From contig CAYSUJ010000002.1 in NCBI GenBank assembly GCA_964434285.1, positions 57,913-121,912 of the forward strand: DNA of 64,000 bases. Direction: 5' to 3'. Shown one piece after another: positions 1 to 64,000 of the stretch (within the stretch, counting starts at the first letter, position 1; the number at the start of each line of letters is the position of its first letter). The stretch is from an uncultured Candidatus Saccharibacteria bacterium. Its GTDB lineage: Bacteria > Patescibacteriota > Minisyncoccia > Phycocordibacterales > UBA2100. The position numbers and the translations under genes are program-made. Below the pieces are notes generated by a model. The model did not search any database and was not told where the DNA came from. It worked only from the letters and a program-made list of their open reading frames with translations.

Positions 1-6
1 GTGAAT

Positions 7-282
7 ATGAAAAATCCCGGATGGATTTTAGGCCTTCTCCTAATCGCTGGTCTTTCTTTCTGGATTGCGTTGCCTCGCGAAGAAATGGGAGAGGTTCAAC
101 TAGACACGAGTTGCCTTACCGAAGTTTCTACCGAACGCCGCTCTACCAATACGTTCTTCAAGACTTTTACCTGCTACGACCACGTTGGAACGAGGCAATG
201 CTACTACTTCAAGACCGAAAACGGTGTCTGCGTAAAGCTTTATAGGTACTGGTTCAACCTTGATGGCAGTCCGACCAAGTAG
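7..282 (+). CDS. small hypothetical protein with N-terminal hydrophobic signal/anchor (MKNPGWILGLLLIAGLSFWIAL)
   Basis: ORF track 1..282 begins with GTG at position 1, so it may be truncated by the window edge. The internal ATG at 7 gives a signal-peptide-like N-terminus. I recognise no family. Confidence 0.25.
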   Translation: MKNPGWILGLLLIAGLSFWIALPREEMGEVQLDTSCLTEVSTERRSTNTFFKTFTCYDHVGTRQCYYFKTENGVCVKLYRYWFNLDGSPTK

Positions 283-405
283 CTCACATTCCTCGGACGA
301 CCAGATACCAAACTACCCCTTCAGTGGGGCGAGGTTGGATTGCGAAACCCATAAAACGGCTAAAAACCTAGATTTTTCATTTTTATATTTCCAACTTTGT
401 ATATA

Positions 406-1578
406 ATGTTCTACATGGATACTAGGCCGACAGTGATAGATATATTCAGTGGTTGTGGTGGAATGTCATGGGGATTGCATAAGTCAGGATTCAAAGTTAT
501 TGCTGGCATTGATAACTGGGAGATTGCTCTTGAGACTTTTGCAGCAAATCACCCTGACGCAAGGGTGTACCACGAGGACATTAGAAAATTGTCGCCAGAG
601 CAGATAATGAATGACCTCGGAATTGAGCAGGGAGAGCTTGATTGTCTGGTTGGTGGACCTCCGTGCCAAGGATTTTCAAAGAACGTTCCCGCCTCATACA
701 GATATTTGGAAGACCCTCGAAATCAACTTTTCCGAGACTATCTCACTTATGTAGAAGCCCTACTACCTAAGACTTTGGTGATGGAAAACGTGGCAGAGAT
801 ATATAACGCATTCGATGGGAGCGTTAGAGATGAGATTGTCGCCAAACTAGAAAGTATGGGTTATGAAGTTGAGGTAAGAGTTGTACATGTTCCCGATTAC
901 GGAGTTCCTCAAAGGAGACGCCGATGTCTTTTCTTCGCTTCCAGAACTGGGGTTAGACCCTTTTTCCCATCAGCAACTCATGCGAAAGCAGAGACACTTC
1001 TGCAGAAGAAGTTTGTCTCTGCGTGGGATGCAATATCTGACCTCCCATCAATTGAACACGGAGCTGGTACGGATGAAATGAAATATGCCTGCAATCCGAA
1101 GAACGAATATCAAGCAACGATGAGAGCAAACTCTAAAAAAGTGCTCAACCACAAGAGCCGAGCATTGAAAGATAAGCAGTACAAACGGATGGCCTCTCTA
1201 AAAGCGGGTCAAGCTCATAAGGATTTACCGCCTGAGCTTAGACCCAAAGCTGGCTATAGCGGAGCATACGGCAGACTCGACTTTGAAATGCTCGCCCCCA
1301 CCATTACACGTTGGGTTTTCCACCCAGGCTCAGGACGCTTTGGGCATCCAAAAGATATCCGCACCATTACCATGAGAGAGGCCGCACGGCTCCACTCTTT
1401 CACGGACGACTTTAGATTCTTGGGTAGCTACACAGAACAGGCGGGACAAATCGGAAACGCAGTACCCCCTCTTCTTATGACGACGCTGGCACCAGTTATT
1501 CTGACATGTCTAGCTTCGCCGAAATATAATCTATCGTTTCAGACAGCGGGAGACGCTTTGGAGAAAGCTCGAAAATAA
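406..1578 (+). CDS. DNA (cytosine-5)-methyltransferase
   Basis: Classic C5-MTase motifs are visible: IDIFSGCGG (motif I), GGPPCQGFS (PC catalytic motif IV), ENV (motif VI), QRRRR and GNAVPP (motif X). The ORF track starts at TTG 397; ATG 406 or ATG 415 is the likelier start. A TATAAT hexamer sits at 401-406. Confidence 0.9.
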   Translation: MFYMDTRPTVIDIFSGCGGMSWGLHKSGFKVIAGIDNWEIALETFAANHPDARVYHEDIRKLSPEQIMNDLGIEQGELDCLVGGPPCQGFSKNVPASYRYLEDPRNQLFRDYLTYVEALLPKTLVMENVAEIYNAFDGSVRDEIVAKLESMGYEVEVRVVHVPDYGVPQRRRRCLFFASRTGVRPFFPSATHAKAETLLQKKFVSAWDAISDLPSIEHGAGTDEMKYACNPKNEYQATMRANSKKVLNHKSRALKDKQYKRMASLKAGQAHKDLPPELRPKAGYSGAYGRLDFEMLAPTITRWVFHPGSGRFGHPKDIRTITMREAARLHSFTDDFRFLGSYTEQAGQIGNAVPPLLMTTLAPVILTCLASPKYNLSFQTAGDALEKARK

Positions 1579-2254
1579 ATGCCTTGTCGGTTAGTCGAAA
1601 TCTCTCGAACAGTTGCTTTTGGTTTGGATACCAACGGAAGGCGACGAATCTATCGGCCTTCCTAATCCCCTGAAGACCTGTTTTGGTTTTGTCTGTCCAG
1701 TGCCATTCCAGTTCTTCTGGCTTGTAGTAAGCAACGTCCTCTTCGACGTACGCATACTTATTGCGGTCTGGAGACTTTATCAAAATGCAGACCCGCTTAT
1801 CATCAACACCCTGTATCTGTGCATCTTTTTCCACTTTCTCTTGATACCAGTGCTTCAAAAGCGCCTTGCCCAAGTCAGCGGGCTTACTGTCTTTTGTCAG
1901 CGTCTTGAACCCAAGAGCTTCGGCCTTCTTAAAAATGTCAGCACGCTGAATGACTAACTCGAACTCGAATGGGGTGTTTGATATCGGCCATTGGACTGCT
2001 TTACCCGACCATCCGATTCTATTCTTGGTATCTATGACATCGAACAACCGCTTGCTTCGGATGGAGGTGAGTGGGTCAATGAGCTCCACCCGCTTTGTAT
2101 AGGCAAAGACTGCTTCCCAGATATAGTCCTCCAAGTCGTCGATGAATGGCAAAGCCATCACTGCGGCGATGGCCTTCTTGAGACGGGCTTGCTCCTCCTT
2201 GTTTAGTGAATAGTGCACATCGGGAAGGATATATGAAATGAGATACTTTTTCAA
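1496..2254 (-). CDS. putative restriction endonuclease partner of the C5-MTase (unrecognised family)
   Basis: A 252-aa ORF convergent with the MTase, overlapping its 3' end by 83 nt. Its lower GC matches the MTase. I cannot confirm a clean PD-(D/E)xK motif, so the call rests on context only. Confidence 0.3.
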   Translation of the reverse strand: MKKYLISYILPDVHYSLNKEEQARLKKAIAAVMALPFIDDLEDYIWEAVFAYTKRVELIDPLTSIRSKRLFDVIDTKNRIGWSGKAVQWPISNTPFEFELVIQRADIFKKAEALGFKTLTKDSKPADLGKALLKHWYQEKVEKDAQIQGVDDKRVCILIKSPDRNKYAYVEEDVAYYKPEELEWHWTDKTKTGLQGIRKADRFVAFRWYPNQKQLFERFRLTDKAFIFELSPKRLPLSETIDYISAKLDMSE

Positions 2255-2496
2255 AGACTGGTTTACTTACGAGAGTGAAAGTAATAATATGCCTCTACAC
2301 AACCAATATTGAGCCGCAAGGCTAGTGCCTAAACCATTTGCTTCGGCGGGTGGCATGGCATGAAATCGTTGAGGATAGAAAACCCGTCATTCAGGGCGTC
2401 CTCAACGTTGCGGAGGGAAACTTCCGTAGGGGCCTAAAAACCCTCCTGGTGGCGGGCTTTGTGTTTGCCACCGGATTACAAACGTAATTCGGATAC

Positions 2497-3084
2497 ATGA
2501 AAAGATTACTGAAATTGGCGGCAATTACAGCAGGTAGTTTTACAGGCATTTGTTTATTCATTCTCGGCTGGATATTACTCGGCGCAACGGTTGGTTTTCT
2601 CTGGTCGCTCGCCATCGTAAGCGCCTTGCTTCTTGTTGCCGCATTCGCGCTAAATCAGTTTGCTCAAACAGGGAAAGCAAAGAATGCCGGAAGGAAGATT
2701 GCCACCGCAGTCTTTAGCGTCCTGGCAATCGTCGGAATCACATACTCGGGAGCTTGGTTGATTGGCGGCGCTGAAAATAACGGCAACGATGACACTCAGG
2801 TTGAGGAGAAGGTCATGGTTGAATTCGACAGCATTAGAGCGTGGCAGTCCGTCCAGAACGATGTGAAAAACCAGTTGAAAGCTCCGTCAACCGCAAAACT
2901 ATCGAGCTACGGAAACTCTACGGTCAAGAAGCATGCAACGGAGCCAAACACGTACGTCATCCGGGGATATGTCGACGCTCAAAACAGCTTCGGAGCGATG
3001 CTTCGTCAAGAATATGTTGCAACCGTCGTGTTCTTCCCCAATGGAGGCACGTATCTCCCCATAGACATCCAGTTCATCCAATAA
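2497..3084 (+). CDS. hypothetical membrane protein (2-3 predicted TM helices at the N-terminus)
   Basis: Long hydrophobic segments are present (LAAITAGSFTGICLFILGWILLGATVGFLWSLAIVSALLLVAAFAL). There is an RBS-like ggatac upstream of the ATG. Confidence 0.4.
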   Translation: MKRLLKLAAITAGSFTGICLFILGWILLGATVGFLWSLAIVSALLLVAAFALNQFAQTGKAKNAGRKIATAVFSVLAIVGITYSGAWLIGGAENNGNDDTQVEEKVMVEFDSIRAWQSVQNDVKNQLKAPSTAKLSSYGNSTVKKHATEPNTYVIRGYVDAQNSFGAMLRQEYVATVVFFPNGGTYLPIDIQFIQ

Positions 3085-3445
3085 CCTACGGCTGGGGACA
3101 GAGATGTCCTCAGGGAGTTCTGAGATTGGTTGAGGGAAACGAAAAGCTAAAGGATATAGGTTTCCATTATCCTCCGACAATCCGCACCCTGCGGACAATA
3201 TCACCACACAAACTTTCATTGAATAAAAGGCCCTTCATGGTGTATGCTCTCCATACAACTAAATAACCTTCCGGAGGTACCGTAGAGGATCGTTTTTGAA
3301 CCTCGCTTTTTGTCCTCCGAAAGAAGCATTGCTTCCGTACGCGGAGACTTCTTTCGGATTGCAGAAGCGAGTTTTCGTTTTGGCAGTCGGAGCAATCTTC
3401 TCCTTACACATACTAGGGACGGCAATCCGTCCGACCAATGAAGCC

Positions 3446-3895
3446 ATGGATACTTCCACGGTACAAAAGAAGGCGAATACCCAGATATGGGAGCCTCTTT
3501 TTCAGCTTCTCCTCGGAGAGGAGTCCAGCGCCTCCGACAAGGAGCGCATTAGCCGCCTTTCTCAAGAGGCGGCGCAGATTAGCAGCTTTGTAAAGACCGT
3601 CCAGTCATACCCCCACGAATACGAATGGTGGTGGGACAAATTGAGTCCTAGCGAAAGAGTGGTCCTCGGTTTTCTTCTCAGCGAAATCGCTGGCTCGGGA
3701 GAAACGAGGCGTGCAATCACGGCTCACGAGCTGGAATCTGCAACCGACCTAGGACAGCCTGAGATTCGTGAGGCAACCAGACGACTCACGTCCTTGAGAC
3801 TTATAAGGGTGCTACGAGCAACCCCAGGGACGGATGTATACGTCCTGTCGCTTTACGACGAGGACGATGGTGCCTTAACCCCTAGCAAACTATGA
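3446..3895 (+). CDS. hypothetical winged-helix DNA-binding protein (WW-motif paralog 1)
   Basis: Has a YEWWWDKLSPSERVVLGFLL motif followed by a C-terminal wHTH-like segment. ORF track 3296..3895; ATG 3446 (MDTSTVQ) is the more plausible start. Its stop overlaps the next gene start (ATGA at 3892). Confidence 0.35.
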   Translation: MDTSTVQKKANTQIWEPLFQLLLGEESSASDKERISRLSQEAAQISSFVKTVQSYPHEYEWWWDKLSPSERVVLGFLLSEIAGSGETRRAITAHELESATDLGQPEIREATRRLTSLRLIRVLRATPGTDVYVLSLYDEDDGALTPSKL

Positions 3896-4626
3896 GGTTC
3901 AAAATAAAAAATGGTGAATTCACTGGATTCACCGGAGAAGACATGTCGGTCTTCTTCAAATATCCAAGAGTCTTGGAGTTCTGGTGGGGCGGTCTCAGCG
4001 GCAGTGAACACAAGGTCCTTGATTTCATTCTCCGCCAACTCATCGGGTTCCAGAAGGATGCTGATGCCATCTCTCTCGACCAGTTCACGAAAGGCATTGG
4101 GAAAAACAATCGAGGCACTGGACTTAGCGAATCGCAGGTGCGTCGAGCCGTAAAAAACCTGGAACTCAAAGGTTTCATCGAAGTCGAAAGACGTCGGTTT
4201 GGGCCGAGCATATTCAGAATCCGCTTTGCGGAAGGCGTTATCGTAGACGGGCAAGGTAATACCACAACGATTCCACAGAAAGACGTTCGTGATGTCATTG
4301 AACGCTTCCGAACAATCGATTCTGGGAATATCGAAAAAATCCTCAAAGACAAGCGTCAGTTCGCAGCCATGACACGCGTCATGACAAAATACGGACCCCT
4401 AGAGGCAGAGTGGCTCGTATGCGCCCTTCAGTTCACACGAGGAAAGGAAAACGCCCCGAGCATTGCTTCGCCGCTTGAACTCGAGAGCAAGCTACCGAAT
4501 CTAGTCGGATACATCAAAAAGCAGGCGGAGAAGTTTCCTCGCTCTGTGGTGAGCCTAGAACTCGGTGTGAACGTTGTCGGGAAAAAGCACCAAAACGCGA
4601 AACCAAGTCTCGAATTCCTAAATTAG
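3892..4626 (+). CDS. hypothetical winged-helix DNA-binding protein (WW-motif paralog 2), possible element replication/regulatory protein
   Basis: LEFWWGGLSGSEHKVLDFIL parallels the motif in the upstream gene. A wHTH-like stretch (LSESQVRRAVKNLELKGFIEVER) follows. It is translationally coupled to the upstream paralog. Confidence 0.4.
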   Translation: MRFKIKNGEFTGFTGEDMSVFFKYPRVLEFWWGGLSGSEHKVLDFILRQLIGFQKDADAISLDQFTKGIGKNNRGTGLSESQVRRAVKNLELKGFIEVERRRFGPSIFRIRFAEGVIVDGQGNTTTIPQKDVRDVIERFRTIDSGNIEKILKDKRQFAAMTRVMTKYGPLEAEWLVCALQFTRGKENAPSIASPLELESKLPNLVGYIKKQAEKFPRSVVSLELGVNVVGKKHQNAKPSLEFLN

Positions 4627-5087
4627 GTACCACCGGTCATCATGACACCGGGGTGTTCAAAAGTGATACGGAGGGGTATCAAAAAGAACACTCGACTGGT
4701 GTTCATAGTGAAACCCACAATAGAGAATAAATACCAAAAGAGGTATTTACAAGAATGGTTTTCTGGAGAGGAAGAGGTCTGGAAGAGTAAAGAGAATGAC
4801 TCTGCTCATCCCTCCAGAAGACCGCTTGTAAACATTCACTAATGTACAACAGTTGGAACTTGTTATACCTATATTCTAAGCCATATTTTGCAGTTCTCAC
4901 TGCATAATCGGCTTCCAGAAATATATGGATATCGAATCTCTCAAGGACTACTTCATCGCCGACCAGATACAGCGTATCGAATTACTCACACGAGACGAGC
5001 TAGTCCGTGAACTTATCTCAATCAAATCAGCGGAGCTGGAAGCCATGACCCCTCACGACCTTCTGAGGCTCTGCGAGACAAAAAAAT

Positions 5088-6866
5088 ATGGAAACTGACA
5101 CCATTACACCAATCACCGAGGAAACCACACAACCAGAACAAAAACAGAGGCGAGCCGCCTTATATCTGCGCGTCTCGACCGACGAGCAGGCAAAAGAAGG
5201 TTTTAGCTTAGAACTTCAGGAGGAAAAGGGGCGCGGCTACTGCAAGCTCCATGAACACGCTCTGGCAGAGAAACACATTTACAAGGACGACATCTCTGGC
5301 ACGTTTGAAGCTGAAAGGCGCCCAGGTCTAGGTATGCTTTTCGAGGCCGCGAGGAACGGAGAGTTTGACGTTGTTGTCATCTATAAGATTGACCGACTAG
5401 CCCGCAGTCTTCTGGTCCTCAAGAACACCATACACGAACTGGAGAAGCTCGGAATCGGTCTCAAGTCCGTCATGGAACAGTTCGATACGCAAACGCCGAT
5501 AGGACGAACGAACGTAAATATCCTCGGCACCTTCGCTGAATTCGAGAGAGACCAAATCCGGGACCGGACAATGGGAGGGAGAATGCGAGCAATGGAGATG
5601 GGACGATGGGTCGGCATTACTCCATACGGGTATACCAAGGACAAGGAGACACGTAAGCTCGTGGTGAACGAAAAGGAGGCGAGGGTCGTGAGAAAAATAT
5701 ACGGTTGGCTCGTGAACGAACAACTGTCCCTCAGAGAAGTTGAGAGACGCATGAATCGCTTGAAGATACCTGCTCCGTTCTCCTCAAAAATAACGAAGCG
5801 GGAAACGCAGAATTACTGGCACAAGCGGACGATAGGACGCATCTTAACCAACGAAGTATTCACAGGGCGTTTCTGCTATCGCAAGTACAAGCGTCCATTC
5901 AATAATCTGACGAGCATCACCGAATCGAGCAAACTACGACCTCAAAAAGAGTGGATATGCATAGAAACACCCCCGATTATCTCGCCGGAAATGTTCAAGG
6001 CGGCAAAACAGCAACTCCTAAGAAACCGCGAATTCGCAAAGCGGAAACTTAAGAACATGTATCTGTACTCAAAGATAGTCAGATGCGGACGATGTGGATT
6101 CAAGATGTTCGGCGGATTCCAGCCGCCTCGCGGGAAGTGGAACTACCCTGGAGGATACTACTATCACGGCATTTATCGTGAGAAAGACGCCGCAGGAAAA
6201 AGTAAACGCTGTGCGTGGTGTCCGAATTACTCCGAGGCAAGAATGGAGCCGATTTGGGAATGTCTAAGGGATATCTTGAAGAATCCGGCAAACATCATGA
6301 CCCCCCTCGAAAGATATGTACGCAAGGGAGAAGACCCTCATGTAATCACAGGACGTTTAGCTGAGATACACGAGACGTTGGAAAACCTTGGCCAGAAACG
6401 AATCAGAGCCAACGAACTCTACATTGCGAACAAAATAAAGAAAGAAGAGCTCAACAATTACTACCGAGACTACGACAAGGAGGAAAAGATACTGAACGAT
6501 GAGGCCCTGAAGCTCCGTCAGAGTCTTCTCGGGAAGGAAGAAATCGCAGACCAGAAGCGAGCGATAGAGGGGGCATATAAGCGGATACAGACGAAACTGG
6601 ACGAGACCACCCGCAGTGAGAAAGCGAAAATAATTCACATGTTCGTCGAGAGCATCACCCTCCATGCTACGGAGAACTACGCAGAGGTGGTATGCAAGTT
6701 TCCTAGCAACACGGAAACCAGAAATCCCCGTGCAGAGAGGCAAGGTCTAGGTGTGAACGGCACTGTTCCTCTCGTGCTGAGAGTAAACACAATCCCGGAA
6801 GAAGACAGACGAGCGTACATGCTCAAAACAAACCCTGGTATGTACGTCCCGAAGTCCCTGATTTAG
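5088..6866 (+). CDS. large serine recombinase (phage/ICE integrase type)
   Basis: N-terminal resolvase catalytic domain (ALYLRVSTDEQ, IYKIDRLARS), a recombinase domain, and a Cys cluster for a zinc ribbon (CGRCGF...CAWCP) with a coiled-coil C-terminus. 592 aa. Confidence 0.9.
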   Translation: METDTITPITEETTQPEQKQRRAALYLRVSTDEQAKEGFSLELQEEKGRGYCKLHEHALAEKHIYKDDISGTFEAERRPGLGMLFEAARNGEFDVVVIYKIDRLARSLLVLKNTIHELEKLGIGLKSVMEQFDTQTPIGRTNVNILGTFAEFERDQIRDRTMGGRMRAMEMGRWVGITPYGYTKDKETRKLVVNEKEARVVRKIYGWLVNEQLSLREVERRMNRLKIPAPFSSKITKRETQNYWHKRTIGRILTNEVFTGRFCYRKYKRPFNNLTSITESSKLRPQKEWICIETPPIISPEMFKAAKQQLLRNREFAKRKLKNMYLYSKIVRCGRCGFKMFGGFQPPRGKWNYPGGYYYHGIYREKDAAGKSKRCAWCPNYSEARMEPIWECLRDILKNPANIMTPLERYVRKGEDPHVITGRLAEIHETLENLGQKRIRANELYIANKIKKEELNNYYRDYDKEEKILNDEALKLRQSLLGKEEIADQKRAIEGAYKRIQTKLDETTRSEKAKIIHMFVESITLHATENYAEVVCKFPSNTETRNPRAERQGLGVNGTVPLVLRVNTIPEEDRRAYMLKTNPGMYVPKSLI

Positions 6867-6959
6867 CTCGGGAGAGGTAAGAATTATTGAAACAAGGCCA
6901 CAAACTCACGTTGTGAGGCTGTTTAGTGTTGTCCACCGCAAAGGCCCTTCGGGCAAATA

Positions 6960-7640
6960 GTGACAACAATGGTGTTCGAAAAGTATTACGACGTATTACA
7001 GGTGTATATTTTTTCCAAACCTACCTTCCTAGACGAGTTTCCTGAATTTCATCGTGATGTGATTCAGGCGCTTCGCGAACCGCTCGAGGATGGCGTGGTA
7101 TCTATTGCTCGCTCAAAAGCCTCCGCGGTATACCCGGCGAACTTTCTCCTTATTGCTGCACTGAATCCATGTCCCTGCGGCTTCTGGGGGAGTGGGAGGT
7201 GTGAATGCATGCCACATGCGATCGAGAAATACCGCCGGAAGATCTCGGGACCTATCGCGGATCGCATCGACATGTGGGTAACAGTCGGCGAGATGCCGCT
7301 CTCCATGCTCTCTACAAAGGCGAAACGCGCGTCGGGGGAAACAGTGGCAGCTCGCGAAGCAATCACGCGCGCTCGCGCCACGCAGGGTAAGCGCTTTATA
7401 GGGAGCGGCCGCGTGCACACAAACGCCGACATGAAAGCGCGCGATATAGAAGCCCATGCTCTGCTTGAAAACGACGCGGAGAAAGCCTTACAGGAAGCCG
7501 CCGAGCGTCTCAAACTCTCCGCCCGCGGCTACCACCGCACTATCAAGCTCGCCCGCACAATTGCCGATCTTGCCGAATCGGAGACTATACAAACATCACA
7601 CATGCTCGAAGCACTCCAATACCGCGCTCGCGAAATTTAA
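6960..7640 (+). pseudogene. comM: 3' fragment of comM/yifB (Mg-chelatase-like AAA+ competence protein), truncated at the element junction
   Basis: Homology begins at the Walker-B-like TFLDEFPEF and continues through the conserved ComM C-terminus (ALREPLEDG, NPCPCGFWG, ISGPIADRIDMW, LSARGYHRTIKLARTIADL). The ~280 N-terminal residues (Lon-like and Walker A) are missing. Confidence 0.75.
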
Positions 7641-7693
7641 ATAAAAAAGCGAAACAATAAAATAATCTGTACTAAAAACGGGGTGTTCATAGT

Positions 7694-8764
7694 TTAGAAC
7701 GGGTTTCGTGGACCACCACGGATCTCGAAGTGGAGGTGTGCGCCCGTTGAGCGACCACTGTTACCAACGCGAGCAATCGTCTCACCCTGACTCACATACT
7801 GGCCAACACTCACCAGTACGGCCGATGCATGAGCATAGAGTGTCTGTGTACCGTTAGGGTGACGGATGACGACATACGAACCATACCCTCCGTTCCATCC
7901 ACCTTGACGGGCCACAATCACGTCCCCAGATGCGGCTGCGACTATTGGCGTGCCGACGGGAGCGCCTATGTCGACACCGTTGTACCCGTGAATACCTTGG
8001 GTACGGACACCGCTCGTAGGGCGCATGTAATACCCAGCATATGAGGGAGATGGCGCGCCGAGCGGTGCGGCTTTGCGGATTGGCGCGGGGGCGATGATTT
8101 CACCATTTGGAATGATGATTTCAGAACCAACAGCAAGCTCTCCCTCCGCAAGACCGTTAAACTGGGCGATTTCCTCACTATCCCCCTGATACTTCTTTGC
8201 GATCGAGGCGAGCGTGTCTCCTGATTTGACCTTGTACTTAAGTCCGCTCACCGGAAGAATGGTTAATGTGTCACCCTTCTTGATAGAGGTTGCTCGCGGA
8301 AGGTCGTTTGCCCAGAGGATAGTATTCACCGAAACATCAAACATCTCGGCAACCTGGGAAAGAGTGTCCCCTTCACGCACAACATACAAGCTGATGGTCG
8401 CATTCTTAGGTTTCCCTATGTCAGCGATCGTGCCCGATGGCCCATCTTCGGCTATCACAGCACTTTCGTCGAGGATGGTCACCTCGCCACCACCTTTTGC
8501 AGGGATAGAGCTGGCGCTTGCCTCGGCAAGCGGCATAGACTGCACGGTAACCACGCGGTTCGATGACGACGCCTCTGCCTTTGAGCCAAAAAAAGATTGA
8601 AGCTCAAAGGAAAAGGCCCGAGCGGAAAGTGGGACAGCAGAGACCACTGATCCGATGAGGCAAAGGATTGAAATAACACCAAATACTCCGTTCCTGCGAA
8701 GTGTTCTTTTTTGTTTCATTTCCTGGGTTTTTTGAGATTTCCCAGAAAAGTCCTGATCGTGCAA
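7694..8764 (-). CDS. LysM-domain M23 family metallopeptidase (peptidoglycan hydrolase)
   Basis: Two LysM repeats (GDTLSQVAEMF...ILWANDL, GDTLASIAKKY) and a C-terminal M23 signature (GVDIGAPVGTPIVAAASG...YGSYVVIRH...HLHFEI). N-terminal TM anchor. Confidence 0.85.
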   Translation of the reverse strand: MHDQDFSGKSQKTQEMKQKRTLRRNGVFGVISILCLIGSVVSAVPLSARAFSFELQSFFGSKAEASSSNRVVTVQSMPLAEASASSIPAKGGGEVTILDESAVIAEDGPSGTIADIGKPKNATISLYVVREGDTLSQVAEMFDVSVNTILWANDLPRATSIKKGDTLTILPVSGLKYKVKSGDTLASIAKKYQGDSEEIAQFNGLAEGELAVGSEIIIPNGEIIAPAPIRKAAPLGAPSPSYAGYYMRPTSGVRTQGIHGYNGVDIGAPVGTPIVAAASGDVIVARQGGWNGGYGSYVVIRHPNGTQTLYAHASAVLVSVGQYVSQGETIARVGNSGRSTGAHLHFEIRGGPRNPF

Positions 8765-8977
8765 TGTTATAAGCCAACGTAAACGATTCGCCTGCTACAG
8801 GAGCCTAAGAGGGTGTTTCCCTAGATACCTCTAGAAATCCGAGCTTTTGAGCCGTTTTTGGGGTGGGAGCAGAGCGTCTTCAGAAAATATGGCTCTAAAC
8901 AAAGCTTTTATAGAGAGCCGAATCAAGCGGTATACCACCTCATGGGTAACGGTAGCTCGCGGAGGGGGTGCGAGTCA

Positions 8978-10963
8978 ATGAAAAAAACATTAAGGGAGTG
9001 GATAGCAAAAGTGTCAATTTTGGTGAGTTCACCATGGTATAGTGCCCCCGTGAATCATCTTTCGGGTCTCAACGATCGGCAAAAAGAAGCCGCCGAGCAT
9101 CTCGAAGGACCTCTCCTCATCGTGGCGGGAGCTGGTGCAGGAAAGACAAAGACTATTACGCACCGAATCGCTCACCTTATAGAGCAGGGGGCCCGTCCGG
9201 ACTGTATCCTCGCCGTTACCTTCACCAATAAGGCCGCTGCCGAGATGCGATCCCGAGCGCTTACACTCTTGGGGCTCGAGTCAAGCCTTTCATCCTTCTC
9301 ATCGCGCTCGCCGCGGATGACCACCTTTCACTCCCTTGGAGTGCAGATTTTGCGTGAACACGCGGGAACCTCCACTATTCCCGCCTCGTTTAACATCTGG
9401 GATCGAGACGACAGTACTCGCCTCATCAAGCGCATCCTTACTGAACGAGGACTCGAACGATTCACTCCACGCGCCGTTCTCGGACGCATATCGCGGGAAA
9501 AGGGTAAGGCACAGACGGTCGCAAGTTTCACCGAAAGCGCGCATTCTTTCGAGACTGAAGAAATTGCGGAGGTGTGGCGTCGCTATGAAGAAGGTCTTCG
9601 TCATGAGGGCGCACTCGACTTTGATGACCTCCTCCTCCACACACTCCTGCTTCTCCGGGAAAACGCCGTGGTTCGCGAGAAACTTCGTGAACGATGGCAG
9701 CATCTCACGATTGATGAATACCAAGACACAAACCGCGTGCAGTATGAGATTGCCCGCATACTTGCCGGCGAGCGGATGAATATCTGCGCCGTAGGAGATA
9801 TCGATCAAAATATCTACAGCTGGCGAGGAGCAGATCCACGTTACACACTTTCATTTGAGCGCGATTTTCCGAATGCGAAAGTGATTCTGCTCGAAGAGAA
9901 CTACCGATCGACGCAAACCATTCTCTCCGCAGCAAACGCAGTTATCGCAAAAAATACACGACGTTTTGAAAAACGACTCTTCACGGGAAATCCGACGGGC
10001 GAAGCGATCACTCTCTACGCTGGCGCGAGCGATAGGGAAGAGGCAATGTTTGTGGCGCGCACAACGCGCGAACTCCTTGGAAGCGGAGTTCTCGCGTCGG
10101 AAGTCGCAGTTCTCTTCCGTGAAAACTTCCAATCGCGCGCACTTGAGGAGGCATTCATCTGGGCCGGAATCCCGTATCGCGTGCTCGGCGTACGATTCTT
10201 TGACCGCGCCGAAGTGAAAGATGTGCTTGCCTACGTACGCGCCGCACTGAATCCGCGCGCCCTGACCGACTTTGCTCGTGCGGCAGGCACTCCCACACGC
10301 GGTATAGGAAAACAAACGCTCGAGAAAATTGCGCGGGGCGAGGATGCAGCGCTCTCCGGCGCCGCACGAGCAAAAGTGGATGGGTTCCGCGGATTACTAG
10401 GAAAAATTCGTACCGCACTCCTCGAAAAAACCGCCTCCGAGGCGCTTCGATACACCGCTCTGGAGAGCGGCATCGAGCGACTTCTTGCCGAGGACGACGA
10501 CGAGGCGCGCGAACGACTCACGAACATATTCGAACTCATTTCCCACGCCATGCGGTATGACGAACTCCCTGCGCCACAAGGAATAGAGAAACTCCTCGAA
10601 GATGCGGCGCTTATGGGCGAGCAAGATGCACTCCAAGATTCGCGCGAACGCCCCGTGTCCCTCATGACGGTTCACGCAGCAAAGGGCCTTGAGTTTGACG
10701 CGGTCTTTGTGACCGGCCTTGAACAAGGCCTCTTTCCCTCCGAGCGCGCAAACGACACCGAGCGCGATGACGAAGAGGAACGCCGACTCTTCTATGTTGC
10801 ACTCACGCGCGCGAAGAAACACTTGTATCTTACGCTCGCCGGCGCGCGCATGAAATATGGTTCCCGCGAGCACACCATTCCTTCGTCGTTCCTGCACGAC
10901 ATCGATGAGCGCCTCATCACATACGCCGATTCGCGTGCGTTTGAACCAACTATAGAATTATGA
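8978..10963 (+). CDS. pcrA: ATP-dependent DNA helicase PcrA/UvrD family
   Basis: Walker A AGAGAGKTKT; helicase motifs TFTNKAAAEM, TIDEYQDTN, VGDIDQNIYSWRGA, TVHAAKGLEFD. Start moved to ATG 8978 (MKKTLREW), which is preceded by a GGAGG RBS. ORF track start is 8858. Confidence 0.85.
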   Translation: MKKTLREWIAKVSILVSSPWYSAPVNHLSGLNDRQKEAAEHLEGPLLIVAGAGAGKTKTITHRIAHLIEQGARPDCILAVTFTNKAAAEMRSRALTLLGLESSLSSFSSRSPRMTTFHSLGVQILREHAGTSTIPASFNIWDRDDSTRLIKRILTERGLERFTPRAVLGRISREKGKAQTVASFTESAHSFETEEIAEVWRRYEEGLRHEGALDFDDLLLHTLLLLRENAVVREKLRERWQHLTIDEYQDTNRVQYEIARILAGERMNICAVGDIDQNIYSWRGADPRYTLSFERDFPNAKVILLEENYRSTQTILSAANAVIAKNTRRFEKRLFTGNPTGEAITLYAGASDREEAMFVARTTRELLGSGVLASEVAVLFRENFQSRALEEAFIWAGIPYRVLGVRFFDRAEVKDVLAYVRAALNPRALTDFARAAGTPTRGIGKQTLEKIARGEDAALSGAARAKVDGFRGLLGKIRTALLEKTASEALRYTALESGIERLLAEDDDEARERLTNIFELISHAMRYDELPAPQGIEKLLEDAALMGEQDALQDSRERPVSLMTVHAAKGLEFDAVFVTGLEQGLFPSERANDTERDDEEERRLFYVALTRAKKHLYLTLAGARMKYGSREHTIPSSFLHDIDERLITYADSRAFEPTIEL

Positions 10964-11739
10964 GACGCGGCGCACGCTTAGGACAGCATTTCTTGAACGC
11001 GGATTGGGTGGCTCGTGATCTAACGAAAAGCGTTGCCGTTCGGACAGGAGAGGCAATCCTCGAAATCGGTCCCGGCACCGGGGTACTGACTCGCCATCTG
11101 CTTGCGACCGGCGCACATGTAATCGCCATAGAGAAAGACGAGATACTCGTTGAAAAACTTAACGAGACATTTGCTGATGAAATTGACTCGGGCACATTCA
11201 CTCTCTTCGAGGGAGATGTGCGAGACGTCACCCCAGATACATTCCAACTCCCCACTTCCTATGTGCTCGCAGCAAATATTCCCTACTACATAACCGGTGA
11301 GATTATCCGCCACTTCCTCACCTCACTCCATCAACCGCGCGCGGCCGCTCTCTTGATCCAGAAAGAAGTGGCTGAACGTATTGTCGCTCGCGACGGCAAG
11401 GAAAGCATCCTCTCTCTTTCGGTCAAAGCCTATGGCAAGCCACGAATCGTGGCAAAAGTACCGGCAGGATGTTTTAATCCACCCCCATCAGTAGATTCCG
11501 CAATTATTCTTATTGACGATATATCCCGTGATTTCTTCGAAATAATACAGGAAGACGTCTTTTTCAGAATCGTGAAAGCCGGTTTTGCATCCAAGCGAAA
11601 AATGCTTGCGGGGAATTTGAAGGGTGTCACGTCACATGCGGGCGAAGTTTTGAAAGAAGCTGGGCTACCCGAAAAAGTGCGAGCTGAGGATGTTGATTTA
11701 GGGGGGTGGAGGAGGGTAGTTGAAAGATTGCAAAAGTAA
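10960..11739 (+). CDS. rsmA: 16S rRNA (adenine1518/1519-N6)-dimethyltransferase
   Basis: GQHFL start motif, SAM-binding LEIGPGTGVLT, NIPY motif. 259 aa. Start overlaps the pcrA stop. Confidence 0.85.
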   Translation: MRRGARLGQHFLNADWVARDLTKSVAVRTGEAILEIGPGTGVLTRHLLATGAHVIAIEKDEILVEKLNETFADEIDSGTFTLFEGDVRDVTPDTFQLPTSYVLAANIPYYITGEIIRHFLTSLHQPRAAALLIQKEVAERIVARDGKESILSLSVKAYGKPRIVAKVPAGCFNPPPSVDSAIILIDDISRDFFEIIQEDVFFRIVKAGFASKRKMLAGNLKGVTSHAGEVLKEAGLPEKVRAEDVDLGGWRRVVERLQK

Positions 11740-11852
11740 ATTTTTACTGACTCGCTCACAACTCTCGGCTCGCCGACGCTCGCCTCGGTCGCGAGCCCAG
11801 CTCGCGGTTCGGCCTTCTGTCCTCACAACGCTCCGCTCGAGTTCCCAAGAAA

Positions 11853-11878
11853 AAATCAGTGCTCAAGCACTGATTTTT
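11853..11878. terminator. bidirectional intrinsic terminator (perfect hairpin atcagtgct-caa-agcactgat flanked by A-run and T-run)
   Basis: Sequence gaaaaaatcagtgctcaagcactgatttttatt lies directly downstream of rsmA and of the minus-strand ORF ending at 11877. Confidence 0.6.
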
Positions 11879-12203
11879 ATTGGGAACTCCCCATCATATC
11901 TATATTGACGCCGGAATCGACTTGGATTGGGGCGAGAGACCAGACGCAATAATAGGGAGCACTTGCGAGACCAAGGAGCCACTGGCCGGTGCGACGCGGA
12001 GGACCGAACTGATAGGTGCGCGTCGCTGGCGTCCAGATGAAGGAGCCACCTCGCGGCCCTGATAGATACACCTGAATAGCGTTGTTGTAACAGGGACGAA
12101 CCATGGTGATCTGCCCACCAAACGGGAATGCATACGTTATATGAGGAATCGAGAGTGCGATCAGTAAACCCAAAGCAAAGACACGCATGTGCACAGTGTA
12201 CAT
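11877..12203 (-). CDS. small hypothetical secreted protein (signal peptide MRVFALGLLIALSIPHITYA)
   Basis: ORF ends exactly at the terminator hairpin and has an N-terminal signal-peptide-like segment. It overlaps the annotated N-terminal extension of the next plus-strand ORF, so only one of the two is likely real. Confidence 0.3.
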   Translation of the reverse strand: MYTVHMRVFALGLLIALSIPHITYAFPFGGQITMVRPCYNNAIQVYLSGPRGGSFIWTPATRTYQFGPPRRTGQWLLGLASAPYYCVWSLAPIQVDSGVNIDMMGSSQ

Positions 12204-12265
12204 CCTACGGCTTAGCCACAGCTATACTTACACACATGCTTCATGAGGGAGGGAACTATAACGAC

Positions 12266-13189
12266 ATGATAGGAACGCAAGCTCCCGAGATCGCCTCGAT
12301 TCCAAAAGTCGACGTAGAAATGCATAATTCTTGGATACAGCGTCATCCGTATGCGGCAGTCGCGATTGGCATCGGAGGAATCTTGATTCTCGGTGGCACG
12401 ATCGTGCTACAGCGTATGAGCGTCGCACCCACTCCTCAGAGCGGCTCGTGGGGAGGTGCCGGCGGTGCGTTTTTTGGCACGGTCAGAAATGCCACGCTTC
12501 TACACACTTCCCCCAACACAACCTCAAGCGGGGGCACCGACAATTATGCCGTCATTCCAATATACGACACTTCGTCGGGAGGAGAGGGAGTTACAGTGCC
12601 TGAAGGATTGGCCGAACTTCTTGCGCTCATTGTGCGCACAGACGATACGGGCACCACATCCACAGAAACCCCCAGCGCCTATTCATTCATCCCACAGGGG
12701 CTCGTGAGTGCTGAAAAACCCGCGAAACCACGGACACAGGCCCAGGATCGCCTGCACTCATACGGAAACGCAGTTGGCACGCTCGTGAAGCCGTTCGAAG
12801 ATAACGCACGCATCAATGCGCAAACACTCAAAAATCACACCGAGGATCGAAATAATCCGGAAAAAGCGGATCAACTTAACGCCCTCGCCCTCAATCTTGC
12901 GCAACTTGGCGTGGATATCTTGGCGACAACGGGCGTACCCGAGAGCGCCGCAGCAGCACATAAAGAATACGGCACCGCATATCGCATGCTTGGCACGCGC
13001 CTCGCGGCAATAACGAAAACACAGACGGATGAGGAGTTTTTAAATGCAATTGTGAGCTATAACACCGCTGCTGAGGAACTCACGAAGAAGTTTTTATTGC
13101 TGATTGCCATCTTTAATACTAACGAGATTACTTTTTCCTCATCAGAACCAGGCAGTATATTCATGTTTAGTGCGTCTGGGTCTCTCTAA
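12266..13189 (+). CDS. hypothetical membrane-anchored protein, first gene of the T4SS-like locus
   Basis: Single TM segment (AAVAIGIGGILILGGTIVLQ) then a Thr/Ser/Gly-rich region. No family recognised. ORF track starts at 12128; internal ATGs at 12266 and 12320 avoid the overlap with the minus ORF. Confidence 0.35.
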   Translation: MIGTQAPEIASIPKVDVEMHNSWIQRHPYAAVAIGIGGILILGGTIVLQRMSVAPTPQSGSWGGAGGAFFGTVRNATLLHTSPNTTSSGGTDNYAVIPIYDTSSGGEGVTVPEGLAELLALIVRTDDTGTTSTETPSAYSFIPQGLVSAEKPAKPRTQAQDRLHSYGNAVGTLVKPFEDNARINAQTLKNHTEDRNNPEKADQLNALALNLAQLGVDILATTGVPESAAAAHKEYGTAYRMLGTRLAAITKTQTDEEFLNAIVSYNTAAEELTKKFLLLIAIFNTNEITFSSSEPGSIFMFSASGSL

Positions 13190-13207
13190 GGGCGGTATAA
13201 TAGCGGG

Positions 13208-14050
13208 GTGAAAGCTCGTTTCTCCCGCGGCGCCTCTCCCATCGCTGTTGTCGCAGCGCTCTCTGTCGCGATACTTATTGCCACCATTGGCTCGGAATTA
13301 GGCGAGCGCTTGCGCCCTGCGCCCGTGCGTGAGGTGCAGGAGCCCTCACAAGCACGGGCGTATGTCCCCATAACGGACGCCGATGGCGATGGCGTACCCG
13401 ACTGGCAGGAGGAATTCTTTGGCGCGAACGCCTCTTCAACGGTCGCGTCTTCAACCGTACCGAGCGACCCGGTGGAAGCCTTTGGCGGCGCCGTCATGCA
13501 GTCACTTGTTTCTGGCTATCTCTCACTTAAAGAATATGATCAATACACGCCCGAACGGGGAGAGATCCTCGCCGAACGCCTTGCTGCGGAAATGAAGGCG
13601 CCCGTCATCTTCGTCCCCCACACGGAATCCGAACTCACCCTCGTTGCAGAGACCGGTGAGGCACAACTTTTACGCTACCGAAGCGATATGCGTGAAGCAC
13701 TTGCGCCAATGGTCGATCTCTCTGCGGAGCCTGAATTTTCACTCTATGCGCGTTATGTCGCGACGAACGATGTGGCATGGCTCGATAAGCTCTCTGAAAC
13801 CGCAGCACGATACCGTGCGGCCGAATCAGCCGCGCTCCAGGTCGAAGTACCCATGAGCGCGAAGGAGGTACATCTCCGCGCCGTGAACGCCCTTGGAAAG
13901 TATACGGAGACCTTGGAGCGACTTGTCCGCTTTGCGGACGACCCGATAGCCTCATTGGTGCTTTTGAGAACGTATAATGAAGATGAGCGAGAATTCCTTC
14001 TCGCGTTTGATGTATTGGCAAAATTTTATGTTGAGAACATTGAGAAATAG
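13208..14050 (+). CDS. hypothetical secreted/anchored protein (T4SS-like locus)
   Basis: N-terminal hydrophobic anchor (IAVVAALSVAILIATIG). 280 aa. No family recognised. Confidence 0.4.
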   Translation: MKARFSRGASPIAVVAALSVAILIATIGSELGERLRPAPVREVQEPSQARAYVPITDADGDGVPDWQEEFFGANASSTVASSTVPSDPVEAFGGAVMQSLVSGYLSLKEYDQYTPERGEILAERLAAEMKAPVIFVPHTESELTLVAETGEAQLLRYRSDMREALAPMVDLSAEPEFSLYARYVATNDVAWLDKLSETAARYRAAESAALQVEVPMSAKEVHLRAVNALGKYTETLERLVRFADDPIASLVLLRTYNEDEREFLLAFDVLAKFYVENIEK

Positions 14051-15635
14051 TGCACATACGTTAAAGCTTCTTCTTGGCTTCTCTCTTTTACTCTGCACAC
14101 CTTTTACGGCGCATGGCCAAGCTCAGCCAAATCCAAATAATCCTAATCTGATAAACAGCACGCCACAACAAATCGCTGCATCTTCAACACTCTCTAACGA
14201 CGGAATCTTCGGCTGTCGCGGCGTCGGTGCGCAAGTCGCTAATGTAGGAACACAAACAGCAATTGGAGGCGTGTACGTTCCCGTCAACGACGCTGCTGTG
14301 ACACTTAATACAGGATTTTTGGTATATAAGGAATGTATTCTTGATGGTGTCGCACGCAAAATCGCCGAAAATGTCTCGGCGGAGTATCTCAACCAAAGCT
14401 ACCGAGCCTTCAGTCGCGGTCGCGGCGGAAATCCGCAGTATGTGACGAATATTGGGGAAGAAATGCGACGCCAGGGAAATATTATTGTCGTAAACGCACT
14501 CCAGGGCACCTATCAAAACGCTCTTTGTCCAGCATTTAAAAATACGGTGGTAGGGGGCTATGCACGACAGTTCGTACGCTCTCAAAACTCACCAGCGTCT
14601 ACCATAACCTGCAGTCTACCGACAAACCAAGATAACTATTGGGAGACTCTTGCCGCGTTCAGGGAACGCCAAAATTACCCGTACGGTGCATACCAAATAC
14701 TCGAAACCCAACTCGACGCTACTCTTGCATATAATGAAAGAAATCAACGAGAGCGCTGGGGGTGGAACAGGGGCGTCTATGATGCGGTTGATACCATTGA
14801 CAACCCATTGAATGCACGTGTGATCACCCCCGGATTTCTTATTGCTGATTCAATATCTCAGCTCAGCGGTTCCGGCTTCCGCCAGCTTGAGAATGCGAAT
14901 GAAATTGATCAAGTGGTAGGAAACCTCTTCGGCGGACTCACCACGCAACTCATTTCCGACACCCGGGGGCTTGAGGGTCTAGCGCAATCCGTAAACGGCC
15001 AACCGTCATATCTCGACCGCATGACAGCGCAAACTTCAGCAAATGTGCGTCAGCAGGCGACAAACGCCGCCCTCTCCATCATCAGTTCCGCACGCCAGAT
15101 CGAGGTGAACTACCGCACTGCAAAAGAAGCGATTGCAACAGGGTTAAGTAACGCAATCGAGCAATTGCGCTCTGCCGAGCGCCAGTGTTGGGATCTCATC
15201 ATCCCGGCCGTACAAACCTACGCTACGGGACAGGGAGTCTCACAACTAAACATTGCGACGTCGACGCAATTCTCTCAACAAATTATTGATTCGCAGATTG
15301 CACCACTTGCAACAACAACCATTAATGAGATCCGCGCATCAGACACCACCATTGGCGCTTTGAACGAACTCATATCCAGCGTGTCCAACAGCGCCTCCCA
15401 AGCAAATCAGCAACAAGCACTCCTGCGCCTCGACACACTGGTTGCAAACGGCCAGCTCCGCACCGCACAAGACGCGACGAACGCCGCGCAACAGCGTGAC
15501 AATGTGCTCGGCGCGCTTACCACGCTGGTAACAGACACCGTAAAGGGCTGGGGGGATAGTCCTGATCCTAATATCGGTTGGTGTAACGTCAACAACACTG
15601 CGGTAGTCGAGCGGTGGTTCAATGCATGGAAATAA
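14028..15635 (+). CDS. hypothetical secreted protein (T4SS-like locus)
   Basis: Signal peptide LKLLLGFSLLLCTPFTAHGQA, rich in Q/N/A/T. About 535 aa from ATG 14028. ORF track start is 13977. Confidence 0.4.
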   Translation: MLRTLRNSAHTLKLLLGFSLLLCTPFTAHGQAQPNPNNPNLINSTPQQIAASSTLSNDGIFGCRGVGAQVANVGTQTAIGGVYVPVNDAAVTLNTGFLVYKECILDGVARKIAENVSAEYLNQSYRAFSRGRGGNPQYVTNIGEEMRRQGNIIVVNALQGTYQNALCPAFKNTVVGGYARQFVRSQNSPASTITCSLPTNQDNYWETLAAFRERQNYPYGAYQILETQLDATLAYNERNQRERWGWNRGVYDAVDTIDNPLNARVITPGFLIADSISQLSGSGFRQLENANEIDQVVGNLFGGLTTQLISDTRGLEGLAQSVNGQPSYLDRMTAQTSANVRQQATNAALSIISSARQIEVNYRTAKEAIATGLSNAIEQLRSAERQCWDLIIPAVQTYATGQGVSQLNIATSTQFSQQIIDSQIAPLATTTINEIRASDTTIGALNELISSVSNSASQANQQQALLRLDTLVANGQLRTAQDATNAAQQRDNVLGALTTLVTDTVKGWGDSPDPNIGWCNVNNTAVVERWFNAWK

Positions 15636-17826
15636 TATGGGCACACTCTTCCGTTCGTTCGCAGTAGTCGCTCTTGTGAGCGCCCTACTCGTACCATCCA
15701 TTTTTGCACAAGCACAAGGCACACCCGGTGTTGGCGGAACAGACACACAAGTAGAGAGTGGCGGCGGATCGGGGATCACCGATACCGCAGGAAACATGCT
15801 TGAATCTCCATCGCCCGGTGGTAAGTCGTGGTTTGAATCATGGATTTGGGACCCTCTACTTAACTTGCTCGGCACCTCACTCATGACACTCTCAGCAGTA
15901 GTACTCACTATTGCGGGTAAAGCATTTGATACGTTTTTAAAATTAATGATTCTCGACTTCCGCACCACTTTTGATGGCACCATCAAGGGGATCCAGATTG
16001 GGTGGCAATTGTTCCGCGATTTAGCCAATCTTGCAATCATTGGCATTTTTGTGTTTGTCGCAGTTATGACCATCCTGGGCAAAACTGAATTTGGTGCCAA
16101 AAAACTGATCGCTCGGGTGCTCATTGTTGCCGTCCTCATAAATTTCAGCCTCCTTTTTACCAATATCGCGATAGAGACCACAAATTTCCTCTCCACCAAA
16201 TTCTGGCAGGCAATGTCGCCCCAAATCAAAGATCAAGGCACTGCACAAACATTCCTGAAGGCGTTTGGAATCGAGAATTACTGGAGTGATTCGTCTAAAC
16301 TGGTATCTGGCGTCACCACAAACACAGGAAGTGGCCTCACGGGTTTCATGTATGGAGTCGTGGGCGCGATCGCGTTCCTCATGATCTCATACGTACTTTT
16401 GTATGGTGCATTTGTAATTACCGCACGAGCGCTCCTACTCATATTCGCACTCTTAACCTCCTCCATCGCGTTCGCATCCATTATGCTTCCCGACCATCTC
16501 GCAAAAACTTCATATGTAGGGTGGTATGCCTGGAAATCAAACCTCATCAAAGCTGCCATGTTTGGCCCTCTCCTTATTCTCTTCCTCTGGATAACCATGA
16601 AGATCATTCAAGAGGCCAATCCAAACGGAGCTGGGCGTGCGCTTTCTACACTCGCCCACACTCCCGAAAAAGTAACTCCGGAAGCATGGCAACAGATAAT
16701 CATACTTATGATCGGCACTGGCATTCTCTACATCGCCATCCGCTCCGCGGGCTCGTTTGCGAATTCCATTGCCGGATACAGTGATCTTAAATTCGGACTT
16801 GGAGCTTCACTTGCATACGGTTCGCGCGGGCTGGGGGTGGTCGGACGTAATACCGTGGGAAGATACGCGACATGGCGAGACCCCAAGAACGAACAAGCAT
16901 TGCTACTGGCGAAATCACGTCTTGCTAATTTGGAAAACCAAGGAATTAAGGGGTTCCAGCGCTGGCAGGCGCAATCTGAGGTAAGCAGGCTCGAGCGTAC
17001 GAAACGAAATTCTGCCCGGCTTGCCGGCGGCAGCTTCAACGCACTCAATTACGATGTAACTAAGAAGTTGGTGAAGAATCTCGGAGCCCAAGGGGCTCTC
17101 GGAGAAAAAAATAAGAGCTTTGAAGCTCGTCTGAAAGAGACAAGTAAAGAAGCGGCCAAGAAAGCCCTTACCGAGACCGTTTCAAAGAAAGACGCGATGA
17201 AATCAGCAGAAGAACTCACGCGACAACAAAAGGACATGCTGAAGCAACAGAAAGAGGGTGCTCAAAAAGTCGTGGAAGAGATCAGGAAATCTACCGTCCA
17301 GTCGGCAAGTGCACAAAAGGCAAGCGAACAGCACGCCGCCGCAGCAGAACGAGCAGAAAAAGTACGCTCCGACGCAGAGAGACAAAAGATTGACGTTGAC
17401 AGAGAACATTCCTCCGGAAATATAGACAAACAGAAGCGTGACGAGTTGATACGAGCACAGGATAACCGCATTGAGAAAGCAAATGAGGAAGTGCAAACTA
17501 CATTAAAGGCTATGGAGAGCATTAATCAGCCCCTTCGCGATGCAACCGCGAAATACGAGAAAATTGCCGAACAACACGAATCCTACGACGTGACAAAAGA
17601 AGCAGAGAAAATCGCAAGTAGAGTACTTGAAAACAACGTGGAAGCAATGAAAGAGAAGGCTGCCAAATATGCCTCGTGGCCCGGAACGAGAAACGGTCTC
17701 TTCGCTCAAGCGGCGCGTGCTCAGGTGAAAGAACAAAAGGCCAAGAAGGAGTCGGACGATAAATCATCCAAAGCATTCAAAAATACGCTGAAAGAAATGT
17801 TAAAGGATGTAGAGAAAGAAAAGTAA
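15622..17826 (+). CDS. polytopic membrane protein, VirB6/TrbL-like, with charged coiled-coil C-terminal tail
   Basis: At least 6 hydrophobic helices in residues 90-370, then a Lys/Glu-rich coiled-coil tail of ~300 aa. Its position upstream of VirB4 fits a VirB6/TrbL role. Confidence 0.45.
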   Translation: MHGNNMGTLFRSFAVVALVSALLVPSIFAQAQGTPGVGGTDTQVESGGGSGITDTAGNMLESPSPGGKSWFESWIWDPLLNLLGTSLMTLSAVVLTIAGKAFDTFLKLMILDFRTTFDGTIKGIQIGWQLFRDLANLAIIGIFVFVAVMTILGKTEFGAKKLIARVLIVAVLINFSLLFTNIAIETTNFLSTKFWQAMSPQIKDQGTAQTFLKAFGIENYWSDSSKLVSGVTTNTGSGLTGFMYGVVGAIAFLMISYVLLYGAFVITARALLLIFALLTSSIAFASIMLPDHLAKTSYVGWYAWKSNLIKAAMFGPLLILFLWITMKIIQEANPNGAGRALSTLAHTPEKVTPEAWQQIIILMIGTGILYIAIRSAGSFANSIAGYSDLKFGLGASLAYGSRGLGVVGRNTVGRYATWRDPKNEQALLLAKSRLANLENQGIKGFQRWQAQSEVSRLERTKRNSARLAGGSFNALNYDVTKKLVKNLGAQGALGEKNKSFEARLKETSKEAAKKALTETVSKKDAMKSAEELTRQQKDMLKQQKEGAQKVVEEIRKSTVQSASAQKASEQHAAAAERAEKVRSDAERQKIDVDREHSSGNIDKQKRDELIRAQDNRIEKANEEVQTTLKAMESINQPLRDATAKYEKIAEQHESYDVTKEAEKIASRVLENNVEAMKEKAAKYASWPGTRNGLFAQAARAQVKEQKAKKESDDKSSKAFKNTLKEMLKDVEKEK

Positions 17827-17828
17827 GA

Positions 17829-18398
17829 ATGAGTATGGATGTAAACAAAGACTTTAAAGAAGCCCTTGCCCAGCGATTTAAGGAACTTCCCGCGCCGGTG
17901 CAGCAAGCCATAACATCGAGTGACATTGAGAAACGATTGCGCGAACTCGCCACCCAGCACCGACTTCACGTCGATCAATGGGATGCACTTGAAAATGAGG
18001 TTATGCTTGCCTTGCTTGGATTTGAACATCCGCAGGATCTTGAGAAAAACTTACGCAGTGCGCTTGGTGTAAGCGGCGAGACTGTGCAACATGTCGCACA
18101 AGATATAAACAGGATAGTATTCGAACCAATTCGCGAGGAGCTTGAGCGCCAGCTCGAACACCCACGGGCACAGGAAAAACAGCTCACAGGTGCCGAGGAA
18201 GCGCGGGAACAGCTCTTAAGGGGACAAAAAGCGAGTGACGCACCCCCTGTAACAACCCCTCCCGCCCCAACACCCCCCGCACCAAAAACAGATGCGACGG
18301 TGGCGCGTGCGCCCACGTCCGGCGCTTACAAACCCGGCGAAACTTCAATGGTGCGTAAATCAGTTGCTGACGACCCATATCGTGAATTGCCACAGTAA
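17829..18398 (+). CDS. hypothetical protein with Pro/Ala/Thr-rich C-terminus (T4SS-like locus)
   Basis: 189 aa, no family recognised. Tightly packed after the previous gene, 2-nt gap. Confidence 0.3.
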   Translation: MSMDVNKDFKEALAQRFKELPAPVQQAITSSDIEKRLRELATQHRLHVDQWDALENEVMLALLGFEHPQDLEKNLRSALGVSGETVQHVAQDINRIVFEPIREELERQLEHPRAQEKQLTGAEEAREQLLRGQKASDAPPVTTPPAPTPPAPKTDATVARAPTSGAYKPGETSMVRKSVADDPYRELPQ

Positions 18399-18427
18399 CA
18401 CCTCAATTCATTGGTATAATCTGGGGA

Positions 18428-18931
18428 ATGCAGTTCCAAGTGCCTCAATTCATCGAGGTCGAGGATAAGATCTTCGGACCACTTACGTTCAAACAATTCG
18501 TCTACGTTGCCGGGGGACTGGGCATCGCGTATATCCTCTGGCGCGCCCTTCCGACATTCCTTGCAGCCCCCCTTGGCCTCGCATTTGCAGGACTCGGCAT
18601 TGCGCTTGCCTTTGTACAGTACAACAGCCAGCCCTTCATCGTCGCCGTTGAGCACGCATTTTTCTACCTTATTCGCGGCAAGTTGTACCTCTGGAACAAC
18701 GAGCAGGCCGTTGCGCGCGCAAAAAAAACGAATCAAGAGACTGCTGCTTCGGCACAGGCACCGTATGTGCCACACCTTTCAGACAGCAAGCTCCACGAGC
18801 TCTCCTGGAGTCTTGATATCAACGAACGCATATCATCAGGCATCGCGAGCGGGGAAGACCGTGCACGAAATGTACCAACGGACGCACTTGTGGCGCCCGT
18901 ACGAACTGCTCGCGATGCGCTTCCCCAATAA
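18428..18931 (+). CDS. small two-TM membrane protein, VirB3/PrgI-like candidate
   Basis: Two hydrophobic helices (FVYVAGGLGIAYILWRAL, LGLAFAGLGIALAFV). Its size and position just before the VirB4 N-terminal-like ORF resemble VirB3/PrgI. Confidence 0.35.
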   Translation: MQFQVPQFIEVEDKIFGPLTFKQFVYVAGGLGIAYILWRALPTFLAAPLGLAFAGLGIALAFVQYNSQPFIVAVEHAFFYLIRGKLYLWNNEQAVARAKKTNQETAASAQAPYVPHLSDSKLHELSWSLDINERISSGIASGEDRARNVPTDALVAPVRTARDALPQ

Positions 18932-18933
18932 CT

Positions 18934-19596
18934 ATGCCCGAAGCATCTACGATTCGCTCAAAAAACCGCTCTACACAAGAGTTTGTGCCGATTTCTGAGG
19001 TGCGCGACGGCATTATTGTGCTTCGCGACGGCGGGCTTCGAGCAATCCTCCTTGCTTCATCGATCAACTTCGCCCTCAAATCCGAAGATGAACAAACGGC
19101 ATTTATCGTGCAGTTTCAAAACTTTCTAAACTCTCTCGATTTTTCGTGCCAAATATTCGTTGAATCGCGCATGTTAGACATCCGCCCGTATATCGCCACC
19201 CTTGAAGTGGCATATAAAAACCAGATCGATGACCTCATGCGAATACAGATCCGCGAGTACATCGAGTTTATAAAGAGCTTCACCGAGGCGGCAAATATCA
19301 TGACAAAGAATTTCTTTGTAGTGGTGCCATATGCCGCATCGTCCCTCCCTTCCATTAGTGGTGGTGTGGGGGGGAAAATATTCGGCGCAAAAAATGCACC
19401 GAGCGCGGCTGATGCGAACCGCACGTTTGAAGAAAAAGTCTCGCAACTTGAGCAGCGTATTGCCATTGTCCAACAGGGCCTTGTCCGCTGCGGTGTACGC
19501 ACCGTGCAACTCGGCACCGAGGAGGCAATCGAGCTCTTCTACAAACTCTTCAATCCTGGGGAGGAGGGAAAGCCAATGCCTCTCAATAGTGAATAG
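18934..19596 (+). CDS. VirB4/TrbE N-terminal-domain-like protein, putative detached N-terminal part of VirB4
   Basis: The pattern VPISEVRDGIIVLRDGGLRAILLASSINFALKSEDEQ resembles the conserved N-terminal region of VirB4/TrbE/CagE ATPases. The downstream ATPase ORF lacks that region. 220 aa. Confidence 0.4.
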   Translation: MPEASTIRSKNRSTQEFVPISEVRDGIIVLRDGGLRAILLASSINFALKSEDEQTAFIVQFQNFLNSLDFSCQIFVESRMLDIRPYIATLEVAYKNQIDDLMRIQIREYIEFIKSFTEAANIMTKNFFVVVPYAASSLPSISGGVGGKIFGAKNAPSAADANRTFEEKVSQLEQRIAIVQQGLVRCGVRTVQLGTEEAIELFYKLFNPGEEGKPMPLNSE

Positions 19597-19601
19597 TGTG
19601 T

Positions 19602-19680
19602 AGACTGTAGTTTGTAGTCGGGGAAATCGGATACAATAGTATCTATGTGCACATTCACTACAGACTACAAACTACAGTCT
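19602..19680. repeat. 18-bp perfect inverted repeat (agactgtagtttgtagtc / gactacaaactacagtct) with a 43-nt spacer, between the two VirB4 parts
   Basis: Read directly from the sequence: arms at 19602-19619 and 19663-19680. Confidence 0.8.
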
Positions 19681-19693
19681 GCAGACTAACCCT

Positions 19694-21643
19694 ATGGGAT
19701 TATTCGATCTTTTTTCAAAAGGGGGGGCGGAACCGGCAGCGGTTTTACCCGTACTTCCAGAAGAAATCTACCGCACAGGCGTGCTTGGTCTTCAAGACGT
19801 CATTGCTCCCCACGCCCTCAAGGTCAATTCACGAGAACTGGACTTGGGCGAGAAAATTGCGCGGACATTCTTTGTGATTTCCTACCCCCGGTTCCTCACG
19901 ACGGGCTGGTTCGCACCCATCATCAATATCGACAAGGTTCTGGATGTTTCAATCTTCGTTCACCCCATGGATACGAACGAGATGCTTCGTAAATTTCAGA
20001 AAAAGGTCGCAGAGGTTCAATCACAGATCTCGACTCGTGAAGAGAAGGGGATGGTGCGTGACCCCGTCCTCGACACGGCCTATCAAGACCTTGAAAAGCT
20101 ACGTGATTCTTTACAACAAGCGCAGGAACGCATCTTTGAAGTGGGGCTTTACCTTACGATTTACGGCAACACCCGCGAAGAAATCGACAAAACCGAGAGC
20201 GAAATCCGCTCTATTCTTGAATCGCGCCTTGTCTACATCCGTCCTGCGTTGTTCCAGCAAGAACAAGGGTTCCGCTCGGTAATTCCGCTCGCAACAGACG
20301 AACTCGGCGTGCATACTAAGCTCAATTCCGCACCACTTTCCTCAATTTTCCCCTTTATTTCATTCGACCTCACGTCCGATAGGGGAATTTTGTATGGCAT
20401 CAACCGCCACAATTCATCGCTTATACTTTTCGACCGTTTCTCACTTGAAAACTACAATTCGGTTACGTTCGCAAAGTCGGGTTCGGGGAAAAGCTATACA
20501 ACTAAACTAGAAATTCTCCGCTCCCTCATGTTTGACACCGAGGTGATCGTGATCGACCCGGAACGCGAGTATGAATACCTCGCAGAGACAGTCGGTGGGC
20601 GTTATTTCAATATCTCACTTTCATCAGAGCACCACATCAATCCGTTTGATCTTGCAATACCGCGCGAAGACGAGTCTCCGGGCGACGTGCTCCGCAACAA
20701 CATCATTACGCTCGTGGGTCTTTTCCGCATTATGCTCGGCGGTTTGACACCAGAAGAAGATGCAATTATTGATAAAGCGATCACCGAAACCTACGCCTTG
20801 AAAGACATCACCGCAGACGCCAACTTCGCTTCTATCGAGCCGCCGCTCCTCTCGGACTTCGAACTCGTGCTCTCTGGCATGGAAGGATCGGAATCTCTCG
20901 TTGCACGTCTTTCAAAGTACACCAAAGGCACCTGGGCAGGATTCATGAACCGCCCAACAAACGTCGACATGAACAAGAAGCTCATCGTCTTTTCTGTGCG
21001 CGACATGGAGGATGATCTGAAGCCCGTCGCCATGTACATCATCACGCACCACATCTGGAACGCCGTGCGCAAAGAACTCCGCAAGCGCCTCCTCGTGATC
21101 GATGAGGCGTGGTGGATGATGAAATCGGAAGACACAGCATCCTTCCTCTTCGGCATCGCGAAGCGCGGCCGCAAATACTATCTCGGCCTCTCAACCATCA
21201 CCCAAGACGTAAATGACTTTCTTACGTCGCCCTACGGAGCGGCCATGATCACCAACTCATCAATCCAGTTACTCCTGCGCCAGTCACCAACATCGGTCGA
21301 TCTCGTCCAGCAAACGTTCAAACTTTCTGATGAAGAAAAGTATCTCCTCCTCGAATCAGATGTGGGGGAGGGGATCTTTTTCGCAGGCTTGAAGCACGTC
21401 GCGATCAAGGTCATTGCCTCGTATACCGAAGACCAAATCATTACCTCTGACCCGTCTCAGATTCTTGCCATCAAAAAGGCCAAGCAGGAACTTGTCGCCT
21501 CGCAAGATGTGCCGCCAACACCTGTCAGCTACGAGGCACGTAGTGCTGCGGCAGACGTACTCAAGAACGCGGAATTAAAGAGTGCGAGTGGGGCAACCCA
21601 GCAAGCTCCTAGTGAGCCCCCGCTCCCGCCCGGTGTTGTATGA
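19694..21643 (+). CDS. type IV secretion/conjugation ATPase VirB4 (TraE/TrsE-type), ATPase domain
   Basis: Walker A FAKSGSGKSYT and Walker B LLVIDEAWWMM. The region YPRFLTTGWFAPIIN is typical of Gram-positive-type VirB4. 649 aa. Confidence 0.8.
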   Translation: MGLFDLFSKGGAEPAAVLPVLPEEIYRTGVLGLQDVIAPHALKVNSRELDLGEKIARTFFVISYPRFLTTGWFAPIINIDKVLDVSIFVHPMDTNEMLRKFQKKVAEVQSQISTREEKGMVRDPVLDTAYQDLEKLRDSLQQAQERIFEVGLYLTIYGNTREEIDKTESEIRSILESRLVYIRPALFQQEQGFRSVIPLATDELGVHTKLNSAPLSSIFPFISFDLTSDRGILYGINRHNSSLILFDRFSLENYNSVTFAKSGSGKSYTTKLEILRSLMFDTEVIVIDPEREYEYLAETVGGRYFNISLSSEHHINPFDLAIPREDESPGDVLRNNIITLVGLFRIMLGGLTPEEDAIIDKAITETYALKDITADANFASIEPPLLSDFELVLSGMEGSESLVARLSKYTKGTWAGFMNRPTNVDMNKKLIVFSVRDMEDDLKPVAMYIITHHIWNAVRKELRKRLLVIDEAWWMMKSEDTASFLFGIAKRGRKYYLGLSTITQDVNDFLTSPYGAAMITNSSIQLLLRQSPTSVDLVQQTFKLSDEEKYLLLESDVGEGIFFAGLKHVAIKVIASYTEDQIITSDPSQILAIKKAKQELVASQDVPPTPVSYEARSAAADVLKNAELKSASGATQQAPSEPPLPPGVV

Positions 21644-22647
21644 GGGTCATAATCGTAGCACTCGCACTTCTCATCGCGCTTCCCGTGCATGCACAATCAT
21701 TTGTGACCGGTATTGAACGTACGCTTTCCATTACTACCACCCCCGCCTTTCCAACAGCAGGCGAGCCGGTGACGCTTTCGCTTGATGGCTACGCCGTTGA
21801 TATTGATCGCAGTATGGTCGTATGGTACGTGGATGAAAAGGAGATAAAACGGGGGTCAGGACTGCGCACCCTTGAAGTACAGGCGCCACCAATCGGTTCG
21901 GAAAAAAGGGTGCGCGCAGTAGCAGAAGAACCGTCAGGAATTCTGGCAACGGGCGAAGCAGCGCTACGCCCAGGATCCGTAACACTCATGTGGGAAGCAG
22001 ATTCGTACACTCCACCATTCTATCGAGGAAGGGCGCTTCCTGGATCCCAAAGCCCCATCCGCGCACAGGCGGTTCCCGATCTTCGACGCGACGCGGCTCG
22101 CATACCGACCAACGACATTGTTTTTACATGGCTTCGAGATGGCGCTCGGTTTGCCTCGGGTCGCGGGCTCACCTCAGTCACTTTTGCCGGACCGTCGCTA
22201 TTCGATATGGATAGAATTACTGTGGTTGCGGAATCGCTTGATGGCACCATCGTCGCTCGTGATGAAACAAATCTCCGAGGAGCCGACCCTAAAATAGAAC
22301 TATATGAGCACCATCCACTTTTTGGCACACTATACCACCGCGCGTTTGTGGGAACCGTTATAAATAGGGAAGCCGAACAAAAATTTGCCGCCGTGCCATT
22401 TTTTGCACCCCACTCACCACGTGATCCGAACCTTATATACAAATGGATGGTGAACACCACACCAATCGAACCGGGACCTACGACACCCGATATACTCACC
22501 ATCCGCCGCGAAGATGCCTTCGCAGGCATCATCACGATCGGACTGACACTCACGAGTATTTCTAACATATTCTTCCAAGCAACCAATGCATGGACCGTAC
22601 ACCTCTCAAGTGATGTGGTATCCAATAATCCATTTCTCGGCCTATGA
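21640..22647 (+). CDS. hypothetical secreted protein (T4SS-like locus)
   Basis: Signal peptide MRVIIVALALLIALPVHAQS. Start overlaps the VirB4 stop (ATGA). Confidence 0.4.
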   Translation: MRVIIVALALLIALPVHAQSFVTGIERTLSITTTPAFPTAGEPVTLSLDGYAVDIDRSMVVWYVDEKEIKRGSGLRTLEVQAPPIGSEKRVRAVAEEPSGILATGEAALRPGSVTLMWEADSYTPPFYRGRALPGSQSPIRAQAVPDLRRDAARIPTNDIVFTWLRDGARFASGRGLTSVTFAGPSLFDMDRITVVAESLDGTIVARDETNLRGADPKIELYEHHPLFGTLYHRAFVGTVINREAEQKFAAVPFFAPHSPRDPNLIYKWMVNTTPIEPGPTTPDILTIRREDAFAGIITIGLTLTSISNIFFQATNAWTVHLSSDVVSNNPFLGL

Positions 22648-23858
22648 AGATCTCCGTTAATCACGATACATTTCGCCTGGTTGGCATCGCCGCCATCGTA
22701 TTTCTCCTTGTAGGCCTTGGTGGGTGGTATGTGTTTCTGTCAGGAAGAACGACCGAGGTCGCATTAACAGGTGAATCACGCGGTTTTTCGGTCGGCATCC
22801 CTTCATTTTCAGGAAGTCGCGGATCTACTCTGGAGAACTTAGTGCAAGGTCTTCCACTCAACGAGGAGGTACACGTCGCTACATCATCACATCCTCGCCC
22901 GCCTCGACTATGGCAGGTCAATCAAACACCCGTTGCAGGAGCGGGATTTGTGATACAAGGAAGCACTACACTAATTCGCTTCGTCGAACGATCGAACGGT
23001 CACGTTTTTGATGCAAATGTCGAAACAGGCGAGGTGGCCCGCCGCACAAACACATCACTCGGCACCATATATGATGCACAGATCGGCTCCATAGAAGGCC
23101 TTTTACTCCGCACACTTGATGCCAGTAGTACGGTCCACACGCTTATTGGAGCATTTGGCACCACAACGGAAAACGACCTTCAAGAGTTAAACGTAGTAGA
23201 CGTTGGCCCAACTCACACCATCACATTTCGGGGTGATACACCTCTTTTACTTGTGGGAGATACGGAGAGCCGCCTTGTTGCCTCCACAACAAACTCAAAG
23301 GAACGGGCGCTCTTCACATCACCTATTCGTAAGTGGCACATTACACGCGCCGACCCTCTCATTGTCGCGGAGCCCGCAGCAAGTGGCATTCTCGGTAGCG
23401 CATTCAGCGTCGGCACAGGAGGAGTTTTAACAAACGTTGCCACAAAAAAAGGGCTTACCATTGCAGCACATCCTGAGAGTAATGTGTTTCTGGTGGGGGA
23501 AGAGGGCGAGAACCTTGCGCTCTCGGTCCTGTCAGGGACTACTACACGATCGCTGAGCATCCAAACTATTGCTGAAAAGTGCATATGGGCTCCGGGGAGA
23601 GCACTCATTGCCTACTGCGCCGTCCCCAAAGAAGCGCCGAAGTCCGGATTTCTCGACGCTTGGTACCGCGGCGCAACTCATACCAGTGACCGATGGTACA
23701 CTGTCGAATCCGCAACGGGAGCAAGTGAAATACTCTATACACCCAGTGAAGATATCGAGCTTGATGTAGAATTTCCAGCAATCGATGAAAGCGCGCGCTA
23801 TATGCTCTTCATAAATGCTCGTGATAAATCCCTCTGGGCATTGCGAATCTATGAATAA
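22644..23858 (+). CDS. hypothetical membrane-anchored protein (T4SS-like locus)
   Basis: N-terminal TM LVGIAAIVFLLVGLGGWYVFL. 404 aa. Start overlaps the previous stop. Confidence 0.4.
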   Translation: MKISVNHDTFRLVGIAAIVFLLVGLGGWYVFLSGRTTEVALTGESRGFSVGIPSFSGSRGSTLENLVQGLPLNEEVHVATSSHPRPPRLWQVNQTPVAGAGFVIQGSTTLIRFVERSNGHVFDANVETGEVARRTNTSLGTIYDAQIGSIEGLLLRTLDASSTVHTLIGAFGTTTENDLQELNVVDVGPTHTITFRGDTPLLLVGDTESRLVASTTNSKERALFTSPIRKWHITRADPLIVAEPAASGILGSAFSVGTGGVLTNVATKKGLTIAAHPESNVFLVGEEGENLALSVLSGTTTRSLSIQTIAEKCIWAPGRALIAYCAVPKEAPKSGFLDAWYRGATHTSDRWYTVESATGASEILYTPSEDIELDVEFPAIDESARYMLFINARDKSLWALRIYE

Positions 23859-24258
23859 AATTGCCCAAGGTTCCACAACAGTCACCCCATTTCCTGGAGG
23901 AGGTTCCGTTGGCACCCAAGTGCCCACAAATCAAATTCGCCCACTGAGCCAGCTTTTTGACCAAAACTCGTCGCTCGCCGACTTCTTCCAAGCGCTTTTT
24001 TATACCGCAATCGCGGTCGGCGCGACGCTCGCTGTCTTACGGCTTGGATACGCCGGATTCTTATACATGGGCGGCGATTCCTTTGGAAAAATATCCGAAG
24101 CAAAGAGAATCATGCAAGATGTTGTGGTTGGCCTCCTCCTCTTACTCGCCGTATATGTCATCCTTAATCAGATCAACCCTGACATCCTGAATCTCGACGT
24201 CTTGCGCAGCGTCCAGTCATCGCAGCAAGCTCCGGCAACAAATACGTTTACACAGTAG
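23851..24258 (+). CDS. small two-helix hydrophobic protein, VirB2/TrbC pilin-like candidate
   Basis: Two hydrophobic segments (ALFYTAIAVGATLAVLRLGYAGFLYM and VVVGLLLLLAVYVILNQI) in a ~135-aa protein at the end of the T4SS-like operon. Start ATG 23851 overlaps the upstream stop. Confidence 0.35.
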   Translation: MNKIAQGSTTVTPFPGGGSVGTQVPTNQIRPLSQLFDQNSSLADFFQALFYTAIAVGATLAVLRLGYAGFLYMGGDSFGKISEAKRIMQDVVVGLLLLLAVYVILNQINPDILNLDVLRSVQSSQQAPATNTFTQ

Positions 24259-24721
24259 CGTCGCTCGTGTAGCGAATAACGACACGGCGAGAGCGCCCCT
24301 CACCTTGAGACTCAGTCTTTATATTGGGTGCGTCCTGGAGTGTGGTGTGGACAATAAGGCGTTCGTACGCACTCATGGGGGACAGCTCAACGTCATACTG
24401 AAACGACCGCGCACGCTCGGCCATCATCAAGGCCTTCGTCTGTAAATCGCGAATTTGACGCGAACGATAGTCATTTACATCGACGAGAAAGTGCGGCTCC
24501 TCCCCGGTCTCTCCAGCCTTGGCCCGGTTATGCTCCACAATGCGCTTCACAAGATAATCGAGGGCGTGGACGGTGTCGCCGTGGGTTCCTATAAGTGCTT
24601 TCCCGTCGGGCGCATTCACCGAGAGCACCATCTGTCCAGCGATATCTATTTCGGTCACATCAGAGTAGGGAATCCCAATTGCGTCGAGAAGGGAGTGAAG
24701 AATCGACTGCGGAGATTGCAT
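24248..24721 (-). CDS. jag: Jag/KhpB-like RNA-binding protein (KH + R3H domains)
   Basis: R3H-like motif region and the conserved position downstream of yidC. 157 aa. Confidence 0.7.
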   Translation of the reverse strand: MQSPQSILHSLLDAIGIPYSDVTEIDIAGQMVLSVNAPDGKALIGTHGDTVHALDYLVKRIVEHNRAKAGETGEEPHFLVDVNDYRSRQIRDLQTKALMMAERARSFQYDVELSPMSAYERLIVHTTLQDAPNIKTESQGEGRSRRVVIRYTSDATV

Positions 24722-24762
24722 ATCCTCCTTGTATCACAATTCCAGTGGCGAACCAAGTTGTG

Positions 24763-25497
24763 CTACACCTTGTTTTGTTTTAAACCGCGCCCCATGAGTA
24801 ATTCTTGACCAATCATAAAAATGTTGCTGGTCGCCCAGTAGAGGGGGAGAGCGGCTGAAAGACTGTATGAAATGGCGGTAAACAAGACAGGGAGGACATA
24901 ACGCGCTTGTAAGTCGAAGCTGCGCGCCATATCAGCAGAAAACGAGGCCTCTTCGGTATGCATTTTCGGCTGACGCGGCCCCATGGAGAGGCGTGTGTAG
25001 ATATATTGGGTCACACCAGTAAGAAGCGCCAAAAGAAGGCTCCTTTCGCCCATGTCTATCAGACCAAGAAACGACATGTCTACCTTCGGCGGTGCAGGTA
25101 TAAAACCGTAGAGAATTTCGCTATTAATGGCCGGCAATCCACCTTTCCAAAAGACCCAGTACAGTCCGAAAAGTATGGGAAGTTGGAGGAGAACGAGGAA
25201 AAATGTCGAAAAGGGGCGTATACCCCTCTCCTTATAGAGTGCGAACATGGCGCGCGCCTGCTCTTCCTGATTATCCTTGTATTTCGTTTTAAGCGCCTCC
25301 ATCTCCGGCGCAATCGCACGCATTGCGACCTGTGTACGTATAGCCTGTCGTGAGAGGGGAATGAGGAGTACTTTAACGGCGAGCGTGAGAATGATGACGG
25401 CAATACCCACATCGTGCCCAGGCACGATGTCTATGAGATACACGAGGGCATTATACAGCGGCTCGTAGATTCCCTCGTTGAATGCCGCGCGAAACAT
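24763..25497 (-). CDS. yidC: membrane protein insertase YidC (short Gram-positive/Oxa1-like form)
   Basis: Conserved YidC core with multiple TM helices. 244 aa. Sits in the canonical rnpA-yidC-jag context. Confidence 0.85.
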   Translation of the reverse strand: MFRAAFNEGIYEPLYNALVYLIDIVPGHDVGIAVIILTLAVKVLLIPLSRQAIRTQVAMRAIAPEMEALKTKYKDNQEEQARAMFALYKERGIRPFSTFFLVLLQLPILFGLYWVFWKGGLPAINSEILYGFIPAPPKVDMSFLGLIDMGERSLLLALLTGVTQYIYTRLSMGPRQPKMHTEEASFSADMARSFDLQARYVLPVLFTAISYSLSAALPLYWATSNIFMIGQELLMGRGLKQNKV

Positions 25498-25515
25498 CCG
25501 CGCATTGTAGCGCGG

Positions 25516-25866
25516 TTACTGACGAGTGCCAGAGGGAGTAATGTGCACTTTGTTCAGAAGCGTATTGATATCCTCGCGAAGCTGCGCCATCGACGTCCGC
25601 AAACTGCCATTTTTAGCATACGCAATCATGACCATGCCCGGGGGGAATAATGAATATACGTCTCGAAATATGGCTCTAACGCGACGCTTTACTCGATTCC
25701 GATCAACAGCATGTCGCGCAACCTTTTTGGATACCACACATGCAAAACCCGATCGCGACCTCCCCGGCACGACACCAATGGCGAGAGTAATATACGGTCC
25801 CGAAACCCGCCTCTTTATCTGTAGACGGGTAAAATCATGCCGTGAAAGCCTATAGGGGGCAGACAT
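25516..25866 (-). CDS. rnpA: ribonuclease P protein component
   Basis: RnpA motif KKVARHAVDRNRVKRRVR. The start codon overlaps the rpmH stop (TAATG). Confidence 0.85.
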   Translation of the reverse strand: MSAPYRLSRHDFTRLQIKRRVSGPYITLAIGVVPGRSRSGFACVVSKKVARHAVDRNRVKRRVRAIFRDVYSLFPPGMVMIAYAKNGSLRTSMAQLREDINTLLNKVHITPSGTRQ

Positions 25867-26000
25867 TAGGCGGCGAGGCGTGCGCGTCCCTTGCGCAAGC
25901 GACGCTGGATGACGCGTCGGCCGTTTTTGGTAGCAAGACGGGCGCGATACCCGTGTGTTCGAGCGCGCTTTCGTTTCTTTGGCTGGTAGTTTCGCTTCAT
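25866..26000 (-). CDS. rpmH: 50S ribosomal protein L34
   Basis: Hand translation gives [44 protein letters not shown]. It is below the 60-aa ORF-track threshold. Confidence 0.9.
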
Positions 26001-26057
26001 GCGGAGACTATAGCCTAAAAAGCCACTTTTTCCAAGCCCGCCTCGATATCCCCAGTG

Positions 26058-26066
26058 TTATACACA
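26058..26066 (+). promoter_or_regulatory. DnaA box (TTATACACA, matches TTATNCACA) in the rpmH-dnaA intergenic region
   Basis: 9-mer read directly from the sequence, upstream of dnaA. Confidence 0.45.
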
Positions 26067-26187
26067 GGTTGTAAACACTTCCTCACTGTGTCACAACCAC
26101 TTCACGAGCAGAGACGCACGCGTATAATAGCCACACTATGCGTGCGTGCATATCGTTTGTATGTGATCTCCATAGTGCTCTCTCACT

Positions 26188-27537
26188 ATGATAAGCAACA
26201 GAGAACTTTGGCAAAATGCGCTCGTCCAAATTGAACTTGGTACATCTGAGGCTAGTTTTCGTACATGGTTTCGAAACACAGACATCGTATCGCGGGATAG
26301 TAACGTGATTCAACTCGCAGTACCCTCTAAAATTGTGAAGGAGTGGTTGATGGAAAAGCACCATAAACTCATTCTCGGAACGCTGCGCTCTCTCGATAAC
26401 ACGGTGCGCACCGTCGAATACGTGGTCAACCGTTCTGTGGGTGAACCACGACGCGTTGAAAAAACGGCTCAACCACAAGCAAACACTTCGATTGACCTCG
26501 GACAGCTCTACATCGATAAGCGGGATAACCTCAACCCCCGTTATACCTTTGAGACATTTGTTGTTGGCCCCTTTAATCAGCTCGCCCACGCCGCTGCAAA
26601 AGCAGTTATTGAACGCCCGGGGCTCGCCTATAATCCCTTTTTCGTCTATGGCGCGAGTGGCCACGGTAAGACGCACCTCATTCAGGCAATAGGGAACTAC
26701 TTCAAGAAAACACATACGAACAAAAAGGTATTTTATGTTTCCTCCGAACGCTTTGCGGTCGACTTCATTAATGCCGTTTCTCGCGGCCGCGCCAACGAAT
26801 TCAAAGATCAGTACCGTCAATATGACGTCCTCATTATGGACGACGTCCAGTTCATGGCAGAGAAAGAGCGCACACAGGAAGAGTTATTTCACCTCTTCAA
26901 CGCGATGCATGACAATAATAAGCAAATAATTTTCTCTTCAGATAAGCACCCAATGCTCCTCCCAGGCTTTGAAGACCGGGTGCGCGGACGACTCTCAGCC
27001 GGCGTCATCATGGAAATTCCAGAACCTGATGTGGAGTCACGAATCGCAATTATCAAGGCAAAAATCGATCAGCTCGGCTTTAGTCTCCCGGACGACATCA
27101 TCACACACATAGCCGAAACAGTGCGCGGCAATATTCGCGAGCTTGAAGGAATCATCAACATGATTGTGTGTAAGTCCCAATTGAAGGGGAAGGCGATTAC
27201 ATTGCCGGATGTGCGAACGCTCATTAAACATAACGTCCGCCCCTCAAAAGGCGTTTCAGTGGAAGAGGTGGTGCGCCGTATTGCGCAGTACTACGAAGTG
27301 GCTGAGAAGAGTATCTATGAGAAAACGCGCAAAAAAGAAGTGGTGAAGCCACGTCAAATCATCATGTACATCCTCAGAGAGGAATTTAACGTCTCATATC
27401 CTTCTATAGGGGAGAAACTCGGCGGCCGCGACCACACCACCGTCATACACTCGTGCGAAAAAATAAAGGATGAGGTAAAAAAGAGCACCTCTCTTGATCA
27501 GGAGCTTGAGCATATCCGCACCTTGGTGCACGCATAA
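26188..27537 (+). CDS. dnaA: chromosomal replication initiator DnaA
   Basis: AAA+ Walker A GASGHGKTHL, Walker B VLIMDDVQF, sensor and box VII regions, and a C-terminal DNA-binding domain. 449 aa. Confidence 0.95.
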   Translation: MISNRELWQNALVQIELGTSEASFRTWFRNTDIVSRDSNVIQLAVPSKIVKEWLMEKHHKLILGTLRSLDNTVRTVEYVVNRSVGEPRRVEKTAQPQANTSIDLGQLYIDKRDNLNPRYTFETFVVGPFNQLAHAAAKAVIERPGLAYNPFFVYGASGHGKTHLIQAIGNYFKKTHTNKKVFYVSSERFAVDFINAVSRGRANEFKDQYRQYDVLIMDDVQFMAEKERTQEELFHLFNAMHDNNKQIIFSSDKHPMLLPGFEDRVRGRLSAGVIMEIPEPDVESRIAIIKAKIDQLGFSLPDDIITHIAETVRGNIRELEGIINMIVCKSQLKGKAITLPDVRTLIKHNVRPSKGVSVEEVVRRIAQYYEVAEKSIYEKTRKKEVVKPRQIIMYILREEFNVSYPSIGEKLGGRDHTTVIHSCEKIKDEVKKSTSLDQELEHIRTLVHA

Positions 27538-27760
27538 CTATGGGGACAATTCATGAACAACTCATGAATACGTGTGGACAAAATGCAAGAGTTCGTGATG
27601 ATTTTTATATCCCCACCACCACCCCGAAGTTATTATGTGAGTTTTCCCCAGCGATCGAGGTCAAAAAAACACTTAATTTGTTTGGTTTTATAGCCTTTTC
27701 CACCTATACACAGTGCTAATAGTAATAATAAGTATTTCATTAATAAAAATAATACACACT
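27538..27760. promoter_or_regulatory. candidate oriC: dnaA-dnaN intergenic region with DnaA-box-like 9-mers and an AT-rich unwinding element
   Basis: tgtggacaa at 27573-27581 and ctatacaca at 27704-27712, plus an AT-rich run (tagtaataataagtatttcattaataaaaataata) at about 27717-27755. Confidence 0.5.
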
Positions 27761-28858
27761 ATGCATTTCACAGCGACACACGACTCTTTGTTGAAGGCGA
27801 TACATATCGCGGAACGAATCGTTGGTAAAAAAGAGTCACTCCCTGTTCTTTCGTGTGTCGTGCTTGACGTGGGTGGTAGCGAGTGTGTGGTGAAAAGTAC
27901 GAATCTGGAAGCGGGTGTTGAGGTGCGGGTACATGCTGATGTAAAGGAGAAAGGAGTTATTGCGGTTCCTGCTTCAATCTTGTCGCAAACAATTCGTTCT
28001 TCATCGGGTGACAAAATTGTCCTCCGTGTTGATCAGGGTAATCTCCGCGTGGAAGCTAAGGGGTTGAAAACCGTTATAAAAGCGCTGCCTCACGATGAGT
28101 TTCCTTCGATTTCACGCGATACAACAGAAAATACCATTCATATCCCTCGCGAAATCCTTCTCACGCTGCTTCATTCGGTTTCCTATGCGGCGTCGTCCTC
28201 TATGATTCGTCCTGAGTTAGGAAGTGTGTATATTTCAATTGAGAGCGGCGTTTTGACGGCGGTAGCAACAGACTCATTTCGACTCGCTGAAAAAACAACG
28301 ACGCTCAAGGATGATGTTTCAGGTGACGTACTCATCCCATTGAAGCATGTGCAAGAAATCACGCACATTCTGGAGAAATTAGGGGATGCCGACGTAACGC
28401 TTGCGACCAGTGATGCGCAACTCTCACTCACAACGGACGCTGTTGCGTTTGTATCGCGGGTCATTGACGGAACCTTTCCGAACTACAAAGAGATTATTCC
28501 CAAAAAATTCTCGACCGAAGTGACGCTTTTGAAAGCTGATTTTGCTGAGTCGCTCCGAAAGGCGCGCATATTCTCGGGTGCAGATCAACATGTTGGTTTC
28601 CATGTATACCCGAAGAAAAAAGTATTTGATCTCACGGCACAAAGCGCCTCCATTGGCGAGATGTCGGATTCACTTGAGGCAGCGCTCTCAGGTGAGGATG
28701 TTGATGTGAATTTCCATATTGGGTACGTCGCAGACGCACTCCAATCAATCCCTGCAGATTCGATTGTTTTGGGCTTTTCTGGCGCCGGTAAACCACTTGT
28801 TATGCGTGGGGTAGGGGACGACACCTTTACCTATCTTGCGATGCCTTTAAATCGCTAA
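27761..28858 (+). CDS. dnaN: DNA polymerase III beta sliding clamp
   Basis: Position immediately after dnaA and the conserved clamp N-terminus (MHFTATHDSLLKAIHIAERIVGKKESLPVL). ORF track start is 27713; ATG 27761 is the likelier start. Confidence 0.85.
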   Translation: MHFTATHDSLLKAIHIAERIVGKKESLPVLSCVVLDVGGSECVVKSTNLEAGVEVRVHADVKEKGVIAVPASILSQTIRSSSGDKIVLRVDQGNLRVEAKGLKTVIKALPHDEFPSISRDTTENTIHIPREILLTLLHSVSYAASSSMIRPELGSVYISIESGVLTAVATDSFRLAEKTTTLKDDVSGDVLIPLKHVQEITHILEKLGDADVTLATSDAQLSLTTDAVAFVSRVIDGTFPNYKEIIPKKFSTEVTLLKADFAESLRKARIFSGADQHVGFHVYPKKKVFDLTAQSASIGEMSDSLEAALSGEDVDVNFHIGYVADALQSIPADSIVLGFSGAGKPLVMRGVGDDTFTYLAMPLNR

Positions 28859-31231
28859 TCATTGAGCGCTAAAGGTAGTGGTGTGCTCAACAGGTCCAAG
28901 AAGGCTGTCTGCAACCGCCCGGAGCGATTGGATTCCTGGTGTGCGCGGCTGCACTGCGATCACATATGGTGCCTGCGCCGATACCCCAACAAATTCACCG
29001 TTCAAATAATAGGTGACACTTCGGATCCCAAGGAGGGGATCGAATGAAACAGATGTATCGAAGGGTGTTGTAAAGGGAATTTGAGCTGCTGGCGCAGGTG
29101 ACGTAATGCGGAAGTTTACATTCTGTGCGCTTGTTGTTCCAGTGCCGAGTCCGTTTGCCCATGCGCTCGCAGCGTACTCCCAATAGGGGAACTGAGCATC
29201 GCTGAAATTTGGTGAACCACTACGCGGGGAATCCTTATTCACCCAGTAGAGGATATCGTGGAGTCCGAGTGAGGGGTTCGTGTTCCATTCGCCACGGAGG
29301 ACGGGTGGAAGGGTGGCTTCTTCAGGATCTGGTGCGGGAGGAGTGAATTCACCCGAACTATATTTTTCGATCGCCAAGGTCATAAATTCATTCCAGAGTG
29401 GCGCGATTACGAATGATGCGACGCGTCGCTCGAGAGGCGTATTGTCGTTGTTACCGCCCCATGCTCCGACGGAAATAGAGGGCGTGTAGCCAACAATCCA
29501 CACATCGCGATAGTCGTTTGTGGTGCCCGTTTTTGCCGCAACGTCGTGTCCGGGGAAGTGGAGCGGAGAGTTTGCGCCGAACGCAGGTGTGCGCGCATTG
29601 TTATCGGAGAGTACGTCGTTCACAAGTCGAGCCACCTGGGGGTCGAGCGCGCGGATCTCGTGTTTCTCGTAGGATTCAAGCACTTCTCCTTTGCTATCCT
29701 CCACACTCAAAACACCGGTACTCGCATTTCTGATTCCCTCATTCGCAAAAACACTATACGCGCTCGTGATGTCGAAAAGGGTCACTTCGCCACCTCCGAG
29801 TACGAGGGTGAGGCCGTAGCGATCCTGGTCTTCAAGCGTGGAGATACCCATATCGCGCGCAGTCTCAATTGATTCAGGTATACCCGCAAGATAGAGCGTC
29901 TTCACGGCAGGTATGTTTTGCGATTGTGCGAGTGCGTTGCGGAGCGTTATTGGGCCCTTAAAAGAGCCGTCGTAATTCCCAGGGCTGTAGCAGGGAGGTT
30001 CTGAATTGAGTACATCAGAAACGCTGCAGGCTGTTGAGAACTGGGTGGGGACATCAAAGACCACTGTCTCCGGGGTGTAGCCCTTTTCAAACGCCGTCGC
30101 GTAGACGAATGGCTTGAATGAGGAGCCTGGTTGGCGCTTAGCAAGGGCCACATTCACTTTTCCGTCAATGTCTTCGTCAAAATAGCCGCGGGATCCGACC
30201 ATGACAAGCACTTGACCTGTTTTGGGATCAACAGCGACAAGGCCTGCGTTTTCTGCATTAAAATTCTTCTCATTTTCGAGCGCGCGACGATTCACAATCT
30301 CTTCCGCCTTCAATTGGAGCTCCCAGTCAAGCGACGTGACGACACGGAGGCCACCTTGTGCAACAAGATCTGCGCCGTATTTTTCTTCGAGATATTCAAG
30401 GACATAGAAAACAAAATGTGGTGCCTTTATGCCAGAATCACTTTGTGGGCGGAAGGTAACCTGTTCAGCGCTCGCCGTCGTATATTCTTCATCGTTTATA
30501 TAGCCAAGGTCACGCATGCGGGAGAGCACGAGGTTCTTTCTACCCTCAAGCTCCTCGCGGCGGTTGCCGTAGGGAGAATAGCGTGTCGGTGCCTGGGGAA
30601 GAGCAGCGATGTATGCTGCCTCGGCAATTGTGACGTCCTTTGCTGGCTTGCCGAAGAAGTATTGCGTTGCCTCCTCGACGCCGTAAATCGTTCCTCCGTA
30701 CGAAGTTTCATTAAGATATATCGTCAGAATCTCGTCTTTGGTGGCGATGTGTTCAAGTTTCATCGCAAGCACAATCTCTTTCGCCTTGCGAATCAAAGTT
30801 TTGTCCTGTGTGAGAAGAGTGTTCTTCACTACCTGCTGCGTGATGGTCGAGCCACCTTGCCCTACGATGCCGGGGATGAGGCGAAGGTTCACGAGGACCG
30901 CGCGGAGGAAAGAGAGTGGGCGAAATCCTTTGTGCTGGTAGAAACTATCGTCTTCGATCGCGACCGATGCGTTGCGGATGTAAGGCGAAATAGCGTCAAG
31001 GGGTACTTCGGTGCGGCGCATGGTGCCGTGAACATCGTACAGAAGCACCTCACCCGTACGATCGTAAATTTTTGTGCTCTCACCAACAATGCGGTTCTCG
31101 ATGGTGTCTACCGCGGGGACGGATGCAAAAAATGCCCATGCAACAAACACGCCACCTGCAGCAATTGCAAGGAGGATACCAAAACGCATAGTATGATGCG
31201 CGACACGGCGATGTTTGCTATGTGTACTCAT
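28859..31231 (-). CDS. penicillin-binding protein 1A (bifunctional glycosyltransferase/transpeptidase) with C-terminal extension
   Basis: GT51 motifs (EDDSFYQHKGF, GGSTITQQ) and the transpeptidase SxxK region. N-terminal TM. 790 aa. Confidence 0.85.
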   Translation of the reverse strand: MSTHSKHRRVAHHTMRFGILLAIAAGGVFVAWAFFASVPAVDTIENRIVGESTKIYDRTGEVLLYDVHGTMRRTEVPLDAISPYIRNASVAIEDDSFYQHKGFRPLSFLRAVLVNLRLIPGIVGQGGSTITQQVVKNTLLTQDKTLIRKAKEIVLAMKLEHIATKDEILTIYLNETSYGGTIYGVEEATQYFFGKPAKDVTIAEAAYIAALPQAPTRYSPYGNRREELEGRKNLVLSRMRDLGYINDEEYTTASAEQVTFRPQSDSGIKAPHFVFYVLEYLEEKYGADLVAQGGLRVVTSLDWELQLKAEEIVNRRALENEKNFNAENAGLVAVDPKTGQVLVMVGSRGYFDEDIDGKVNVALAKRQPGSSFKPFVYATAFEKGYTPETVVFDVPTQFSTACSVSDVLNSEPPCYSPGNYDGSFKGPITLRNALAQSQNIPAVKTLYLAGIPESIETARDMGISTLEDQDRYGLTLVLGGGEVTLFDITSAYSVFANEGIRNASTGVLSVEDSKGEVLESYEKHEIRALDPQVARLVNDVLSDNNARTPAFGANSPLHFPGHDVAAKTGTTNDYRDVWIVGYTPSISVGAWGGNNDNTPLERRVASFVIAPLWNEFMTLAIEKYSSGEFTPPAPDPEEATLPPVLRGEWNTNPSLGLHDILYWVNKDSPRSGSPNFSDAQFPYWEYAASAWANGLGTGTTSAQNVNFRITSPAPAAQIPFTTPFDTSVSFDPLLGIRSVTYYLNGEFVGVSAQAPYVIAVQPRTPGIQSLRAVADSLLGPVEHTTTFSAQ

Positions 31232-31318
31232 ATGTTAGGAGCGCGCACGTATTAAAAGTCTACCGTGTCTCTCGCATTCTGCCCAGCTCAGCTCTAAGAC
31301 GCAGATGATGCTCGGACA

Positions 31319-31789
31319 TTACCGCGAGTGGGCGAGATGGGTGAGGCCGACGGCGATCGCATCGTATTCATCGTCGTGACGAATGGGTTTCTCAATCTTG
31401 AGAAGGATGTTGAGCATCGAAGCCACTTGTTTTTTGTCGGCGCGGCCACTGCCAGTGGTTGCACTTTTTATCTGTGCTGGGGTGTATTCAAAAGAGCGAA
31501 TGCCAGCGACAGTAGCTACCTGCATCAAGGCGCCACGAACTTCCGCCACCTGCATCGCGGTTTTCTGGTTTGAGTTGAAAAACAAACGCTCCATCGCAAG
31601 GGCGTCCGGCGCGTGCAGCCGAATCAAGCGCTCACACTCAGCAACCACTTGCGCCATGCGTTCGGTAAAGCCGTCTTTTGTGGAGGTTTCGATGCAATCT
31701 GAATAGAGCCACTGCTCTTTTCCATTATTCTTTTCAAGAATGGCAACACCGCAGCGTCCGTATCCGGGGTCGATGGCAATCACTTTCAT
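31319..31789 (-). CDS. ruvC: crossover junction endodeoxyribonuclease RuvC
   Basis: MKVIAIDPGYGRCGVAIL N-terminus and RuvC acidic residues. 156 aa. Confidence 0.9.
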   Translation of the reverse strand: MKVIAIDPGYGRCGVAILEKNNGKEQWLYSDCIETSTKDGFTERMAQVVAECERLIRLHAPDALAMERLFFNSNQKTAMQVAEVRGALMQVATVAGIRSFEYTPAQIKSATTGSGRADKKQVASMLNILLKIEKPIRHDDEYDAIAVGLTHLAHSR

Positions 31790-31801
31790 GTCCCAATCGT
31801 A

Positions 31802-32332
31802 TCACTCGGCATTCGTGTACACTTCCTGCACATCATCAAGAGCATCCATGAGCTCTAGCGCTTTCATAAGGATTTCGTCGTCTTCCGGGGAGAGTGGAAT
31901 GGGGGCAGTGGGGGTGTAGCCCTCGTCGCCTTTCGTGAACGCCCAGAGGGCGGCGCCGGGAGCCGCGAGTGCAATTGCATGTTTCGCGAATATTGCCTTC
32001 AGCCCCTGAAGTGTGCGGTTGGTGTTGTCGGTGACCGCTTCGATGATGATGGCGGCACCCCCAGGGCCGTATGCTTCGTAGACGACCTGCTCCATGGCGC
32101 TTGCGTCTGCCGAGGTGCCTTTGGCGACTGCGCGCTCGATAGTGTCTTTCGGCATGTTGGCTTTCTTTGCGGTTTCAATAATTGAGCGGAGCCCGGCAGA
32201 ATTCACGTCACCATTCGCTTTCTTACTCTCCACGGCAATGCGGCGCCCAAGCTTCCCCCACAAATTACTCTTCGCAGCATCCGCCGCGCCCTTCTGCCTC
32301 TTTATCTGCGCCCATTTATTATGTCCAGCCAT
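31802..32332 (-). CDS. yebC: YebC/PmpR family DNA-binding transcriptional regulator
   Basis: Canonical MAGHNKWAQIKRQK start. ORF track start is 32362; ATG 32332 is the likelier start. Confidence 0.85.
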   Translation of the reverse strand: MAGHNKWAQIKRQKGAADAAKSNLWGKLGRRIAVESKKANGDVNSAGLRSIIETAKKANMPKDTIERAVAKGTSADASAMEQVVYEAYGPGGAAIIIEAVTDNTNRTLQGLKAIFAKHAIALAAPGAALWAFTKGDEGYTPTAPIPLSPEDDEILMKALELMDALDDVQEVYTNAE

Positions 32333-32358
32333 GACGACGTTGTATCGCAGAACGCACC

Positions 32359-33375
32359 TCAAATCAATTTTGGTTGATCCATTTTTGGCATTTCTGCCCC
32401 CAGGTGCGCATATCCTTTCTCTGTGGCCACACGCCCGCGTGGAGTTCGCTCCAGAAGACCAAGTTGCATAAGGTAGGGCTCGTGGACCTCTTCGATCGTC
32501 GCTTCTTCTTCTGAGAGCGCGGCGGAGATGGTTTTGAGGCCGACGGGACCGCCTTTGAATTTGTCGATGAGGATTCCCAGAATGTCTCGGTCTATTTGAT
32601 TCAGGCCGAGTTCGTCCACTTCTAGAAGCGCGAGTGCTTTTTTCACCGTCTTTAGATCGAGCATCTCGTCGCTCACCTGTGCGAAGTCGCGACAGCGCTT
32701 CAAGAGATAGTTCGCGGTGCGGGGTGTTGCGCGGGAGCGGCGGGAGATTTCTTTCACCGAATCATCATCGACGGCGATCTCGAGAATTTTTGCTGAGCGA
32801 TGGAGGATGGTGCCAATCTCCGCCTCGGTGTAGTAGGTGAGGCGGAACGTGCCGCCGGAAAAGCGTGAGCGAAGCGGTGAGGAGAGCATCGAGATGCGTG
32901 TGGTTGCTGCGATGAGGGTGAATGGCGGGAGCTCGAGTTGCACGGTGCGCGCCGAAGGACCCTTGCCGATCACGATATCGAGGACGCCGGACTCCATAGC
33001 GGGGTACAGAATCTCTTCAATCGTGCGATTGAGGCGGTGAATTTCGTCGATGAAGAGCACATCACCCGGTGAGAGGTTGGTGAGAATGGAGGCGAGATCG
33101 CCTACGCGCTCTATTGCGGGGCCCGAGGTGGAGCGAAGGGAGGAGCCGATCTCTTTCGTTATCAAATGGGCGAGCGTCGTCTTCCCGAGACCGGGCGGAC
33201 CATACAAAAGAATGTGTTCCGGTTGCTGAGATCGACCCTTGGCAGCGGCGAGGAGGATGCGAAGGTTCTCCTTGATGGTGGCTTGTCCTACATATTCGTC
33301 CCAAATGCCAGGGCGGAGTGCCTGGTCGAGCGAGCGAGCGGACTTACCTATAGTTTCTTGGGTTTTTTGGGACAT
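32359..33375 (-). CDS. ruvB: Holliday junction branch migration ATPase RuvB
   Basis: Walker A GPPGLGKTTLA, Walker B VLFIDEIHRL, sensor region. Start moved to MSQKTQET (ATG at 33375). ORF track start is 33468. Confidence 0.9.
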   Translation of the reverse strand: MSQKTQETIGKSARSLDQALRPGIWDEYVGQATIKENLRILLAAAKGRSQQPEHILLYGPPGLGKTTLAHLITKEIGSSLRSTSGPAIERVGDLASILTNLSPGDVLFIDEIHRLNRTIEEILYPAMESGVLDIVIGKGPSARTVQLELPPFTLIAATTRISMLSSPLRSRFSGGTFRLTYYTEAEIGTILHRSAKILEIAVDDDSVKEISRRSRATPRTANYLLKRCRDFAQVSDEMLDLKTVKKALALLEVDELGLNQIDRDILGILIDKFKGGPVGLKTISAALSEEEATIEEVHEPYLMQLGLLERTPRGRVATEKGYAHLGAEMPKMDQPKLI

Positions 33376-33376
33376 A

Positions 33377-33405
33377 TTGACAACAGCACCCTGACATGCT
33401 ACACT
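33377..33405 (+). promoter_or_regulatory. sigma70-like promoter candidate: TTGACA, 17-nt spacer, TACACT, reading rightward into the ruvB-pilB gap
   Basis: Hexamers and spacing read directly from the sequence. A hairpin plus T6 (tggcgttaccgcgccatttttt) follows about 12 nt downstream. Confidence 0.3.
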
Positions 33406-33688
33406 AGCTGACAGAAGTGGCGTTACCGCGCCATTTTTTGTTTGCCACGAAGGCACAACAAAACTCAATCAGGGGCGCAGATCTCCGAGCATACCAGGAC
33501 TCCTTCAAGGATGAGGCGGTGCCCGCTTTATGCGGATCCACTACCTCTTTCCTCAGACTTTGTCCGACTTTCGATGTTCTATTGAAAGCATGCTCGGAGA
33601 TGTGCGACTCTCACGAGAATTTCTACAGAAACGATAGCATCGAAACGCGAATACACAACATATTTTTCGTGTCGTGATGTACACGATA

Positions 33689-33761
33689 CAAAAAACACCG
33701 ACGCAAGCCCGCACACTAATGTAAAAACAAACATTAGTGTGCGGGCAAGTCGGTGTTTTTT
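33689..33761. terminator. strong bidirectional intrinsic terminator: 15-bp perfect stem gcccgcacactaatg / cattagtgtgcgggc, flanked by an A-run and a T-run
   Basis: The sequence caaaaaacaccgac...gtcggtgtttttt is itself palindromic. It lies downstream of pilB on the minus strand. Confidence 0.7.
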
Positions 33762-33880
33762 GTGATTGTTCGGGCAAAATATGTTCTGAGGGTCTCTCGC
33801 AGGTCGACGGGCCGAGAGTGAGCGCTGGCAGAGCACTGCCAGACAGCGACCCGAAGAACATATTTTGACTGAACAAACCT

Positions 33881-35593
33881 TTATGAAATTGTTTCGAGCA
33901 TCACTTCGTCGTGAAGATCGACGACGCGGCCAAGTTCATCGAGTGATGTGACGCCTTGTAAGACTTTCACCGCGCCGTCTTGTGCCATGCGGCGGATTTG
34001 TTGGGGTTTTGCCGCGCGCCAGATCTCGCGTTCGCTCGTTGTGGTGCGGATCACCGCTTCTACTGCTTTGTCCATGAGAATAACTTCAACAACACCAACG
34101 CGGCCTTTGTAGCCGATGCCGCCACACTTTTCGCAACCCTTGGCGACCCATGATGTATCGCGCTTTTCCGGTACACCCTCCGGGTGGGGGATGTGTGCGA
34201 GGAGGAGTTCCATCGTGTGTGCGTCTTCTGGCGAGAGCGGTGTTTCCACACGGCAGTGTTCGCAGAGTTTGCGCACGAGGCGTTGTGCCATCGAAACGGT
34301 GAGAGCGGCGCCGAGAATATCAGCGTGCATGCCCATGTCGATGAGGCGGGGGAAGGTACCCGCGGCGTCGTTCGTGTGAAGCGTCGAGAACACCAAGTGA
34401 CCGGTGAGCGAGGCATTCACGGCAGTGGAGGCCACTTCTGCATCGCGGATCTCGCCAACCATGATGATGTCGGGGTCCTGGCGGAGTGTGGAGCGCAAGC
34501 CCGAAGCGAAGGTGTAGTCTTTCGAGACTTGCGTCTGCACGACGCCAGGAAGGTGATATTCGATCGGGTCTTCGATTGTCACCACTTTGATTTCAGGGTT
34601 CGAGACTTGTTTCAGGAATGCGTAGAGTGTTGTTGTTTTACCGCTACCAGTCGGGCCGGTGTTGAGAATCATGCCGTTTGGCTTCGCAATTTCCTTATTG
34701 AAAATCTCCATCAGATACGAATCGAAGCCGAGCTTCTCCATCGGGAGTGCGATTGTGGATGGATCGAGAATACGCATCACGATGGTTTCTGCATAGGCGC
34801 CCGGAAGCACCGAGGCACGGATTTCTATCTCTTTTTCGTTGACCTGAATGGAGAAGCGGCCGTCTTGTGCGGCGTTTTTCACGTTGAGCTTGAGTCCGGA
34901 GAGGAGTTTGAGGCGAGACGAGAGAAGATTGTAGGTAGGGCCGTCGAATATGGTTACTTCAATGAGGACGCCGTCGAGGCGATAGCGCATGCGCACACCG
35001 GTTTCCTCCGGCTCGAGGTGCACGTCGGATGCTCCGAGTGCGAGTGCTCCAGCCATGATGACTTCCAAGACGCGTGAGATGCGATGGGTGTCTTTACTTC
35101 CTGCTAGATTTTGAATTTCTACCTTCACATCTGCAAGCGTCTTTATTTCCGCCAGCATGCGCTGGATGGTTTCGTTGGAGAGTGTGAGGAGGCCGGCCTC
35201 TGTTTCGGTTGCAAATGAGATGTCGTGGTAGCGGTCCCATGCGTGATCAAGCGAGGCGCGAGAAACGATAAAGCGGCGCACCTCAAACCCGAGGCGCTCA
35301 ACATTTTGTATGGTGCGCACCGTGTCGTCGCGCTCGGGGGAGCGAGCGGCGATCCAGATTTTTTTATTCAGCTTATGAAAAGCGGCCACTTCGGTTTCGC
35401 GCGCGTCTTTTTCAGGGATCAGGCGGAGTGCATCGGTATCAATAGACTTTTTAGTGAGATCCACATACTCGACGCCGTATTTACCCGCAAGCATTTCTGC
35501 AAGCTGCTCTTCCTCGCGTCGATGCAGCTCCTCCAAGCGCTCTTCCTGCTTATGCTCATTGAATTGGGCTCCCATGCGTATATAGTAGCGCAC
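33881..35593 (-). CDS. pilB: type IV pilus / type II secretion assembly ATPase PilB/GspE family
   Basis: Walker A GPTGSGKTTT, Asp box, Walker B IIMVGEIRD, His box, and a tetracysteine motif CEHC...CEKC. 570 aa. Confidence 0.85.
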   Translation of the reverse strand: MRYYIRMGAQFNEHKQEERLEELHRREEEQLAEMLAGKYGVEYVDLTKKSIDTDALRLIPEKDARETEVAAFHKLNKKIWIAARSPERDDTVRTIQNVERLGFEVRRFIVSRASLDHAWDRYHDISFATETEAGLLTLSNETIQRMLAEIKTLADVKVEIQNLAGSKDTHRISRVLEVIMAGALALGASDVHLEPEETGVRMRYRLDGVLIEVTIFDGPTYNLLSSRLKLLSGLKLNVKNAAQDGRFSIQVNEKEIEIRASVLPGAYAETIVMRILDPSTIALPMEKLGFDSYLMEIFNKEIAKPNGMILNTGPTGSGKTTTLYAFLKQVSNPEIKVVTIEDPIEYHLPGVVQTQVSKDYTFASGLRSTLRQDPDIIMVGEIRDAEVASTAVNASLTGHLVFSTLHTNDAAGTFPRLIDMGMHADILGAALTVSMAQRLVRKLCEHCRVETPLSPEDAHTMELLLAHIPHPEGVPEKRDTSWVAKGCEKCGGIGYKGRVGVVEVILMDKAVEAVIRTTTSEREIWRAAKPQQIRRMAQDGAVKVLQGVTSLDELGRVVDLHDEVMLETIS

Positions 35594-35595
35594 GT

Positions 35596-36057
35596 ATGGG
35601 TATGCATCTCAAAAACCTCGAAGACGTGCGGACAGAGGCGGCGCGATTCGCCTCTTCGTGCGTACCAGGCGCAGGCGCGACGGTCGTCACGCTTTCGGGT
35701 GAGCTTGGTGCCGGGAAGACGACGTTTATGCAGGGAATCGCGCGAGCGCTCGGCGTGGAAGAGGCGGTGACGAGCCCGACGTTTGTCATTATGAAGATCT
35801 ATGACCTCGTAGATCAGCCATTCAAGCGGCTTGTGCACATGGATGCGTATCGCCTGAAGGGTAAGGAGCATTTGCGGGTGTTGGGGTGGGATGCCCTTAT
35901 TGCGGATCCGGCAAATCTTATCTGTATTGAGTGGCCAGAAAAAATCGAGGGTGCGATTCCTGAAGATGCGATACGCATCACACTTCGGTATAGTGGTGAG
36001 GGGCGAGAGATTATCTATGGCACAGAAAAAAACGACACAACGACTCCTCATACTTGA
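35596..36057 (+). CDS. tsaE: tRNA threonylcarbamoyladenosine biosynthesis protein TsaE
   Basis: P-loop LSGELGAGKTTFMQGIARAL and SPTFVIMKIY, typical of YjeE/TsaE. 153 aa. Confidence 0.8.
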   Translation: MGMHLKNLEDVRTEAARFASSCVPGAGATVVTLSGELGAGKTTFMQGIARALGVEEAVTSPTFVIMKIYDLVDQPFKRLVHMDAYRLKGKEHLRVLGWDALIADPANLICIEWPEKIEGAIPEDAIRITLRYSGEGREIIYGTEKNDTTTPHT

Positions 36058-38401
36058 TTCGCACGCGATACTGCACCGTGCGTTCCATGCGATTCCAGAT
36101 TTTGCCACCTCAAAAGGTGAGCCGACAGGCGCTCTCTATGGGCTCATTACGATGCTTCTCAAGTCGATCTATGATTTCAGTCCTGATTACATTGTGGCTG
36201 CGCGGGATCTCCCGGGCGGCACGTTTCGCGACGAACTCTTTGCGGACTACAAGGGTAAGCGCGCAGAAATTGACGAAGGACTCGTCTCTCAATTATCAAA
36301 AGCTCCGGCGCTCCTCGAGGCGTTCGGTATTCCTGTCTATTCCGCCGAGGGGTTTGAAGCAGATGATGTGATTGGGACGATTGTGGAAAAATTGAAGAAG
36401 AAAGATGTGGAGATCATCATCGCGACGGGAGACGCCGACATGTTTCAGCTCGTGGAGGAGAAGAAGGTGCGCGTGTTTCACTTGCGGCAAGGTATCAATG
36501 ACTTAGTGCTCTACGACGATGAGCGCGTGCGTGAGCGCTATGGCTTTGGCGCGGAGCACGTCATTGATTACAAGGGAATTCGCGGAGACACGTCGGACAA
36601 CATCCCTGGCGTGCCGGGTGTTGGTGAGGGAAGTGCGACGAAACTGATTAATATATTCGGTTCACTTGAAGAGCTGTATGCAGCGATAAAGGAAGATGGC
36701 GTTGAGGATGTTGCGAAAGAGGCGGGAGTGCAGAAGCGCTACGTGCAGCTCGTTGCCGACAATAAGAAGCAGGCACTCTTCTCGCGCGAGCTTGCCACAA
36801 TCAGTCGAAAAGCGCCGATACCGTTTGCGCTGCCAGACAAAGAATGGAACGTGATTGATCACATAGCCTCTATCGATGCTGTGTGCGACACGTATGAATT
36901 TCGCTCCATCAAAGAGCGCTTGCATAGCAAGGTGAAGACACTGGGCGCGGCGGATGTTGTGAATGAAGAAGTCGTGGAGGAGGAAGTGCTCGATGGGCGT
37001 GTTGTTAAAGAGGTGGCAATCATGCTGTGGTTACTGAATTCTGAGATGGGAAGCGCCACTCTGCAGGAGATACTCGATTATTCGGGAAAGAAAACGTTTG
37101 CCGAGGCGCGCGCGGTTATTGAAAAGAAATTGCGCGAGACGGGGCGCTTGCAGGAAGTTTTTGATGAAATAGAACAGCCACTCATTCGCGTTGTTGGGGA
37201 GATGAATGCGCGCGGTGTGTGTATCGACAAGAAGAATCTCCAAGGGCTTGAGAAGGAGTACCGTACGTCACTCGGTGAAATTGCGGGACGCATCTTCCAG
37301 CATGCGGGGCGTGAGTTCAATATCAATTCCCCTCGCCAGCTCGCCGTTGTCATCTATGATGAACTCAAGCTTGAGCCCGAGAAGCAGAAAAAAACGGCAA
37401 CAGGTCAGCGTACGACAAAAGAGGAGGAGCTCGCAAAACTTTCTGATCAGCATCCGATCATTGAAGACATTCTCCAATTTCGTGAGTTGCAGAAGTTGCT
37501 TTCGACCTACATCGAGAAGATGTTGGAATTGATTGCGCCCGACGGACGATTGCGTGCCGAATTTTTACAAAACAGCACGGTGACCGGGCGCATGGGATGC
37601 AAGGATCCGAATCTTCAGAACATTCCCATACGCACGGAATACGGTCGTCGTATTAGAAGCGCGTTTATTGCTCCTGAAGGAAAGACACTGATCGCGCTTG
37701 ATTATTCGCAGATCGAACTCCGTATAGCGGCGGGGCTTTCGGGGGATACAAAACTCATTACGGTGTTTCAAGAAAAACACGACATTCATACCGCGGTTGC
37801 CGCGAATGTGTTTAACGTTGTGCCGGCAGATGTCGATAAAGAGATGCGCCATCGAGCAAAGATCATCAACTTTGGCATTCTCTATGGCATGGGGGCGAAT
37901 GCGCTCCGGCAGAATCTGGGTGGAAGTGTGACGCGCGATGAGGCGGCGCTTTATCTTGAAAACTATTTTGCGCAGTACCCCGGGCTCTCGGCGTGGGTCG
38001 AGAGTATTAAGAACTCTGCAAAAGAGAAGGGATATGTCGAAACATTCTTCGGGCGTCGTCGGTATCTCCCTGGTTTTAAGTCAGCAATCCCGATGCTCCG
38101 CGCGCAGGCTGAGCGCTTTGCGGTGAATGCGCCCATCCAGGGGACTCAGGCGGACATCATTAAGCTTGCGATGGTGCGTGCTGACAAGCTCATTGAAAAG
38201 AAAGGCTGGCGAGATCGCGTGGGGCTTCTCCTCCAGGTGCATGACGAACTCGTGTATGAAGTTGACGATGAGTTGGTCGAAGAAGTCGGCACCGCCATTA
38301 AGGATGTGATGGAGTCGGCTCTCCCGAAGGGCTCTCTCGGTGGTGTTCCTATTATTGCGGAGATGGCGCGGGGCACGAACTGGGGCGATATGCAGAAATA
38401 G
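36017..38401 (+). CDS. polA: DNA polymerase I (5'-3' exonuclease + polymerase; short form)
   Basis: 5'-nuclease N-terminus (LLILDSHAILHRAFHA) and polymerase motifs A/B/C (DYSQIELRI, KIINFGILYGM, QVHDELVYE). Start at MAQKK (36017) overlaps the tsaE 3' end by 41 nt. ORF track start is 35891. Confidence 0.85.
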   Translation: MAQKKTTQRLLILDSHAILHRAFHAIPDFATSKGEPTGALYGLITMLLKSIYDFSPDYIVAARDLPGGTFRDELFADYKGKRAEIDEGLVSQLSKAPALLEAFGIPVYSAEGFEADDVIGTIVEKLKKKDVEIIIATGDADMFQLVEEKKVRVFHLRQGINDLVLYDDERVRERYGFGAEHVIDYKGIRGDTSDNIPGVPGVGEGSATKLINIFGSLEELYAAIKEDGVEDVAKEAGVQKRYVQLVADNKKQALFSRELATISRKAPIPFALPDKEWNVIDHIASIDAVCDTYEFRSIKERLHSKVKTLGAADVVNEEVVEEEVLDGRVVKEVAIMLWLLNSEMGSATLQEILDYSGKKTFAEARAVIEKKLRETGRLQEVFDEIEQPLIRVVGEMNARGVCIDKKNLQGLEKEYRTSLGEIAGRIFQHAGREFNINSPRQLAVVIYDELKLEPEKQKKTATGQRTTKEEELAKLSDQHPIIEDILQFRELQKLLSTYIEKMLELIAPDGRLRAEFLQNSTVTGRMGCKDPNLQNIPIRTEYGRRIRSAFIAPEGKTLIALDYSQIELRIAAGLSGDTKLITVFQEKHDIHTAVAANVFNVVPADVDKEMRHRAKIINFGILYGMGANALRQNLGGSVTRDEAALYLENYFAQYPGLSAWVESIKNSAKEKGYVETFFGRRRYLPGFKSAIPMLRAQAERFAVNAPIQGTQADIIKLAMVRADKLIEKKGWRDRVGLLLQVHDELVYEVDDELVEEVGTAIKDVMESALPKGSLGGVPIIAEMARGTNWGDMQK

Positions 38402-38402
38402 T

Positions 38403-39035
38403 ATGTTATCTGTATTCATCGGAACCGACAGAGAAAAAGCGCGTGCGGCGCTTGAGAAGCGCGTGGAGAAAGAGGCGAAAGGTGCACGGGTGGTGCGGAT
38501 TACTGATGCGCATGCACTAGCCGACTTTGAGACTGTGTTGCAAGGCGGCGGCATGTTTGCCGAGAAGCGCGTGCTCGTGTTTGAGAACGTGTGTGAGAAC
38601 GATGAGATGGAGCCAGTACTTCTTGCAGCATTACCGAGGCTTGCTGAGAGTGATGACAAAGTGTTTGTGTATGAAATGAAGCCGCTCGCGGATTTGAAGA
38701 AGCAGCTTCAGAAGTACGCGGAGGATTTTGAGACGCACGATGTGCCGAAACGTGGGCGTGAAAATGATATTTTTGCGCTCGCGAACGCACTGCGCGCGCG
38801 CAATAAAAAGCAGCTCTGGGTGGGTTATATGCGTGAGGTCGCAAAAGGTTCCGCACCGGAAGCCACGCATGGCTTTCTCTTTTGGGCGGCTAAAGACATG
38901 TACCTCAAATCAGGCGGAAGAGATGTTGGTGCCGCGAAGCTTATCGCCGAGCTTACGGAATTGCCGCACGTGGCGAGAAGGAAGGGGGAGGATTTGGATT
39001 ATGCACTTGAGCGGTTTGTGCTCTCCATAAAATGA
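38403..39035 (+). CDS. hypothetical protein, possibly a short DNA polymerase III delta subunit (HolA)-like
   Basis: Weak resemblance to the HolA N-terminal region and its position right after polA. 210 aa from ATG 38403. Confidence 0.3.
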   Translation: MLSVFIGTDREKARAALEKRVEKEAKGARVVRITDAHALADFETVLQGGGMFAEKRVLVFENVCENDEMEPVLLAALPRLAESDDKVFVYEMKPLADLKKQLQKYAEDFETHDVPKRGRENDIFALANALRARNKKQLWVGYMREVAKGSAPEATHGFLFWAAKDMYLKSGGRDVGAAKLIAELTELPHVARRKGEDLDYALERFVLSIK

Positions 39036-40285
39036 TTCATTATGAGGGTATGTCACAGACCGTGCGGAAATGTTTTCTTTTTTTAGTTGGAGTGTCGATG
39101 CTTATTGGACTAGGTCTTTTTGTGCCACAACCTGCGCATGCGCTCGGGGGTGCCGCGAACGCGATCTGTTTTGAGCCTGGGATGTGTCAGTATGGGACGA
39201 GGTGTGGGAAGAATGGCCCCCCTGGTGTCTTGAATAAGCCCTGCTTTGACACGGTTAACGGTATTCGGATTGATGGTCTTTGTGTTGCGCCACAAAAATG
39301 TGAAGGAAAATCAGGTGGGGGTGCCGGCGGCGTGGGCGATCAAATGATCAACTCTATGCTCGGACAGGCAATGCAGCAGATAATGCAGGCGCTTCAGGGC
39401 GGTGGAGGAGGCGGAGGCGGAGGTGGTGGTTCGGGCGCGACGCCTGAATCCGGCCTTGCGGGGTGCACAAACTACTATCAAGTCACCACTCCTTCAACGG
39501 ATCCGTGTGCCATTTATTCTCCCTCGGCTGTGCTTGATGCGGGCGCTTCTGGTTCCTCCGGCATTGCCGACAACCTTCTCGGTGCACTTGGTTCATCAAA
39601 TCCATCTAATGTGAGTGGTGGTCTTCTCGATACTATTAAAAACGTAACGGGAACTGGCTCCAATACCGAGACACAGTCACAAGCACCGACGCCGGGGAAT
39701 CAGGGACTTTCTGGCGACTTACGCGTCGGGAATGCCGGCGCCACCATCTTTGCGAATCTTCGCGAGGGCTTAAGTGAAGTTGCTGGATTCTTCGGTGGTT
39801 CCACCGGGGGTGCTTCACAAGCACTTTCGGCAGCAGGGCGTCTTTGTGCGACACGACCGTGGGAGAGTGGTATTGCGGGGAGAAGCATCGCCCCGTCGTT
39901 TTTTGACGGCATTTGTCGGCTCAGCGGCTATCAAGTGGGTGTCATTACACCAACACAGACAGGGCGGTCGAGTGGCAGTAATTCTCCGACACAAAATAGC
40001 AACGTACCACGTGTGAATCTGGCAGGCACTGTCGGCGATGTTCCTCCCGAAGCAGATATATGGGCGGAGCCCGCATCGGTGCGGCTCGGTACGCGCACCT
40101 ACATCTTCTGGCGTGCGCAGGGAGTGATCTCGTGTGCATCGACGGGGCCGAACTTCTCGCAAAATTCGCTCTCAGGAGGTGCCTCAACTGTGCCCATTTC
40201 CGGGCCAACGACGTTCTCCATCGAGTGCCTCACGAGCGCAAGCACGACCATCCGCGACAGCGTGACCGTGCAGATTGCGATCTAA
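39032..40285 (+). CDS. secreted Cys- and Gly-rich protein with a C-terminal beta-sandwich-like repeat domain
   Basis: Signal/TM at the N-terminus, a poly-Gly tract (GGGGGGGGGGGSG), and a C-terminal ~80-aa domain sharing a W...C...TTF.IEC pattern with three repeats in the 45336 ORF. Confidence 0.4.
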   Translation: MIHYEGMSQTVRKCFLFLVGVSMLIGLGLFVPQPAHALGGAANAICFEPGMCQYGTRCGKNGPPGVLNKPCFDTVNGIRIDGLCVAPQKCEGKSGGGAGGVGDQMINSMLGQAMQQIMQALQGGGGGGGGGGGSGATPESGLAGCTNYYQVTTPSTDPCAIYSPSAVLDAGASGSSGIADNLLGALGSSNPSNVSGGLLDTIKNVTGTGSNTETQSQAPTPGNQGLSGDLRVGNAGATIFANLREGLSEVAGFFGGSTGGASQALSAAGRLCATRPWESGIAGRSIAPSFFDGICRLSGYQVGVITPTQTGRSSGSNSPTQNSNVPRVNLAGTVGDVPPEADIWAEPASVRLGTRTYIFWRAQGVISCASTGPNFSQNSLSGGASTVPISGPTTFSIECLTSASTTIRDSVTVQIAI

Positions 40286-40358
40286 ATAGCTTCGAGCGGC
40301 CGGGCTGTCGGCTTTCGAAAATTCACGTTTGTAGAACGGCGTGGTATAAGTTTTCTAC

Positions 40359-40432
40359 CCGCCCATAGCTCAGTTTGGTAGAGCAATCGCCTTTTAAGCG
40401 AGTGGTCGTTGGTTCAAATCCAACTGGGCGGA
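40359..40432 (+). tRNA. tRNA-Lys (anticodon TTT)
   Basis: Hand-folded cloverleaf: acceptor CCGCCCA/TGGGCGG, D arm GCTC..GAGC, anticodon loop CTTTTAA, T loop TTCAAAT. No encoded CCA. Confidence 0.85.
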
Positions 40433-40437
40433 CTGTA

Positions 40438-40779
40438 TTACAGCGGCAGATCGAAGGCAAAGGGTCCTGCGCCAGTTATGAGAAGTGTGAAGCTCATGAC
40501 GAGTGCGAGCCAAAGTGTGCTTTTCGGGAGCGCGCGCTCGTTTCGCATGAGCGATTCGGTTATTGCAAGAAGCGCGATGAGTGCCATTGGTTGCGTGAGT
40601 GCTCCTACGAAGAGAAGGAGTGCGGCGAGGCCGGTGACGACCCCTGAGGCGCGTGTCCATGTGTTTTCTCCACGGATGCCGTGGAGGGCGAGTGTTCCGA
40701 GGATAGCAGCAACGGCGACGCGTATCATGAGTGCGGAGAACGGCGCGAGGTAGAGGAGTTCGGGGAAGTAGGAAAGCAT
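40438..40779 (-). CDS. DoxX-family small membrane protein
   Basis: Four hydrophobic helices in about 113 aa, DoxX-like. ORF track is 40438..40830; ATG 40779 is the likelier start. Confidence 0.4.
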   Translation of the reverse strand: MLSYFPELLYLAPFSALMIRVAVAAILGTLALHGIRGENTWTRASGVVTGLAALLLFVGALTQPMALIALLAITESLMRNERALPKSTLWLALVMSFTLLITGAGPFAFDLPL

Positions 40780-40832
40780 GGCATTGAGTGTATCGTCTTG
40801 CTCACGAGGCGACAAGCAGATAGGGTGCATGC

Positions 40833-41306
40833 ATGGAGCGCTATCTCATACTGCATAATCTGCGAAGCGCACATAATGTGGGGGCAATTTTTCGTACCGC
40901 AGATGCAGCCGCAGTTTCGCACGTCTACCTCACTGGCTACACGCCAGCGCCACTCGACCGCTTTAAGCGACCACAAGGAGAGATCGCGAAGACCGCGCTC
41001 GGCGCAGAAAAAGCAATTCCATGGACGAGCGCTCGTTCACTTGCTCGTGTGATGAAAACCCTGCGCGCGAAAGGAGTGCACATCGTCGGGGTTGAGCAAG
41101 ACGAACGAGCGCGAGACTACCGGCTCTTCAAGCCGGAAAAGGGAGTGGCATTTCTCTTTGGAAATGAAGTGAACGGGCTCGCGCCTGCGACGCGTGCGGC
41201 GTGTGACGATCTTATCGAAATCCCGATGCTTGGTATGAAGGAGTCACTGAACGTTGCGACAACGGCGGGTATCATCCTTTTTTCAACGCTCCCATTCGAT
41301 CAGTAG
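40833..41306 (+). CDS. SpoU/TrmH-family RNA 2'-O-methyltransferase
   Basis: SPOUT motifs: HNVGAIFRTADA, FLFGNEVNGL, SLNVATTAGIILF. 157 aa. Confidence 0.8.
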   Translation: MERYLILHNLRSAHNVGAIFRTADAAAVSHVYLTGYTPAPLDRFKRPQGEIAKTALGAEKAIPWTSARSLARVMKTLRAKGVHIVGVEQDERARDYRLFKPEKGVAFLFGNEVNGLAPATRAACDDLIEIPMLGMKESLNVATTAGIILFSTLPFDQ

Positions 41307-42325
41307 GTGAACACGTCGACTGTGCGTCCTTCGGCGTCGAGGAGTCGAATGACGTCATGTGATGTGCGCCACAACTCGCCGCTTGAGCCGAGGAAAAGTC
41401 TCCACACGTTTTCTTGAAAATCTGCTCGATAGCTCTGCGAACGAACACAGCCATTGTACGAAAGCGTATCGCCTAATTGTGTTCGGCAGGCTTGTGTGAG
41501 TGTGTGGGGGAGTTCTTGTGGGAAACGACATGATTGCATTCCTTGGAGTACATCGAAACATTCTGAACCAAGACGTGTCAGATTTTGCTCGGTGAGCGGT
41601 ATGAGCGACGATGGGGAGGGACAGTTCTCTGAAAGTGGTGGCGTGAATGGTTGGAATTGTTGGAGATACCCCGTGCAGGAATTTTCTCGAAATGAAACAC
41701 CGACTGGTGAAGCGCCGCTCGTGACGATCGCGATGCCGCCCGGCGCGAGTGTGACGGCGCCGAGTGTATTCGGAAGCCCTTGAGCGAAAACGGATGTGGC
41801 GCTTGGGATGGTGACCTTCATGCCCGTGAGCGCGCTTTCCAGTGTCCAGCCACGGATATCAATTGCTGCGCTATTTTGGTAATCGGCTTGGAGTTGTATG
41901 TATTCTTCTGATGCGTTCGTTGCGTGGATACCTGCGTCGCGTGCGATGAAAACAGCGCGCGCAAAGGGTGAGGGCGTACCGAAATCACGCATTGCCGCGG
42001 CTTCGCGGTTGAGTCGTTCGTATTCGTTGGTGAGTGCGATGAGCTGTGCTTCGGCGCTTCCTGAGTCTTGTGCATATGGATCAGCGATGTTGAGTGCATC
42101 GGTTATATCAATCGTCGGGAAGAGCTGTGCCGGCTGCCAGGGGAGGCGAAATTCTCCGCCTTCTCTTGTTGCTGTCGGCGAGAGAAAGTTAATTGCAGAG
42201 ACGCCTTTAAATACTTCGCGTGGACCACCGCCGATAACCCAAAGCGCTACCGCAGCAAGCACGATTGCGATTAAGAGCCAGAGAACAACCCGACGGAACA
42301 TGCGCATAGTATACCCGCACACCAA
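41300..42325 (-). CDS. secreted protein with a lamin-tail-domain (LTD)-like segment
   Basis: N-terminal TM/signal. The segment EEYIQLQADYQNSAAIDIRGWTLES...LAPGGIAIVTSG resembles the LTD fold signature (GWTL). Confidence 0.35.
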   Translation of the reverse strand: MVCGYTMRMFRRVVLWLLIAIVLAAVALWVIGGGPREVFKGVSAINFLSPTATREGGEFRLPWQPAQLFPTIDITDALNIADPYAQDSGSAEAQLIALTNEYERLNREAAAMRDFGTPSPFARAVFIARDAGIHATNASEEYIQLQADYQNSAAIDIRGWTLESALTGMKVTIPSATSVFAQGLPNTLGAVTLAPGGIAIVTSGASPVGVSFRENSCTGYLQQFQPFTPPLSENCPSPSSLIPLTEQNLTRLGSECFDVLQGMQSCRFPQELPHTLTQACRTQLGDTLSYNGCVRSQSYRADFQENVWRLFLGSSGELWRTSHDVIRLLDAEGRTVDVFTY

Positions 42326-42354
42326 ACGAGTTACGTTTGGTGTGCGGGTATATC

Positions 42355-43599
42355 TTAACCGCGCATTTTGCGGAGTTCTTCACGTACCACCTGCGCGTCG
42401 CTCCAGGGAACGGCGCTTCCGCGTGCACCTTGAATGGTGGGGTCAGTACCTTTGCCGGTCACAATGACGCAATCGCCGGAGCGTGCGAGTGAAAGTGCGC
42501 GCGCGATCGCGGAGCGACGATCCATAATTATTTCTGGTGTGTGTTTTTCGATACCGCGGCCGAGCATGTCGACGATACCGCGCGGATCTTCATCGTAGGG
42601 ATCTTCGTTGGTGAGAATTATGGTGTCGCAATATGTATCGGCCACTCCGCCCATGACGGGGCGCTTCCAGAGATCGCGCCCACCACCTGTTGAGCCGAGC
42701 ACACATACTTTGCGACGATTTGGGTAGGCTTCATAGATTGCGCGGAGTGAGTCTGGTGTGTGCGCGTAGTCGACGATCGCCGTAAATGGTTGCCCCTCGT
42801 CGACCTCTTCGGCGCGCCCGGGGATGCGGCGGACTTCCGCTATGCCGCGAGCGATAGCATCTTCGCGAATACCGAACGCACGTGCGAATGTTGCAGCAGC
42901 GAGTGCGTTCAGGAGTGAAAATTCCCCTGGGAGCGGCACGGTGACACGTGTTTCTCCGAGCGTAAAAAAGCCGTCGCGCTCGCGTGCTTCAAATGGAGTC
43001 GCGCCAGTGAGGGAGAATGGTATGGGGGACTCAACAGGCAGCGATAGATAGCGGCCACTCTCCGAGTCGTCCGCGTTCGCGATCATGTAGCGAGGGCGCT
43101 TGCGTGATCGTGCGAGTTGTCGGCCTAGTTCGAATTTCGCATCAGCATACGCCTGCAGCGAGCCATGTGATTCTATGTGTTCAGGAGCGAGGTTGATGAA
43201 GAGGAGGGCGTTCAGTGAAATAAACCGATGCCGATATTGTCGCGCGCCTTCAGAGGTGAGTTCGATGAATACGATGCCGCATCCGGCGCGAGCCGCCTTC
43301 GCGATAAAATTTTGCACGAAGAAGCGCCCAGGGATTGTCATGCGCCTTGTGTTTGGTTCGCTGTTTGCACCTATCTTAAAACGAATACTACTTGAACTAG
43401 CCGTTTTCCAGCCGGCCGCTTCAAAAATCGCGCTGAGATATTCAATGGTGGATGATTTTCCTTTGGTCCCAGTCACGCCGACTACCACCACGTCGCGCGA
43501 GGGGAAGCCGCAGAGAAGTGCTGCGAGAAACGCCAACACAAAGTGATATGCGGACAGTAGTGGAGAGGGGAGTGCGGACCTAACTTTCTTCTTTATCAT
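42355..43599 (-). CDS. Mur ligase family protein (MurE/MurF-like UDP-N-acetylmuramoyl-peptide ligase)
   Basis: P-loop GVTGTKGKSST and Mur ligase middle and C-terminal domain patterns. Start at MIKKKV (43599). ORF track start is 43683. Confidence 0.7.
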   Translation of the reverse strand: MIKKKVRSALPSPLLSAYHFVLAFLAALLCGFPSRDVVVVGVTGTKGKSSTIEYLSAIFEAAGWKTASSSSIRFKIGANSEPNTRRMTIPGRFFVQNFIAKAARAGCGIVFIELTSEGARQYRHRFISLNALLFINLAPEHIESHGSLQAYADAKFELGRQLARSRKRPRYMIANADDSESGRYLSLPVESPIPFSLTGATPFEARERDGFFTLGETRVTVPLPGEFSLLNALAAATFARAFGIREDAIARGIAEVRRIPGRAEEVDEGQPFTAIVDYAHTPDSLRAIYEAYPNRRKVCVLGSTGGGRDLWKRPVMGGVADTYCDTIILTNEDPYDEDPRGIVDMLGRGIEKHTPEIIMDRRSAIARALSLARSGDCVIVTGKGTDPTIQGARGSAVPWSDAQVVREELRKMRG

Positions 43600-43600
43600 A

Positions 43601-44170
43601 TCAGCGGCCGAGGAGTTTGAGTGCTTCGCGCAGGCGCTCAGAGCTTCCAGTAATAGCCGAAGGAACTTTGCGTAGGATGTCACGCGCCTCTGCGTGGGAG
43701 TAGCCGAGTGCTTTCATGGCTTCGAGCGCTTCTTCGTCACCGCGCATCGCGCCGTGTGCTGTTTCAGAGCCTGTGCCGACTTTGTCGCGCAACTCGAGCA
43801 CGATCTTCTCTGCCGTTTTGCGCCCGATGCCGGAAACTTTGGTGAGATATTCCGCTTCGCCCTTCGCAATCGCAGTGCGAAGCGTTTCGGTGGAGGCGAT
43901 ATCGAGAATGGCGAGCGCGGAGCGCGGGCCCACGCCGGAAACAGTGAGAAGAAGTTCGAAGAAACGAAGTTCCTCTTCCTCGGCGAATCCATACAGGCTG
44001 AAGGTGTCTTCGCGCACGTGAGTATGTACCCATCCTGACCATGGATCATCGAGGTTGAGTGATGTAAGGAGCTGCTTCGTGCATGAGAGCTCATAGCCCA
44101 CGCCGCCCACGAGGAGAATCAGGCGGCCAGAGCGCGTACCCTTCACGGTGCCTTCCAGGTAGCCGATCAT
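43601..44170 (-). CDS. ruvA: Holliday junction DNA helicase subunit RuvA
   Basis: MIGYLEGTV start, HhH motifs (LLTVSGVGPRSA, VSGIGRKTAEKI) and the C-terminal RuvB-interaction domain. 189 aa. Confidence 0.9.
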   Translation of the reverse strand: MIGYLEGTVKGTRSGRLILLVGGVGYELSCTKQLLTSLNLDDPWSGWVHTHVREDTFSLYGFAEEEELRFFELLLTVSGVGPRSALAILDIASTETLRTAIAKGEAEYLTKVSGIGRKTAEKIVLELRDKVGTGSETAHGAMRGDEEALEAMKALGYSHAEARDILRKVPSAITGSSERLREALKLLGR

Positions 44171-44260
44171 GGAGAGAAGTATACCGTATACAGTATTCCG
44201 TGTGGCGCAGAGAGGGGCGGAAACCCTTGTTTTTCTGGCTATATGGTGTAATATCGCGCC

Positions 44261-44500
44261 ATGGCAAAAACAAAGTCCGCGAAGAAAGCATATCGCGTCG
44301 AGCTCCGACGCCGCGTTTTTAATGTACGTCGTGCGAAAGCGATGCGTGATTCAGTAAAGGCGGTCGCGAAATCAGCCGATGCGAAGGATCTTCCTGCGGC
44401 ACAGAAGGCGATCGATAAGGCGGTCAAGCGCGGACTCATCAAAAAGAATACGGCGGCACGTATGAAGTCGCGCCTCGCAAAGAAAGTGGCGACAAAGTAA
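44261..44500 (+). CDS. rpsT: 30S ribosomal protein S20
   Basis: MAKTKSAKKA start and the basic S20 pattern. 79 aa. Confidence 0.9.
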   Translation: MAKTKSAKKAYRVELRRRVFNVRRAKAMRDSVKAVAKSADAKDLPAAQKAIDKAVKRGLIKKNTAARMKSRLAKKVATK

Positions 44501-44544
44501 TCCGTACTTTACGCAGGAGGTACCCTCCTGTATCGTGTGTGGAA

Positions 44545-44616
44545 CCTCTCGTAGTTTAATGGATAGAACGCGAGCTTGCGGTGTTCGTAATCCAGGTTCG
44601 ATTCCTGGCGAGAGGA
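44545..44616 (+). tRNA. tRNA-Arg (anticodon GCG, by hand fold)
   Basis: Acceptor CCTCTCG/CGAGAGG, T loop TTCGATT, anticodon stem CGAGC/GTTCG with loop TTGCGGT, giving anticodon GCG and G37. This anticodon is unusual for Arg, so the isotype assignment needs tRNAscan confirmation. Confidence 0.6.
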
Positions 44617-44919
44617 CTAAGAAGTGATACGCTTACATGGTGCGCGTCCAAGCGCCAGAATCTCCCGCAACATCGCGGTGTCTCCATAGGTGACAAAACA
44701 GATACCTTGGAAATTTCTCCTAAACTTCTTACTCGTACTTCGTTTCTTCACGAAGAATTTTCCGAATTGGGTTCCAGGCACGTGAAGCAATTCGGACCAA
44801 TAGCGAACAGATTCTTTCTTAAGATGATAGTAGTGCAAACGGAGGCGCACTTATATGCGTTTTTCATCAAGATTAAAACAGTTTCGGAGCATTGAATGTA
44901 TAACAACACTAATTGTGGA

Positions 44920-45312
44920 TCAGTATTGGCAAACGTAAGCGCACCACCCCCCCCCTTTCTTTCCTTCCGCCCAATACAGCATGGCCAGGAGTGATTTTTG
45001 AATCTCTTTGTCTTGTGTGGGTACTTTTTCTGCTGTAAGCACAGCTCTTGCTTCGTATGTTGCATACCGCTCCTGTTTATTCTTGGTGATTTTTGCCACC
45101 GCAAGTTTGCGAACACGTTTCATATGTTCCAACTGCGCACTTTTGTCGAATACTCCGGCGTATTTCTTACCTAACCAAACGGAGAGAGTACTCTTTGGAA
45201 TAGGGTATATTTTTCGGATTTCAGAGTAAGTTTTTCCTTCTTTTCGGAGTTGCTCCACTTCTGCTTTCACCGTACTTTCATAACGAATACTACCCATTTC
45301 TATAGTAAACAA
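44920..45312 (-). CDS. HTH-domain protein ending in a G9 homopolymer-encoded poly-Gly (possible truncated/frameshift-prone gene)
   Basis: HTH-like TYSEIRKIYPIPKSTLSVWL. The C-terminus is ...WAEGKKGGGWCAYVCQY, with the GGG run encoded by 9 consecutive G on the minus strand (C-run at 44947-44955 on plus). Confidence 0.3.
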   Translation of the reverse strand: MFTIEMGSIRYESTVKAEVEQLRKEGKTYSEIRKIYPIPKSTLSVWLGKKYAGVFDKSAQLEHMKRVRKLAVAKITKNKQERYATYEARAVLTAEKVPTQDKEIQKSLLAMLYWAEGKKGGGWCAYVCQY

Positions 45313-45335
45313 TATACCTCCAGAGGAAATATTCT

Positions 45336-47657
45336 TTGTTCAATTATGTGGATAAAATGCTCTTTCCCCACACTCTCGTTGCGAGAGTGGGCACGAGGAC
45401 TCATGATAGGAGCATGTTGTTTTCCGCTTCACCGCGCGGGGGTTCTGTTTTGGGAGTTGTAGTGTCGCTCATGATCTTAGGCGCAGTGGCGATTGGTATT
45501 GATGACATTCACGTCGCCCGATTGGAGAGTAGTTCTCAGACTGCTGCGATTTTTTCTACTTATAGCTGCACAACTTCGAATGTCAATACGAATTCGGATT
45601 GTGAATCCATTAACGGTAAGCCCGCCTTCAAGGGTGTATCTCTTAACTCTGACGAATATAAAGAGATTACTTGTAACATAGGAAGTGATTTTATTATTCG
45701 GATCAACACAGACGGGAGTGACGGCAAAATATACTATGCTGATGCGAACGGGGAACCCGCGGCGCATGCACAATCCCAATGTGAGGCTGAATCCTCAGAG
45801 TTGTGGCGGGGAAAACCACCACGTCAGTGCGTTTCCGATCCTGCGCAACAGAATTCAAATCGGTGGAAGTGTTATGTGAAAGTCTGTTTTAGGTCAAATC
45901 AAAGCGCTGCTGGGAAGGATGGCGTAGGGTGCGGGCCATACAGGACTGATGAACCAACGGAGGTGGGGGTACGTATAGCCAGTGGTGCCGGAGAGGTTGT
46001 GACAAAGGCTTCGCGGCCAACAAAGCCTGAAGATCTACCAAGGTTGATAAATAACAGCAACAACCCTCTCGAGCAGGCACAGTTGAAGGCGCAGCAATTA
46101 GCGACTGGAAATATAAGTAGCGAAACGTCGACTGGTATCGCGCAGGCATTCACCGAGCAAGACATTACACAGCAGCACGAAGCGTTTGCGCAGGCACAGA
46201 CCACACTCAGTGTAGAGAAGTTGGCGTTGGAGCAATGTCAATCATCAGCACAGGGAACTATAGATCCCAGTATGTTTTGCGCGGAGCAACTCACGAGCGT
46301 TTCTCGGGCAGAGGAGCGTCTGAGTAAGGAGCAGATTCGGTTGGGTGAAATGCAAGGATATGCCCAAAGTTTGGGTGTTCATACATCATCGTTTGTGCCA
46401 ACCACTCTGCCAGCAGCACAAACGCCGCCGTCTAGCAATCCAAGCATCGATGAATTTGGGTGTGACCGTCGTCTCGATCCAGTATCGTATCGGATTTGTC
46501 GGAATTCCGGCCAGTCTATTAATGTTGGACCATCAGGGGGATATTCATCGTTTGGTCCCGGACGGCAGGGTGTAACAGTGGGGACGGGATACGCAGCGTA
46601 TCCCGGCTACAGTGTTGCGCAACAGGATAATTACTGTATCCCGACCTATAACCCCCAAATTGTCGAGCAACGTCCAGCGGTACCAGGATGTTTAAATTAT
46701 CGTTCCGGGTTTACTGCGCAACAACAATGTGCAACGACCGGTGCGAGTGGGTGGATTAACATTGGTCTTTCAGTACTTTCAACTCTTACGGGCGGACGCG
46801 GACTGAATCAGCAGAATTGTATTCGCAGCACCAATACGGCGACCAATGCGGGCGTTGATGCAAATGGTGTACCCCTTCCTTCGTGCTCAATCAACCCGTC
46901 GCAGACACAGGTGCAGGTGGGGGGAACGCCAGTGACGCTCTCATGGCAGTCGCAGAATGCGTTTGCGGCGACGCTTTCGAGTAGTGGGGGTGTCGGCGTG
47001 AACGGCAGTGTCACCGTGCAGCCGCAGCAAACAACCACGTATACACTCTCATTGCAGGGATATCGCAATACGCAGACGGGACAGGTGCTCTCGGGGCAGT
47101 GTTCAACACAGGTTGTGGTGGGTAGTGCAGGGACCACAACTAATGGTGGTCCTACGGCACAAATAGCATGCTCTCCGCAGTCAGCCGATGTTGGCATGTC
47201 AGTAGCTGTCTCATATGCATGTCTGAACTCAAACACTAGTTCCGGCTCGGGATTCTCAACCAATAATCAATTGAGCGGTTCAGCGACACCGATTGTTGAA
47301 AACCCGTCGATCGGATCAGATAGCATCACGTATGGATTAACCTGCTCGAAAGAGGGCGTTACGGACACTGCCCAATGTACGGTGCGGGTGAATAAAACAG
47401 CACTTGTGCTTGTTGCATACCCCAATCGAATTAGACATAACGAGGAGGTGAATATCGGCTGGGTCACAGCGGGAATGCAAGCGTGCACCATTTCATCACC
47501 TGAACTTGCTGGATTTACTAGCGATAATGCTGGTGGGACCAGTGTATCGGGCACTGTCCGAACGCCTCCGCTGACCACAGATGCGCGATTTGTCCTCACA
47601 TGTACGTCTCGGTCGGGAGCAACGAGAGTTGCTGAGACATCGGTCGATGTGGACTAG
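45336..47657 (+). CDS. large Cys/Thr/Ser/Gly-rich surface protein with three C-terminal ~80-aa beta-sandwich-like repeats
   Basis: TM/signal near the N-terminus (VLGVVVSLMILGAVAIGI). Three tandem repeats share the pattern V..G..V.L.W.S...C...S...G...GS.TV.P..TT.Y.L.C. The first ATG may be internal. 773 aa. Confidence 0.45.
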   Translation: MFNYVDKMLFPHTLVARVGTRTHDRSMLFSASPRGGSVLGVVVSLMILGAVAIGIDDIHVARLESSSQTAAIFSTYSCTTSNVNTNSDCESINGKPAFKGVSLNSDEYKEITCNIGSDFIIRINTDGSDGKIYYADANGEPAAHAQSQCEAESSELWRGKPPRQCVSDPAQQNSNRWKCYVKVCFRSNQSAAGKDGVGCGPYRTDEPTEVGVRIASGAGEVVTKASRPTKPEDLPRLINNSNNPLEQAQLKAQQLATGNISSETSTGIAQAFTEQDITQQHEAFAQAQTTLSVEKLALEQCQSSAQGTIDPSMFCAEQLTSVSRAEERLSKEQIRLGEMQGYAQSLGVHTSSFVPTTLPAAQTPPSSNPSIDEFGCDRRLDPVSYRICRNSGQSINVGPSGGYSSFGPGRQGVTVGTGYAAYPGYSVAQQDNYCIPTYNPQIVEQRPAVPGCLNYRSGFTAQQQCATTGASGWINIGLSVLSTLTGGRGLNQQNCIRSTNTATNAGVDANGVPLPSCSINPSQTQVQVGGTPVTLSWQSQNAFAATLSSSGGVGVNGSVTVQPQQTTTYTLSLQGYRNTQTGQVLSGQCSTQVVVGSAGTTTNGGPTAQIACSPQSADVGMSVAVSYACLNSNTSSGSGFSTNNQLSGSATPIVENPSIGSDSITYGLTCSKEGVTDTAQCTVRVNKTALVLVAYPNRIRHNEEVNIGWVTAGMQACTISSPELAGFTSDNAGGTSVSGTVRTPPLTTDARFVLTCTSRSGATRVAETSVDVD

Positions 47658-48124
47658 AAACCGACCGCTTCCAAAATCTTGTGCGCAAGCGGCTCTTGCA
47701 TGGGGACCTCTTCTGCTCGTTCGCTCAGAAAGGTTCGTATCGCTTCGGGATCCATGTTTCCAAGTGGAATGACGAGATTCGGTGCCATGAGGGCTATTGT
47801 GTCAACAAGAAGTGTTGGTTCACCAACTTCCGTTTCAACCCAGAACGAGATGATGTTTTCGTATGGGTGGAGGGTCGGGCCGGTGTGTATTCCTTTTTCA
47901 GATACCTCGAAATCATGTAGTTCCGGCGGGTGATGTGCGATAAGTGCGATCGTTCCTGCGGCGATAAGGATGACGAGCGCGAAGAGTACGTTTGAGAAAA
48001 GGACGCTGGTGAGTGCCGCGGAAACCGCAATGATGCCGAGTGCCCAAAACCAATCAGAACCACGCTCGATGTGTTCGTGCTCATATGCACTCCACCGCAA
48101 AGAACCCGAATGCTCTTCGGACAT
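47654..48124 (-). CDS. hypothetical membrane protein (2-3 TM helices)
   Basis: Hydrophobic segments WFWALGIIAVSAALTSVLFSNVLFALVILIAAGTIALIA. 156 aa. Confidence 0.35.
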   Translation of the reverse strand: MSEEHSGSLRWSAYEHEHIERGSDWFWALGIIAVSAALTSVLFSNVLFALVILIAAGTIALIAHHPPELHDFEVSEKGIHTGPTLHPYENIISFWVETEVGEPTLLVDTIALMAPNLVIPLGNMDPEAIRTFLSERAEEVPMQEPLAHKILEAVGF

Positions 48125-48184
48125 GAGTGCATTCTACTATGAGTTACATGCACAAATTGGTGCGGTGTGGTACAACAGTCGCAC

Positions 48185-48269
48185 GGAGGGGTGGCAGAGT
48201 GGTCTATCGCGCTTGTCTTGAAAACAAGAGTCTCGAAAGGGACCGTGAGTTCGAATCTCACCCCCTCCG
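48185..48269 (+). tRNA. tRNA-Ser (anticodon TGA)
   Basis: Acceptor GGAGGGG/CCCCTCC, anticodon loop CTTGAAA, long variable arm (GTCTCGAAAGGGACC), T loop TTCGAAT. It aligns well with the E. coli tRNA-Ser(UGA) architecture. Confidence 0.85.
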
Positions 48270-49895
48270 CATTTTGATTAGTTCAGGGTTAAAAGAAACA
48301 TTTTGTCCCTTGTATAAAGGATTTTTAGAGGTTCTAACCTGCACTAATTCACGTTCTGCCTCTGGCAGATTTTCGAAGATGAATTGGAACGGTTTACGTA
48401 GTTCTACATTGATATTTTGGTCTTTTAGTATGAGGTTCGAACCAAGACAAGCAAAGATAGCTCGTTTTGTTTCTATATCTCCATTCGTAAACCAAGTACT
48501 AGCGTAACGTGCAAAATTGTACGTTCTTTCGCTGAGTTCCACCCACTGTTCCATATCCTTGCTGTGAGCCTCTATATCGCCCTCTAGGAGGTGTTTTTCG
48601 TGCAATAGAGCATTCTTCAAGGTCTTATAATCACTGTCGCTGATAAGCGATCCATCGAGGTTGTCAGGCGATGTGTACTTGATAAGCATTGCGTCGATCT
48701 GCTTTGTGATAGTAAGAACACGCTTCTGCTTCTCAGCAAAAGACTGCTCATAACTTCGAGCTTCATTTTGGCGGATTTCGTGCAAATACTTAATTGCCCA
48801 ATCTCGGAATCGATCAGAAATAGTAAGACCGTGAATTACAGTATCAATCTGTCTACTCAGCTCAGCTAACTCAATCGTTCTTTCAGGGCACTTCTGGTCT
48901 ATTCGCTTTGTACAACGATAGTAAACGTAATAATGCACGTTTCCATTTTTCTGTCGTTTGGTCTTTTCTTCTGCGGTTATAGAAGCACCGCAATGACCGC
49001 ACTTCATCAGCCCAGTAAAAGCAAAACGTCTTGTAAGAGGACGAGGACGTGATCGATTATCACCTAAGAGATTCTGCACTCTCTCAAACTCTTCTTCCGT
49101 AACCATAGGTTTATGCAGACCCTTGTACCAATTCCCACTACCTTTTGGATACTCAAAATATCCGCAGTAAAAGCGGTTGTTGAACATCTTATAGATTGAC
49201 GCTCGACAAAGAGCAGTCCCTGCAAACTTCTTTGTTGTACGGGTCTTAAAGTTCCATTCTTTATTGGCAATTTCTATAATCTGTGGAGGTGTATATCGTC
49301 CTGTAAGCATCATCTGCCACATCTGATTGACCATATCGAATCTTTCAGGATCGGCGACAATGATATTTTCACCTTTCTCTCGAATAACTGTATTAAGATA
49401 GCCAAGCGGAGCACGAGACGGATACCAACCCATTTTCAATTTGGTTTCTAGTCCACGCTTTACGTTTTTACTCAAATCACGAGTGAACTGATCTGCAATT
49501 CCAAAGTCGATATACGATAACAATGCGTTATCTTCTGAAAGGTAAATACGATCGCTTGTGATGATTCGTTTAATTTCTCCACGTTTAAGCAAACCAAGAA
49601 TAATTCCAGCTTCCTCAGGATTTCTTGCAAGACGATCAAGCTTCCAACAGATTATTGCATTGATAGCACCATTTCTGATTTGCTTAATCATCGCATCAAA
49701 CTCCTTTCGTTGATATGGAGTTTCGGCAGATTTTTCTTCGTGAAAAGTCTTCTTGATTTTGAGATTTAACCTTTCAACCGTTTCATTCGCCCACTCTCTT
49801 TGAGAGCCGATACTAAGAATCTGCTTCTCCTTATCTTCGGTACTCTTTCGAGAGTAGTTGCATAGTATTTCATTTTCATTGTTAATTTTTTTCAT
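48258..49895 (-). CDS. large serine recombinase (integrase of the tRNA-Ser island)
   Basis: Resolvase N-terminal domain (YSRKSTEDKEKQ, ICWKLDRLARN), recombinase domain, Cys cluster for a zinc ribbon (CGHCGAS...YYRCTKR) and a coiled-coil C-terminus. Its last ~12 nt overlap the tRNA-Ser 3' end. 545 aa. Confidence 0.9.
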   Translation of the reverse strand: MKKINNENEILCNYSRKSTEDKEKQILSIGSQREWANETVERLNLKIKKTFHEEKSAETPYQRKEFDAMIKQIRNGAINAIICWKLDRLARNPEEAGIILGLLKRGEIKRIITSDRIYLSEDNALLSYIDFGIADQFTRDLSKNVKRGLETKLKMGWYPSRAPLGYLNTVIREKGENIIVADPERFDMVNQMWQMMLTGRYTPPQIIEIANKEWNFKTRTTKKFAGTALCRASIYKMFNNRFYCGYFEYPKGSGNWYKGLHKPMVTEEEFERVQNLLGDNRSRPRPLTRRFAFTGLMKCGHCGASITAEEKTKRQKNGNVHYYVYYRCTKRIDQKCPERTIELAELSRQIDTVIHGLTISDRFRDWAIKYLHEIRQNEARSYEQSFAEKQKRVLTITKQIDAMLIKYTSPDNLDGSLISDSDYKTLKNALLHEKHLLEGDIEAHSKDMEQWVELSERTYNFARYASTWFTNGDIETKRAIFACLGSNLILKDQNINVELRKPFQFIFENLPEAERELVQVRTSKNPLYKGQNVSFNPELIKMRRG

Positions 49896-49964
49896 AAAAT
49901 TGGAGTGATCTTGATAATTTAATTATAACTTATTTTGTAATGGAGTTCCATTTTTACCCTTACG

Positions 49965-50141
49965 CTACGCCGTTTTTTCGACTTTTCCATTTTTTAATTT
50001 CCGAGCTTTTGCCAATGCGATACCTCTTTTTGTTGCCTTGCTTCTTTGCTCATATTCAAAGCGTGCAAGACCAAAAGAAATCATATTAACCATAAAATCA
50101 CGGTAATCTATAAGCAATTCATTTGTTGTTTTCATTTTCAT
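49965..50141 (-). pseudogene. remnant of a serine recombinase/resolvase catalytic domain (C-terminal alpha-E region only)
   Basis: A 58-aa ORF found by hand. The segment ISFGLARFEYEQRSKATKRGIALAKARKLKNGK matches the resolvase pattern G.FAEFER....RTK.GLA.ARARG.KGG. Confidence 0.35.
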
Positions 50142-50295
50142 TTTTTACCCAGTCCTTTTTGATCGGACGATAGGATTGATTAACTGCTAGTAATACTGCG
50201 ACGGCTTCATCGAGAGCGATTTCATCTGGCAGAACTTCTCCAAACTCATCGTTCCAAATTGCTTTGAACTCCTTTAACGCTTGGTCGCTAATCAT
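50119..50295 (-). CDS. small hypothetical protein (58 aa, acidic)
   Basis: Hand translation: MISDQALKEFKAIWNDEFGEVLPDEIALDEAVAVLLAVNQSYRPIKKDWVKNENENNK. It overlaps the neighbouring genes at both ends. Confidence 0.2.
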   Translation of the reverse strand: MISDQALKEFKAIWNDEFGEVLPDEIALDEAVAVLLAVNQSYRPIKKDWVKNENENNK

Positions 50296-50566
50296 TTGCG
50301 TGTAGGAGTTGCTTCACTTCTTTAATCGCTGAAATGAAGCTCTTGGGTTCGACCTTTGCTCTGCCATACAAAAAATCCTCCACAAGTTCCGCTTTGCCAT
50401 CAGAGTTAGTGAAAGCAAAGTAAACCTGTCGAGGATTAGTCCTGTTTATATGAGACAGCTGAAAGCCATTAGCAATGAGAAAAGCCGTGATATAGAAATC
50501 TTTGGTTGTGAAGCTTTTCGCATTTACATCTTTCATTCTTCGAGCATACGCAAAAAGACCTGCCAA
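50288..50566 (-). CDS. small hypothetical protein (92 aa), unrecognised family
   Basis: TTG start per the ORF track. The pattern FTTKDFYITAFLIANGF is reminiscent of small phage/ICE-associated proteins of unknown function. Confidence 0.3.
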   Translation of the reverse strand: MAGLFAYARRMKDVNAKSFTTKDFYITAFLIANGFQLSHINRTNPRQVYFAFTNSDGKAELVEDFLYGRAKVEPKSFISAIKEVKQLLHAND

Positions 50567-50601
50567 CTATATGACAGGAGTTGATACCACAATCTGTAAG
50601 G

Positions 50602-51366
50602 TTAGAGCTTTCTTAAAGTACCGAGAGCGTCTTTGTATCTCTTACGATAAACAGCTACATCTGCATAGCCAAACCCTCGCTCTTTATCAAGAATGTGAAT
50701 TATTTTCTCAATTTCTAATGCAATCTTATGGTCATTTAATCCTTCTTGAGATAACAACCACACCCTCCGAGCCAGATCACCAATTTTTGAAACCTTTAGC
50801 GGTAGTTTTTCTTTTTTAAGCTGAGTGAGTTTTTTCAGGGCTTTCTCAATATCTCGCTTAGTTGTCCATTCAAATATCTCTACGTATAAACTATTCGGAT
50901 TGATAAGAAACTTATTGATGTCCCTGTCTGCATCGGTATGAGTAATGGAAAAAATTGGATAGTGGCTTATAGAGCTATATTTAGCTCTCATAGGAGCAAT
51001 AATTGTGTCATATACAAATTGCCATACACTCGCTCGATATACTTTTGGAATCTCAAAATCAGCCAGTAAAGTGTCTGTCTCCTGTACGAGATTATGATAC
51101 CTACTCTTCGATTTGTGCTCCCATACGAGAGCTTCGGCAGAATCAGAAAAACCTGCTTCTGGCAATTTATATTTCTTGCGAAGTTGCTTAATCCTAGTTT
51201 GAAAATGAGGGTGGTCAGAAAGAAGTACAAAAAATCTCTCACGACTCTCTATAAACTTTTTATCTGGTGTACCACTGGTACACCGAGACGATACAATTCC
51301 TATATTTTCTTCTAGTTTCTGCTTGAGTATTTGATTTTTATTTTTTCCGTTAGCTCTTTCAGTCAT
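50602..51366 (-). CDS. hypothetical protein (254 aa), unknown function, in the island operon
   Basis: No motif recognised. Sits 5 nt downstream of the DUF2779-like gene. Confidence 0.35.
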   Translation of the reverse strand: MTERANGKNKNQILKQKLEENIGIVSSRCTSGTPDKKFIESRERFFVLLSDHPHFQTRIKQLRKKYKLPEAGFSDSAEALVWEHKSKSRYHNLVQETDTLLADFEIPKVYRASVWQFVYDTIIAPMRAKYSSISHYPIFSITHTDADRDINKFLINPNSLYVEIFEWTTKRDIEKALKKLTQLKKEKLPLKVSKIGDLARRVWLLSQEGLNDHKIALEIEKIIHILDKERGFGYADVAVYRKRYKDALGTLRKL

Positions 51367-51370
51367 AGAT

Positions 51371-52984
51371 TTATTTTTTCACTAGTTCAGAAAAGAACTT
51401 CCACAACACGTACATTGCATAAGTATCGAGTTTACAGTATTCAAGCATTTGTCGTTCCTTTTCTTTCATTTCATCACCGACCAATTCTCCGACAGTGATT
51501 TTTCTATACGCTTCAATAGCATCAGTACCGCTTTGAACACCTAAAACCTTATATGAAAGATGTGGAGCGAGAACGGGTAAAACTTTCTTAATAGACGCTC
51601 TGCCCTCGAAGCCCGGATGTATGTAATGCTGACCGTCAACAATATCCATCAAATCATAAGTACGACTAACAACATCAAGAAAGAAATCTTTATAATCAGG
51701 CAGTAGGTTTGCAAGTTCCTTGTTTCGAGAGTTTTCAAAAGTTTTATACCAAGAGATTACTGTTCCTGAGTTACCAATATGTTTTCGCAGACTTTCTGCA
51801 ATACGCTCTGACGGCTCTCCGTCCAGTATTAGAGACTCGTAATGCTTTGGTTCTGAATCCTTATTTTCAAGTACGTGTAAGGAGTATTGAAATACTATTT
51901 GTTGATACGGACGATACCCGCTATATGGAGGTATTGCGGTGGGATATGTTTCGTAATCAAGAAAGTAAAGAGGAAAAATTAGTGAATCAAGTTCGGCTTT
52001 TAATGACTCAAAATCAACCATTGGCTCTTGAGACTTGTGGACTAGCACTTGGTTCAGCTTTCTAGGTTTACTTTGCTTTGCTGTACCTCTCGCTTCTTTG
52101 GGTTTCAAGCGATCATCAACAGGTACGTCAGCAACCTCTAAGATGCCCTCTGCGAGCAATTCACTCAGGTATTTCTTACTATTACCAATTCTATTGAGAT
52201 CGTGAACGCTATATGCGGGCACGTGAGGGTTTATATAACCAAATGCTGAACAGTGCGAATTACGTCCTTTGTAGTAGCAAGGACAGGGTGCAGACGGTAC
52301 TTCTGTGCTTAATAAGTAAGTATGGGCATAGGACATCTCAGAAATCGCAATCGTTTTAAGAATATCTATAACCTCAGTTTTATCTTCGATAATGAAAAGT
52401 TGATTTGGAGTAAAATCAAGATCGCCACTTCTTACATACGCACGATTAAGTCTTACTAGAAACTTTTGATTTATTGAAACTCCACATTCTTCTGCGACAT
52501 TTACCTGAAAAGCGAGATCGTATTCATATTGAAGCTCTTTCTTTTTGTTGACTCGTTTCGGTTTACCGTCGTCTTCCTCCTCGTCCTCATCTTCGGTTGT
52601 GGACATTTTAATTTCGTAAATATCATACTTTCCAACTGAATCATTCCACTTCAAAACGTCCAGTGCGGCGAGATATTTATCTGTTGCAAAAACAGGTTGA
52701 AAAATGACAGGTGTTCGCTCTGCTATTAGTTTCTTAGTAAGCTCTTGTGCACCCGCACTTCGTCGCTCAACGAGAAATCCATTGGGGAACATTCCACGTG
52801 CCAACTCTTCCACATCATTACCCATTTCTGCTAAAGACTTCTCAAACTCAGACGGTTCAAATCTTGCGTATTCTTCAAGTCGATTTCTCTTAACCCAAAC
52901 ATTATTTGGACATTCTCGATAAAGTATAAAGTCTGTTTTTGTTAAAAGGTTTGTTGCCATACGTTTGTTAGCCGAGAACATCAA
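51371..52984 (-). CDS. predicted nuclease fusion: N-terminal Cas4/RecB-like PD-(D/E)xK Fe-S nuclease + C-terminal DnaQ-like (DEDD) exonuclease-like domain (TM0106/DUF2779-like)
   Basis: N-terminus has LTKTDFILYRECP, then D..EIK (YDIYEIKMS), the RecB-family QxxxY motif (QYEYDLAF) and a C-terminal Cys triad (CPCYYKGRNSHC). The C-terminal domain has an Exo-I-like FLDYETY and YCKLDTYAMYVLW. 537 aa. Confidence 0.55.
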   Translation of the reverse strand: MMFSANKRMATNLLTKTDFILYRECPNNVWVKRNRLEEYARFEPSEFEKSLAEMGNDVEELARGMFPNGFLVERRSAGAQELTKKLIAERTPVIFQPVFATDKYLAALDVLKWNDSVGKYDIYEIKMSTTEDEDEEEDDGKPKRVNKKKELQYEYDLAFQVNVAEECGVSINQKFLVRLNRAYVRSGDLDFTPNQLFIIEDKTEVIDILKTIAISEMSYAHTYLLSTEVPSAPCPCYYKGRNSHCSAFGYINPHVPAYSVHDLNRIGNSKKYLSELLAEGILEVADVPVDDRLKPKEARGTAKQSKPRKLNQVLVHKSQEPMVDFESLKAELDSLIFPLYFLDYETYPTAIPPYSGYRPYQQIVFQYSLHVLENKDSEPKHYESLILDGEPSERIAESLRKHIGNSGTVISWYKTFENSRNKELANLLPDYKDFFLDVVSRTYDLMDIVDGQHYIHPGFEGRASIKKVLPVLAPHLSYKVLGVQSGTDAIEAYRKITVGELVGDEMKEKERQMLEYCKLDTYAMYVLWKFFSELVKK

Positions 52985-54314
52985 CGATCTTATCTATCGT
53001 CAAAATCCCTGTCTCAAGAAATAGGTCTTCGAGTTGTGTGTGGTCGATGTCGGCGTTTGATAATTTTTTCCCAACTACATAAAGTAAATCCTTAGCTCGA
53101 ACCAAAACAACAGGAACACGAGTGACTCTGTAAATATCCTTTAGTGAGCTATCAAGTGATGTTCTATCGTTAAACTCTGACGAGACGATAAGAAAAGATA
53201 CTTTGTCGACTCTTTGTCTTTGGAGTTCTCTTTGTTTATTTTTAATATATTCAACAATCTCTCTATCCTGTGTACCGATCGTATACTCTTTTTCACGAGC
53301 TTTTGCATCGTACACGACGGCGTAATAACCCGAATGCCCATCAGAAGAAATTGCGACACCATCTGGCTCTCTACCTCTTCCTTGACCTAATTCAGTCGCA
53401 TTAAAACCTAGAATTGTAAAAACATAACGGAGTTTTGTTTCAAACGCCTTTTCAGGTTTAATGTTTCTTTTTATTGACCATTCAGTTTCTTGATTCAATG
53501 CAAGTTTTTCAAGATCGGCAACAATAGAAGGAATCCAACTTTCATCGTCCACTTTAATTGCCTGAGTCGATTTACTTTGATTAGGAGTTGTCTTTATGTT
53601 TTCTTCTATAACATCTGTATGTTTTTTGGTGAACTGCTTCCAAAGAACGTGCTCTACAAACCATACAGGATGACGATCATTTACATTTGCTTTTTCAATA
53701 TAAAAAGTACGGATTGCAGAATATATTTCTACAAAGTATTTATATTCATCTCCAGTTGTCTCTTGTGTTTTGAAGTCAAAACCAAGATTTTCCAGCACAT
53801 TTTTTGCTGACCCATAAAAAACTGGGAGAGTTTCAGGACTTTGAACTTCCCAAAAATAAGACAACATAAAAGACAGATTCACTCTCGGAATACTTTTAGG
53901 ATTGTCGGATTTTGTCTTGAGCTGAGTTAGGTATTCTGCGAGATTATTTATCTTTACTACCGCTTCATCTAGTGTTTGAGGTAAAGAGAGGGCTTCTTTT
54001 AAGTGATCATCTTTTTCAGAATCCTCAATGTTTTTTACAAACTGATTCAACTGCATTTGACCACTAAAGCCACTAAATCCCCAATATGGATATTTACGAC
54101 TCATCAAATCACTTTTCTCCTTAAACTCAGTAGAAGATAGAGCACCTTTCAGAAACTCATTAACAATATCTTTAATTTCAGCGATGGCTTCAACTCTCTT
54201 ATCATCAAAAGATGCAAACTCTATATCAACACCATTATCGGTAACAGTAGAGGATTTTTGAAACTCCTCTAGGTATACTCGCAATTCGTTTTCTTGTTCT
54301 TGTGTAAGATTCAT
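52968..54314 (-). CDS. protein with unknown N-terminal domain and a C-terminal Mrr-type PD-(D/E)xK restriction-endonuclease-like domain
   Basis: C-terminus FETKLRYVFTILGFNATELGQGRGREPDGVAISSDGHSGYYAVVYDAKAREKEY matches the Mrr_cat pattern (GDGGIDG...QAK). Start is likely ATG 54314 (MNLTQEQ) rather than 54422, which overlaps hsdR. It overlaps the downstream nuclease gene by 17 nt. Confidence 0.5.
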   Translation of the reverse strand: MNLTQEQENELRVYLEEFQKSSTVTDNGVDIEFASFDDKRVEAIAEIKDIVNEFLKGALSSTEFKEKSDLMSRKYPYWGFSGFSGQMQLNQFVKNIEDSEKDDHLKEALSLPQTLDEAVVKINNLAEYLTQLKTKSDNPKSIPRVNLSFMLSYFWEVQSPETLPVFYGSAKNVLENLGFDFKTQETTGDEYKYFVEIYSAIRTFYIEKANVNDRHPVWFVEHVLWKQFTKKHTDVIEENIKTTPNQSKSTQAIKVDDESWIPSIVADLEKLALNQETEWSIKRNIKPEKAFETKLRYVFTILGFNATELGQGRGREPDGVAISSDGHSGYYAVVYDAKAREKEYTIGTQDREIVEYIKNKQRELQRQRVDKVSFLIVSSEFNDRTSLDSSLKDIYRVTRVPVVLVRAKDLLYVVGKKLSNADIDHTQLEDLFLETGILTIDKIVDVLG

Positions 54315-54327
54315 AAATCCTAATTTG

Positions 54328-56781
54328 TTATCTAATAATTGAATACACTTTCTCTCGAATCGACCGCACAAATCCAAACAATCCCTCAGGATATGTTGAC
54401 TGTATAGCTTCCTTTTTAGCATTCATATTTGGCAACAGGAATGTCTGGGCTGAAAGATTTTCTTCTCCACTGGTTTTATATTTCTCCATAATGTCTCTGA
54501 TCGCTTCACCAACCACTTTTCCGTACTGGTCGATATTCTGTGCATTCTCTCGCATAAAGTGTTTTACACGATCCTCACGAGTGATAAGTGGTGCATTAAA
54601 GGCAATATGAGCAATCACATCAAAAGCATCGATGTCTTCGAGATTCTCAATAGACTTAATGAGTCCGATATTCACTCGTTTGTCTTCAAGGTCTGTAATC
54701 AACTGCTCACGCTTATCTGAATCGAGCCACAACTCTCTTAGTTCGGTTGTCGAATGTACAGTTTGCACAATCTTGTCTCCTGAGTATTTTCGATACTCCG
54801 CATACGACAATTTTGAGCCATCAAACTCAACTTCAATTTCCTCGTCGATTGTTACAGTAATTCCCTTAACCGTAATCTTCTTTGGTGCAGACCTCCACGG
54901 CTTCAAGCGGAACTCATAAGGCATCTCTTCGTCCGATGTATGCGGAGCAAGTTTTTTGCCTAACTTCTTGTAATTAGCGTGCTCGATGGTGATACGCACT
55001 TCATCATTTGACGGCAACCCAAATATCTTAAAGAGTCCGTTCTCGTCTGTTTTTCCTGCTTTCTCCCAACGCCCAAGCTTTATTTTTATGTTGGCATTTG
55101 CAACAGGTTCTTCTTTTCTATCGTCAACAACAACGCCCATAAGAAGTTTATCGAAAGGTGGCAACGGTTCTTCTGGTGGCTCTGGTGGCTCAGGTTTTTC
55201 AGTTGGAATATCCCACTCATCAATGAGGCGGGTAGCGTTAGTGAAATCGAGAATCCTAAAGAAACCCTTACCCTCGAACAAGCGTGATCCACGTCCTATA
55301 ATCTGCTTGAAAAGCACCCTAGAGGCGATTGGACGCATAAATACGATGTTCTGTACGTGCGGAATATCAACGCCAGTAGAGAGCAAATCAACAGTGGTGG
55401 CGATGACAGGCATAGCTCGCTCTTTGTCTCGGAACTTGGTCAGGTCGTCTTTATCTTCTGCTACGACACGAGAGGCATATTCTTCTGAGTTTTTAATCTC
55501 ATTAAGCTTATCTTTTACTGCTTGTGCGTGTGCCATATCGACACAAAAAATAATCGTCTTTCCATACGGATTCGTCTTATCAAGAACTTCTATTACCTTA
55601 CGAGAAAGCAATTCAATCTGTTGTGGAATCGTAACAGCTTTTTCGTATTCAGGTGGTTCGTAAAAATCTTTTACATCTTCGGGATTTATTTCATCGTCGT
55701 AAATTACTTCTTCGGCGGCTGAAACGTTCAAACCCTCTCGGTAAAGATTAGTTGTGATTTTGTATATCTTATAGGGCACAAGATAGCCGTCCTCGATTGC
55801 CTGACCGAGCGAGTATTCAAAGACTGGTTCTCCAAAGTATTCGTACACGTCGATGTTATCCTCACGCTTTGGAGTAGCGGTCATACCGAAGTTTTGAGCT
55901 GTACTGAAATGTTCAAGAATCAAACCCCAATCTCCGTATCGGGAACGATGACACTCGTCAATTACAATCAAATCAAAGAAGTCCTGAGGAATCTGCTTGT
56001 AAAACTCATTCGTGAAAAGTGTTTGGTACGTAGCAAAATAAATATCCTTGTTTTTATTAAAAGTTCCACCCTCAATTTTGCACCGAGCGTCGCCAAAAGG
56101 TTCATAGTCTCGACTGTATGCGTCATCACGTAAGATAACTCGATCACAAAGAAATAGCACTCGGCTAACAGTCTTTGACTTGTAGAGCTTCCAAATAATT
56201 TGAAACGATGTAAATGTTTTTCCTGTACCAGTTGCCATTGTTAGAAGTGTTGCGTGCTTCTTGCTTGCAATACTCTCAATAGAGTTCTTGATTGCAGTTT
56301 CCTGATATGCACGAGGTCGGCGAGCACCAGTGAGGTATAGCGGGTACATTAAAGCGTCCTGCTTTACTTCAACTAATCCTTTCCATTCAACATACGCTTC
56401 ATACATCTGCTCAGGAGAAAGAAAGTCTGTTACTTCCTCAGTTTTCATTGTTCGTCGATCGTGCAAATAGGTAGTATGTCCATTTGAAATATATGCAAAA
56501 GGTACATCAAGACGCTTAGCATAGTCTTGTGCTTGGCTCAGGTGCTTGAGAGGGTCTTCATCTTCTGCTTTTGCCTCAAGTACACCAATGACAACGTTCT
56601 TATACATCACTACATAGTCAGCAAACTTAGCAGTAGGTAAACGCTTGAAATCCTCACCCTCGACGAAGAAGCGATCATCTGAGATCGGATACTGGCGGAG
56701 GAGATATTCTTCTTTCCAACCGCTTTCTAGTATTTTTGGGTCGATGAGCTTGACCCTTGTATCATCTTCTGAGTAAGGCAT
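54328..56781 (-). CDS. hsdR: Type I restriction enzyme R subunit (HsdR)
   Basis: N-terminal HsdR nuclease region (MPYSEDDTRVKLIDPKILESGW), helicase motif I LLTMATGTGKT, motif II VIDECHRS, and motifs III-VI. 817 aa. Confidence 0.85.
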   Translation of the reverse strand: MPYSEDDTRVKLIDPKILESGWKEEYLLRQYPISDDRFFVEGEDFKRLPTAKFADYVVMYKNVVIGVLEAKAEDEDPLKHLSQAQDYAKRLDVPFAYISNGHTTYLHDRRTMKTEEVTDFLSPEQMYEAYVEWKGLVEVKQDALMYPLYLTGARRPRAYQETAIKNSIESIASKKHATLLTMATGTGKTFTSFQIIWKLYKSKTVSRVLFLCDRVILRDDAYSRDYEPFGDARCKIEGGTFNKNKDIYFATYQTLFTNEFYKQIPQDFFDLIVIDECHRSRYGDWGLILEHFSTAQNFGMTATPKREDNIDVYEYFGEPVFEYSLGQAIEDGYLVPYKIYKITTNLYREGLNVSAAEEVIYDDEINPEDVKDFYEPPEYEKAVTIPQQIELLSRKVIEVLDKTNPYGKTIIFCVDMAHAQAVKDKLNEIKNSEEYASRVVAEDKDDLTKFRDKERAMPVIATTVDLLSTGVDIPHVQNIVFMRPIASRVLFKQIIGRGSRLFEGKGFFRILDFTNATRLIDEWDIPTEKPEPPEPPEEPLPPFDKLLMGVVVDDRKEEPVANANIKIKLGRWEKAGKTDENGLFKIFGLPSNDEVRITIEHANYKKLGKKLAPHTSDEEMPYEFRLKPWRSAPKKITVKGITVTIDEEIEVEFDGSKLSYAEYRKYSGDKIVQTVHSTTELRELWLDSDKREQLITDLEDKRVNIGLIKSIENLEDIDAFDVIAHIAFNAPLITREDRVKHFMRENAQNIDQYGKVVGEAIRDIMEKYKTSGEENLSAQTFLLPNMNAKKEAIQSTYPEGLFGFVRSIREKVYSIIR

Positions 56782-56785
56782 ATAT

Positions 56786-58450
56786 TTATACTTGTAAAAT
56801 CTTTTGATCCCACTTATTTTTCTTTATAAAAGAAATGGTGCGATAGGTTTCGGAATCTTGAAATCTATTCGGCTTCCACTCCTGCAACTTCTGACGTATC
56901 ACGACATCGTCAGAAGTCTTCTCGTCCTCAATAATTTTGCAAACTGTCGCCAACAATTCAATTGAATGACTATCAGACGAGAAATAGTGAGGCATCATTT
57001 TGTCTAAGTAGTCTGTCATTTGCTGTTTAAGCGTATCTTCTACCTGATTTAAGATATAGCTACCGCTTACTCCTAAAGCAAGCACTTCCATACCCTTAAC
57101 ACCTTTTCTCATAAAAAACTGCTTCCGAGAAGATAGTCCATCTTCAACGGCACGCTTAATTTCTGAGCTGTAAGGTCCAAACGATTGCTGTGTAAAAGAA
57201 ACACCTAAAGGGGTTTTGAAAACTGTCTGTGCGATGTATAAAACTTTGGCAACAACCATCTCTCCTCTCTGAAAACGCCTAACTATAAGTGAAATTGCTT
57301 GCTGTACAGGAGAAACTACCGTACTAGCAGTTTGAACAGGTGCATTTTGTAATCTTTGCAACATTGAGAATAAAAATCTGTTTTTCACCTCAAGAGCATT
57401 CGTTTCAACCCTCTCTATAATGTTTTTAAGCTCAATAATATATTGGATTTTCTTAACAATTCTTTTTTGAGTCAGCAGATCAGGCAAGAGGATTTTTTCT
57501 TTCAAGAAAATATCCTCTTTGAATCTCTTTCTGTTTGTTGCTCCTTGACTAGCTATCTGAAATAGCTTCACAAAAGCAGGTGTACTTAGTATTTCATTTA
57601 AGAAAAGAGGGTCGATTGATTTTTCTTGTATGTTATAGGATAGAAAATCTGCGGTCGTTATAGCTCCCTCACAATCCTGCGGAATGATACCAAAAGCACC
57701 GTTTCGTGCATCGATTTTTGAAATAACGAATTGACCCGCTTTAACTACATATTGTTTCTTTGTACCAATATCAGAACCGAGAACTTTGTCTCTTAATTGA
57801 ACACCATTTGAATACATTCTGATTGTTATTCTTTTGTACAAAGTGTCATCAGCAACCTGATGTGTCTGATTATTTCGTATTAACAGATCGGAAATAGTAA
57901 ACTCTTTTAACTCATAGCGTGCTAAATCTCCAACAACCATACGACGCAATCCCGCAATATCTTGCGAGGCATTTTCTGACACTGAAAGTAATCTGTTTGT
58001 AACGTCCTGAACTTTTTCTCCTTGTGATGCAATTAAATCTTGCTTATCAATAGGTAGGAAAGGTATCTCAAAGTTTCCAAAATCTCCCTTGTTTATAGAC
58101 TTTTTAGCTGCTCCCTTTGCAAGATTCGCAACAATATCCTTTGAAAGTGCAGTAAGAAGAGCGTAATAAAACTTGAGATTTATTTTATCAGTATATTCTT
58201 TTTGTGGAGTGAGAATAAAACAGAGATCGCTAGCGATAAACTTACCTTCGACAAAGTGAACTCTACCTAACGACCCACTGGCTGCTACGGCAATTACCAA
58301 AGCGGTACAGTCGTGAGAGTAGCTATTGTGATTTTTCCATTCTTTGGAGGCAGTAATAAAAGTAAACTCACCAGACTTGTTTTTGGTGCTTTGTAATGTG
58401 CCTTTCTCAATAACGAAAAGCTCTTTAATTTTCTTGGTTTCAATCTTCAT
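56786..58450 (-). CDS. hsdS: Type I restriction enzyme S subunit (HsdS) with an extra ~210-aa C-terminal domain
   Basis: Two target-recognition-domain halves with conserved helical spacers (FEIPFLPIDKQDLIASQGEKVQDV and ILLPDLLTQKRIVKKIQYIIELKNI), followed by about 210 additional residues. Typical HsdS is about 400-450 aa; this one is 554 aa. Confidence 0.7.
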   Translation of the reverse strand: MKIETKKIKELFVIEKGTLQSTKNKSGEFTFITASKEWKNHNSYSHDCTALVIAVAASGSLGRVHFVEGKFIASDLCFILTPQKEYTDKINLKFYYALLTALSKDIVANLAKGAAKKSINKGDFGNFEIPFLPIDKQDLIASQGEKVQDVTNRLLSVSENASQDIAGLRRMVVGDLARYELKEFTISDLLIRNNQTHQVADDTLYKRITIRMYSNGVQLRDKVLGSDIGTKKQYVVKAGQFVISKIDARNGAFGIIPQDCEGAITTADFLSYNIQEKSIDPLFLNEILSTPAFVKLFQIASQGATNRKRFKEDIFLKEKILLPDLLTQKRIVKKIQYIIELKNIIERVETNALEVKNRFLFSMLQRLQNAPVQTASTVVSPVQQAISLIVRRFQRGEMVVAKVLYIAQTVFKTPLGVSFTQQSFGPYSSEIKRAVEDGLSSRKQFFMRKGVKGMEVLALGVSGSYILNQVEDTLKQQMTDYLDKMMPHYFSSDSHSIELLATVCKIIEDEKTSDDVVIRQKLQEWKPNRFQDSETYRTISFIKKNKWDQKILQV

Positions 58451-59897
58451 ATAAAATCTTTTCCAAATCAGCAGATATTTTTTCTGCGTCTTTTAAGGAA
58501 GTTTTGATTGAGTGCAACAACTCCTTTTCTGTTTTATCAGCGTCTTCGTTAGCAATAGAGTTTGTATTCTTGACCGAAAGAGAGTATCCATTTTCTTTAA
58601 TGGCTTCTATCGGAACAACCCAACTATGGTCAGATTTTGCACGCTTTTTCCATAGCGTAAAAATATCTTTCAAATCTTCCTCCTGAATTGGCTGAGTTCT
58701 TGTGAAGTTGCCTTTGAGTTCACCGAACCACACTTCTTTTGTCGATCCTGTCTTCTCAAAAAAGATTAAGCTAGTCTTCACTGTTGCACCCATTTGAGCA
58801 AAAGCACCTTGTGGAAGTTGAATAACTGAATGAACATTAAACTTTTCCAAAAGTTCTTGGCGTATGCGAGCCATTACTCCACCACCGAACAACACATTAC
58901 CCTCAGGCAAAATAACACCGCAACGACCGCCATTTTTTAGTCGCTTCATAATGTATTGGAGTGCTAATGCCTCAGTCGCTCCAACAGCTATTGGGTAGTT
59001 ACTCTGAACGGCTTTGGTTTCTTCTGCTCCAAAAGGAGGGTTGGTTAAAATAACGTCCATTTTTGCACTCTCAGAAATGTTGTGTACATCTTCTGAGAAA
59101 GTATTTACACGGGTTAAATTAGGAACAAGAATATGGTGCAAAATGAGGTTCATTGTTCCAATTAAGTAAGGTAAGGGCTTCTTTTCTTGTCCGTAAAAAG
59201 TTTTAGTTTGCAAAGTTTTCCAAGTGCGAATATCTTTTGATGAGTTTTCGTATAGATAATCAAAGCTTTCAACAAGAAAACCACCCGATCCTACGAATGG
59301 GTCGAAAATGGTGTCGCCGATTTTTGGATCGACCATTTTTATCATCAACTTAATAATCGGGCGAGGAGTATAGAACTCTCCTGACCAACCACCCTCGCTT
59401 CCCATAGCTTGCAAGATTTCCTCGTATACCTGAGAAAGCAGGTGAGTATCTTGGAAATGATGCTTTTCAATTTGATCGAGAATCTCTACTACTTCAAGCA
59501 GGGTATACGGCGAATACACTTTGTTGTGAAGCTCACGAAATATCTCTCCGATTTTATCTTTTTCTCGTGTCCCTTTAAGTGATTTAAGATATGGAAAAAG
59601 TTTCTTATTTACAAAATGAATCAACTCTTCTTTGTCTTTCCAATCTTTTTTAGCCCAAGCTGACCATCGGTACTCACTATCGATAACAGGTTTATATTTC
59701 TTACCCTCTGCTTCATCAAGGTCTTTAAGTTGATCCTCAACACCTTCAAAGATTCTTAGGAAAAGAAGCCAAGAAAACTGCTCGATATAATCTTTTGCAC
59801 CTACACCATCATCACGACGCAAAATATCGCAGACCTTTTTGATGTCCGCTTTCGTAAGTCCTGTCTTTGTTGGTTTTTGTTTACGTTTCTTGGTCAT
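58440..59897 (-). CDS. hsdM: Type I restriction-modification N6-adenine DNA methyltransferase (HsdM)
   Basis: HsdM N-terminal domain, SAM-binding DPFVGSGGFL, catalytic LTNPPFG. 485 aa. Overlaps hsdS by 11 nt. Confidence 0.9.
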   Translation of the reverse strand: MTKKRKQKPTKTGLTKADIKKVCDILRRDDGVGAKDYIEQFSWLLFLRIFEGVEDQLKDLDEAEGKKYKPVIDSEYRWSAWAKKDWKDKEELIHFVNKKLFPYLKSLKGTREKDKIGEIFRELHNKVYSPYTLLEVVEILDQIEKHHFQDTHLLSQVYEEILQAMGSEGGWSGEFYTPRPIIKLMIKMVDPKIGDTIFDPFVGSGGFLVESFDYLYENSSKDIRTWKTLQTKTFYGQEKKPLPYLIGTMNLILHHILVPNLTRVNTFSEDVHNISESAKMDVILTNPPFGAEETKAVQSNYPIAVGATEALALQYIMKRLKNGGRCGVILPEGNVLFGGGVMARIRQELLEKFNVHSVIQLPQGAFAQMGATVKTSLIFFEKTGSTKEVWFGELKGNFTRTQPIQEEDLKDIFTLWKKRAKSDHSWVVPIEAIKENGYSLSVKNTNSIANEDADKTEKELLHSIKTSLKDAEKISADLEKILYED

Positions 59898-60100
59898 TGG
59901 TTTTTCTTTGAAAGTTTCTTTGATTTCGACTCGACATTTGTATTATCGGCAAGAAACTTTTTGAGATCGCTTTCGCTGATCCTCCAATAACCGATTTTGG
60001 TAGCTCGCAGTTTACCAGAGTGAATATAGCGAAAGACAGAACGATCGCTGACTCTCAGAATACCTGCAACTTCTTTCAAGCTGTGTAGCTTTTCGGTCAT
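59894..60100 (-). CDS. excisionase/AlpA/MerR-like helix-turn-helix protein (possible Xis or R-M controller)
   Basis: HTH LKEVAGILRVSDRSVFRYIHSGKLRATKIGYWRISESDL. Its stop overlaps the hsdM start (ATGA). ORF track is 59894..60217; MTEKLHS (60100) is the likelier start. Confidence 0.5.
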   Translation of the reverse strand: MTEKLHSLKEVAGILRVSDRSVFRYIHSGKLRATKIGYWRISESDLKKFLADNTNVESKSKKLSKKNQ

Positions 60101-60390
60101 ATAATTGGTATTTACATCATACCTCGGATCGTGTACTTGTGTCAAAATGTGGCAAGGTGATATTTGTGTAAAAGTATTCACGTTTTTGAATGTAATGTAA
60201 TTAGGATTATGTAACATTGACGCTATTTTTTCGGCTCATTTTTCATATCCAAAAAGATCGTTTTGCCGTTCTCATCGATTCTAATTTTTCCTTCTGCAAG
60301 TAGTCGCCTATGAATCCCTCGAAGCACCTCTCCGAGTTCAGAGATGCTCTTTATTTCCGCATCAGTAAAAATGTGTTTCTTCTTTTTCAT

Positions 60391-61323
60391 TTAAGCTACG
60401 TTCATTCCCTCAAAACACTCTGCGACTTTGATTGCTTTCTCTCCAATATCGACCTCGTCATCGTATACAATCAGCATTTCAAGATTCTTGTGCCGACTGA
60501 ACTTCCGTACGTCTCGAACATCAAAGCGTTTTAAGAGTGTAGTAATGAAATAGTGGCGAAAACCGTGCACAGTCTTGTCGATTCCTAGCTCCTCAAACAA
60601 CTCTTTCATCTCTCGCTTGATTGTCATTGTCGTTATCCTCTCGCTCTTACGATTTCCCAGTCCTTTGAATACTGCACCTGACGATACTTTATTTATCTTG
60701 AGATGAGATCGGAGGGCTTTTACTGTTTCTGGTAGTAGGTATATGGATTCCTTGTCATCTCGTCCTTTCCCTTGAACGGAAGCTTTCTTATTCACAAGCG
60801 ACAAATCATCAATATCAAGGCGAATAATCTCTATCTGTCGCAGTCCTTGAAACGCTAGAAGACAAAAAAGTGCTTTGAGTCTGGCGTATTTTGCTGTCGA
60901 GGGTAGATTATGCACTTTCGCTACCAACGTCTCTATTTCTGCTTGATTTAAGCCCTCTAACTTGTGTCTATTGCTTTGATTAAAAGCTTTGATGTTTTGG
61001 GTAATATCTGTCGGGATCAGTCCTCTGCGATTCAACTCCTTGAGAAAAATGCGAGCCGTAGCGAGATATTTATTCTTCGTCGCTACGGCAAAGTCTGATC
61101 GTTCTCCAAGATGTCGTTTGAACTCTAGGAACGTGTTGTGATTGAAAGCGGTATTTTGTACGAACGTGAGAAAAAGTCCTATTCTGCTTTTATATTCCTG
61201 TCTTGTGCTCAGGTTCACGTCGAGTAGGTCGAATATCTGCTTTGCCTTTTCCTCAAATCCCTCAGTTGCGAAGACCGATTGATTTTGCGGTAGCAGATTA
61301 TTTGTCATAGCAGATATGCTCAA
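60391..61323 (-). CDS. tyrosine recombinase / phage-type integrase
   Basis: N-terminal SAM-like core-binding domain. The C-terminal catalytic region has HGFRHYFITTL and a tyrosine in NLEMLIVYDDE. 310 aa. Confidence 0.8.
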   Translation of the reverse strand: MSISAMTNNLLPQNQSVFATEGFEEKAKQIFDLLDVNLSTRQEYKSRIGLFLTFVQNTAFNHNTFLEFKRHLGERSDFAVATKNKYLATARIFLKELNRRGLIPTDITQNIKAFNQSNRHKLEGLNQAEIETLVAKVHNLPSTAKYARLKALFCLLAFQGLRQIEIIRLDIDDLSLVNKKASVQGKGRDDKESIYLLPETVKALRSHLKINKVSSGAVFKGLGNRKSERITTMTIKREMKELFEELGIDKTVHGFRHYFITTLLKRFDVRDVRKFSRHKNLEMLIVYDDEVDIGEKAIKVAECFEGMNVA

Positions 61324-61696
61324 CAGCTAGACCTCTTTGAATGAATGACGGCTCTAGCATTTCGTGTCGATGACACTTTTTATAATCTCCCTCCGAGCAC
61401 ATCACACACATTCTTTCTCCTCCATTATTCTCTGCAATAACACAGATTTCATCTATCGTGTCCTCGTAATCTACATTCTCTCCTTTACCGCCCAAGTTAT
61501 TACCTCTCCACCGATACTCGATTCCTGCTTCTGCCATAGACTCTCGCAGGGCTTTCTCGTTGTACTGAGGTTGAAACCGTGAGCGTGGGATCGAACGAAT
61601 GTCGATTAAAACCTTTATATTGTTGTCTTTGAGTTTTTGTAAAAACTCAGTGATTGGCTTGGTGCTGTGTCCAATCGTGAATATGGTTGCTTTCAT
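61298..61696 (-). CDS. DUF488-family protein
   Basis: IFTIGHS...VLIDIRSIPRSRFQPQYN...AGIEY...LGG matches the DUF488 pattern from memory. 132 aa. Confidence 0.5.
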   Translation of the reverse strand: MKATIFTIGHSTKPITEFLQKLKDNNIKVLIDIRSIPRSRFQPQYNEKALRESMAEAGIEYRWRGNNLGGKGENVDYEDTIDEICVIAENNGGERMCVMCSEGDYKKCHRHEMLEPSFIQRGLAVEHICYDK

Positions 61697-61702
61697 ATTT
61701 TT

Positions 61703-62239
61703 TTATTTTGATTGATAAACGACCTCACCATCAAAGGTGATTTTCTCTGGTTTCCAACTAGCGATGTTTCGATGATCGCCACCTGTATAAATCATCACAG
61801 CTTCCCAGTTAGATCGGAGGGTTGCACCGTAGCTGTTCTGACTATCGACGCACGACGAGACTTTGTATTTATTCTCTCCGAGGTTGGTTGCAGTTCCTCT
61901 ACAAAAGTCTGCTGTCGAGGGAGATTTGAGCAATCGTGTGATATACGGCTCTGCGTATGCGATTGCTGACTGTTGGTAGTCGTACGCTGTCGGTTGCTCT
62001 GGTTGAGAACGGACAGTCGAACTTCCGCCTATGCTAGAAATAATAATGCTAGAAAAAACACCGACGACCATAATAACTGCGAGGAGTTTTACAATCGGCG
62101 ATGTGGGCTGTGGCAACTTACTTCCACAATGCGAACACTTCTTTGCCTGTGGGGATACTTCCGCAAGGCATTGAGGACACTTCTTCGTTGGGTTTTTGTC
62201 CATAAAAAATAAGCTAGCTAATAATTGGCTAGCTGACAT
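61703..62239 (-). CDS. membrane protein with N-terminal zinc-ribbon (CPQC...CSHC), one TM and an extracytoplasmic domain
   Basis: Cys pairs spaced 11 aa apart, then the hydrophobic segment LLAVIMVVGVFSSIIISSIG. 178 aa. Confidence 0.35.
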   Translation of the reverse strand: MSASQLLASLFFMDKNPTKKCPQCLAEVSPQAKKCSHCGSKLPQPTSPIVKLLAVIMVVGVFSSIIISSIGGSSTVRSQPEQPTAYDYQQSAIAYAEPYITRLLKSPSTADFCRGTATNLGENKYKVSSCVDSQNSYGATLRSNWEAVMIYTGGDHRNIASWKPEKITFDGEVVYQSK

Positions 62240-62472
62240 TTAGCTCGGATAGACTCTGAACCACACGCCAGCTAGGTCTTGCGACCCCATAGACCTTTCG
62301 ATCTATGACCCAACGAAGAGCCACTGAACGTGTGGTTCAGAATCTTCGTTGGGGTTTCGCTCCATATTTACCAACAAAAGTCAGTAAACTTAGGAGCATT
62401 TTTTATTCAGTTGTATATATATTTTAGCAAAAATACACCTTAAAGCAAAGGTTTTTAAGCGTCTGTGGAAAA

Positions 62473-62802
62473 TTATTTACTCTCAATCATTCCCTTAAAA
62501 CGTCTGCTTTTATATTCAAGCTTCAAGCACGAGCGACAACCGAGAACGTTTTGCAAAGGGTGCTTCAATAGAATACCTGATCGTCTTTTACAGCGTGGAC
62601 ACATAAACCAAAATCTTAAACCGTCGTTACCAGTCTTTGAGGTAGTGATGAGTACATTCTCATTGAGCATTTCAAACTGAACACGCAGGATCGTCTCTTT
62701 GAGTTTTGTTTTGTAATCACGTAAAAGATCGGAGACCGCCACTTTCTGACAGTCTTCTACTAAAAAAGTATTTCCTAAATTATTGACGTTCATTGATTTC
62801 AT
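62473..62802 (-). CDS. small Cys4 zinc-finger protein (CPRC...CRSC), hypothetical
   Basis: 109 aa. Overlaps the upstream gene by 23 nt. Confidence 0.3.
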   Translation of the reverse strand: MKSMNVNNLGNTFLVEDCQKVAVSDLLRDYKTKLKETILRVQFEMLNENVLITTSKTGNDGLRFWFMCPRCKRRSGILLKHPLQNVLGCRSCLKLEYKSRRFKGMIESK

Positions 62803-63385
62803 CTTGTTTATCGTAGTTATTTATCTGCTGATTCTGAGCGAAGAACGCTGTTTTGGCACTTACATTGAACGGCAAAGTGGGTGCTTTAATCTGTCTCAAT
62901 GTCATTATCGAGTTATTGTGCTGTCTATGTGCTCGGTCTAGCTCTTTGCCAATAAAGTTGTAAAAATCAGTCTTCTCTCTATCGGCTACGGTTTCTCTCA
63001 AAATATAGCCATTCAATAGCTTGGAATAGTGAATTATTCTTACGTGAGAACTGGCTATGGATTCTGCCAATGTTTTTTCAATCGTTGTTTTGCAATCATA
63101 CTCACGCTCAGTTTCTCTGATCGTATTTATTAAAAATGGGCGGTATTCCTCAATAACAGAGTCCGCTATTGGGAGGTGGGTATCAATACCAAGTGCCATA
63201 GCAACCTTTTGGTAATCCTCATAAAGCTTTGGCGTGAGCTCTTTTCCTTTGTTTTTATCCATTCCACTCGCAAAATCCTCAATTAGTCTGTCAGGGCTAT
63301 AAAGACCGCCTCTTACGGTCATATATTTCTTTACTCGTTCTCTGCTTCCTTTTGTATTGATTTGTAGCTTGTTTTCCTTAGACAT
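62780..63385 (-). CDS. hypothetical protein (201 aa), first gene of the minus-strand island operon
   Basis: Low-GC coding region with no recognised motif. Confidence 0.3.
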   Translation of the reverse strand: MSKENKLQINTKGSRERVKKYMTVRGGLYSPDRLIEDFASGMDKNKGKELTPKLYEDYQKVAMALGIDTHLPIADSVIEEYRPFLINTIRETEREYDCKTTIEKTLAESIASSHVRIIHYSKLLNGYILRETVADREKTDFYNFIGKELDRAHRQHNNSIMTLRQIKAPTLPFNVSAKTAFFAQNQQINNYDKQDEINERQ

Positions 63386-63502
63386 ACTAAAATAGGATTA
63401 TCTAGTGAGTGATGTCGACACTCTCCTGAGATAGTAAAGGTATATAAAAATAATTAGATGGCACTACCCAATAGGTTCTAATGTCATCTACTACTCTCCG
63501 CC

Positions 63503-63925
63503 GTGAAAAAGATAATGGTTTTTGGGACGTTCGACATGATCCATAAGGGTCATGAGGATCTGTTTCGGCAGGCGCGCTCACTGGCCGCTGAGCCGTATTT
63601 GATTGTGTCGGTTGCGCGGGATTCGGCGGCGAAGCGGCACCGGGGGTTTCTGCCACAGAATAATGAAGAGGTGCGGCGAGCGCAGCTCGCCGCACATGAG
63701 TCAATTGATGAGGCGGTGCTTGGTGATGAAGAAGGGTATGTTGCGCATATTACGCAAGTGAATCCGGACATTATTGCGCTCGGATATGACCAGACGGGTG
63801 AGTATGTAGACCATCTGGAGGAAGTGCTTGTGCGAGCAGGGCTCACTCCGCAGATCGTACGTCTGGAGGCATTCAAGCCAGGCACCTACAAGACATCGAA
63901 AATTATTAAGGACCGTCCTTTATAA
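63503..63925 (+). CDS. cytidylyltransferase-like nucleotidyltransferase (HxGH family; FAD synthetase/TagD-like)
   Basis: [17 protein letters not shown] carries the (T/H)xGH nucleotidyltransferase signature. GC content returns to core-like values here. Confidence 0.6.
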
Positions 63926-64000
63926 ATGAGCGGCATACGGAATACTGCATACGGTATACTCCCTCCATGAGATATTTAGGCATTGATTACGGTGCGAAGC

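Follow-up and report, generated by a model that had tools for sequence, protein, structure and literature searches.

Our data reveal that the comM gene of this bacterium, a member of the candidate phyla radiation, is split by an integrated element of 9,574 bp, as measured by mapping both halves of comM on the contig, and we consider it very probable that the element was put there by its own large serine recombinase (LSR) at the dinucleotide CT, and that the arrays of differing attachment sites in its relatives track the codons of their hosts. ComM is the branch-migration helicase of natural transformation. The reading is built on the junctions, the in-frame restoration of comM, the dyad symmetry of attP, the recurrence of the insertion in a family of elements, the attP arrays and the switching between their sites, all of which can be observed directly. 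The original prediction of a serine-recombinase insertion into comM, made on the window (the whole analysed stretch of 64,000 nucleotides), is borne out in that junctions, in-frame rejoining and family recurrence all agree.

The open reading frame at 6960-7640 of the window matches positions 111-202 of the 207 positions of the Pfam Mg_chelatase profile as well as Mg_chelatase_C. Its first genuine comM codon is CTA (Leu) at 7029-7031, the preceding 22 codons being element DNA, and the 3' fragment of comM accordingly spans 7029..7640 on the plus strand (codons 305-508 and the stop), carrying the Walker B Asp-Glu and the remaining AAA+ and C-terminal domains. It had been described as the C-terminal third of ComM; it is the C-terminal part, with a share of 40% (204/508 residues). 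No intact comM continues upstream in frame of 6960, as had been expected: the 5' fragment sits 9.6 kb away on the same contig, outside the window, where the upstream extension proposed earlier located both this fragment and attL. In the coordinates of L001, which is the same contig, agrees with the window at every base of a 16,866-bp stretch and is numbered as window position plus 4913, the 5' fragment extends from 1453 to about 2370-2376 and the 3' half from 11939 to 12550. The 5' fragment comprises the ChlI domain and positions 2-114 of the Mg_chelatase profile, which abut positions 111-202 of the 3' fragment, and its C-terminal end reads ...LAHRGILFL. Joined at their common CTA, the two stop-free halves yield an in-frame ComM of 508 aa that is collinear with the ComM structure 8rxd over residues 22-504 (E 1e-108), gapless across the joint LAHRGILFLDEFPEF, and complete in its ComM/YifB architecture: a ChlI/Lon-like N-domain, the Mg_chelatase AAA+ core with Walker A and B, and Mg_chelatase_C. 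In a tblastn search with this rebuilt protein, residues 305-508 were 100% identical to the 3' fragment in the window. The protein collection held no intact (empty-site) comM allele of the same strain, the best intact ComM being 87% identical.

Comparison of attL (...ctttttCTAaaaaaa) with attR (...accttcCTAgacgag) limits the exchange to CTA. While the overlap in this element measures 3 bp, those in four relatives range from 3 to 5 bp (TTCT, TTCCT, TTT, TTA) and have only codon positions 1 and 2 in common. In each of the five elements the dyad of attP is centred on those two bases (shuffle p 0.0001-0.04). The crossover thus falls on the first two bases of codon 305, the codon of the hydrophobic residue directly before the Walker B Asp-Glu, and the central dinucleotide of this insertion is the CT at 7029..7030 (plus strand). 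The element-derived arm of attR (the P arm, TTTTCCAAACCTACCTTC, 7011..7028, plus strand) fits the half-site consensus of the family, ATTTGYRGGACA-N6, with the same spacing, and is dyad-related to the arm to the right of attL (11/22 matches, shuffle p 0.04). The rebuilt junctions read ...CACCGCGGCATACTTTTTCTAGACGAGTTTCCTGAATTT... for attB and ...TTTTTTCCAAACCTACCTTCCTAAAAAAATGTTTGCTAAATC... for attP. These are sites of the serine-integrase kind, with a short pseudo-palindromic attP and only a 2-bp register common across relatives.

The first reading did not include the true att arm at 7011-7030. It had placed a palindrome at 6925-6945; the hairpin CTCAC-GTT-GTGAG (ctcacgttgtgag) really lies at 6905-6917 (plus strand), after the recombinase gene, and with its 5-bp stem, 3-nt loop and T-rich tail it looks like the terminator of that gene. 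Neither this hairpin (in a PWM scan) nor GCCC-TTC-GGGC at 6943-6953 is att-like, and 6911-6943 was rejected as a decayed second attP, its spacing being 5 nt short and its PWM scores low.

The presumable catalyst of the insertion is the LSR of 592 aa encoded at 5088..6866 (plus strand), with Resolvase (Pfam, residues 23-174, E 1.5e-34) and Recombinase (E 1.9e-17) domains. Its length was given correctly in the original prediction, and the distance from its stop to the comM junction, put at about 150 bp, is 163 bp. The match to Zn_ribbon_recom is weak, at 17.5 bits where the cut-off is 25.3. The zinc-ribbon Cys quartet C333/C336/C375/C378 is invariant in the family alignment A1, as are R28, S30, T31, E33 and Q34 of the catalytic motif YxRVSTxxQ, and the LSR keeps every family-invariant residue. 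With the recombinases of other comM-splitting elements, which form one clade with 39-93% mutual identity, it shares 40-52% identity. The INPHARED phage collection contains no integrase more than 28% identical to it, and IMG/VR no recombinase above 43% (L035; the rest at most 38%), none of which adjoins comM; the family is absent there.

The right-hand 7.0 kb of the integrated element occupies 1..7028 of the window (plus strand), as judged from the identity of L001 and window, the comM halves, G+C and gene content, and the remaining 2.5 kb, on the left, precede the window (L001 2371-4913). This left third, being outside the window, was absent from the first reading; it holds attL, a second attP-like site, a DUF2188-like gene, a LexA/CI-like S24 repressor, a SEC-C-motif protein and two small ORFs. 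The G+C content of the element (0.44-0.52) is below that of the flanking host DNA (0.53-0.59). Pfam (DNA_methylase, E 1e-60), TIGR00675 (dcm) and PADLOC (MTase_II, E 2e-104) agree on the Dcm-type cytosine-5 DNA methyltransferase that had been recognised at 397..1578 (plus strand; gene caller start 415). The putative restriction endonuclease on the minus strand (1496..2254), encoded convergently to the methylase, the 3' end of which it overlaps, found no match in Pfam or NCBIfam and is a type II enzyme according to PADLOC (PDLC03480 REase_II, E 3.7e-41, profile positions 3-223/249), in line with the earlier assignment. The two adjacent genes are predicted to form a type II restriction-modification system, carried as cargo. 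A LOOT RNA (Rfam RF03000; 2326..2444, plus strand; 70 bits, with the gathering score at 46.4), for which we found no functional information in the literature, lies directly 5' of a conserved membrane-protein gene and is also present in elements L007, L016 and L017. That gene (2497..3084, plus strand) encodes a 195-aa protein matching only PHROG families of unknown function and belongs to the family backbone, with homologues in 6/13 elements. Two wHTH proteins, a RepO-like pair, follow on the same strand, at 3296..3895 (gene caller start 3446) and 3892..4626; they are indeed paralogous (29% identity, E 2e-9), and their BLAST cluster recurs in 8/13 elements. The second is a RepO-like candidate replication initiator (PHROG 678 'replication initiation O-like', E 1e-9; Pfam Phage_rep_O, E 1.8e-5, under the curated cut-off). 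A 57-aa protein (4925..5098, plus strand), whose reading frame shares its last 11 nt with the start of the recombinase gene, has homologues in the same position in 7/13 elements and no family match in Pfam, PHROGs or NCBIfam; it may be a directionality factor or regulator. All ORFs of the element are intact.

Among these ORFs, searches of Pfam, PHROGs and NCBIfam found no capsid, terminase, portal, tail or lysis genes, no relaxase, coupling protein or type IV secretion genes, and no Tn7-like TnsA/B/C-type transposition genes or target selector. The element is no complete phage, and has a repressor, RepO-like initiators, an LSR with a coupled small ORF and restriction-modification cargo. Its size of about 10 kb, S24 repressor, RepO-like initiators and integrase would be in keeping with a phage satellite of the PICI kind; among its genes none related to packaging is recognisable, and we know of no helper phage.

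The insertion is not a singular event, and the element belongs to a family spread across Patescibacteria, the recombinases of which are all aimed at a single comM site. Homologous LSRs stand beside a comM broken at residues 303-307 in four of four other truncated comM genes (L003, L005, L006, L007) and in 10/10 loci of species-representative genomes, and this recurrence upholds the earlier view that the LSR is no part of an unrelated neighbouring prophage. A genome scan with the single LSR as query gave no match, and an alignment-based scan succeeded. Of 32 related metagenome contigs, 16 show the broken comM beside the LSR and the other 16, mostly with short flanks, are without comM; taken together, every related locus with sufficient flank, in many lineages of Patescibacteria, has both. 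The elements measure 6-14 kb and lack structural genes.

With the element inserted, Walker A is left in the 5' fragment and is cut off from Walker B, the sensor and the arginine finger, which are encoded in the 3' fragment; ComM should therefore be inactive while the element is present, with a probable effect on transformation. The element would benefit by escaping removal by transformation. Excision at the same CT dinucleotide would rebuild comM exactly, and this copy may still be mobile. A possible, if less probable, alternative is a fossil: the copy would have lost its mobility and no longer excise, a defence island lodged for good in comM, which would simply be a dead gene in this lineage. 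Such a state would agree with the finding of neither an empty site nor a circle, and with two observations elsewhere in the family, where the recombinase of L007 is split into two ORFs and L116 is a 14-kb composite element. Complete contigs checked for terminal repeats had none, and no circular form was seen. Against a fossil speak the intact ORFs, the invariant residues kept in the LSR and the stop-free, in-frame halves of comM. Furthermore, the contigs L099 and L101 are whole elements that end about 105-126 bp into comM on both sides, a pattern expected where filled and empty sites coexist in a population, and the arrays of L121 and L111 are still unrecombined.

Serine recombinases religate only if the cores of attP and attB are identical, and the family appears to meet the variation of the host codon by arrays of alternative attP sites, of which the one whose core equals the first two bases of the host codon would recombine. 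Within 570 kb we found 26 intact full att sites, versus 0-1 in shuffled controls; their cores, which took no part in the detection, are CT (16), TT (5), AT (3), GT (1) and AC (1). All 21 sites with CT or TT cores have the recombinase-sense orientation. Family elements carry tandem arrays of palindromic, predicted attP sites with similar arms and the cores CT, TT, AT, GT and GC, an architecture at the family level that is invisible in one window. In the present element, the second attP-like site has the core GC and lies 51 bp from attL, with a weak left arm (PWM 3.4). Two further candidates, at L001 2511 (core AC) and 4461 (core TG), were discarded as evidence for Thr and Cys cores, their arms being off by one base.

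As far as sequence comparison can tell, the site used switches among near-identical recombinases. L009 used CT and L010 used TT, with an intact CT kept 52 bp away (LSRs 93% identical); L101 used CT, L124 TT and L105 AT (83-87%); L012 used CT, and L100 and L103 used TT (84-86%). In L105, with its palindromic AT core, the element is inserted inverted. In L011 a CT site is inserted reversed at the host codon AGT, the reverse complement of which has CT, a simpler account than mis-oriented recombination followed by mismatch repair. All but three of the integrated copies are in hosts with a Leu codon, pre-insertion codons being deduced from the junctions, and the cases that speak for the use of non-Leu cores are L105 (AT) and L011 (CT in reverse at AGT). 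The L008/L006 junction has 14 extra bases before GACGAG and the host codon GCC, and the arm of L008 matched no known site.

The extra palindromes could instead be accessory or regulatory binding sites of the recombinase, comparable to res subsites II/III or to operators, and provide no alternative crossovers. Small serine recombinases do use multi-subsite res regions, the extra sites are intergenic, near the element end and 46-130 bp from the used site, and, in this element, one arm of the GC site is weak and the spacing of two further sites is irregular. We regard this explanation as unlikely, since different members of the array form the junction in L009/L010, in L101/L124/L105 and in L012/L100/L103, and since the cores are only dinucleotides that start codons seen at ComM 305, with the directional cores in one orientation. 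Somewhat less likely again is a reversible regulatory switch ('active lysogeny', as in the Listeria comK prophages), in which controlled excision would restore comM for transformation; scarless excision, an SOS-type S24 repressor and a recombinase-coupled small ORF that could set directionality would suit it, yet there is no sign of excision or regulation, and the facts equally suit a selfish element that keeps transformation from removing it (PMC4774983, PMC11472951). That comM is naturally split in the lineage, or the recombinase derived from an unrelated neighbouring prophage, is refuted despite many 'ComM' proteins of about 200 aa in databases, because relatives normally have a full-length ComM (508-527 aa), the break is always at 303-307, and each short form examined has a homologous recombinase element before it.

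Returning to insertion by the element's own LSR at a core matching the host codon, the codon itself is variable. In 119 related ComMs of Patescibacteria, codon 305 encodes A (58), L (40), T (10), C (6), V (3) or M (2), an entropy of 1.8 bits between invariant flanks, versus Leu in 119/119 ComMs of Legionella, a control set that differs somewhat in its range of divergence. A two-base-pair arms race may have produced this pattern, a suggestion that we make tentatively and at less than even odds: hosts would evade integration by changing the codon that holds the central dinucleotide, and elements would respond by gathering attP sites whose cores match, the palindromic AT and GC inserting either way. 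If so, codon escape would account for A, L, T, C, V or M before the Walker B Asp in this clade, compared with the invariant Leu in Legionella.

Serine-integrase elements that split developmental or competence genes include Listeria A118/phi10403S in comK and SPbeta and skin of Bacillus. They resemble the comM elements in their precise LSR insertion into a coding sequence, scarless on excision, but have one attP and one target, whereas the comM family has several attP sites with different cores. The res sites of Tn3/gamma-delta likewise contain several tandem recombinase-binding palindromes (binding being predicted in the comM family); there, strand exchange is confined to subsite I, in contrast to the comM family, in which the junction member varies by host. 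The principle that products form only between identical dinucleotides, and that a palindromic core loses orientation control, is shared with the engineered orthogonal att sites of phiC31/Bxb1 with changed central dinucleotides (PMC3936721, PMC3642061), which, unlike the natural arrays, are laboratory constructs. Judged by its description, the phage WO sr1WO of Wolbachia, whose LSR integrates into a 'magnesium chelatase' gene (PMC9203015), is similar in that an LSR inserts a mobile element in a ComM/YifB-family gene with fragments on either side; WO, however, is a complete tailed prophage of an alphaproteobacterium, and no attP arrays are described for it. The comM islands of Proteobacteria, Tn7-like AbaR/AbGRI in Acinetobacter and tyrosine-integrase islands in Aggregatibacter, Mannheimia, Francisella and Pseudomonas (PMC4774983, PMC11472951, PMC12378983), occupy the same gene, often in its Mg-chelatase domain, often with defence cargo and with the same proposed benefit of no removal by transformation, but differ in their transposase or tyrosine integrase and their host phyla. 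The lists of comM-disrupted hosts in these papers do not include Patescibacteria.

Reduced Patescibacteria are thought to depend on DNA uptake. Since knock-out of comM by mobile elements is known from Proteobacteria and Wolbachia, one such insertion is in itself no surprise. It belongs to a family of small integrative elements that is coherent and widespread in Patescibacteria, a group whose mobile elements have been little described. The members bring restriction-modification systems with them, and all are lodged in a gene that serves DNA uptake. Multiple attP sites differing in the central dinucleotide would widen the host range of a serine-recombinase element, and our literature search found no natural element described with such an array. 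The family is also a source of new recombinases by the dozen, for which attB/attP pairs are defined and orthogonal cores occur naturally; they are of practical interest for genome engineering. Because the host codon varies exactly at the crossover, the conflict between host and element is directly testable. If the arms race is true, nature would have its own equivalent of the engineered orthogonal att sites, and a mobile element would be driving variation within the catalytic motif of a host enzyme.

The comM gene in the window is split by a mobile element. The ORF at 6960-7640 matches positions 111-202 of the 207 in the Pfam Mg_chelatase profile as well as the Mg_chelatase_C profile, and thus corresponds to the last 40% of a ComM/YifB protein; the original prediction had correctly recognised a C-terminal part, but had put the fraction at one third. 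The first 22 codons of this ORF are non-comM sequence. Exact-protein look-up of the recombinase retrieved L001, a 67.5-kb contig (L001 coordinate = window + 4913) that agrees with the window base for base along 16,866 bp, reaching 4,913 bp further upstream. This extension located both the comM 5' fragment (L001 1453-2370; ChlI domain and Mg_chelatase profile positions 2-114), whose last residues ...LAHRGILFL are followed by unrelated sequence, and the left junction, attL, which reads ...ggcatactttttCTAaaaaaatgtttgc. The right junction, attR (window 7011-7040), reads ttttccaaacctaccttcCTAgacgagttt. Because the bases around CTA are unlike at the two junctions, strand exchange is confined to these three bases. 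Joined at CTA, the comM halves give an in-frame 508-aa protein, and residues 22-504 align to the solved ComM structure 8rxd (E 1e-108), gap-free across LAHRGILFLDEFPEF. The insertion is 9,574 bp long, and Walker A and the Walker B Asp-Glu now lie on opposite sides of it. The protein collection held no intact comM allele of the same strain, the best match being 87% identical.

Comparison of five elements with two known junctions pinned the crossover more closely. Their attL/attR overlaps (CTA, TTCT, TTCCT, TTT and TTA) have a single register in common, positions 1-2 of the codon preceding the Walker B Asp (codon 305). When rebuilt, the attP sites show the pseudo-palindromic pattern ATTTGYRGGACA-N6-[core]-N6-TGTCCYRCAAAT, with dyads centred on the core dinucleotide (11-15 of 22 matches, shuffle p 0.0001-0.04 in the five elements). 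The core is CT for a host codon CTN, as in the window's element, and TT for a host codon TTR. Judged from sequence, these junctions establish site-specific insertion at a 2-bp core within comM.

The 592-aa large serine recombinase (5088-6866) matches the Resolvase (E 1.5e-34) and Recombinase (E 1.9e-17) domains and, below threshold, a zinc ribbon; a 57-aa ORF overlaps the start of its gene. Upstream of it in the window are a Dcm methylase (397-1578), a convergent 252-aa type II restriction enzyme (PADLOC, E 4e-41), a 195-aa membrane protein, and two paralogous wHTH proteins, both RepO-like, so that the recombinase, the methylase, the putative restriction enzyme and the wHTH pair of the original prediction were all recovered. 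The left 2.5 kb of the element, outside the window, carries a DUF2188-like gene, a LexA/CI-like S24 repressor, a SEC-C-motif protein and two small ORFs. None of the libraries searched found a capsid, terminase, tail, relaxase or transposase gene in the element. G+C content is 0.44-0.52 up to about position 7000 of the window versus 0.53-0.59 beyond.

A LOOT RNA (Rfam RF03000; 2326-2444, plus strand) lies directly 5' of the membrane-protein gene, and LOOT RNAs also occur in three related elements (L007 4689-4808, L016 7434-7552 and L017 6508-6628). A second copy in the window (62274-62396, minus strand), near its right end, is located upstream of a 178-aa zinc-ribbon/membrane protein (61703-62239, minus strand), a distant homologue of the 195-aa protein (24% identity, E 5e-7). 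LOOT RNA may be a leader or sRNA linked to this membrane-protein gene family in mobile elements. The second copy belongs to another region resembling a mobile element (56786-63704, minus strand), with a tyrosine integrase (60391-61323), the type I R-M specificity subunit HsdS, an HsdM methylase, an excisionase-like HTH_17 protein, DUF488 and several small ORFs. Three tRNA genes in the window, tRNA-Lys(ttt) (40359-40433), tRNA-Arg(gcg) (44545-44617) and tRNA-Ser(tga) (48185-48270), all on the plus strand, have no relation to the comM insertion.

The nearest homologues of the comM 3' fragment include numerous proteins some 200 aa in length, encoded on long contigs, in which LDEFPEF follows an unrelated start. 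All four that we looked up (L003, L005, L006 and L007) are preceded by an element bearing a large serine recombinase, and the comM match begins at residue 303-306 in each. An alignment of four recombinases of this kind, used as query against one genome per species, yielded ten loci, from Kaiserbacteria, Zambryskibacteria, Nomurabacteria, Buchananbacteria and further Patescibacteria MAGs (among them a 2.1-kb contig that bears the label Firestonebacteria, and a locus from the genome of L006 itself), and in all ten comM is broken at residues 303-307 beside the recombinase. A metagenome scan added 32 relatives, half of which (16) have a comM fragment broken near residue 305; in the other 16 comM was not seen, and the flanks past the recombinase are mostly short. 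All relatives come from metagenome assemblies, and independent insertions are fewer than loci: L005 and L116, like L006 and L008, share a contig or genome, while L009 and L102/L113, and L012 and L115, agree in both site and comM-match coordinates, which makes them probable duplicates. Identity among the recombinases is 39-93%, and none exceeds 28% identity to a phage integrase of the phage collection; matches in IMG/VR are at most 38% identical in all cases but one (L035, 43%), and none lies beside comM. By the evidence of these loci, the splitting of comM recurs and is specific to one recombinase clade. Elements with both ends span 6.1-14 kb and share a backbone of the recombinase (13/13), a RepO-like protein (8/13), a small pre-recombinase ORF (7/13), the membrane protein (6/13) and XRE- or S24-type regulators, the cargo being for the most part methylases and restriction enzymes.

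A weight matrix built on the 18-nt arms alone, with the core left out, was run over 570 kb of family loci and detected 26 sites with both arms intact, versus 0-1 for shuffled sequence. By core, these sites are CT (16), TT (5), AT (3), GT (1) and AC (1), and all 21 directional CT/TT cores are oriented as the recombinase gene. The sites are arranged in tandem, typically 46-72 bp apart, and adjoin the site actually used. Elements that integrated through TT retain an intact CT site 51-72 bp inward of attR (L010, L015, L016, L017, L100, L103, L119 and L124); those that integrated through CT retain intact TT or AT sites 46-130 bp inward of attL (L007, L013 and L101); whole unrecombined arrays are present in L008, L111 and L121. 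Closely related recombinases differ in the site used: L009 (CT) and L010 (TT) at 93% identity, L101 (CT), L124 (TT) and L105 (AT) at 83-87%, and L012 (CT) and L100/L103 (TT) at 84-86%. As far as sequence comparison reaches, this demonstrates arrays of alternative sites, of which the one matching the host codon is the one used. The window's element has a palindrome 51 bp right of attL, TTTAGTGGTTCACCTTCT[GC]AAAAGGTGTACCGCAAAA, with core GC and 14 of 20 dyad matches; its arms are similar to those of the TT sites in L008, L010, L011 and L111. Right-arm matches scoring at least 13 number only two in the 21.8-kb locus, both no more than 143 bp from attL. AC- and TG-core sites in this element have arms offset by one base and were not counted.

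Two elements are inverted relative to comM. In L105 (13760-13900) the used arm is that of the L124 TT site, with an AT core, and inversion is expected because this palindromic core cannot set orientation. In L011 (4480-4600 and 13740-13860) a CT site is joined in reverse to the host codon AGT, the complement of which carries CT; this codon is AGT on one side of the element and AGG on the opposite side. Both inversions fit an orientation that would be set by the central dinucleotide only.

Other relatives are variant or composite. L008 (CP066682.1, Candidatus Kaiserbacteria) holds an intact array, CT-52 bp-TT-100 bp-AT (200-410); the comM 3' fragment lies 12 kb downstream of it, and these 12 kb contain no comM 5' fragment. 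At its junction (12440-12500) the P-arm and TT are separated from GACGAG by 14 additional bases (AACTTCTAGTTGCC), and the codon before Asp consequently reads GCC. L008 may represent a tandem or composite structure, or a GC-core site may have been used; its junction arm matches no known site. In L116 a 14-kb composite (4354-18375) splits comM. Besides a SAM synthetase and a UvrD helicase it contains two more intact CT-core sites (13450 and 15227), and it may have arisen through the joining of multiple elements or cargo modules at att sites. The L007 element (9.7 kb) is otherwise similar, with Dcm, an NgoFVII-type restriction enzyme and a Z1 domain protein, and its recombinase is split into ORFs of 366 and 235 aa (8078-9860), which suggests a decaying copy. 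In some elements the small pre-recombinase ORF is replaced by a 148-183-aa paralogue with the resolvase catalytic domain alone (L005 1612-2064, L006 7462-7908, L010 9590-10141 and L015 9980-10483). This paralogue, with Gly at the nucleophilic Ser position in L005 and a motif one residue shorter in L006, may be a regulatory or directionality subunit. In the sub-clade of L015, L016 and L121 the recombinase ORF extends through the attP array up to the junction, so that integration would alter its C-terminal residues.

The host codon is itself variable. Among the 119 closest full-length ComMs (67-87% identity to the rebuilt protein), the position preceding the Walker B Asp is occupied by A in 58, L in 40, T in 10, C in 6, V in 3 and M in 2, an entropy of 1.8 bits, with the nine residues on each side almost invariant; the Legionella-group control (75-97% identity) has Leu in 119 of 119. 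Codons for L, M/I, V and A start with CT/TT, AT, GT and GC, the cores of well-formed array sites. Integrated copies are mostly in hosts with a Leu codon, as deduced from the junctions, the exceptions being L105 (ATN), L011 (AGT) and L008 (GCC). A possible arms race at codon 305 rests on correlation and on one outgroup, the Legionella group.

Serine integrases do not read the core, which must match in both partners for religation and, when non-palindromic, sets orientation; the integrase alone suffices for integration, and excision requires a directionality factor. The circular element would integrate via whichever array site matches host codon 305, leaving ComM inactive, and excision, perhaps aided by the 57-aa protein and controlled by the S24 repressor, would restore comM. 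Two contigs that are whole elements, L099 (12,236 bp) and L101 (13,300 bp), reach about 105-126 bp into comM at either end, a length that matches a k-mer overlap of the assembler. Such ends are expected where the assembly graph branches between filled and empty alleles, and suggest that both forms of comM coexist in those samples. Together with the unrecombined arrays in L111 and L121, these ends hint at present-day mobility of the family; direct evidence of mobility for the window's copy was not found.

Mobile-element insertion into comM is well documented in Proteobacteria, where a transformation-blocking benefit has been proposed for it (PMC4774983, PMC11472951, PMC12378983). Those elements are Tn7-like or use tyrosine integrases. 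Phage WO sr1WO enters the 'magnesium chelatase' gene of Wolbachia by means of a large serine recombinase (PMC9203015). We found no natural attP array differing in the central dinucleotide in the literature, only engineered orthogonal sites (e.g. PMC3936721), and no description of host-codon hypervariability exactly at that dinucleotide. The insertion itself is a known kind of event, here in a phylum where it was previously unlisted, and the element would likewise benefit by disabling the helicase by which transformation replaces heterologous DNA.

Follow-up and report, generated by a model that had tools for sequence, protein, structure and literature searches.

A chromosomal type IV secretion system operon of the Patescibacteria type, probably not conjugative, in the dnaA region of an uncultured bacterium

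Analysis of a 64,000-nucleotide stretch of DNA (the window) from an uncultured Candidatus Saccharibacteria bacterium revealed 11 tightly packed genes on the + strand, from about 12266/12320 to 24258, which form a single operon. The operon encodes a VirB4 ATPase, a TrsD-like protein, a PrgI/VirB3 protein, an extended VirB6-like protein, a VirB2-like pilin, and six conserved unknown proteins. Each of the 11 genes was found again in related loci. The operon very probably encodes a chromosomal type IV secretion system (T4SS) of Patescibacteria, derived from monoderm (MPF-FATA) conjugation machinery and no longer serving as a conjugation system. The locus is a typical member of the published T4SS that the ultra-small Patescibacteria carry next to their origin of replication and not a new kind of machine.

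An earlier note on this DNA had described a tightly packed single-strand array at 12128 to 24258 (+) with twelve genes, in which three genes for secreted proteins followed the first gene and preceded the VirB6-like one. The packing was borne out by the junctions, which measure, in order, 18, 7, -14, 2, 29, 2, 97, -4, -4, and -8 nt and include overlaps of stop and start codons (e.g., a 4-nt overlap of the virB4 stop with the g9 start). The gene number has to be corrected to 11 same-strand ORFs, with only two genes instead of three in that interval. The features of the locus and its flanks are as follows:

10960 to 11739: ksgA
11877 to 12203, - strand: orf108, small secreted protein (ORF; tblastn conservation)
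12204 to 12319, no strand: divergent intergenic region, putative promoter region of the T4SS operon (gene layout)
12320 to 13189, + strand: g1, bitopic membrane protein with C-terminal helical ectodomain (hydrophobicity, alignment)
13208 to 14050, + strand: g2, N-terminally anchored protein (transmembrane [TM] segment at aa 9 to 27)
14058 to 15635, + strand: g3, all-alpha secreted protein, about 525 aa long (signal peptide)
15622 to 17826, + strand: g4, putative extended VirB6-like polytopic channel protein (predicted structure)
17829 to 18398, + strand: g5, soluble, presumably cytoplasmic protein (lacks a TM segment)
18428 to 18931, + strand: PrgI/VirB3-like small membrane protein (Pfam PF12666)
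18934 to 19596, + strand: TrsD-like protein, the VirB4 N-terminal domain as a separate gene (NCBIfam)
19694 to 21643, + strand: VirB4 ATPase, monoderm CD1110/MPF-FATA type (NCBIfam NF045971, Pfam, PDB)
21640 to 22647, + strand: g9, secreted protein with Ig-like beta-sandwich domains (profile search against PDB)
22644 to 23858, + strand: g10, N-terminally anchored protein with TolB-like beta-propeller ectodomain (profile search against PDB)
23851 to 24258, + strand: VirB2-like T4SS pilin with two hydrophobic helices (PF18895 match, topology)
24248 to 26000, - strand: jag, yidC, rnpA, rpmH
from 26188: dnaA
from 27713: dnaN

The ORF of g1 opens at 12128, the position from which the earlier note had started the first gene. 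This ATG is doubted as the start because a conserved minus-strand gene overlaps it and because the alignment of the g1 family begins at M65 (12320) or possibly at M47 (12266). The true start is therefore probably 12320 (or 12266), about 140 to 190 nt further downstream. The overlapping gene, orf108, is divergent from the operon and antisense to the 5' part of the long g1 ORF. It encodes a protein with the signal peptide MRVFALGLLIALSIPHITYA and two Cys residues; an NCBIfam scan of this protein gave no match. A tblastn search revealed orf108 in 19 related loci, in the same place between ksgA and g1, with 40 to 64% identity, and whether it is part of the T4SS is uncertain. The layout of the divergent genes suggests that the region at 12204 to 12319 contains the promoter of the operon. 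A scan for the sigma-70 consensus gave nothing above chance.

Profile searches confirmed the ATPase of the system. VirB4 scored 362 bits against NCBIfam NF045971 (CD1110 family; cut-off, 325 bits) and matched the Pfam P-loop_TraG model (E = 1.5e-25) and the VirB4 C-terminal domain structure in the Protein Data Bank (PDB entry 4ag5; E = 5.6e-42). Its P-loop (AKSGSGKS) and Walker B motif (LLVIDE) are intact. The earlier description of VirB4 as an N-domain plus an ATPase was also correct, in that the 220-aa ORF covers positions 2 to 120 of the CD1110 VirB4 model and the 649-aa ORF covers positions 186 to 733. The 220-aa TrsD-like protein matched NCBIfam NF041427 TrsD/TraD (E = 1.4e-7) as well as the N-terminal positions of the VirB4 models Mbov_0397 and CD1110.

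For comparison, the best 80 of at least 572 genomic relatives, all of them Patescibacteria metagenome-assembled genomes (MAGs), were used. In 78 of these best 80 loci, the TrsD-like ORF is separate and immediately precedes virB4. VirB4 is 74 to 92% identical to the VirB4 proteins of the best 80 Patescibacteria loci and only 28 to 36% identical to the best plasmid VirB4s; judged by percent identity, it thus sides with the VirB4s of Patescibacteria and not with those of conjugative elements. Its profile matches place it, at the sequence level, in the MPF-FATA (monoderm) affinity. Weak matches of VirB4 to NCBIfam CedB (E = 8.6e-10) and CedD (E = 8e-3) reflect shared ATPase ancestry only. The small protein proposed as VirB3/PrgI-like matched Pfam PF12666 PrgI (E = 2.1e-9; 38.2 bits versus a cut-off of 27), and its gene is present in 76 of the best 80 loci with a median identity of 49%.

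The g4 protein carries a signal peptide and about 7 TM helices (aa ~70 to 430) and ends in a 304-aa tail rich in K (14.8%), E (11.8%), and A (13.5%), in agreement with the polytopic protein with a Lys/Glu tail of about 300 aa described earlier. Pfam sequence models gave no match to this copy of g4. Comparison of its predicted fold with 48,164 PDB chains revealed DotA and TrwI/VirB6 as the top matches, in line with the earlier VirB6/TrbL-like reading. The structural prediction suggests that g4 is an extended VirB6 homolog, whose tail would be cytoplasmic. The product of the last gene had been called a pilin-like two-helix protein. Its two-helix topology was confirmed, and it matched PF18895 (E = 2.4e-4) with 21.5 bits, under the cut-off of 26.6; close homologs (74 to 85% identity) carry PF18895. 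At the N terminus, about 40 hydrophilic residues occupy the place of a signal peptide, as they do in 9 close relatives, and no signal peptide was found in any frame. In more distant relatives, the pilin begins with a classical signal peptide.

The remaining six proteins gave no match among the published T4SS profiles and library models searched. Alignment of the g1 and g2 families with hhalign (A4 versus A1) gave a probability of 95.6% (E = 1.2e-8), and the g2 HMM matched g1 at 5e-6, indicating that the two are paralogs with a common helical domain of about 130 aa. The TM segment of g1 is located at about aa 76 to 94 (long-ORF numbering). Searching the PDB revealed no natural relative of g1, and g2 had no match in Pfam, NCBIfam, or PDB. 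The g3 protein, with a signal peptide (...TAHG/QAQ) and conserved Cys pairs, belongs to a large unannotated family of extracellular helical proteins, some of which carry fn3 and Big_6 domains; it is a candidate surface or tip component. In the g5 protein, a Pro-rich linker separates a conserved N-terminal domain from a C-terminal D-P-Y-R-E motif that is nearly invariant. The protein has no TM segment and no relative in Pfam or PDB, and it is present in 56 of the best 80 loci. The g9 protein (signal peptide ...VHA/QS; 77 of the best 80 loci) resembled the Ig-like Hoc protein in a profile search against PDB (E = 5.4e-4), and members of its family match Ig_3, PKD_6, and BiPBP_C. The profile of g10 (TM segment at aa 15 to 33, conserved Cys; 71 of the best 80 loci) matched TolB propellers (E = 1e-3 to 9e-3).

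The earlier note had seen no VirD4, relaxase, or VirB11. In agreement with this, Pfam and NCBIfam scans detected no VirD4/T4CP, relaxase, or VirB11 among the scanned ORFs of the window, nor in the 7.5 kb beyond its left edge, i.e., in about 71 kb of genome. VirD4 homologs far from virB4 have been reported in many Patescibacteria (PMC12102498). No VirB7/9/10 outer-membrane core component or VirB11 was matched by Pfam or NCBIfam among the operon proteins. Neither a VirB8-like protein (PrgL/TraM/TcpC) nor a VirB1-like hydrolase was found in the operon by Pfam, NCBIfam, and PDB-profile searches, with g1 and g2 covered at the level of sequence profiles. Since a relaxase and a coupling protein are absent at the locus, DNA self-transfer is unlikely. 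The locus is thus probably not conjugative, which agrees with the published view of Patescibacteria T4SSs (PMC12102498, PMC10633639). Overall, HMM, fold, and synteny evidence supports the main reading of the earlier note, namely a T4SS-like locus with VirB6-, VirB3/PrgI-, VirB4-, and VirB2-like parts.

The operon is flanked by pcrA-ksgA on one side and by jag-yidC-rnpA-rpmH/dnaA-dnaN on the other. These neighbors and the GC-skew minimum at 26 to 28 kb place it in an origin-proximal core context. In 49 of the best 80 (of at least 572) related Paceibacteria (Parcubacteria) genomes, the whole stretch pcrA-ksgA-[operon]-jag-yidC-rnpA-dnaA-dnaN shows the same gene order, which provides the comparison of synteny with related T4SS loci that had been suggested. 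Across the same best 80 relatives, VirB4 (median identity, 78%) is better conserved than DnaA (median, 54%). All ORFs of the operon described here are intact. The GC content of the operon is 0.513, compared to 0.537 and 0.525 in the flanking core and 0.483 and 0.397 in the foreign islands of the window. The lower-than-core GC claimed earlier was therefore not upheld, and the hint of foreign origin drawn from it gave way to core GC, housekeeping neighbors by dnaA, and collinearity in dozens of related species. An M23+LysM peptidase is encoded at 7694 to 8764, three genes upstream of the operon on the opposite strand. The only ATPase of the T2SSE family that was matched, a 570-aa protein with an MshEN domain (PilB type), is encoded on the opposite strand at 33881 to 35593, at a distance of 10 kb from the operon.

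An ordinary or decaying conjugative element (ICE), with a relaxase and VirD4 just beyond the inspected region, is an extremely improbable explanation. VirB4, TrsD, and PrgI have homologs among the MPF-FATA genes of conjugation, and the window does hold integrative elements that encode serine and tyrosine recombinases. However, these enzymes are carried by two distinct islands, one of which interrupts comM while the other lies at a tRNA-Ser; both islands differ in GC from the operon and are separated from it by core genes. A location of the operon on a mobile element was rejected on the basis of the core flanks, the core GC, and the conserved synteny among species-level genomes. Together with the conservation of the intact ORFs and the absence of relaxase and T4CP in about 71 kb, this context largely refutes the ICE reading.

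In the proposed mechanism, VirB4/TrsD would dock via PrgI on the VirB6 channel in a single membrane and would drive pilin extraction and polymerization, giving a short pilus or stalk across the wall. The accessory proteins, secreted and anchored, would form the wall-spanning or host-contact part of the machine, which would move macromolecules at the epibiont-host interface. We lean toward pilus-mediated contact and protein export to the host, with import of host material as the main alternative. In the latter case, which appears rather unlikely, the apparatus would work inwards (compare the H. pylori ComB T4SS and archaeal Ced) and acquire DNA, RNA, nucleotides, or other building blocks from the host that these bacteria are unable to synthesize. 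Such import has precedent and has been explicitly proposed (PMC11665869), and it would fit the absence of coupling protein and relaxase at the locus and, within the limit given above, the CedB/CedD matches. On the other hand, ComEC-dependent competence of Southlakia epibionticum is separable from T4SS essentiality (PMC12857230, PMC11665869), no DNA-binding or nuclease component was recognized among the operon proteins, and the sequence gives no indication of transport direction. A purely adhesive organelle, i.e., a VirB2-type pilus with a surface complex for host attachment and no translocated substrate, is improbable. It would accommodate the translational coupling of the pilin gene to the accessory genes, the Ig-like and propeller surface proteins, the fn3 and Big_6 domains on g3 relatives, and the essential pilin arrays of S. 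epibionticum (PMC12102498, PMC10633639). Yet the fact that an extended VirB6 channel protein has been kept points to a conduit, Patescibacteria already adhere by type IV pili (PMC12206443), with the PilB-type ATPase encoded in the window, and no computational feature sets the adhesive reading apart.

A Patescibacteria T4SS of the same architecture and chromosomal context has been described (Quinonero-Coronel et al. 2025, Microb Genom, PMC12102498), including the absence of a relaxase, the TrsD/PrgI/VirB6/VirB2 content, and the site near dnaA, ksgA, rnpA, and rpmH; these systems are reviewed in PMC12857230. The present locus shares with that clade a VirB4 of MPF-FATA ancestry, the TrsD-like ORF adjoining virB4, PrgI/VirB3, VirB6, the PF18895 VirB2-like pilin, the lack of relaxase and T4CP nearby, and the dnaA, dnaN, rnpA, rpmH, and ksgA neighbors reported for Paceibacteria (PMC12102498). 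It differs in having one pilin gene instead of an array and, in this subclade, a pilin without a signal peptide. The T4SS of S. epibionticum (SEML1_0006-0019), which has pilins and lacks a relaxase and a coupling protein, is essential for epibiotic growth by Tn-seq (Wang et al. 2023, Cell, PMC10633639). Downstream of its virB4 are peptidase and lysozyme homologs (PMC12102498), whereas the Ig-like and TolB-like propeller proteins are encoded here. The novelty implied by the earlier note is thus not supported for the system itself and holds in part for its accessory proteins. Since several of these remain unannotated families, the locus is fairly called a source of uncharacterized T4SS-associated components. 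New here are fold-level observations: the g1/g2 paralogy, the Ig-like g9, the TolB-like g10, the helical family of g3, and the missing pilin signal peptide in this subclade.

With MPF-FATA systems (pGO1 TrsC/TrsD/TrsE, pCF10 PrgH/PrgI/PrgJ, and CTn2 CD1110), the locus shares a VirB4 that passes the CD1110-family model, a TrsD-like N-domain protein with a gene of its own (a trait of the pGO1 subclass), a PrgI family member, and a single-membrane architecture without VirB7/9/10. In contrast to these systems, neither a relaxase nor a coupling protein was recognized in the operon, nor a VirB1-type hydrolase or a VirB8-like gene; the locus is not part of a mobile element, and its VirB4 is distant from plasmid VirB4s. 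It also encodes a VirB2-like pilin, which the Gram-positive systems lack.

The gene for a secreted helical protein (g3) directly upstream of the VirB6-like g4 mirrors the operon order virB5-virB6 of Agrobacterium. A VirB2-like pilin is likewise shared with diderm VirB/D4 systems, represented by TrwI/VirB6 of R388 (PDB entry 7o3v) and DotA of Legionella Dot/Icm (PDB entry 9ngy). Unlike these, the present locus has no VirB7/9/10 outer-membrane core and no VirB11, and g4 bears the charged 304-aa tail of the "extended VirB6" type (PMC12857230). The B. pertussis Ptl, Brucella VirB, and H. pylori ComB systems, which have non-conjugative roles, likewise function with neither a relaxase nor a coupling protein encoded at the locus. 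They belong to the diderm MPF-T type and possess outer-membrane cores, and orthology to the present locus is limited to VirB4, VirB3, VirB6, and VirB2.

Analysis of the plus strand between 12128 and 24258 revealed 11 ORFs, each encoding at least 140 amino acids, where an earlier note on this DNA had counted 12 genes. The gaps and overlaps along the row measure 18, 7, -14, 2, 29, 2, 97, -4, -4, and -8 nt, and junctions this tight fit a single operon. Consensus scans for promoters and terminators remained at chance level. A VirB4 scan of the GTDB species genomes yielded at least 572 relatives, of which the best 80 were used for comparison, and every protein of the window was searched against these 80 loci by tblastn.

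Genes of the operon and their conservation in the best 80 of at least 572 VirB4-matching loci (loci with a match; median identity)
12320-13189, plus strand: g1, accessory protein with a C-terminal helical domain; 17/80; 31%
13208-14050, plus strand: g2, accessory protein with the same type of domain; 24/80; 30%
14058-15635, plus strand: g3, secreted helical protein; 34/80; 25%
15622-17826, plus strand: g4, VirB6-like protein; 61/80; 27%
17829-18398, plus strand: g5, soluble protein; 56/80; 34%
18428-18931, plus strand: PrgI; 76/80; 49%
18934-19596, plus strand: TrsD-like protein; 78/80; 62%
19694-21643, plus strand: VirB4; 80/80; 78%
21640-22647, plus strand: g9, secreted Ig-like protein; 77/80; 29%
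22644-23858, plus strand: g10, anchored protein; 71/80; 27%
23851-24258, plus strand: VirB2-like pilin; 54/80; 37%

The first gene had been thought to start at 12128. This ATG is overlapped by orf108 (11877-12203, minus strand), which encodes a 108-aa product that carries a signal peptide and contains two Cys residues. orf108 recurs at the equivalent position in 19 related genomes (40 to 64% identity) and is better conserved than g1 to g3; it gave no family match and runs antisense across the start annotated for the first T4SS gene. Members of the g1 family align from M65 onwards, so the start is most likely 12320, or else 12266, a candidate preceded by GGAGG. Only two proteins are encoded between gene 1 and the VirB6-like gene, and not the three secreted proteins proposed.

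Library searches named 4 of the 11 ORFs: VirB4, the TrsD-like protein, PrgI, and the pilin. The VirB4 call was upheld in the HMM search, in which the 649-aa ATPase (19694-21643) reached 362 bits with the NCBIfam model for CD1110-family VirB4 (cut-off, 325). This protein also matched Pfam P-loop_TraG (E value of 1.5e-25) and contains the P-loop AKSGSGKS and the Walker B motif LLVIDE; its closest solved relative is the C-terminal domain of Thermoanaerobacter VirB4 (Protein Data Bank entry 4ag5, E value of 5.6e-42). The ATPase ORF covers positions 186 to 733 of the CD1110 model, and the 220-aa ORF directly upstream of virB4 (18934-19596) aligns with positions 2 to 120 of the same model and also matches the TrsD/TraD family. 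Since the two ORFs cover separate parts of the model, the description as an N-domain plus an ATPase was correct. A frameshifted VirB4 was rejected because TrsD and VirB4 each have an intact ORF of their own in 78 of the 80 related loci, an arrangement shared with the pGO1 subclass. PrgI (167 aa, 18428-18931) scored 38.2 bits on the Pfam PrgI model (cut-off, 27). No extra paralogues, such as further pilins or a second VirB4, were found in the window. Few proteins of the region are as constrained as the T4SS motor: VirB4 is 74 to 92% identical across the 80 relatives (median, 78%), with medians of 54% for DnaA and 40% for DnaN. Its envelope-exposed partners diverge much faster (25 to 35% identity).

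The g4 protein (734 aa, 15622-17826) gave no Pfam or NCBIfam match for this copy. Three of 25 orthologues match TrbL/VirB6 (best E value, 7.7e-5), and PF04610 is carried by 1 of 108 database homologues. The Lys/Glu-rich tail of about 300 residues noted earlier was confirmed by measuring its composition (304 residues; 14.8% K, 11.8% E, and 13.5% A). Given the cleavable signal peptide of g4 and its roughly seven hydrophobic helices, we infer that this tail is cytoplasmic. Such proteins have been named "extended VirB6" in a recent review (PMC12857230). The last ORF (23851-24258) matched T4SS_pilin (PF18895) just below the cut-off (E value of 2.4e-4), and the domain is present in many homologues, including some with 74 to 85% identity. 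In this pilin and at least nine close relatives, the N terminus is hydrophilic over about 40 residues, and no reading frame supplies a signal peptide; more distant orthologues carry classical signal peptides. A sequence-profile search of PDB chains with the pilin gave nothing useful.

The same held for the profiles of g1, g2, g3, and g5; a match of g1 to a designed coiled coil was due to helical composition only. The two proteins g1 and g2 are paralogues: they have in common a helical domain, about 130 residues long, at the C terminus (hhalign probability of 95.6%, E value of 1.2e-8), and the g2 HMM matches g1 at 5e-6. The g3 protein (about 525 aa) is secreted and belongs to a very large unannotated family, for which 318 word-indexed homologues (every one a hypothetical protein) and, at an E value of ≤1e-10, 2,103 cluster representatives were counted. 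Its predicted model is all-alpha (pLDDT of 76.7) with helices of up to 74 residues, and the most conserved block (residues 49 to 95, with C53 and C93) is modelled at low confidence. In the longer members of the family, fn3 or Big_6 domains are found at the N terminus, in keeping with a position at the cell surface. The g5 protein is soluble, has an almost invariant C-terminal DPYRE motif, and gave no detectable relatives. The g9 protein is secreted and Ig-like; its profile matches Hoc (E value of 5.4e-4) and members of its family match Ig_3, PKD_6, and BiPBP_C. The g10 protein is anchored and has a TolB-like beta-propeller (E value of about 1e-3 to 9e-3).

The operon is preceded by genes for an M23 peptidase with LysM repeats, PcrA/UvrD, and KsgA; its downstream neighbours are jag, yidC, rnpA, and rpmH on the opposite strand and, beyond these, dnaA and dnaN. 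In 49 of the 80 loci, the genes from pcrA-ksgA through dnaA-dnaN form one collinear block. These 80 best matches are all Patescibacteria MAGs (74 to 92% VirB4 identity), labelled Kaiser-, Nomura-, Campbell-, Taylor-, or Adlerbacteria, Paceibacterota, or Parcubacteria, with many assemblies under the generic name Saccharibacteria. The origin was assigned because of gene order and the cumulative GC skew minimum at 26 to 28 kb; DnaA-box clustering, scanned to locate oriC, was not above chance. If the origin lies at rpmH/dnaA, the 12-kb operon (12266-24258) would be transcribed origin-ward, head-on to replication, and its orientation towards rpmH/dnaA is retained in related genomes.

A mobile element or ICE was rejected on flanks, GC content, and synteny, and both recombinase-bearing islands of the window are separate from the operon. 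The locus has a GC content of 0.513, near that of the core flanks (0.537 and 0.525), and true islands are lower (0.483 on the left and 0.397 on the right), so the argument from a lower-than-core GC content fails. As the earlier note had stated, VirD4, a relaxase, and VirB11 are absent from the scanned ORFs of the window, and the 7.5 kb beyond its left edge likewise contain no coupling protein, relaxase, or VirB11. The PilB-type ATPase at 33881-35593 (minus strand) was rejected as VirB11: it has 570 aa and an MshEN domain and is encoded 10 kb away on the opposite strand. This protein, the only T2SSE-family ATPase of the window, is encoded between the ruv genes and polA, belongs to type IV pilus or competence machinery, and is separate from the T4SS. 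The M23 peptidase with LysM repeats (7694-8764, minus strand), three genes upstream of the operon, is a possible stand-in for a VirB1-type wall hydrolase.

Across Patescibacteria, a T4SS with a monophyletic VirB4 clade related to MPF-FATA has been described, in which TrsD is the commonest associated component, PrgI/VirB3, VirB6, and VirB2-like pilins are encoded near virB4, relaxases are almost absent, VirD4 homologues are seldom near virB4, and the Paceibacteria loci lie close to dnaA, dnaN, rnpA, ksgA, and rpmH (Quinonero-Coronel et al. 2025, PMC12102498). In the window locus, all testable features of that T4SS were found and those that define a conjugative element were not; the locus is therefore a member of the system already described. 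The reasoning of the earlier note was sound, and its conclusion is already in the literature. The locus is a clean, complete Paceibacteria example and adds no new principle. In Southlakia epibionticum, epibiotic growth requires the T4SS, which resembles Gram-positive conjugation systems, has essential pilins, and lacks recognizable coupling or relaxase proteins (Wang et al. 2023, PMC10633639). The Patescibacteria T4SS is the first T4SS reported to be essential to its bearer, and its role has been called unknown, with effector delivery or uptake under discussion (review, PMC12857230; perspective, PMC11665869), which places it among the more interesting open problems of ultra-small epibiont biology.

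The identities of the components, the operon layout, the place in the core chromosome, and the pattern of conservation are shown by the data; the mechanism is extrapolated from what is established for the T4SSs of R388 and of Gram-positive models (reviewed in PMC12857230). Together with TrsD, VirB4 would dock via PrgI/VirB3 on the VirB6 channel, and the VirB4 motor would drive pilin extraction and assembly, with the secreted and anchored proteins as the wall-crossing, host-contact part. We lean towards contact and export as the function; import is the main rival. It is rather unlikely that the Paceibacteria version is a hybrid, with a monoderm VirB4/TrsD/PrgI motor building a diderm-style VirB6-VirB5-VirB2 stalk and pilus. 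In such a hybrid, g3, encoded directly upstream of the VirB6-like gene, may be a functional analogue of VirB5 (tip/stalk), the Ig-like protein, the TolB-like propeller, and g1/g2 may take the place of VirB8 and VirB1 in spanning the wall and contacting the host, and the pilin without a signal peptide may be inserted by a YidC-type route. If true, several families of T4SS components would be new, and the machine might also serve as a conduit for taking host material. The extended VirB6, the Ig-like and propeller proteins, the paralogous helical pair, and the very large secreted helical family provide fold-level handles on accessory genes left unannotated in published surveys. These genes are concrete targets for complex structure prediction and, given a manipulable Paceibacteria-host co-culture, for genetics.

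Two large ORFs to the right of the operon, at 39032-40285 (plus strand, 417 aa) and 45336-47657 (plus strand, 773 aa), gave no Pfam or NCBIfam match. On the left, as seen from the 7.5 kb beyond the window edge, an integrative element of about 9.4 kb interrupts comM, which encodes a Mg-chelatase-like competence protein (window 1-7640; L084 4044-15144). On the right, a low-GC island (48185-64000) is located at tRNA-Ser(tga) and looks like a defence island.

Features of the two islands
Left, no coordinates: S24 repressor-like gene
397-1578: Dcm cytosine methylase
3892-4626: RepO-like wHTH protein
5088-6866: large serine recombinase, adjoining the C-terminal comM fragment (6960-7640)
48185-48270: tRNA-Ser(tga)
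48258-49895, minus strand: serine recombinase, overlapping the 3' end of tRNA-Ser(tga)
54328-56781, 56786-58450, and 58440-59897: type I restriction-modification genes hsdR, hsdS, and hsdM
60391-61323: tyrosine integrase
Right, no coordinates: DUF2779 protein, FokI-like nuclease, HTH_17 protein

Two full-length copies of the LOOT RNA (RF03000) were found, at 2326-2444 (plus strand) and 62274-62396 (minus strand), scoring 70 and 78 bits (gathering threshold, 46.4). Each lies inside one integrated island, just upstream of a small ORF, which suggests that mobile elements of this lineage carry the LOOT RNA along.

What the first reader, a model, noticed from the sequence alone, without database searches (positions are those of the whole stretch)
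18934..21643. VirB4 ATPase apparently split into an N-terminal-domain ORF and an ATPase ORF, separated by an 18-bp perfect inverted repeat
The 649-aa VirB4-like ORF has its Walker A at about residue 262, whereas full VirB4 proteins place it after about residue 430. The preceding 220-aa ORF carries the VirB4/TrbE N-terminal-domain pattern (VRDGIIVLRDGGLRAILLASSINFALKSEDEQ). Between them, in a different frame, is a 98-bp spacer with a perfect 18-bp inverted repeat (19602-19619 / 19663-19680) and a 43-nt loop. This could be a MITE-like insertion that split the gene, a programmed regulatory hairpin, or a natural two-gene VirB4.
Basis: partly seen in the sequence, partly recalled or inferred. Interest (0 to 1): 0.6.

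Follow-up and report, generated by a model that had tools for sequence, protein, structure and literature searches.

The report
Orphan IVS-like hairpin between trsD and virB4
The "split VirB4" is the normal, already described two-gene arrangement (TrsD plus VirB4) of Patescibacteria secretion operons, and the inverted repeat between the genes is a gene-less copy of a palindromic element otherwise known from 23S rRNA intervening sequences, which comes and goes at gene junctions of this operon.

Summary
The window has a 220-aa ORF (18934-19596), a 97-nt spacer and a 649-aa VirB4 ATPase ORF (19694-21643). It also has a perfect 18-bp inverted repeat, which extends to 26 nt at 92%, around a 43-nt loop.

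The split is not damage. The 220-aa protein is a TrsD-family protein with a VirB4 N-terminal fold. Every orthologous locus with enough DNA (about 150) has the same two ORFs, and 60% of them sit 12 nt or less apart with no repeat. TrsD next to VirB4 in Patescibacteria is already published.

The hairpin is the more interesting part. About a quarter of orthologous loci carry a 74-125-nt hairpin at this junction, and about 7% carry a 411-484-nt insert. Both have arms built of tandem 7-nt repeats. The long form encodes a PF05635 "23S rRNA intervening-sequence protein". This matches the Coxiella 23S IVS, which RNase III excises. Short forms are gene-less derivatives of long ones.

These elements occupy three junctions of the operon. 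Copies within one genome are near-identical, and at least 29 gains or losses are inferred. The window's copy is a single orphan that its closest relatives lack. Function is inferred only: most likely a selfish insertion that forms an RNase III-type stem.

The parts
18428..18931 (+). PrgI / VirB3-like membrane protein gene, immediately upstream of trsD (2-nt gap)
   Evidence: Pfam PF12666 PrgI, E 2.1e-09. Same position in all related loci.
18934..19596 (+). trsD-like gene: a free-standing homologue of the VirB4 N-terminal domain (220 aa)
   Evidence: NCBIfam TrsD/TraD NF041427 E 1.4e-07. It aligns to N-terminal positions of the VirB4 profiles NF045975, NF045971 and TIGR00929. Precomputed Pfam family PF26593 TraC-like. 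The AlphaFold model (pLDDT 87) hits only TrwK/VirB4 chains. It is 39% identical to residues 8-210 of the fused 797-aa homologue P0254. More than 8000 homologues were found; the best 120 listed are 205-240 aa.
19583..19619 (+). Left array of 7-nt units: TCAATAG TGAATAG TGTGTAG ACTGTAG TTTGTAG TC. The second TAG (19594-19596) is the trsD stop codon. The left arm of the inverted repeat is 19594-19619.
   Evidence: Read from the sequence. Inverted repeat I1. Period-7 scan of the window.
19620..19662 (+). 43-nt loop. It holds a small inner hairpin (19629-19644) and a -10-like TACAAT (19632-19637).
   Evidence: RNA fold and sequence. TANAAT is enriched on the + strand in loops of related hairpins: 18 of 45, shuffle mean 5.2. 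The promoter scan found no full sigma-70 site.
19658..19692 (+). Right array of 7-nt units: CTACAGA CTACAAA CTACAGT CTGCAGA CTAACCC. The right arm of the inverted repeat is 19663-19688 and ends 5 nt before the virB4 ATG.
19694..21643 (+). virB4 gene: the rest of the N-terminal domain plus the C-terminal ATPase domain (649 aa)
   Evidence: PDB 4AG5 VirB4 C-terminal domain E 5.6e-42, and TrwK. Pfam P-loop_TraG E 1.5e-25. NF045971 E 6.4e-108, profile positions 186-733 of 752. It is 56% identical to residues 226-796 of the fused homologue P0254.

Best explanation
There are two separate things here.

(A) The two ORFs are the normal trsD-virB4 gene pair of the Patescibacteria type IV secretion operon. 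The N-terminal part of VirB4 is a separate polypeptide, as with TrsD/TrsE of the staphylococcal plasmid pGO1 (the prototype named in PMC12102498). In most relatives the two genes abut, which fits translational coupling.

(B) The inverted repeat is a gene-less copy of a palindromic insertion with the architecture of 23S rRNA intervening sequences (IVS). That architecture is two inverted arms made of tandem 7-nt repeats around a loop. In the full-length form the loop carries a PF05635 four-helix-bundle (S23p / 23S_rRNA_IVP) gene. These elements sit exactly between the stop codon of one gene and the start codon of the next in this operon. They are copied within genomes and turn over quickly between lineages. 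The window's copy is a lone, probably recent, arrival.

Inferred, not shown: the operon transcript folds the arms into a 26-bp stem whose base brings the trsD stop and the virB4 start close together. By analogy with rRNA IVSs, RNase III would cut this stem and separate the upstream and downstream parts of the mRNA. The element is most likely selfish or nearly neutral, not a host regulator.
For: The split is natural.
- 79 of 79 GTDB loci, and 151 loci after adding metagenome loci, have both ORFs.
- Spacing is 12 nt or less in 91 of 151.
- A fused homologue, P0254, is collinear with N then C.
- Profile matches are collinear: N covers positions 2-180 and C covers positions 186-733.
- The predicted fold matches TrwK/VirB4.
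- TrsD beside VirB4 in Patescibacteria is published.

Element identity.
- Spacer length is trimodal: 12 nt or less, 74-125 nt, and 411-484 nt.
- The long spacers each hold a + strand ORF matching PF05635, E 5e-36 to 1.9e-14.
- Arms have lag-7 identity of 0.58 (N|C) and 0.52 (PrgI|N), against about 0.25 at every other lag.
- The window's arms score 0.74 and 0.68.
- Short and long forms share arms: L099 with L081, and L042 with L075.
- The Coxiella 23S IVS has the same plan: 428-444 nt, a 28-bp terminal stem, an S23p ORF, tandem heptameric repeats of variable number, and RNase III excision in vitro.
- CPR rRNA genes also hold 23S_rRNA_IVP ORFs and short ORF-less inserts at IVS sites.

Mobility and turnover.
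- Copies at PrgI|trsD and trsD|virB4 in one genome are near-identical, loop included (L144: 110 of 122 columns; also L034, L146, L148, L019).
- Arm 9-mers are shared in 38% of same-genome pairs against 4.8% of between-genome pairs.
- Parsimony on an NJ tree needs at least 29 gains or losses among 116 loci, with root state 'none'.
- The nearest relatives L162 and L164 lack the element, and L167 has an unrelated 89-nt spacer.

Geometry. The left arm starts a median of 3 nt from the first base of the stop codon. The right arm ends a median of 9 nt before the ATG.
Against: - No long, ORF-bearing element with the window's own arm sequence was found. Its descent from a full-length element is inferred from other pairs.
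- Only one copy exists in the 64-kb window. In 20-kb neighbourhoods the elements occur only in the T4SS operon. That is odd for a generic mobile element and could point to an operon-specific role.
- Stem mismatches show no excess of G:U-compatible changes on the transcribed strand (43 against 52, p = 0.41). There is therefore no positive evidence for selection on the RNA structure.
- No RNase III gene was seen in the window by motif search, and cleavage is untested.
- The mechanism of insertion is unknown. No transposase and no target-site duplication were identified.
Confidence: 0.65

Rival explanations
1. Host regulatory hairpin. The stem is selected to set the ratio of TrsD to VirB4. It could do this by stabilising the upstream mRNA, by slowing ribosomes, or by holding stop and start codons together so that translational coupling survives a 97-nt spacer.
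For: The stem base puts the stop codon and the ATG within about 5-12 nt of each other, similar to the 1-12 nt spacing of loci without a hairpin. It is the only sizeable gap in an otherwise tightly packed operon. Many relatives carry the same set of elements at three junctions.
Against: It is absent from the closest relatives. At least 29 gains or losses are inferred. Arm sequences are unrelated between lineages. There is no strand-specific G:U signature. 60% of loci do without it.
Confidence: 0.15
2. Internal promoter. The loop carries a -10 element (TACAAT, 19632-19637) that drives virB4 on its own, and the inverted arms act as an operator or insulator.
For: TANAAT is found on the + strand in 18 of 45 loops of related hairpins (shuffle mean 5.2, maximum 11 in 500) and in only 1 of 45 on the - strand. 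The element-free junction upstream of prgI has an extended -10, TGGTATAAT, so internal promoters are plausible in this operon.
Against: The consensus scan finds no -35/-10 pair in 18300-19800. The loops are A-rich and related by descent, which inflates motif counts. A-rich leaders precede the start of the four-helix-bundle ORF in long forms, so the loop composition could be a remnant of that leader. Arm sequences vary too much to be one operator.
Confidence: 0.1
3. The 7-nt arrays are binding sites for the pentameric four-helix-bundle protein encoded by the long forms. The hairpins at the junctions would then be cis sites of a small regulatory or mobility module, and the window's copy an orphan site.
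For: Arms at different junctions of one genome share the same 7-nt units as the protein-coding cassette in that genome. There are 3-5 units per arm. All 53 four-helix-bundle ORFs are co-oriented with the operon. Family members score weakly against bAvd, below Pfam's cut-off. From general knowledge, bAvd is the nucleic-acid- and RT-binding accessory protein of diversity-generating retroelements.
Against: No four-helix-bundle gene was found in the 64-kb window. Sharing of units is equally explained by copying. The Coxiella work suggests S23p is not made in vivo. There are no binding data.
Confidence: 0.08
4. An insertion that broke an intact virB4. Under this reading the two ORFs are a pseudogenised or recently split gene.
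For: The N plus C lengths add up to a full VirB4, and the left arm supplies stop codons in all three frames in this window.
Against: The same split, with the same start methionine, occurs in every orthologous locus, and most have no insert. Both ORFs are highly conserved. TrsD is reported essential in a cultured relative. Only 22 of 101 left arms have stops in all three frames.
Confidence: 0.02

Closest known systems
TrsD + TrsE (VirB4) of the MPF-FATA subclass with prototype pGO1, and TrsD + VirB4 of Patescibacteria T4SS (PMC12102498)
   Same: A free-standing protein of about 200-220 aa, homologous to the VirB4 N-terminus, is encoded directly upstream of a shortened VirB4 ATPase. PrgI/VirB3, a VirB6-like protein and a pilin-like gene are in the same cluster. 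The operon lies near rnpA, rpmH and yidC, close to the replication origin.
   Different: Nothing material. This window is an ordinary member.
23S rRNA intervening sequence (IVS) with S23p ORF, e.g. Coxiella burnetii (PMC4990558)
   Same: Terminal inverted repeats form a 26-28-bp stem. The stem is built of tandem heptameric repeats whose number varies. The full-length form is about 430 nt and encodes a PF05635 four-helix-bundle protein. ORF decay and ORF-less forms occur. Distribution between lineages is sporadic.
   Different: It is located between protein-coding genes of an operon, not in helix 25 or 45 of 23S rRNA. The window's copy has no ORF. RNase III cutting is not shown here. Excision would cut an mRNA, not fragment a ribosomal RNA.
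MITEs (miniature inverted-repeat transposable elements)
   Same: A short, gene-less derivative of a longer element, with terminal inverted repeats. Related genomes hold near-identical copies at more than one site.
   Different: The longer relative encodes no known transposase. No target-site duplication was identified. There is one copy in 64 kb. The elements were seen only at gene junctions of one operon.
Intercistronic REP/BIME-type palindromes and RNase III processing stems in operons
   Same: A stable stem-loop between two cistrons of one transcript that could set differential mRNA stability.
   Different: REPs are short, genome-wide and conserved in sequence within a species. This element is long, has 7-nt periodic arms, differs in sequence between close relatives and is linked to a PF05635 gene.

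Membership tests
VirB4 encoded as two genes (TrsD + VirB4/TrsE) | The upstream protein is homologous to the VirB4 N-terminal domain | tested here: met
   NF041427 TrsD E 1.4e-07. VirB4 profiles are matched at their N-terminal positions. The top 14 PDB fold hits are all TrwK/VirB4, probability 1.00, TM 0.50-0.56. The plain sequence search and the profile search of the PDB found nothing.
VirB4 encoded as two genes (TrsD + VirB4/TrsE) | The downstream protein carries the VirB4 C-terminal ATPase domain with a Walker A motif | tested here: met
   4AG5 E 5.6e-42. P-loop_TraG E 1.5e-25. NF045971 362 bits, above its cut-off of 325.
VirB4 encoded as two genes (TrsD + VirB4/TrsE) | The two products are collinear with a single-chain VirB4, and the split is conserved in orthologues | tested here: met
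   In fused P0254, residues 8-210 match N and 226-796 match C. 151 of 151 loci with enough DNA are split.
23S rRNA IVS-type element | Terminal inverted repeats forming a stem of about 20-30 bp | tested here: met
   26-nt arms, 92% complementary, with an 18-bp perfect core. z = -7.9.
23S rRNA IVS-type element | Tandem heptameric repeats in the stem | tested here: met
   Five 7-nt units in each arm. Family-wide lag-7 identity is 0.58 against about 0.25.
23S rRNA IVS-type element | PF05635 (S23p / 23S_rRNA_IVP) ORF in the loop | tested here: not met
   The window's loop is 43 nt with no ORF, and no PF05635-like ORF exists anywhere in the window. The feature is met by elements at the same site in 10 related loci. 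ORF-less IVSs are known.
23S rRNA IVS-type element | Inserted in 23S rRNA (helix 25 or 45) | tested here: not met
   The element lies between two protein genes, and the window has no rRNA gene. It is therefore IVS-like in architecture, not an rRNA IVS.
23S rRNA IVS-type element | Excised from the transcript by RNase III without religation | not testable with these tools
   No transcript data are available. No rnc motif was found in the 64-kb window, which says nothing about the rest of the genome.
MITE | Several copies per genome | tested here: inconclusive
   One copy in this window. Two or three near-identical copies occur in related genomes, but only inside the same operon.
MITE | Target-site duplication and a parent element encoding a transposase | tested here: not met
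   No duplication was recognisable at the boundaries. The long form encodes only a four-helix-bundle protein.
Intrinsic terminator | G+C-rich stem followed by a T run | tested here: not met
   No + strand terminator-like site was found in 18300-19800. The right arm is followed by AACCCTATG.

The most novel reading that the evidence does not exclude
IVS-type palindromic cassettes (7-nt repeat arms, with or without a PF05635 four-helix-bundle gene) may not be rRNA-specific. They may be a general class of mobile element that settles exactly between stop and start codons in highly conserved operons. Spread would occur by copying within genomes and by recombination through conserved flanks. The pentameric four-helix-bundle protein may recognise the heptamer arrays. 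Such insertions could even be how genes like virB4 became split into trsD and virB4.
Probability: 0.15. Interest if true: 0.8.

Novelty: new variant of a known kind. Interest (0 to 1): 0.55.

Why it matters
The split VirB4 by itself is textbook for this lineage and needs no follow-up.

The hairpin matters because it links two things not connected in the papers searched and read here:
- the enigmatic 23S rRNA intervening sequences and their S23p / four-helix-bundle genes, whose origin, mobility and function have been open since about 1990; and
- the secretion operon near the replication origin of Patescibacteria, whose genes were found essential for epibiotic growth in the one strain tested (PMC12102498).

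This operon holds dozens of natural presence/absence variants, long and short forms, and fresh copies within genomes, all in a protein-coding context. That makes several questions testable. How do these elements move? Is the stem cut by RNase III in an mRNA? Does the four-helix-bundle protein bind the heptamer arrays? For annotation, it also warns that 80-480-nt gaps between T4SS genes in these genomes are insertions, not gene decay.

Tried and rejected
- Rfam (evalue mode on 18000-22000, gathering mode on the whole window) found no family for the spacer.
- The plain sequence search and the profile search of the PDB with the N ORF found nothing. Only the fold comparison found VirB4.
- The local Pfam copy gave no hit for the N ORF. 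The precomputed PF26593 'TraC-like' label came from the protein database.
- I considered that the left arm is a designed three-frame stop. This is true for the window, but only 22 of 101 left arms have stops in all three frames, so I dropped it as a general feature.
- The G:U against A:C mismatch test for a transcribed-strand RNA structure gave no bias: 43 against 52.
- The consensus promoter and terminator scan found nothing on the + strand.
- No long element with the window's arm sequence turned up in 170 or more loci; the best matches had 4 mismatches in 19 nt and were chance-like.
- A motif search for RNase III in the window found nothing.
- Literature searches for PF05635 or four-helix-bundle cassettes in protein operons or in CPR T4SS loci found no description.
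- An idea from memory, that HutP-like proteins bind UAG repeats spaced 4 nt apart, was not pursued because there is no evidence for such a protein here.
Full report
**1. What is in the window**

The region is part of a tightly packed + strand operon.
- 13977-15635: a 552-aa protein.
- 15622-17826: a 734-aa protein that I read as VirB6-like (multi-membrane-span) from its translation and position. It had no Pfam hit.
- 17829-18398: a 189-aa protein.
- 18428-18931: PrgI/VirB3-like (Pfam PF12666, E 2.1e-09).
- 18934-19596: a 220-aa ORF.
- 19694-21643: a 649-aa ORF.
- Then ORFs of 335, 404 and 147 aa. The last has a weak T4SS_pilin match.

On the opposite strand, further downstream, are ORFs that I read from their translations as a Jag-like protein, yidC, rnpA and rpmH. 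The same positions in related loci carry R3H, 60KD_IMP, Ribonuclease_P and Ribosomal_L34 domains, followed by dnaA. This is the origin-proximal context described for Patescibacteria T4SS (PMC12102498).

All other gene boundaries in the operon are overlaps or gaps of 30 nt or less. The 97-nt gap at 19597-19693 stands out.

The inverted repeat is exactly as reported. It extends to 26 nt at 92% (19594-19619 / 19663-19688). It is unique in the window. It folds far better than shuffles, with z = -7.9. It is identical in a second assembly.

**2. The split is natural and already known**

The 220-aa protein has more than 8000 database homologues. The best 120 listed are 205-240 aa and come from Paceibacterota, Kaiserbacteria and Minisyncoccia; several are labelled 'VirB4 component'.

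Evidence that it is a VirB4 N-terminal domain:
- It matches the TrsD/TraD family model.
- It matches the N-terminal positions of three full-length VirB4 models.
- The 649-aa protein matches the same models from about position 186 onward, including NF045971 above its curated cut-off.
- A fused 797-aa homologue (P0254) is collinear with N then C.
- An AlphaFold model of the N ORF (pLDDT 87) finds only R388 TrwK/VirB4 chains in the PDB: the top 14 hits have probability 1.00 and the next hit has 0.16.

In 80 species-representative genomes and 80 metagenome contigs, every locus with enough DNA (151) has the same two ORFs. The ATPase ORF starts at the same methionine in each.

Garcillán-Barcia and colleagues (PMC12102498) report TrsD as the most abundant T4SS component in Patescibacteria. 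It usually lies next to virB4 and is essential in a cultured strain.

**3. The spacer is variable, and the variation is structured**

Across 151 loci the trsD-virB4 spacing is trimodal:

| Spacing | Loci |
|---|---|
| 12 nt or less | 91 |
| 13-61 nt | 13 |
| 74-125 nt | 36 |
| 291 nt | 1 |
| 411-484 nt | 10 |

Short class (74-125 nt). These are hairpins like the window's. The arm sequences are unrelated between lineages, but the plan is constant. Arms are made of three to five tandem 7-nt units, for example CTACAAG x4, GCTGAAA x3 and CTAGAAG x4. The loop is A-rich and about 39 nt. A short tail follows before the ATG. Lag-7 identity in the arms is 0.58, against about 0.25 at all other lags.

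Long class (411-484 nt). These have the same kind of arms around a single + strand ORF of 117-133 aa. The ORF belongs to PF05635, '23S rRNA-intervening sequence protein', annotated elsewhere as 'four helix bundle protein'.

Link between the two. Short and long forms can share arms almost base for base: L099 with L081, and L042 with L075. The short form is therefore the long form minus its gene.

**4. The same elements occupy other junctions and are copied within genomes**

A profile built from the ten ORFs finds 53 PF05635-like ORFs in the fetched loci. All are co-oriented with the operon. They sit at three junctions: 189-aa gene|prgI (the commonest), prgI|trsD and trsD|virB4. Most are flanked by inverted 7-nt arrays.

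In several genomes the hairpins at prgI|trsD and trsD|virB4 are near-identical through arms and loop. In L144, 110 of 122 columns match. In L034 the copies differ by one 7-nt unit.

Same-genome elements share arm 9-mers eight times more often than elements from different genomes.

In 20-kb neighbourhoods and in the 64-kb window, no such element occurs outside these junctions.

**5. Turnover**

On a neighbour-joining tree of TrsD+VirB4, presence of an element at trsD|virB4 needs at least 29 changes among 116 distinct loci, and the inferred root state is 'absent'.

The window's nearest relatives have 4-nt and 1-nt spacers (L162 and L164) but carry a four-helix-bundle cassette upstream of prgI. 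The next relative (L167) has an 89-nt spacer with unrelated, decayed arms.

The window has no PF05635 gene at all. Its hairpin is therefore a lone and probably recent acquisition.

**6. Comparison with known elements**

The Coxiella burnetii 23S rRNA IVS has these features (PMC4990558):
- length of 428-444 nt;
- terminal inverted repeats forming a 28-bp stem;
- an S23p ORF of the same family;
- two or three tandem heptameric repeats (GACAGAT) in the 5' stem, whose number varies between strains;
- excision by RNase III in vitro;
- an ORF that is decaying.

CPR rRNA genes contain 23S_rRNA_IVP ORFs and many short ORF-less inserts at IVS sites (PMC11270868).

The element here matches that architecture on every sequence feature I could test. 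It fails two defining features of an rRNA IVS: its location (it is in an mRNA) and, for this copy, the ORF. I therefore call it IVS-like, not an IVS.

It resembles a MITE in being a gene-less, inverted-repeat derivative with copies within genomes. It lacks a transposase-encoding parent, a recognisable target duplication and a genome-wide distribution.

**7. How it probably works**

Shown:
- the DNA anatomy;
- the family relationships;
- placement exactly between stop and start (left arm begins a median of 3 nt from the first base of the stop codon, right arm ends a median of 9 nt before the ATG);
- in the window, the trsD stop codon is itself the second unit of the left array.

Inferred: the operon transcript forms a 26-bp stem. 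By analogy with rRNA IVSs, RNase III would cut it, giving separate upstream and downstream mRNAs. Alternatively, ribosomes simply unwind it.

I could find no signature of selection for the RNA structure. G:U-compatible against A:C mismatches were 43 against 52. There is no terminator. Together with the rapid turnover, this favours a selfish or near-neutral insertion over a host regulator.

Two observations keep other readings alive:
- A -10-like TANAAT is enriched on the + strand in loops: 18 of 45 against 5.2 expected. The window has TACAAT at 19632-19637.
- The elements appear confined to this operon, and arm units are shared between a genome's cassette and its hairpins. That would also fit heptamer arrays acting as binding sites for the four-helix-bundle pentamer.

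**8. Verdict**

The 'split gene' is ordinary and already described.

The repeat is a new variant of a known kind: an ORF-less, IVS-type palindromic cassette in an intercistronic position of a protein-coding operon. I found no description of such cassettes in T4SS or other protein operons. That search covers only the open-access library available here.

Noticed in passing
related loci, e.g. L162:2050-2495, L170:9958-10422, L175, L177: About 40 related loci carry a PF05635 four-helix-bundle cassette with inverted 7-nt arms between the 189-aa gene and prgI. Many genomes carry the full set: a cassette upstream of prgI plus hairpins at prgI|trsD and trsD|virB4. All 53 such ORFs are co-oriented with the operon.
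   Followed up: partly
window 18408-18416: An extended -10-like sequence, TGGTATAAT, lies 11 nt upstream of the prgI start codon (18428). The relative L167 has TGCTATAAT at the same place. This may be an internal promoter with a very short leader.
   Followed up: no
window 2326-2444 (+) and 62274-62396 (-): Two copies of LOOT RNA (Rfam RF03000) score 70 and 78 bits, above the gathering score of 46.4. The inverted repeat at 62251-62345 lies within the second copy.
   Followed up: no
window 33469-33880: A 412-nt intergenic region between two minus-strand genes holds nested inverted repeats. One is a 15+16-bp double stem with A/T runs on both sides (33688-33763), which looks like a bidirectional terminator. 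The other is a 32-nt, 84% inverted repeat with a 47-nt loop (33766-33876). Neither has 7-nt periodicity.
   Followed up: no
window 42310-42352: A perfect 19-bp inverted repeat with a 5-nt loop (TATACCCGCACACCAAACG / CGTTTGGTGTGCGGGTATA). It shares the motif GCCCGCACAC / GTGTGCGGGC with the hairpin at 33707-33746.
   Followed up: no
P0254 (797 aa, from the representative library): A single-chain homologue in which the TrsD-like and VirB4 parts are fused (39% and 56% identity to the window's two proteins). Several other hits of 280-440 aa may be partial fused forms or extended TrsD proteins. Whether fusion or split is ancestral was not resolved.
   Followed up: partly
L041:4667-4957 and L067 downstream of trsD: Two odd loci. 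L041 has a 291-nt trsD|virB4 spacer with an 84-aa ORF that has no Pfam hit. L067 has no virB4 within 955 nt downstream of trsD and instead has a reversed prgI-like ORF, which suggests a rearranged or duplicated partial cluster.
   Followed up: no
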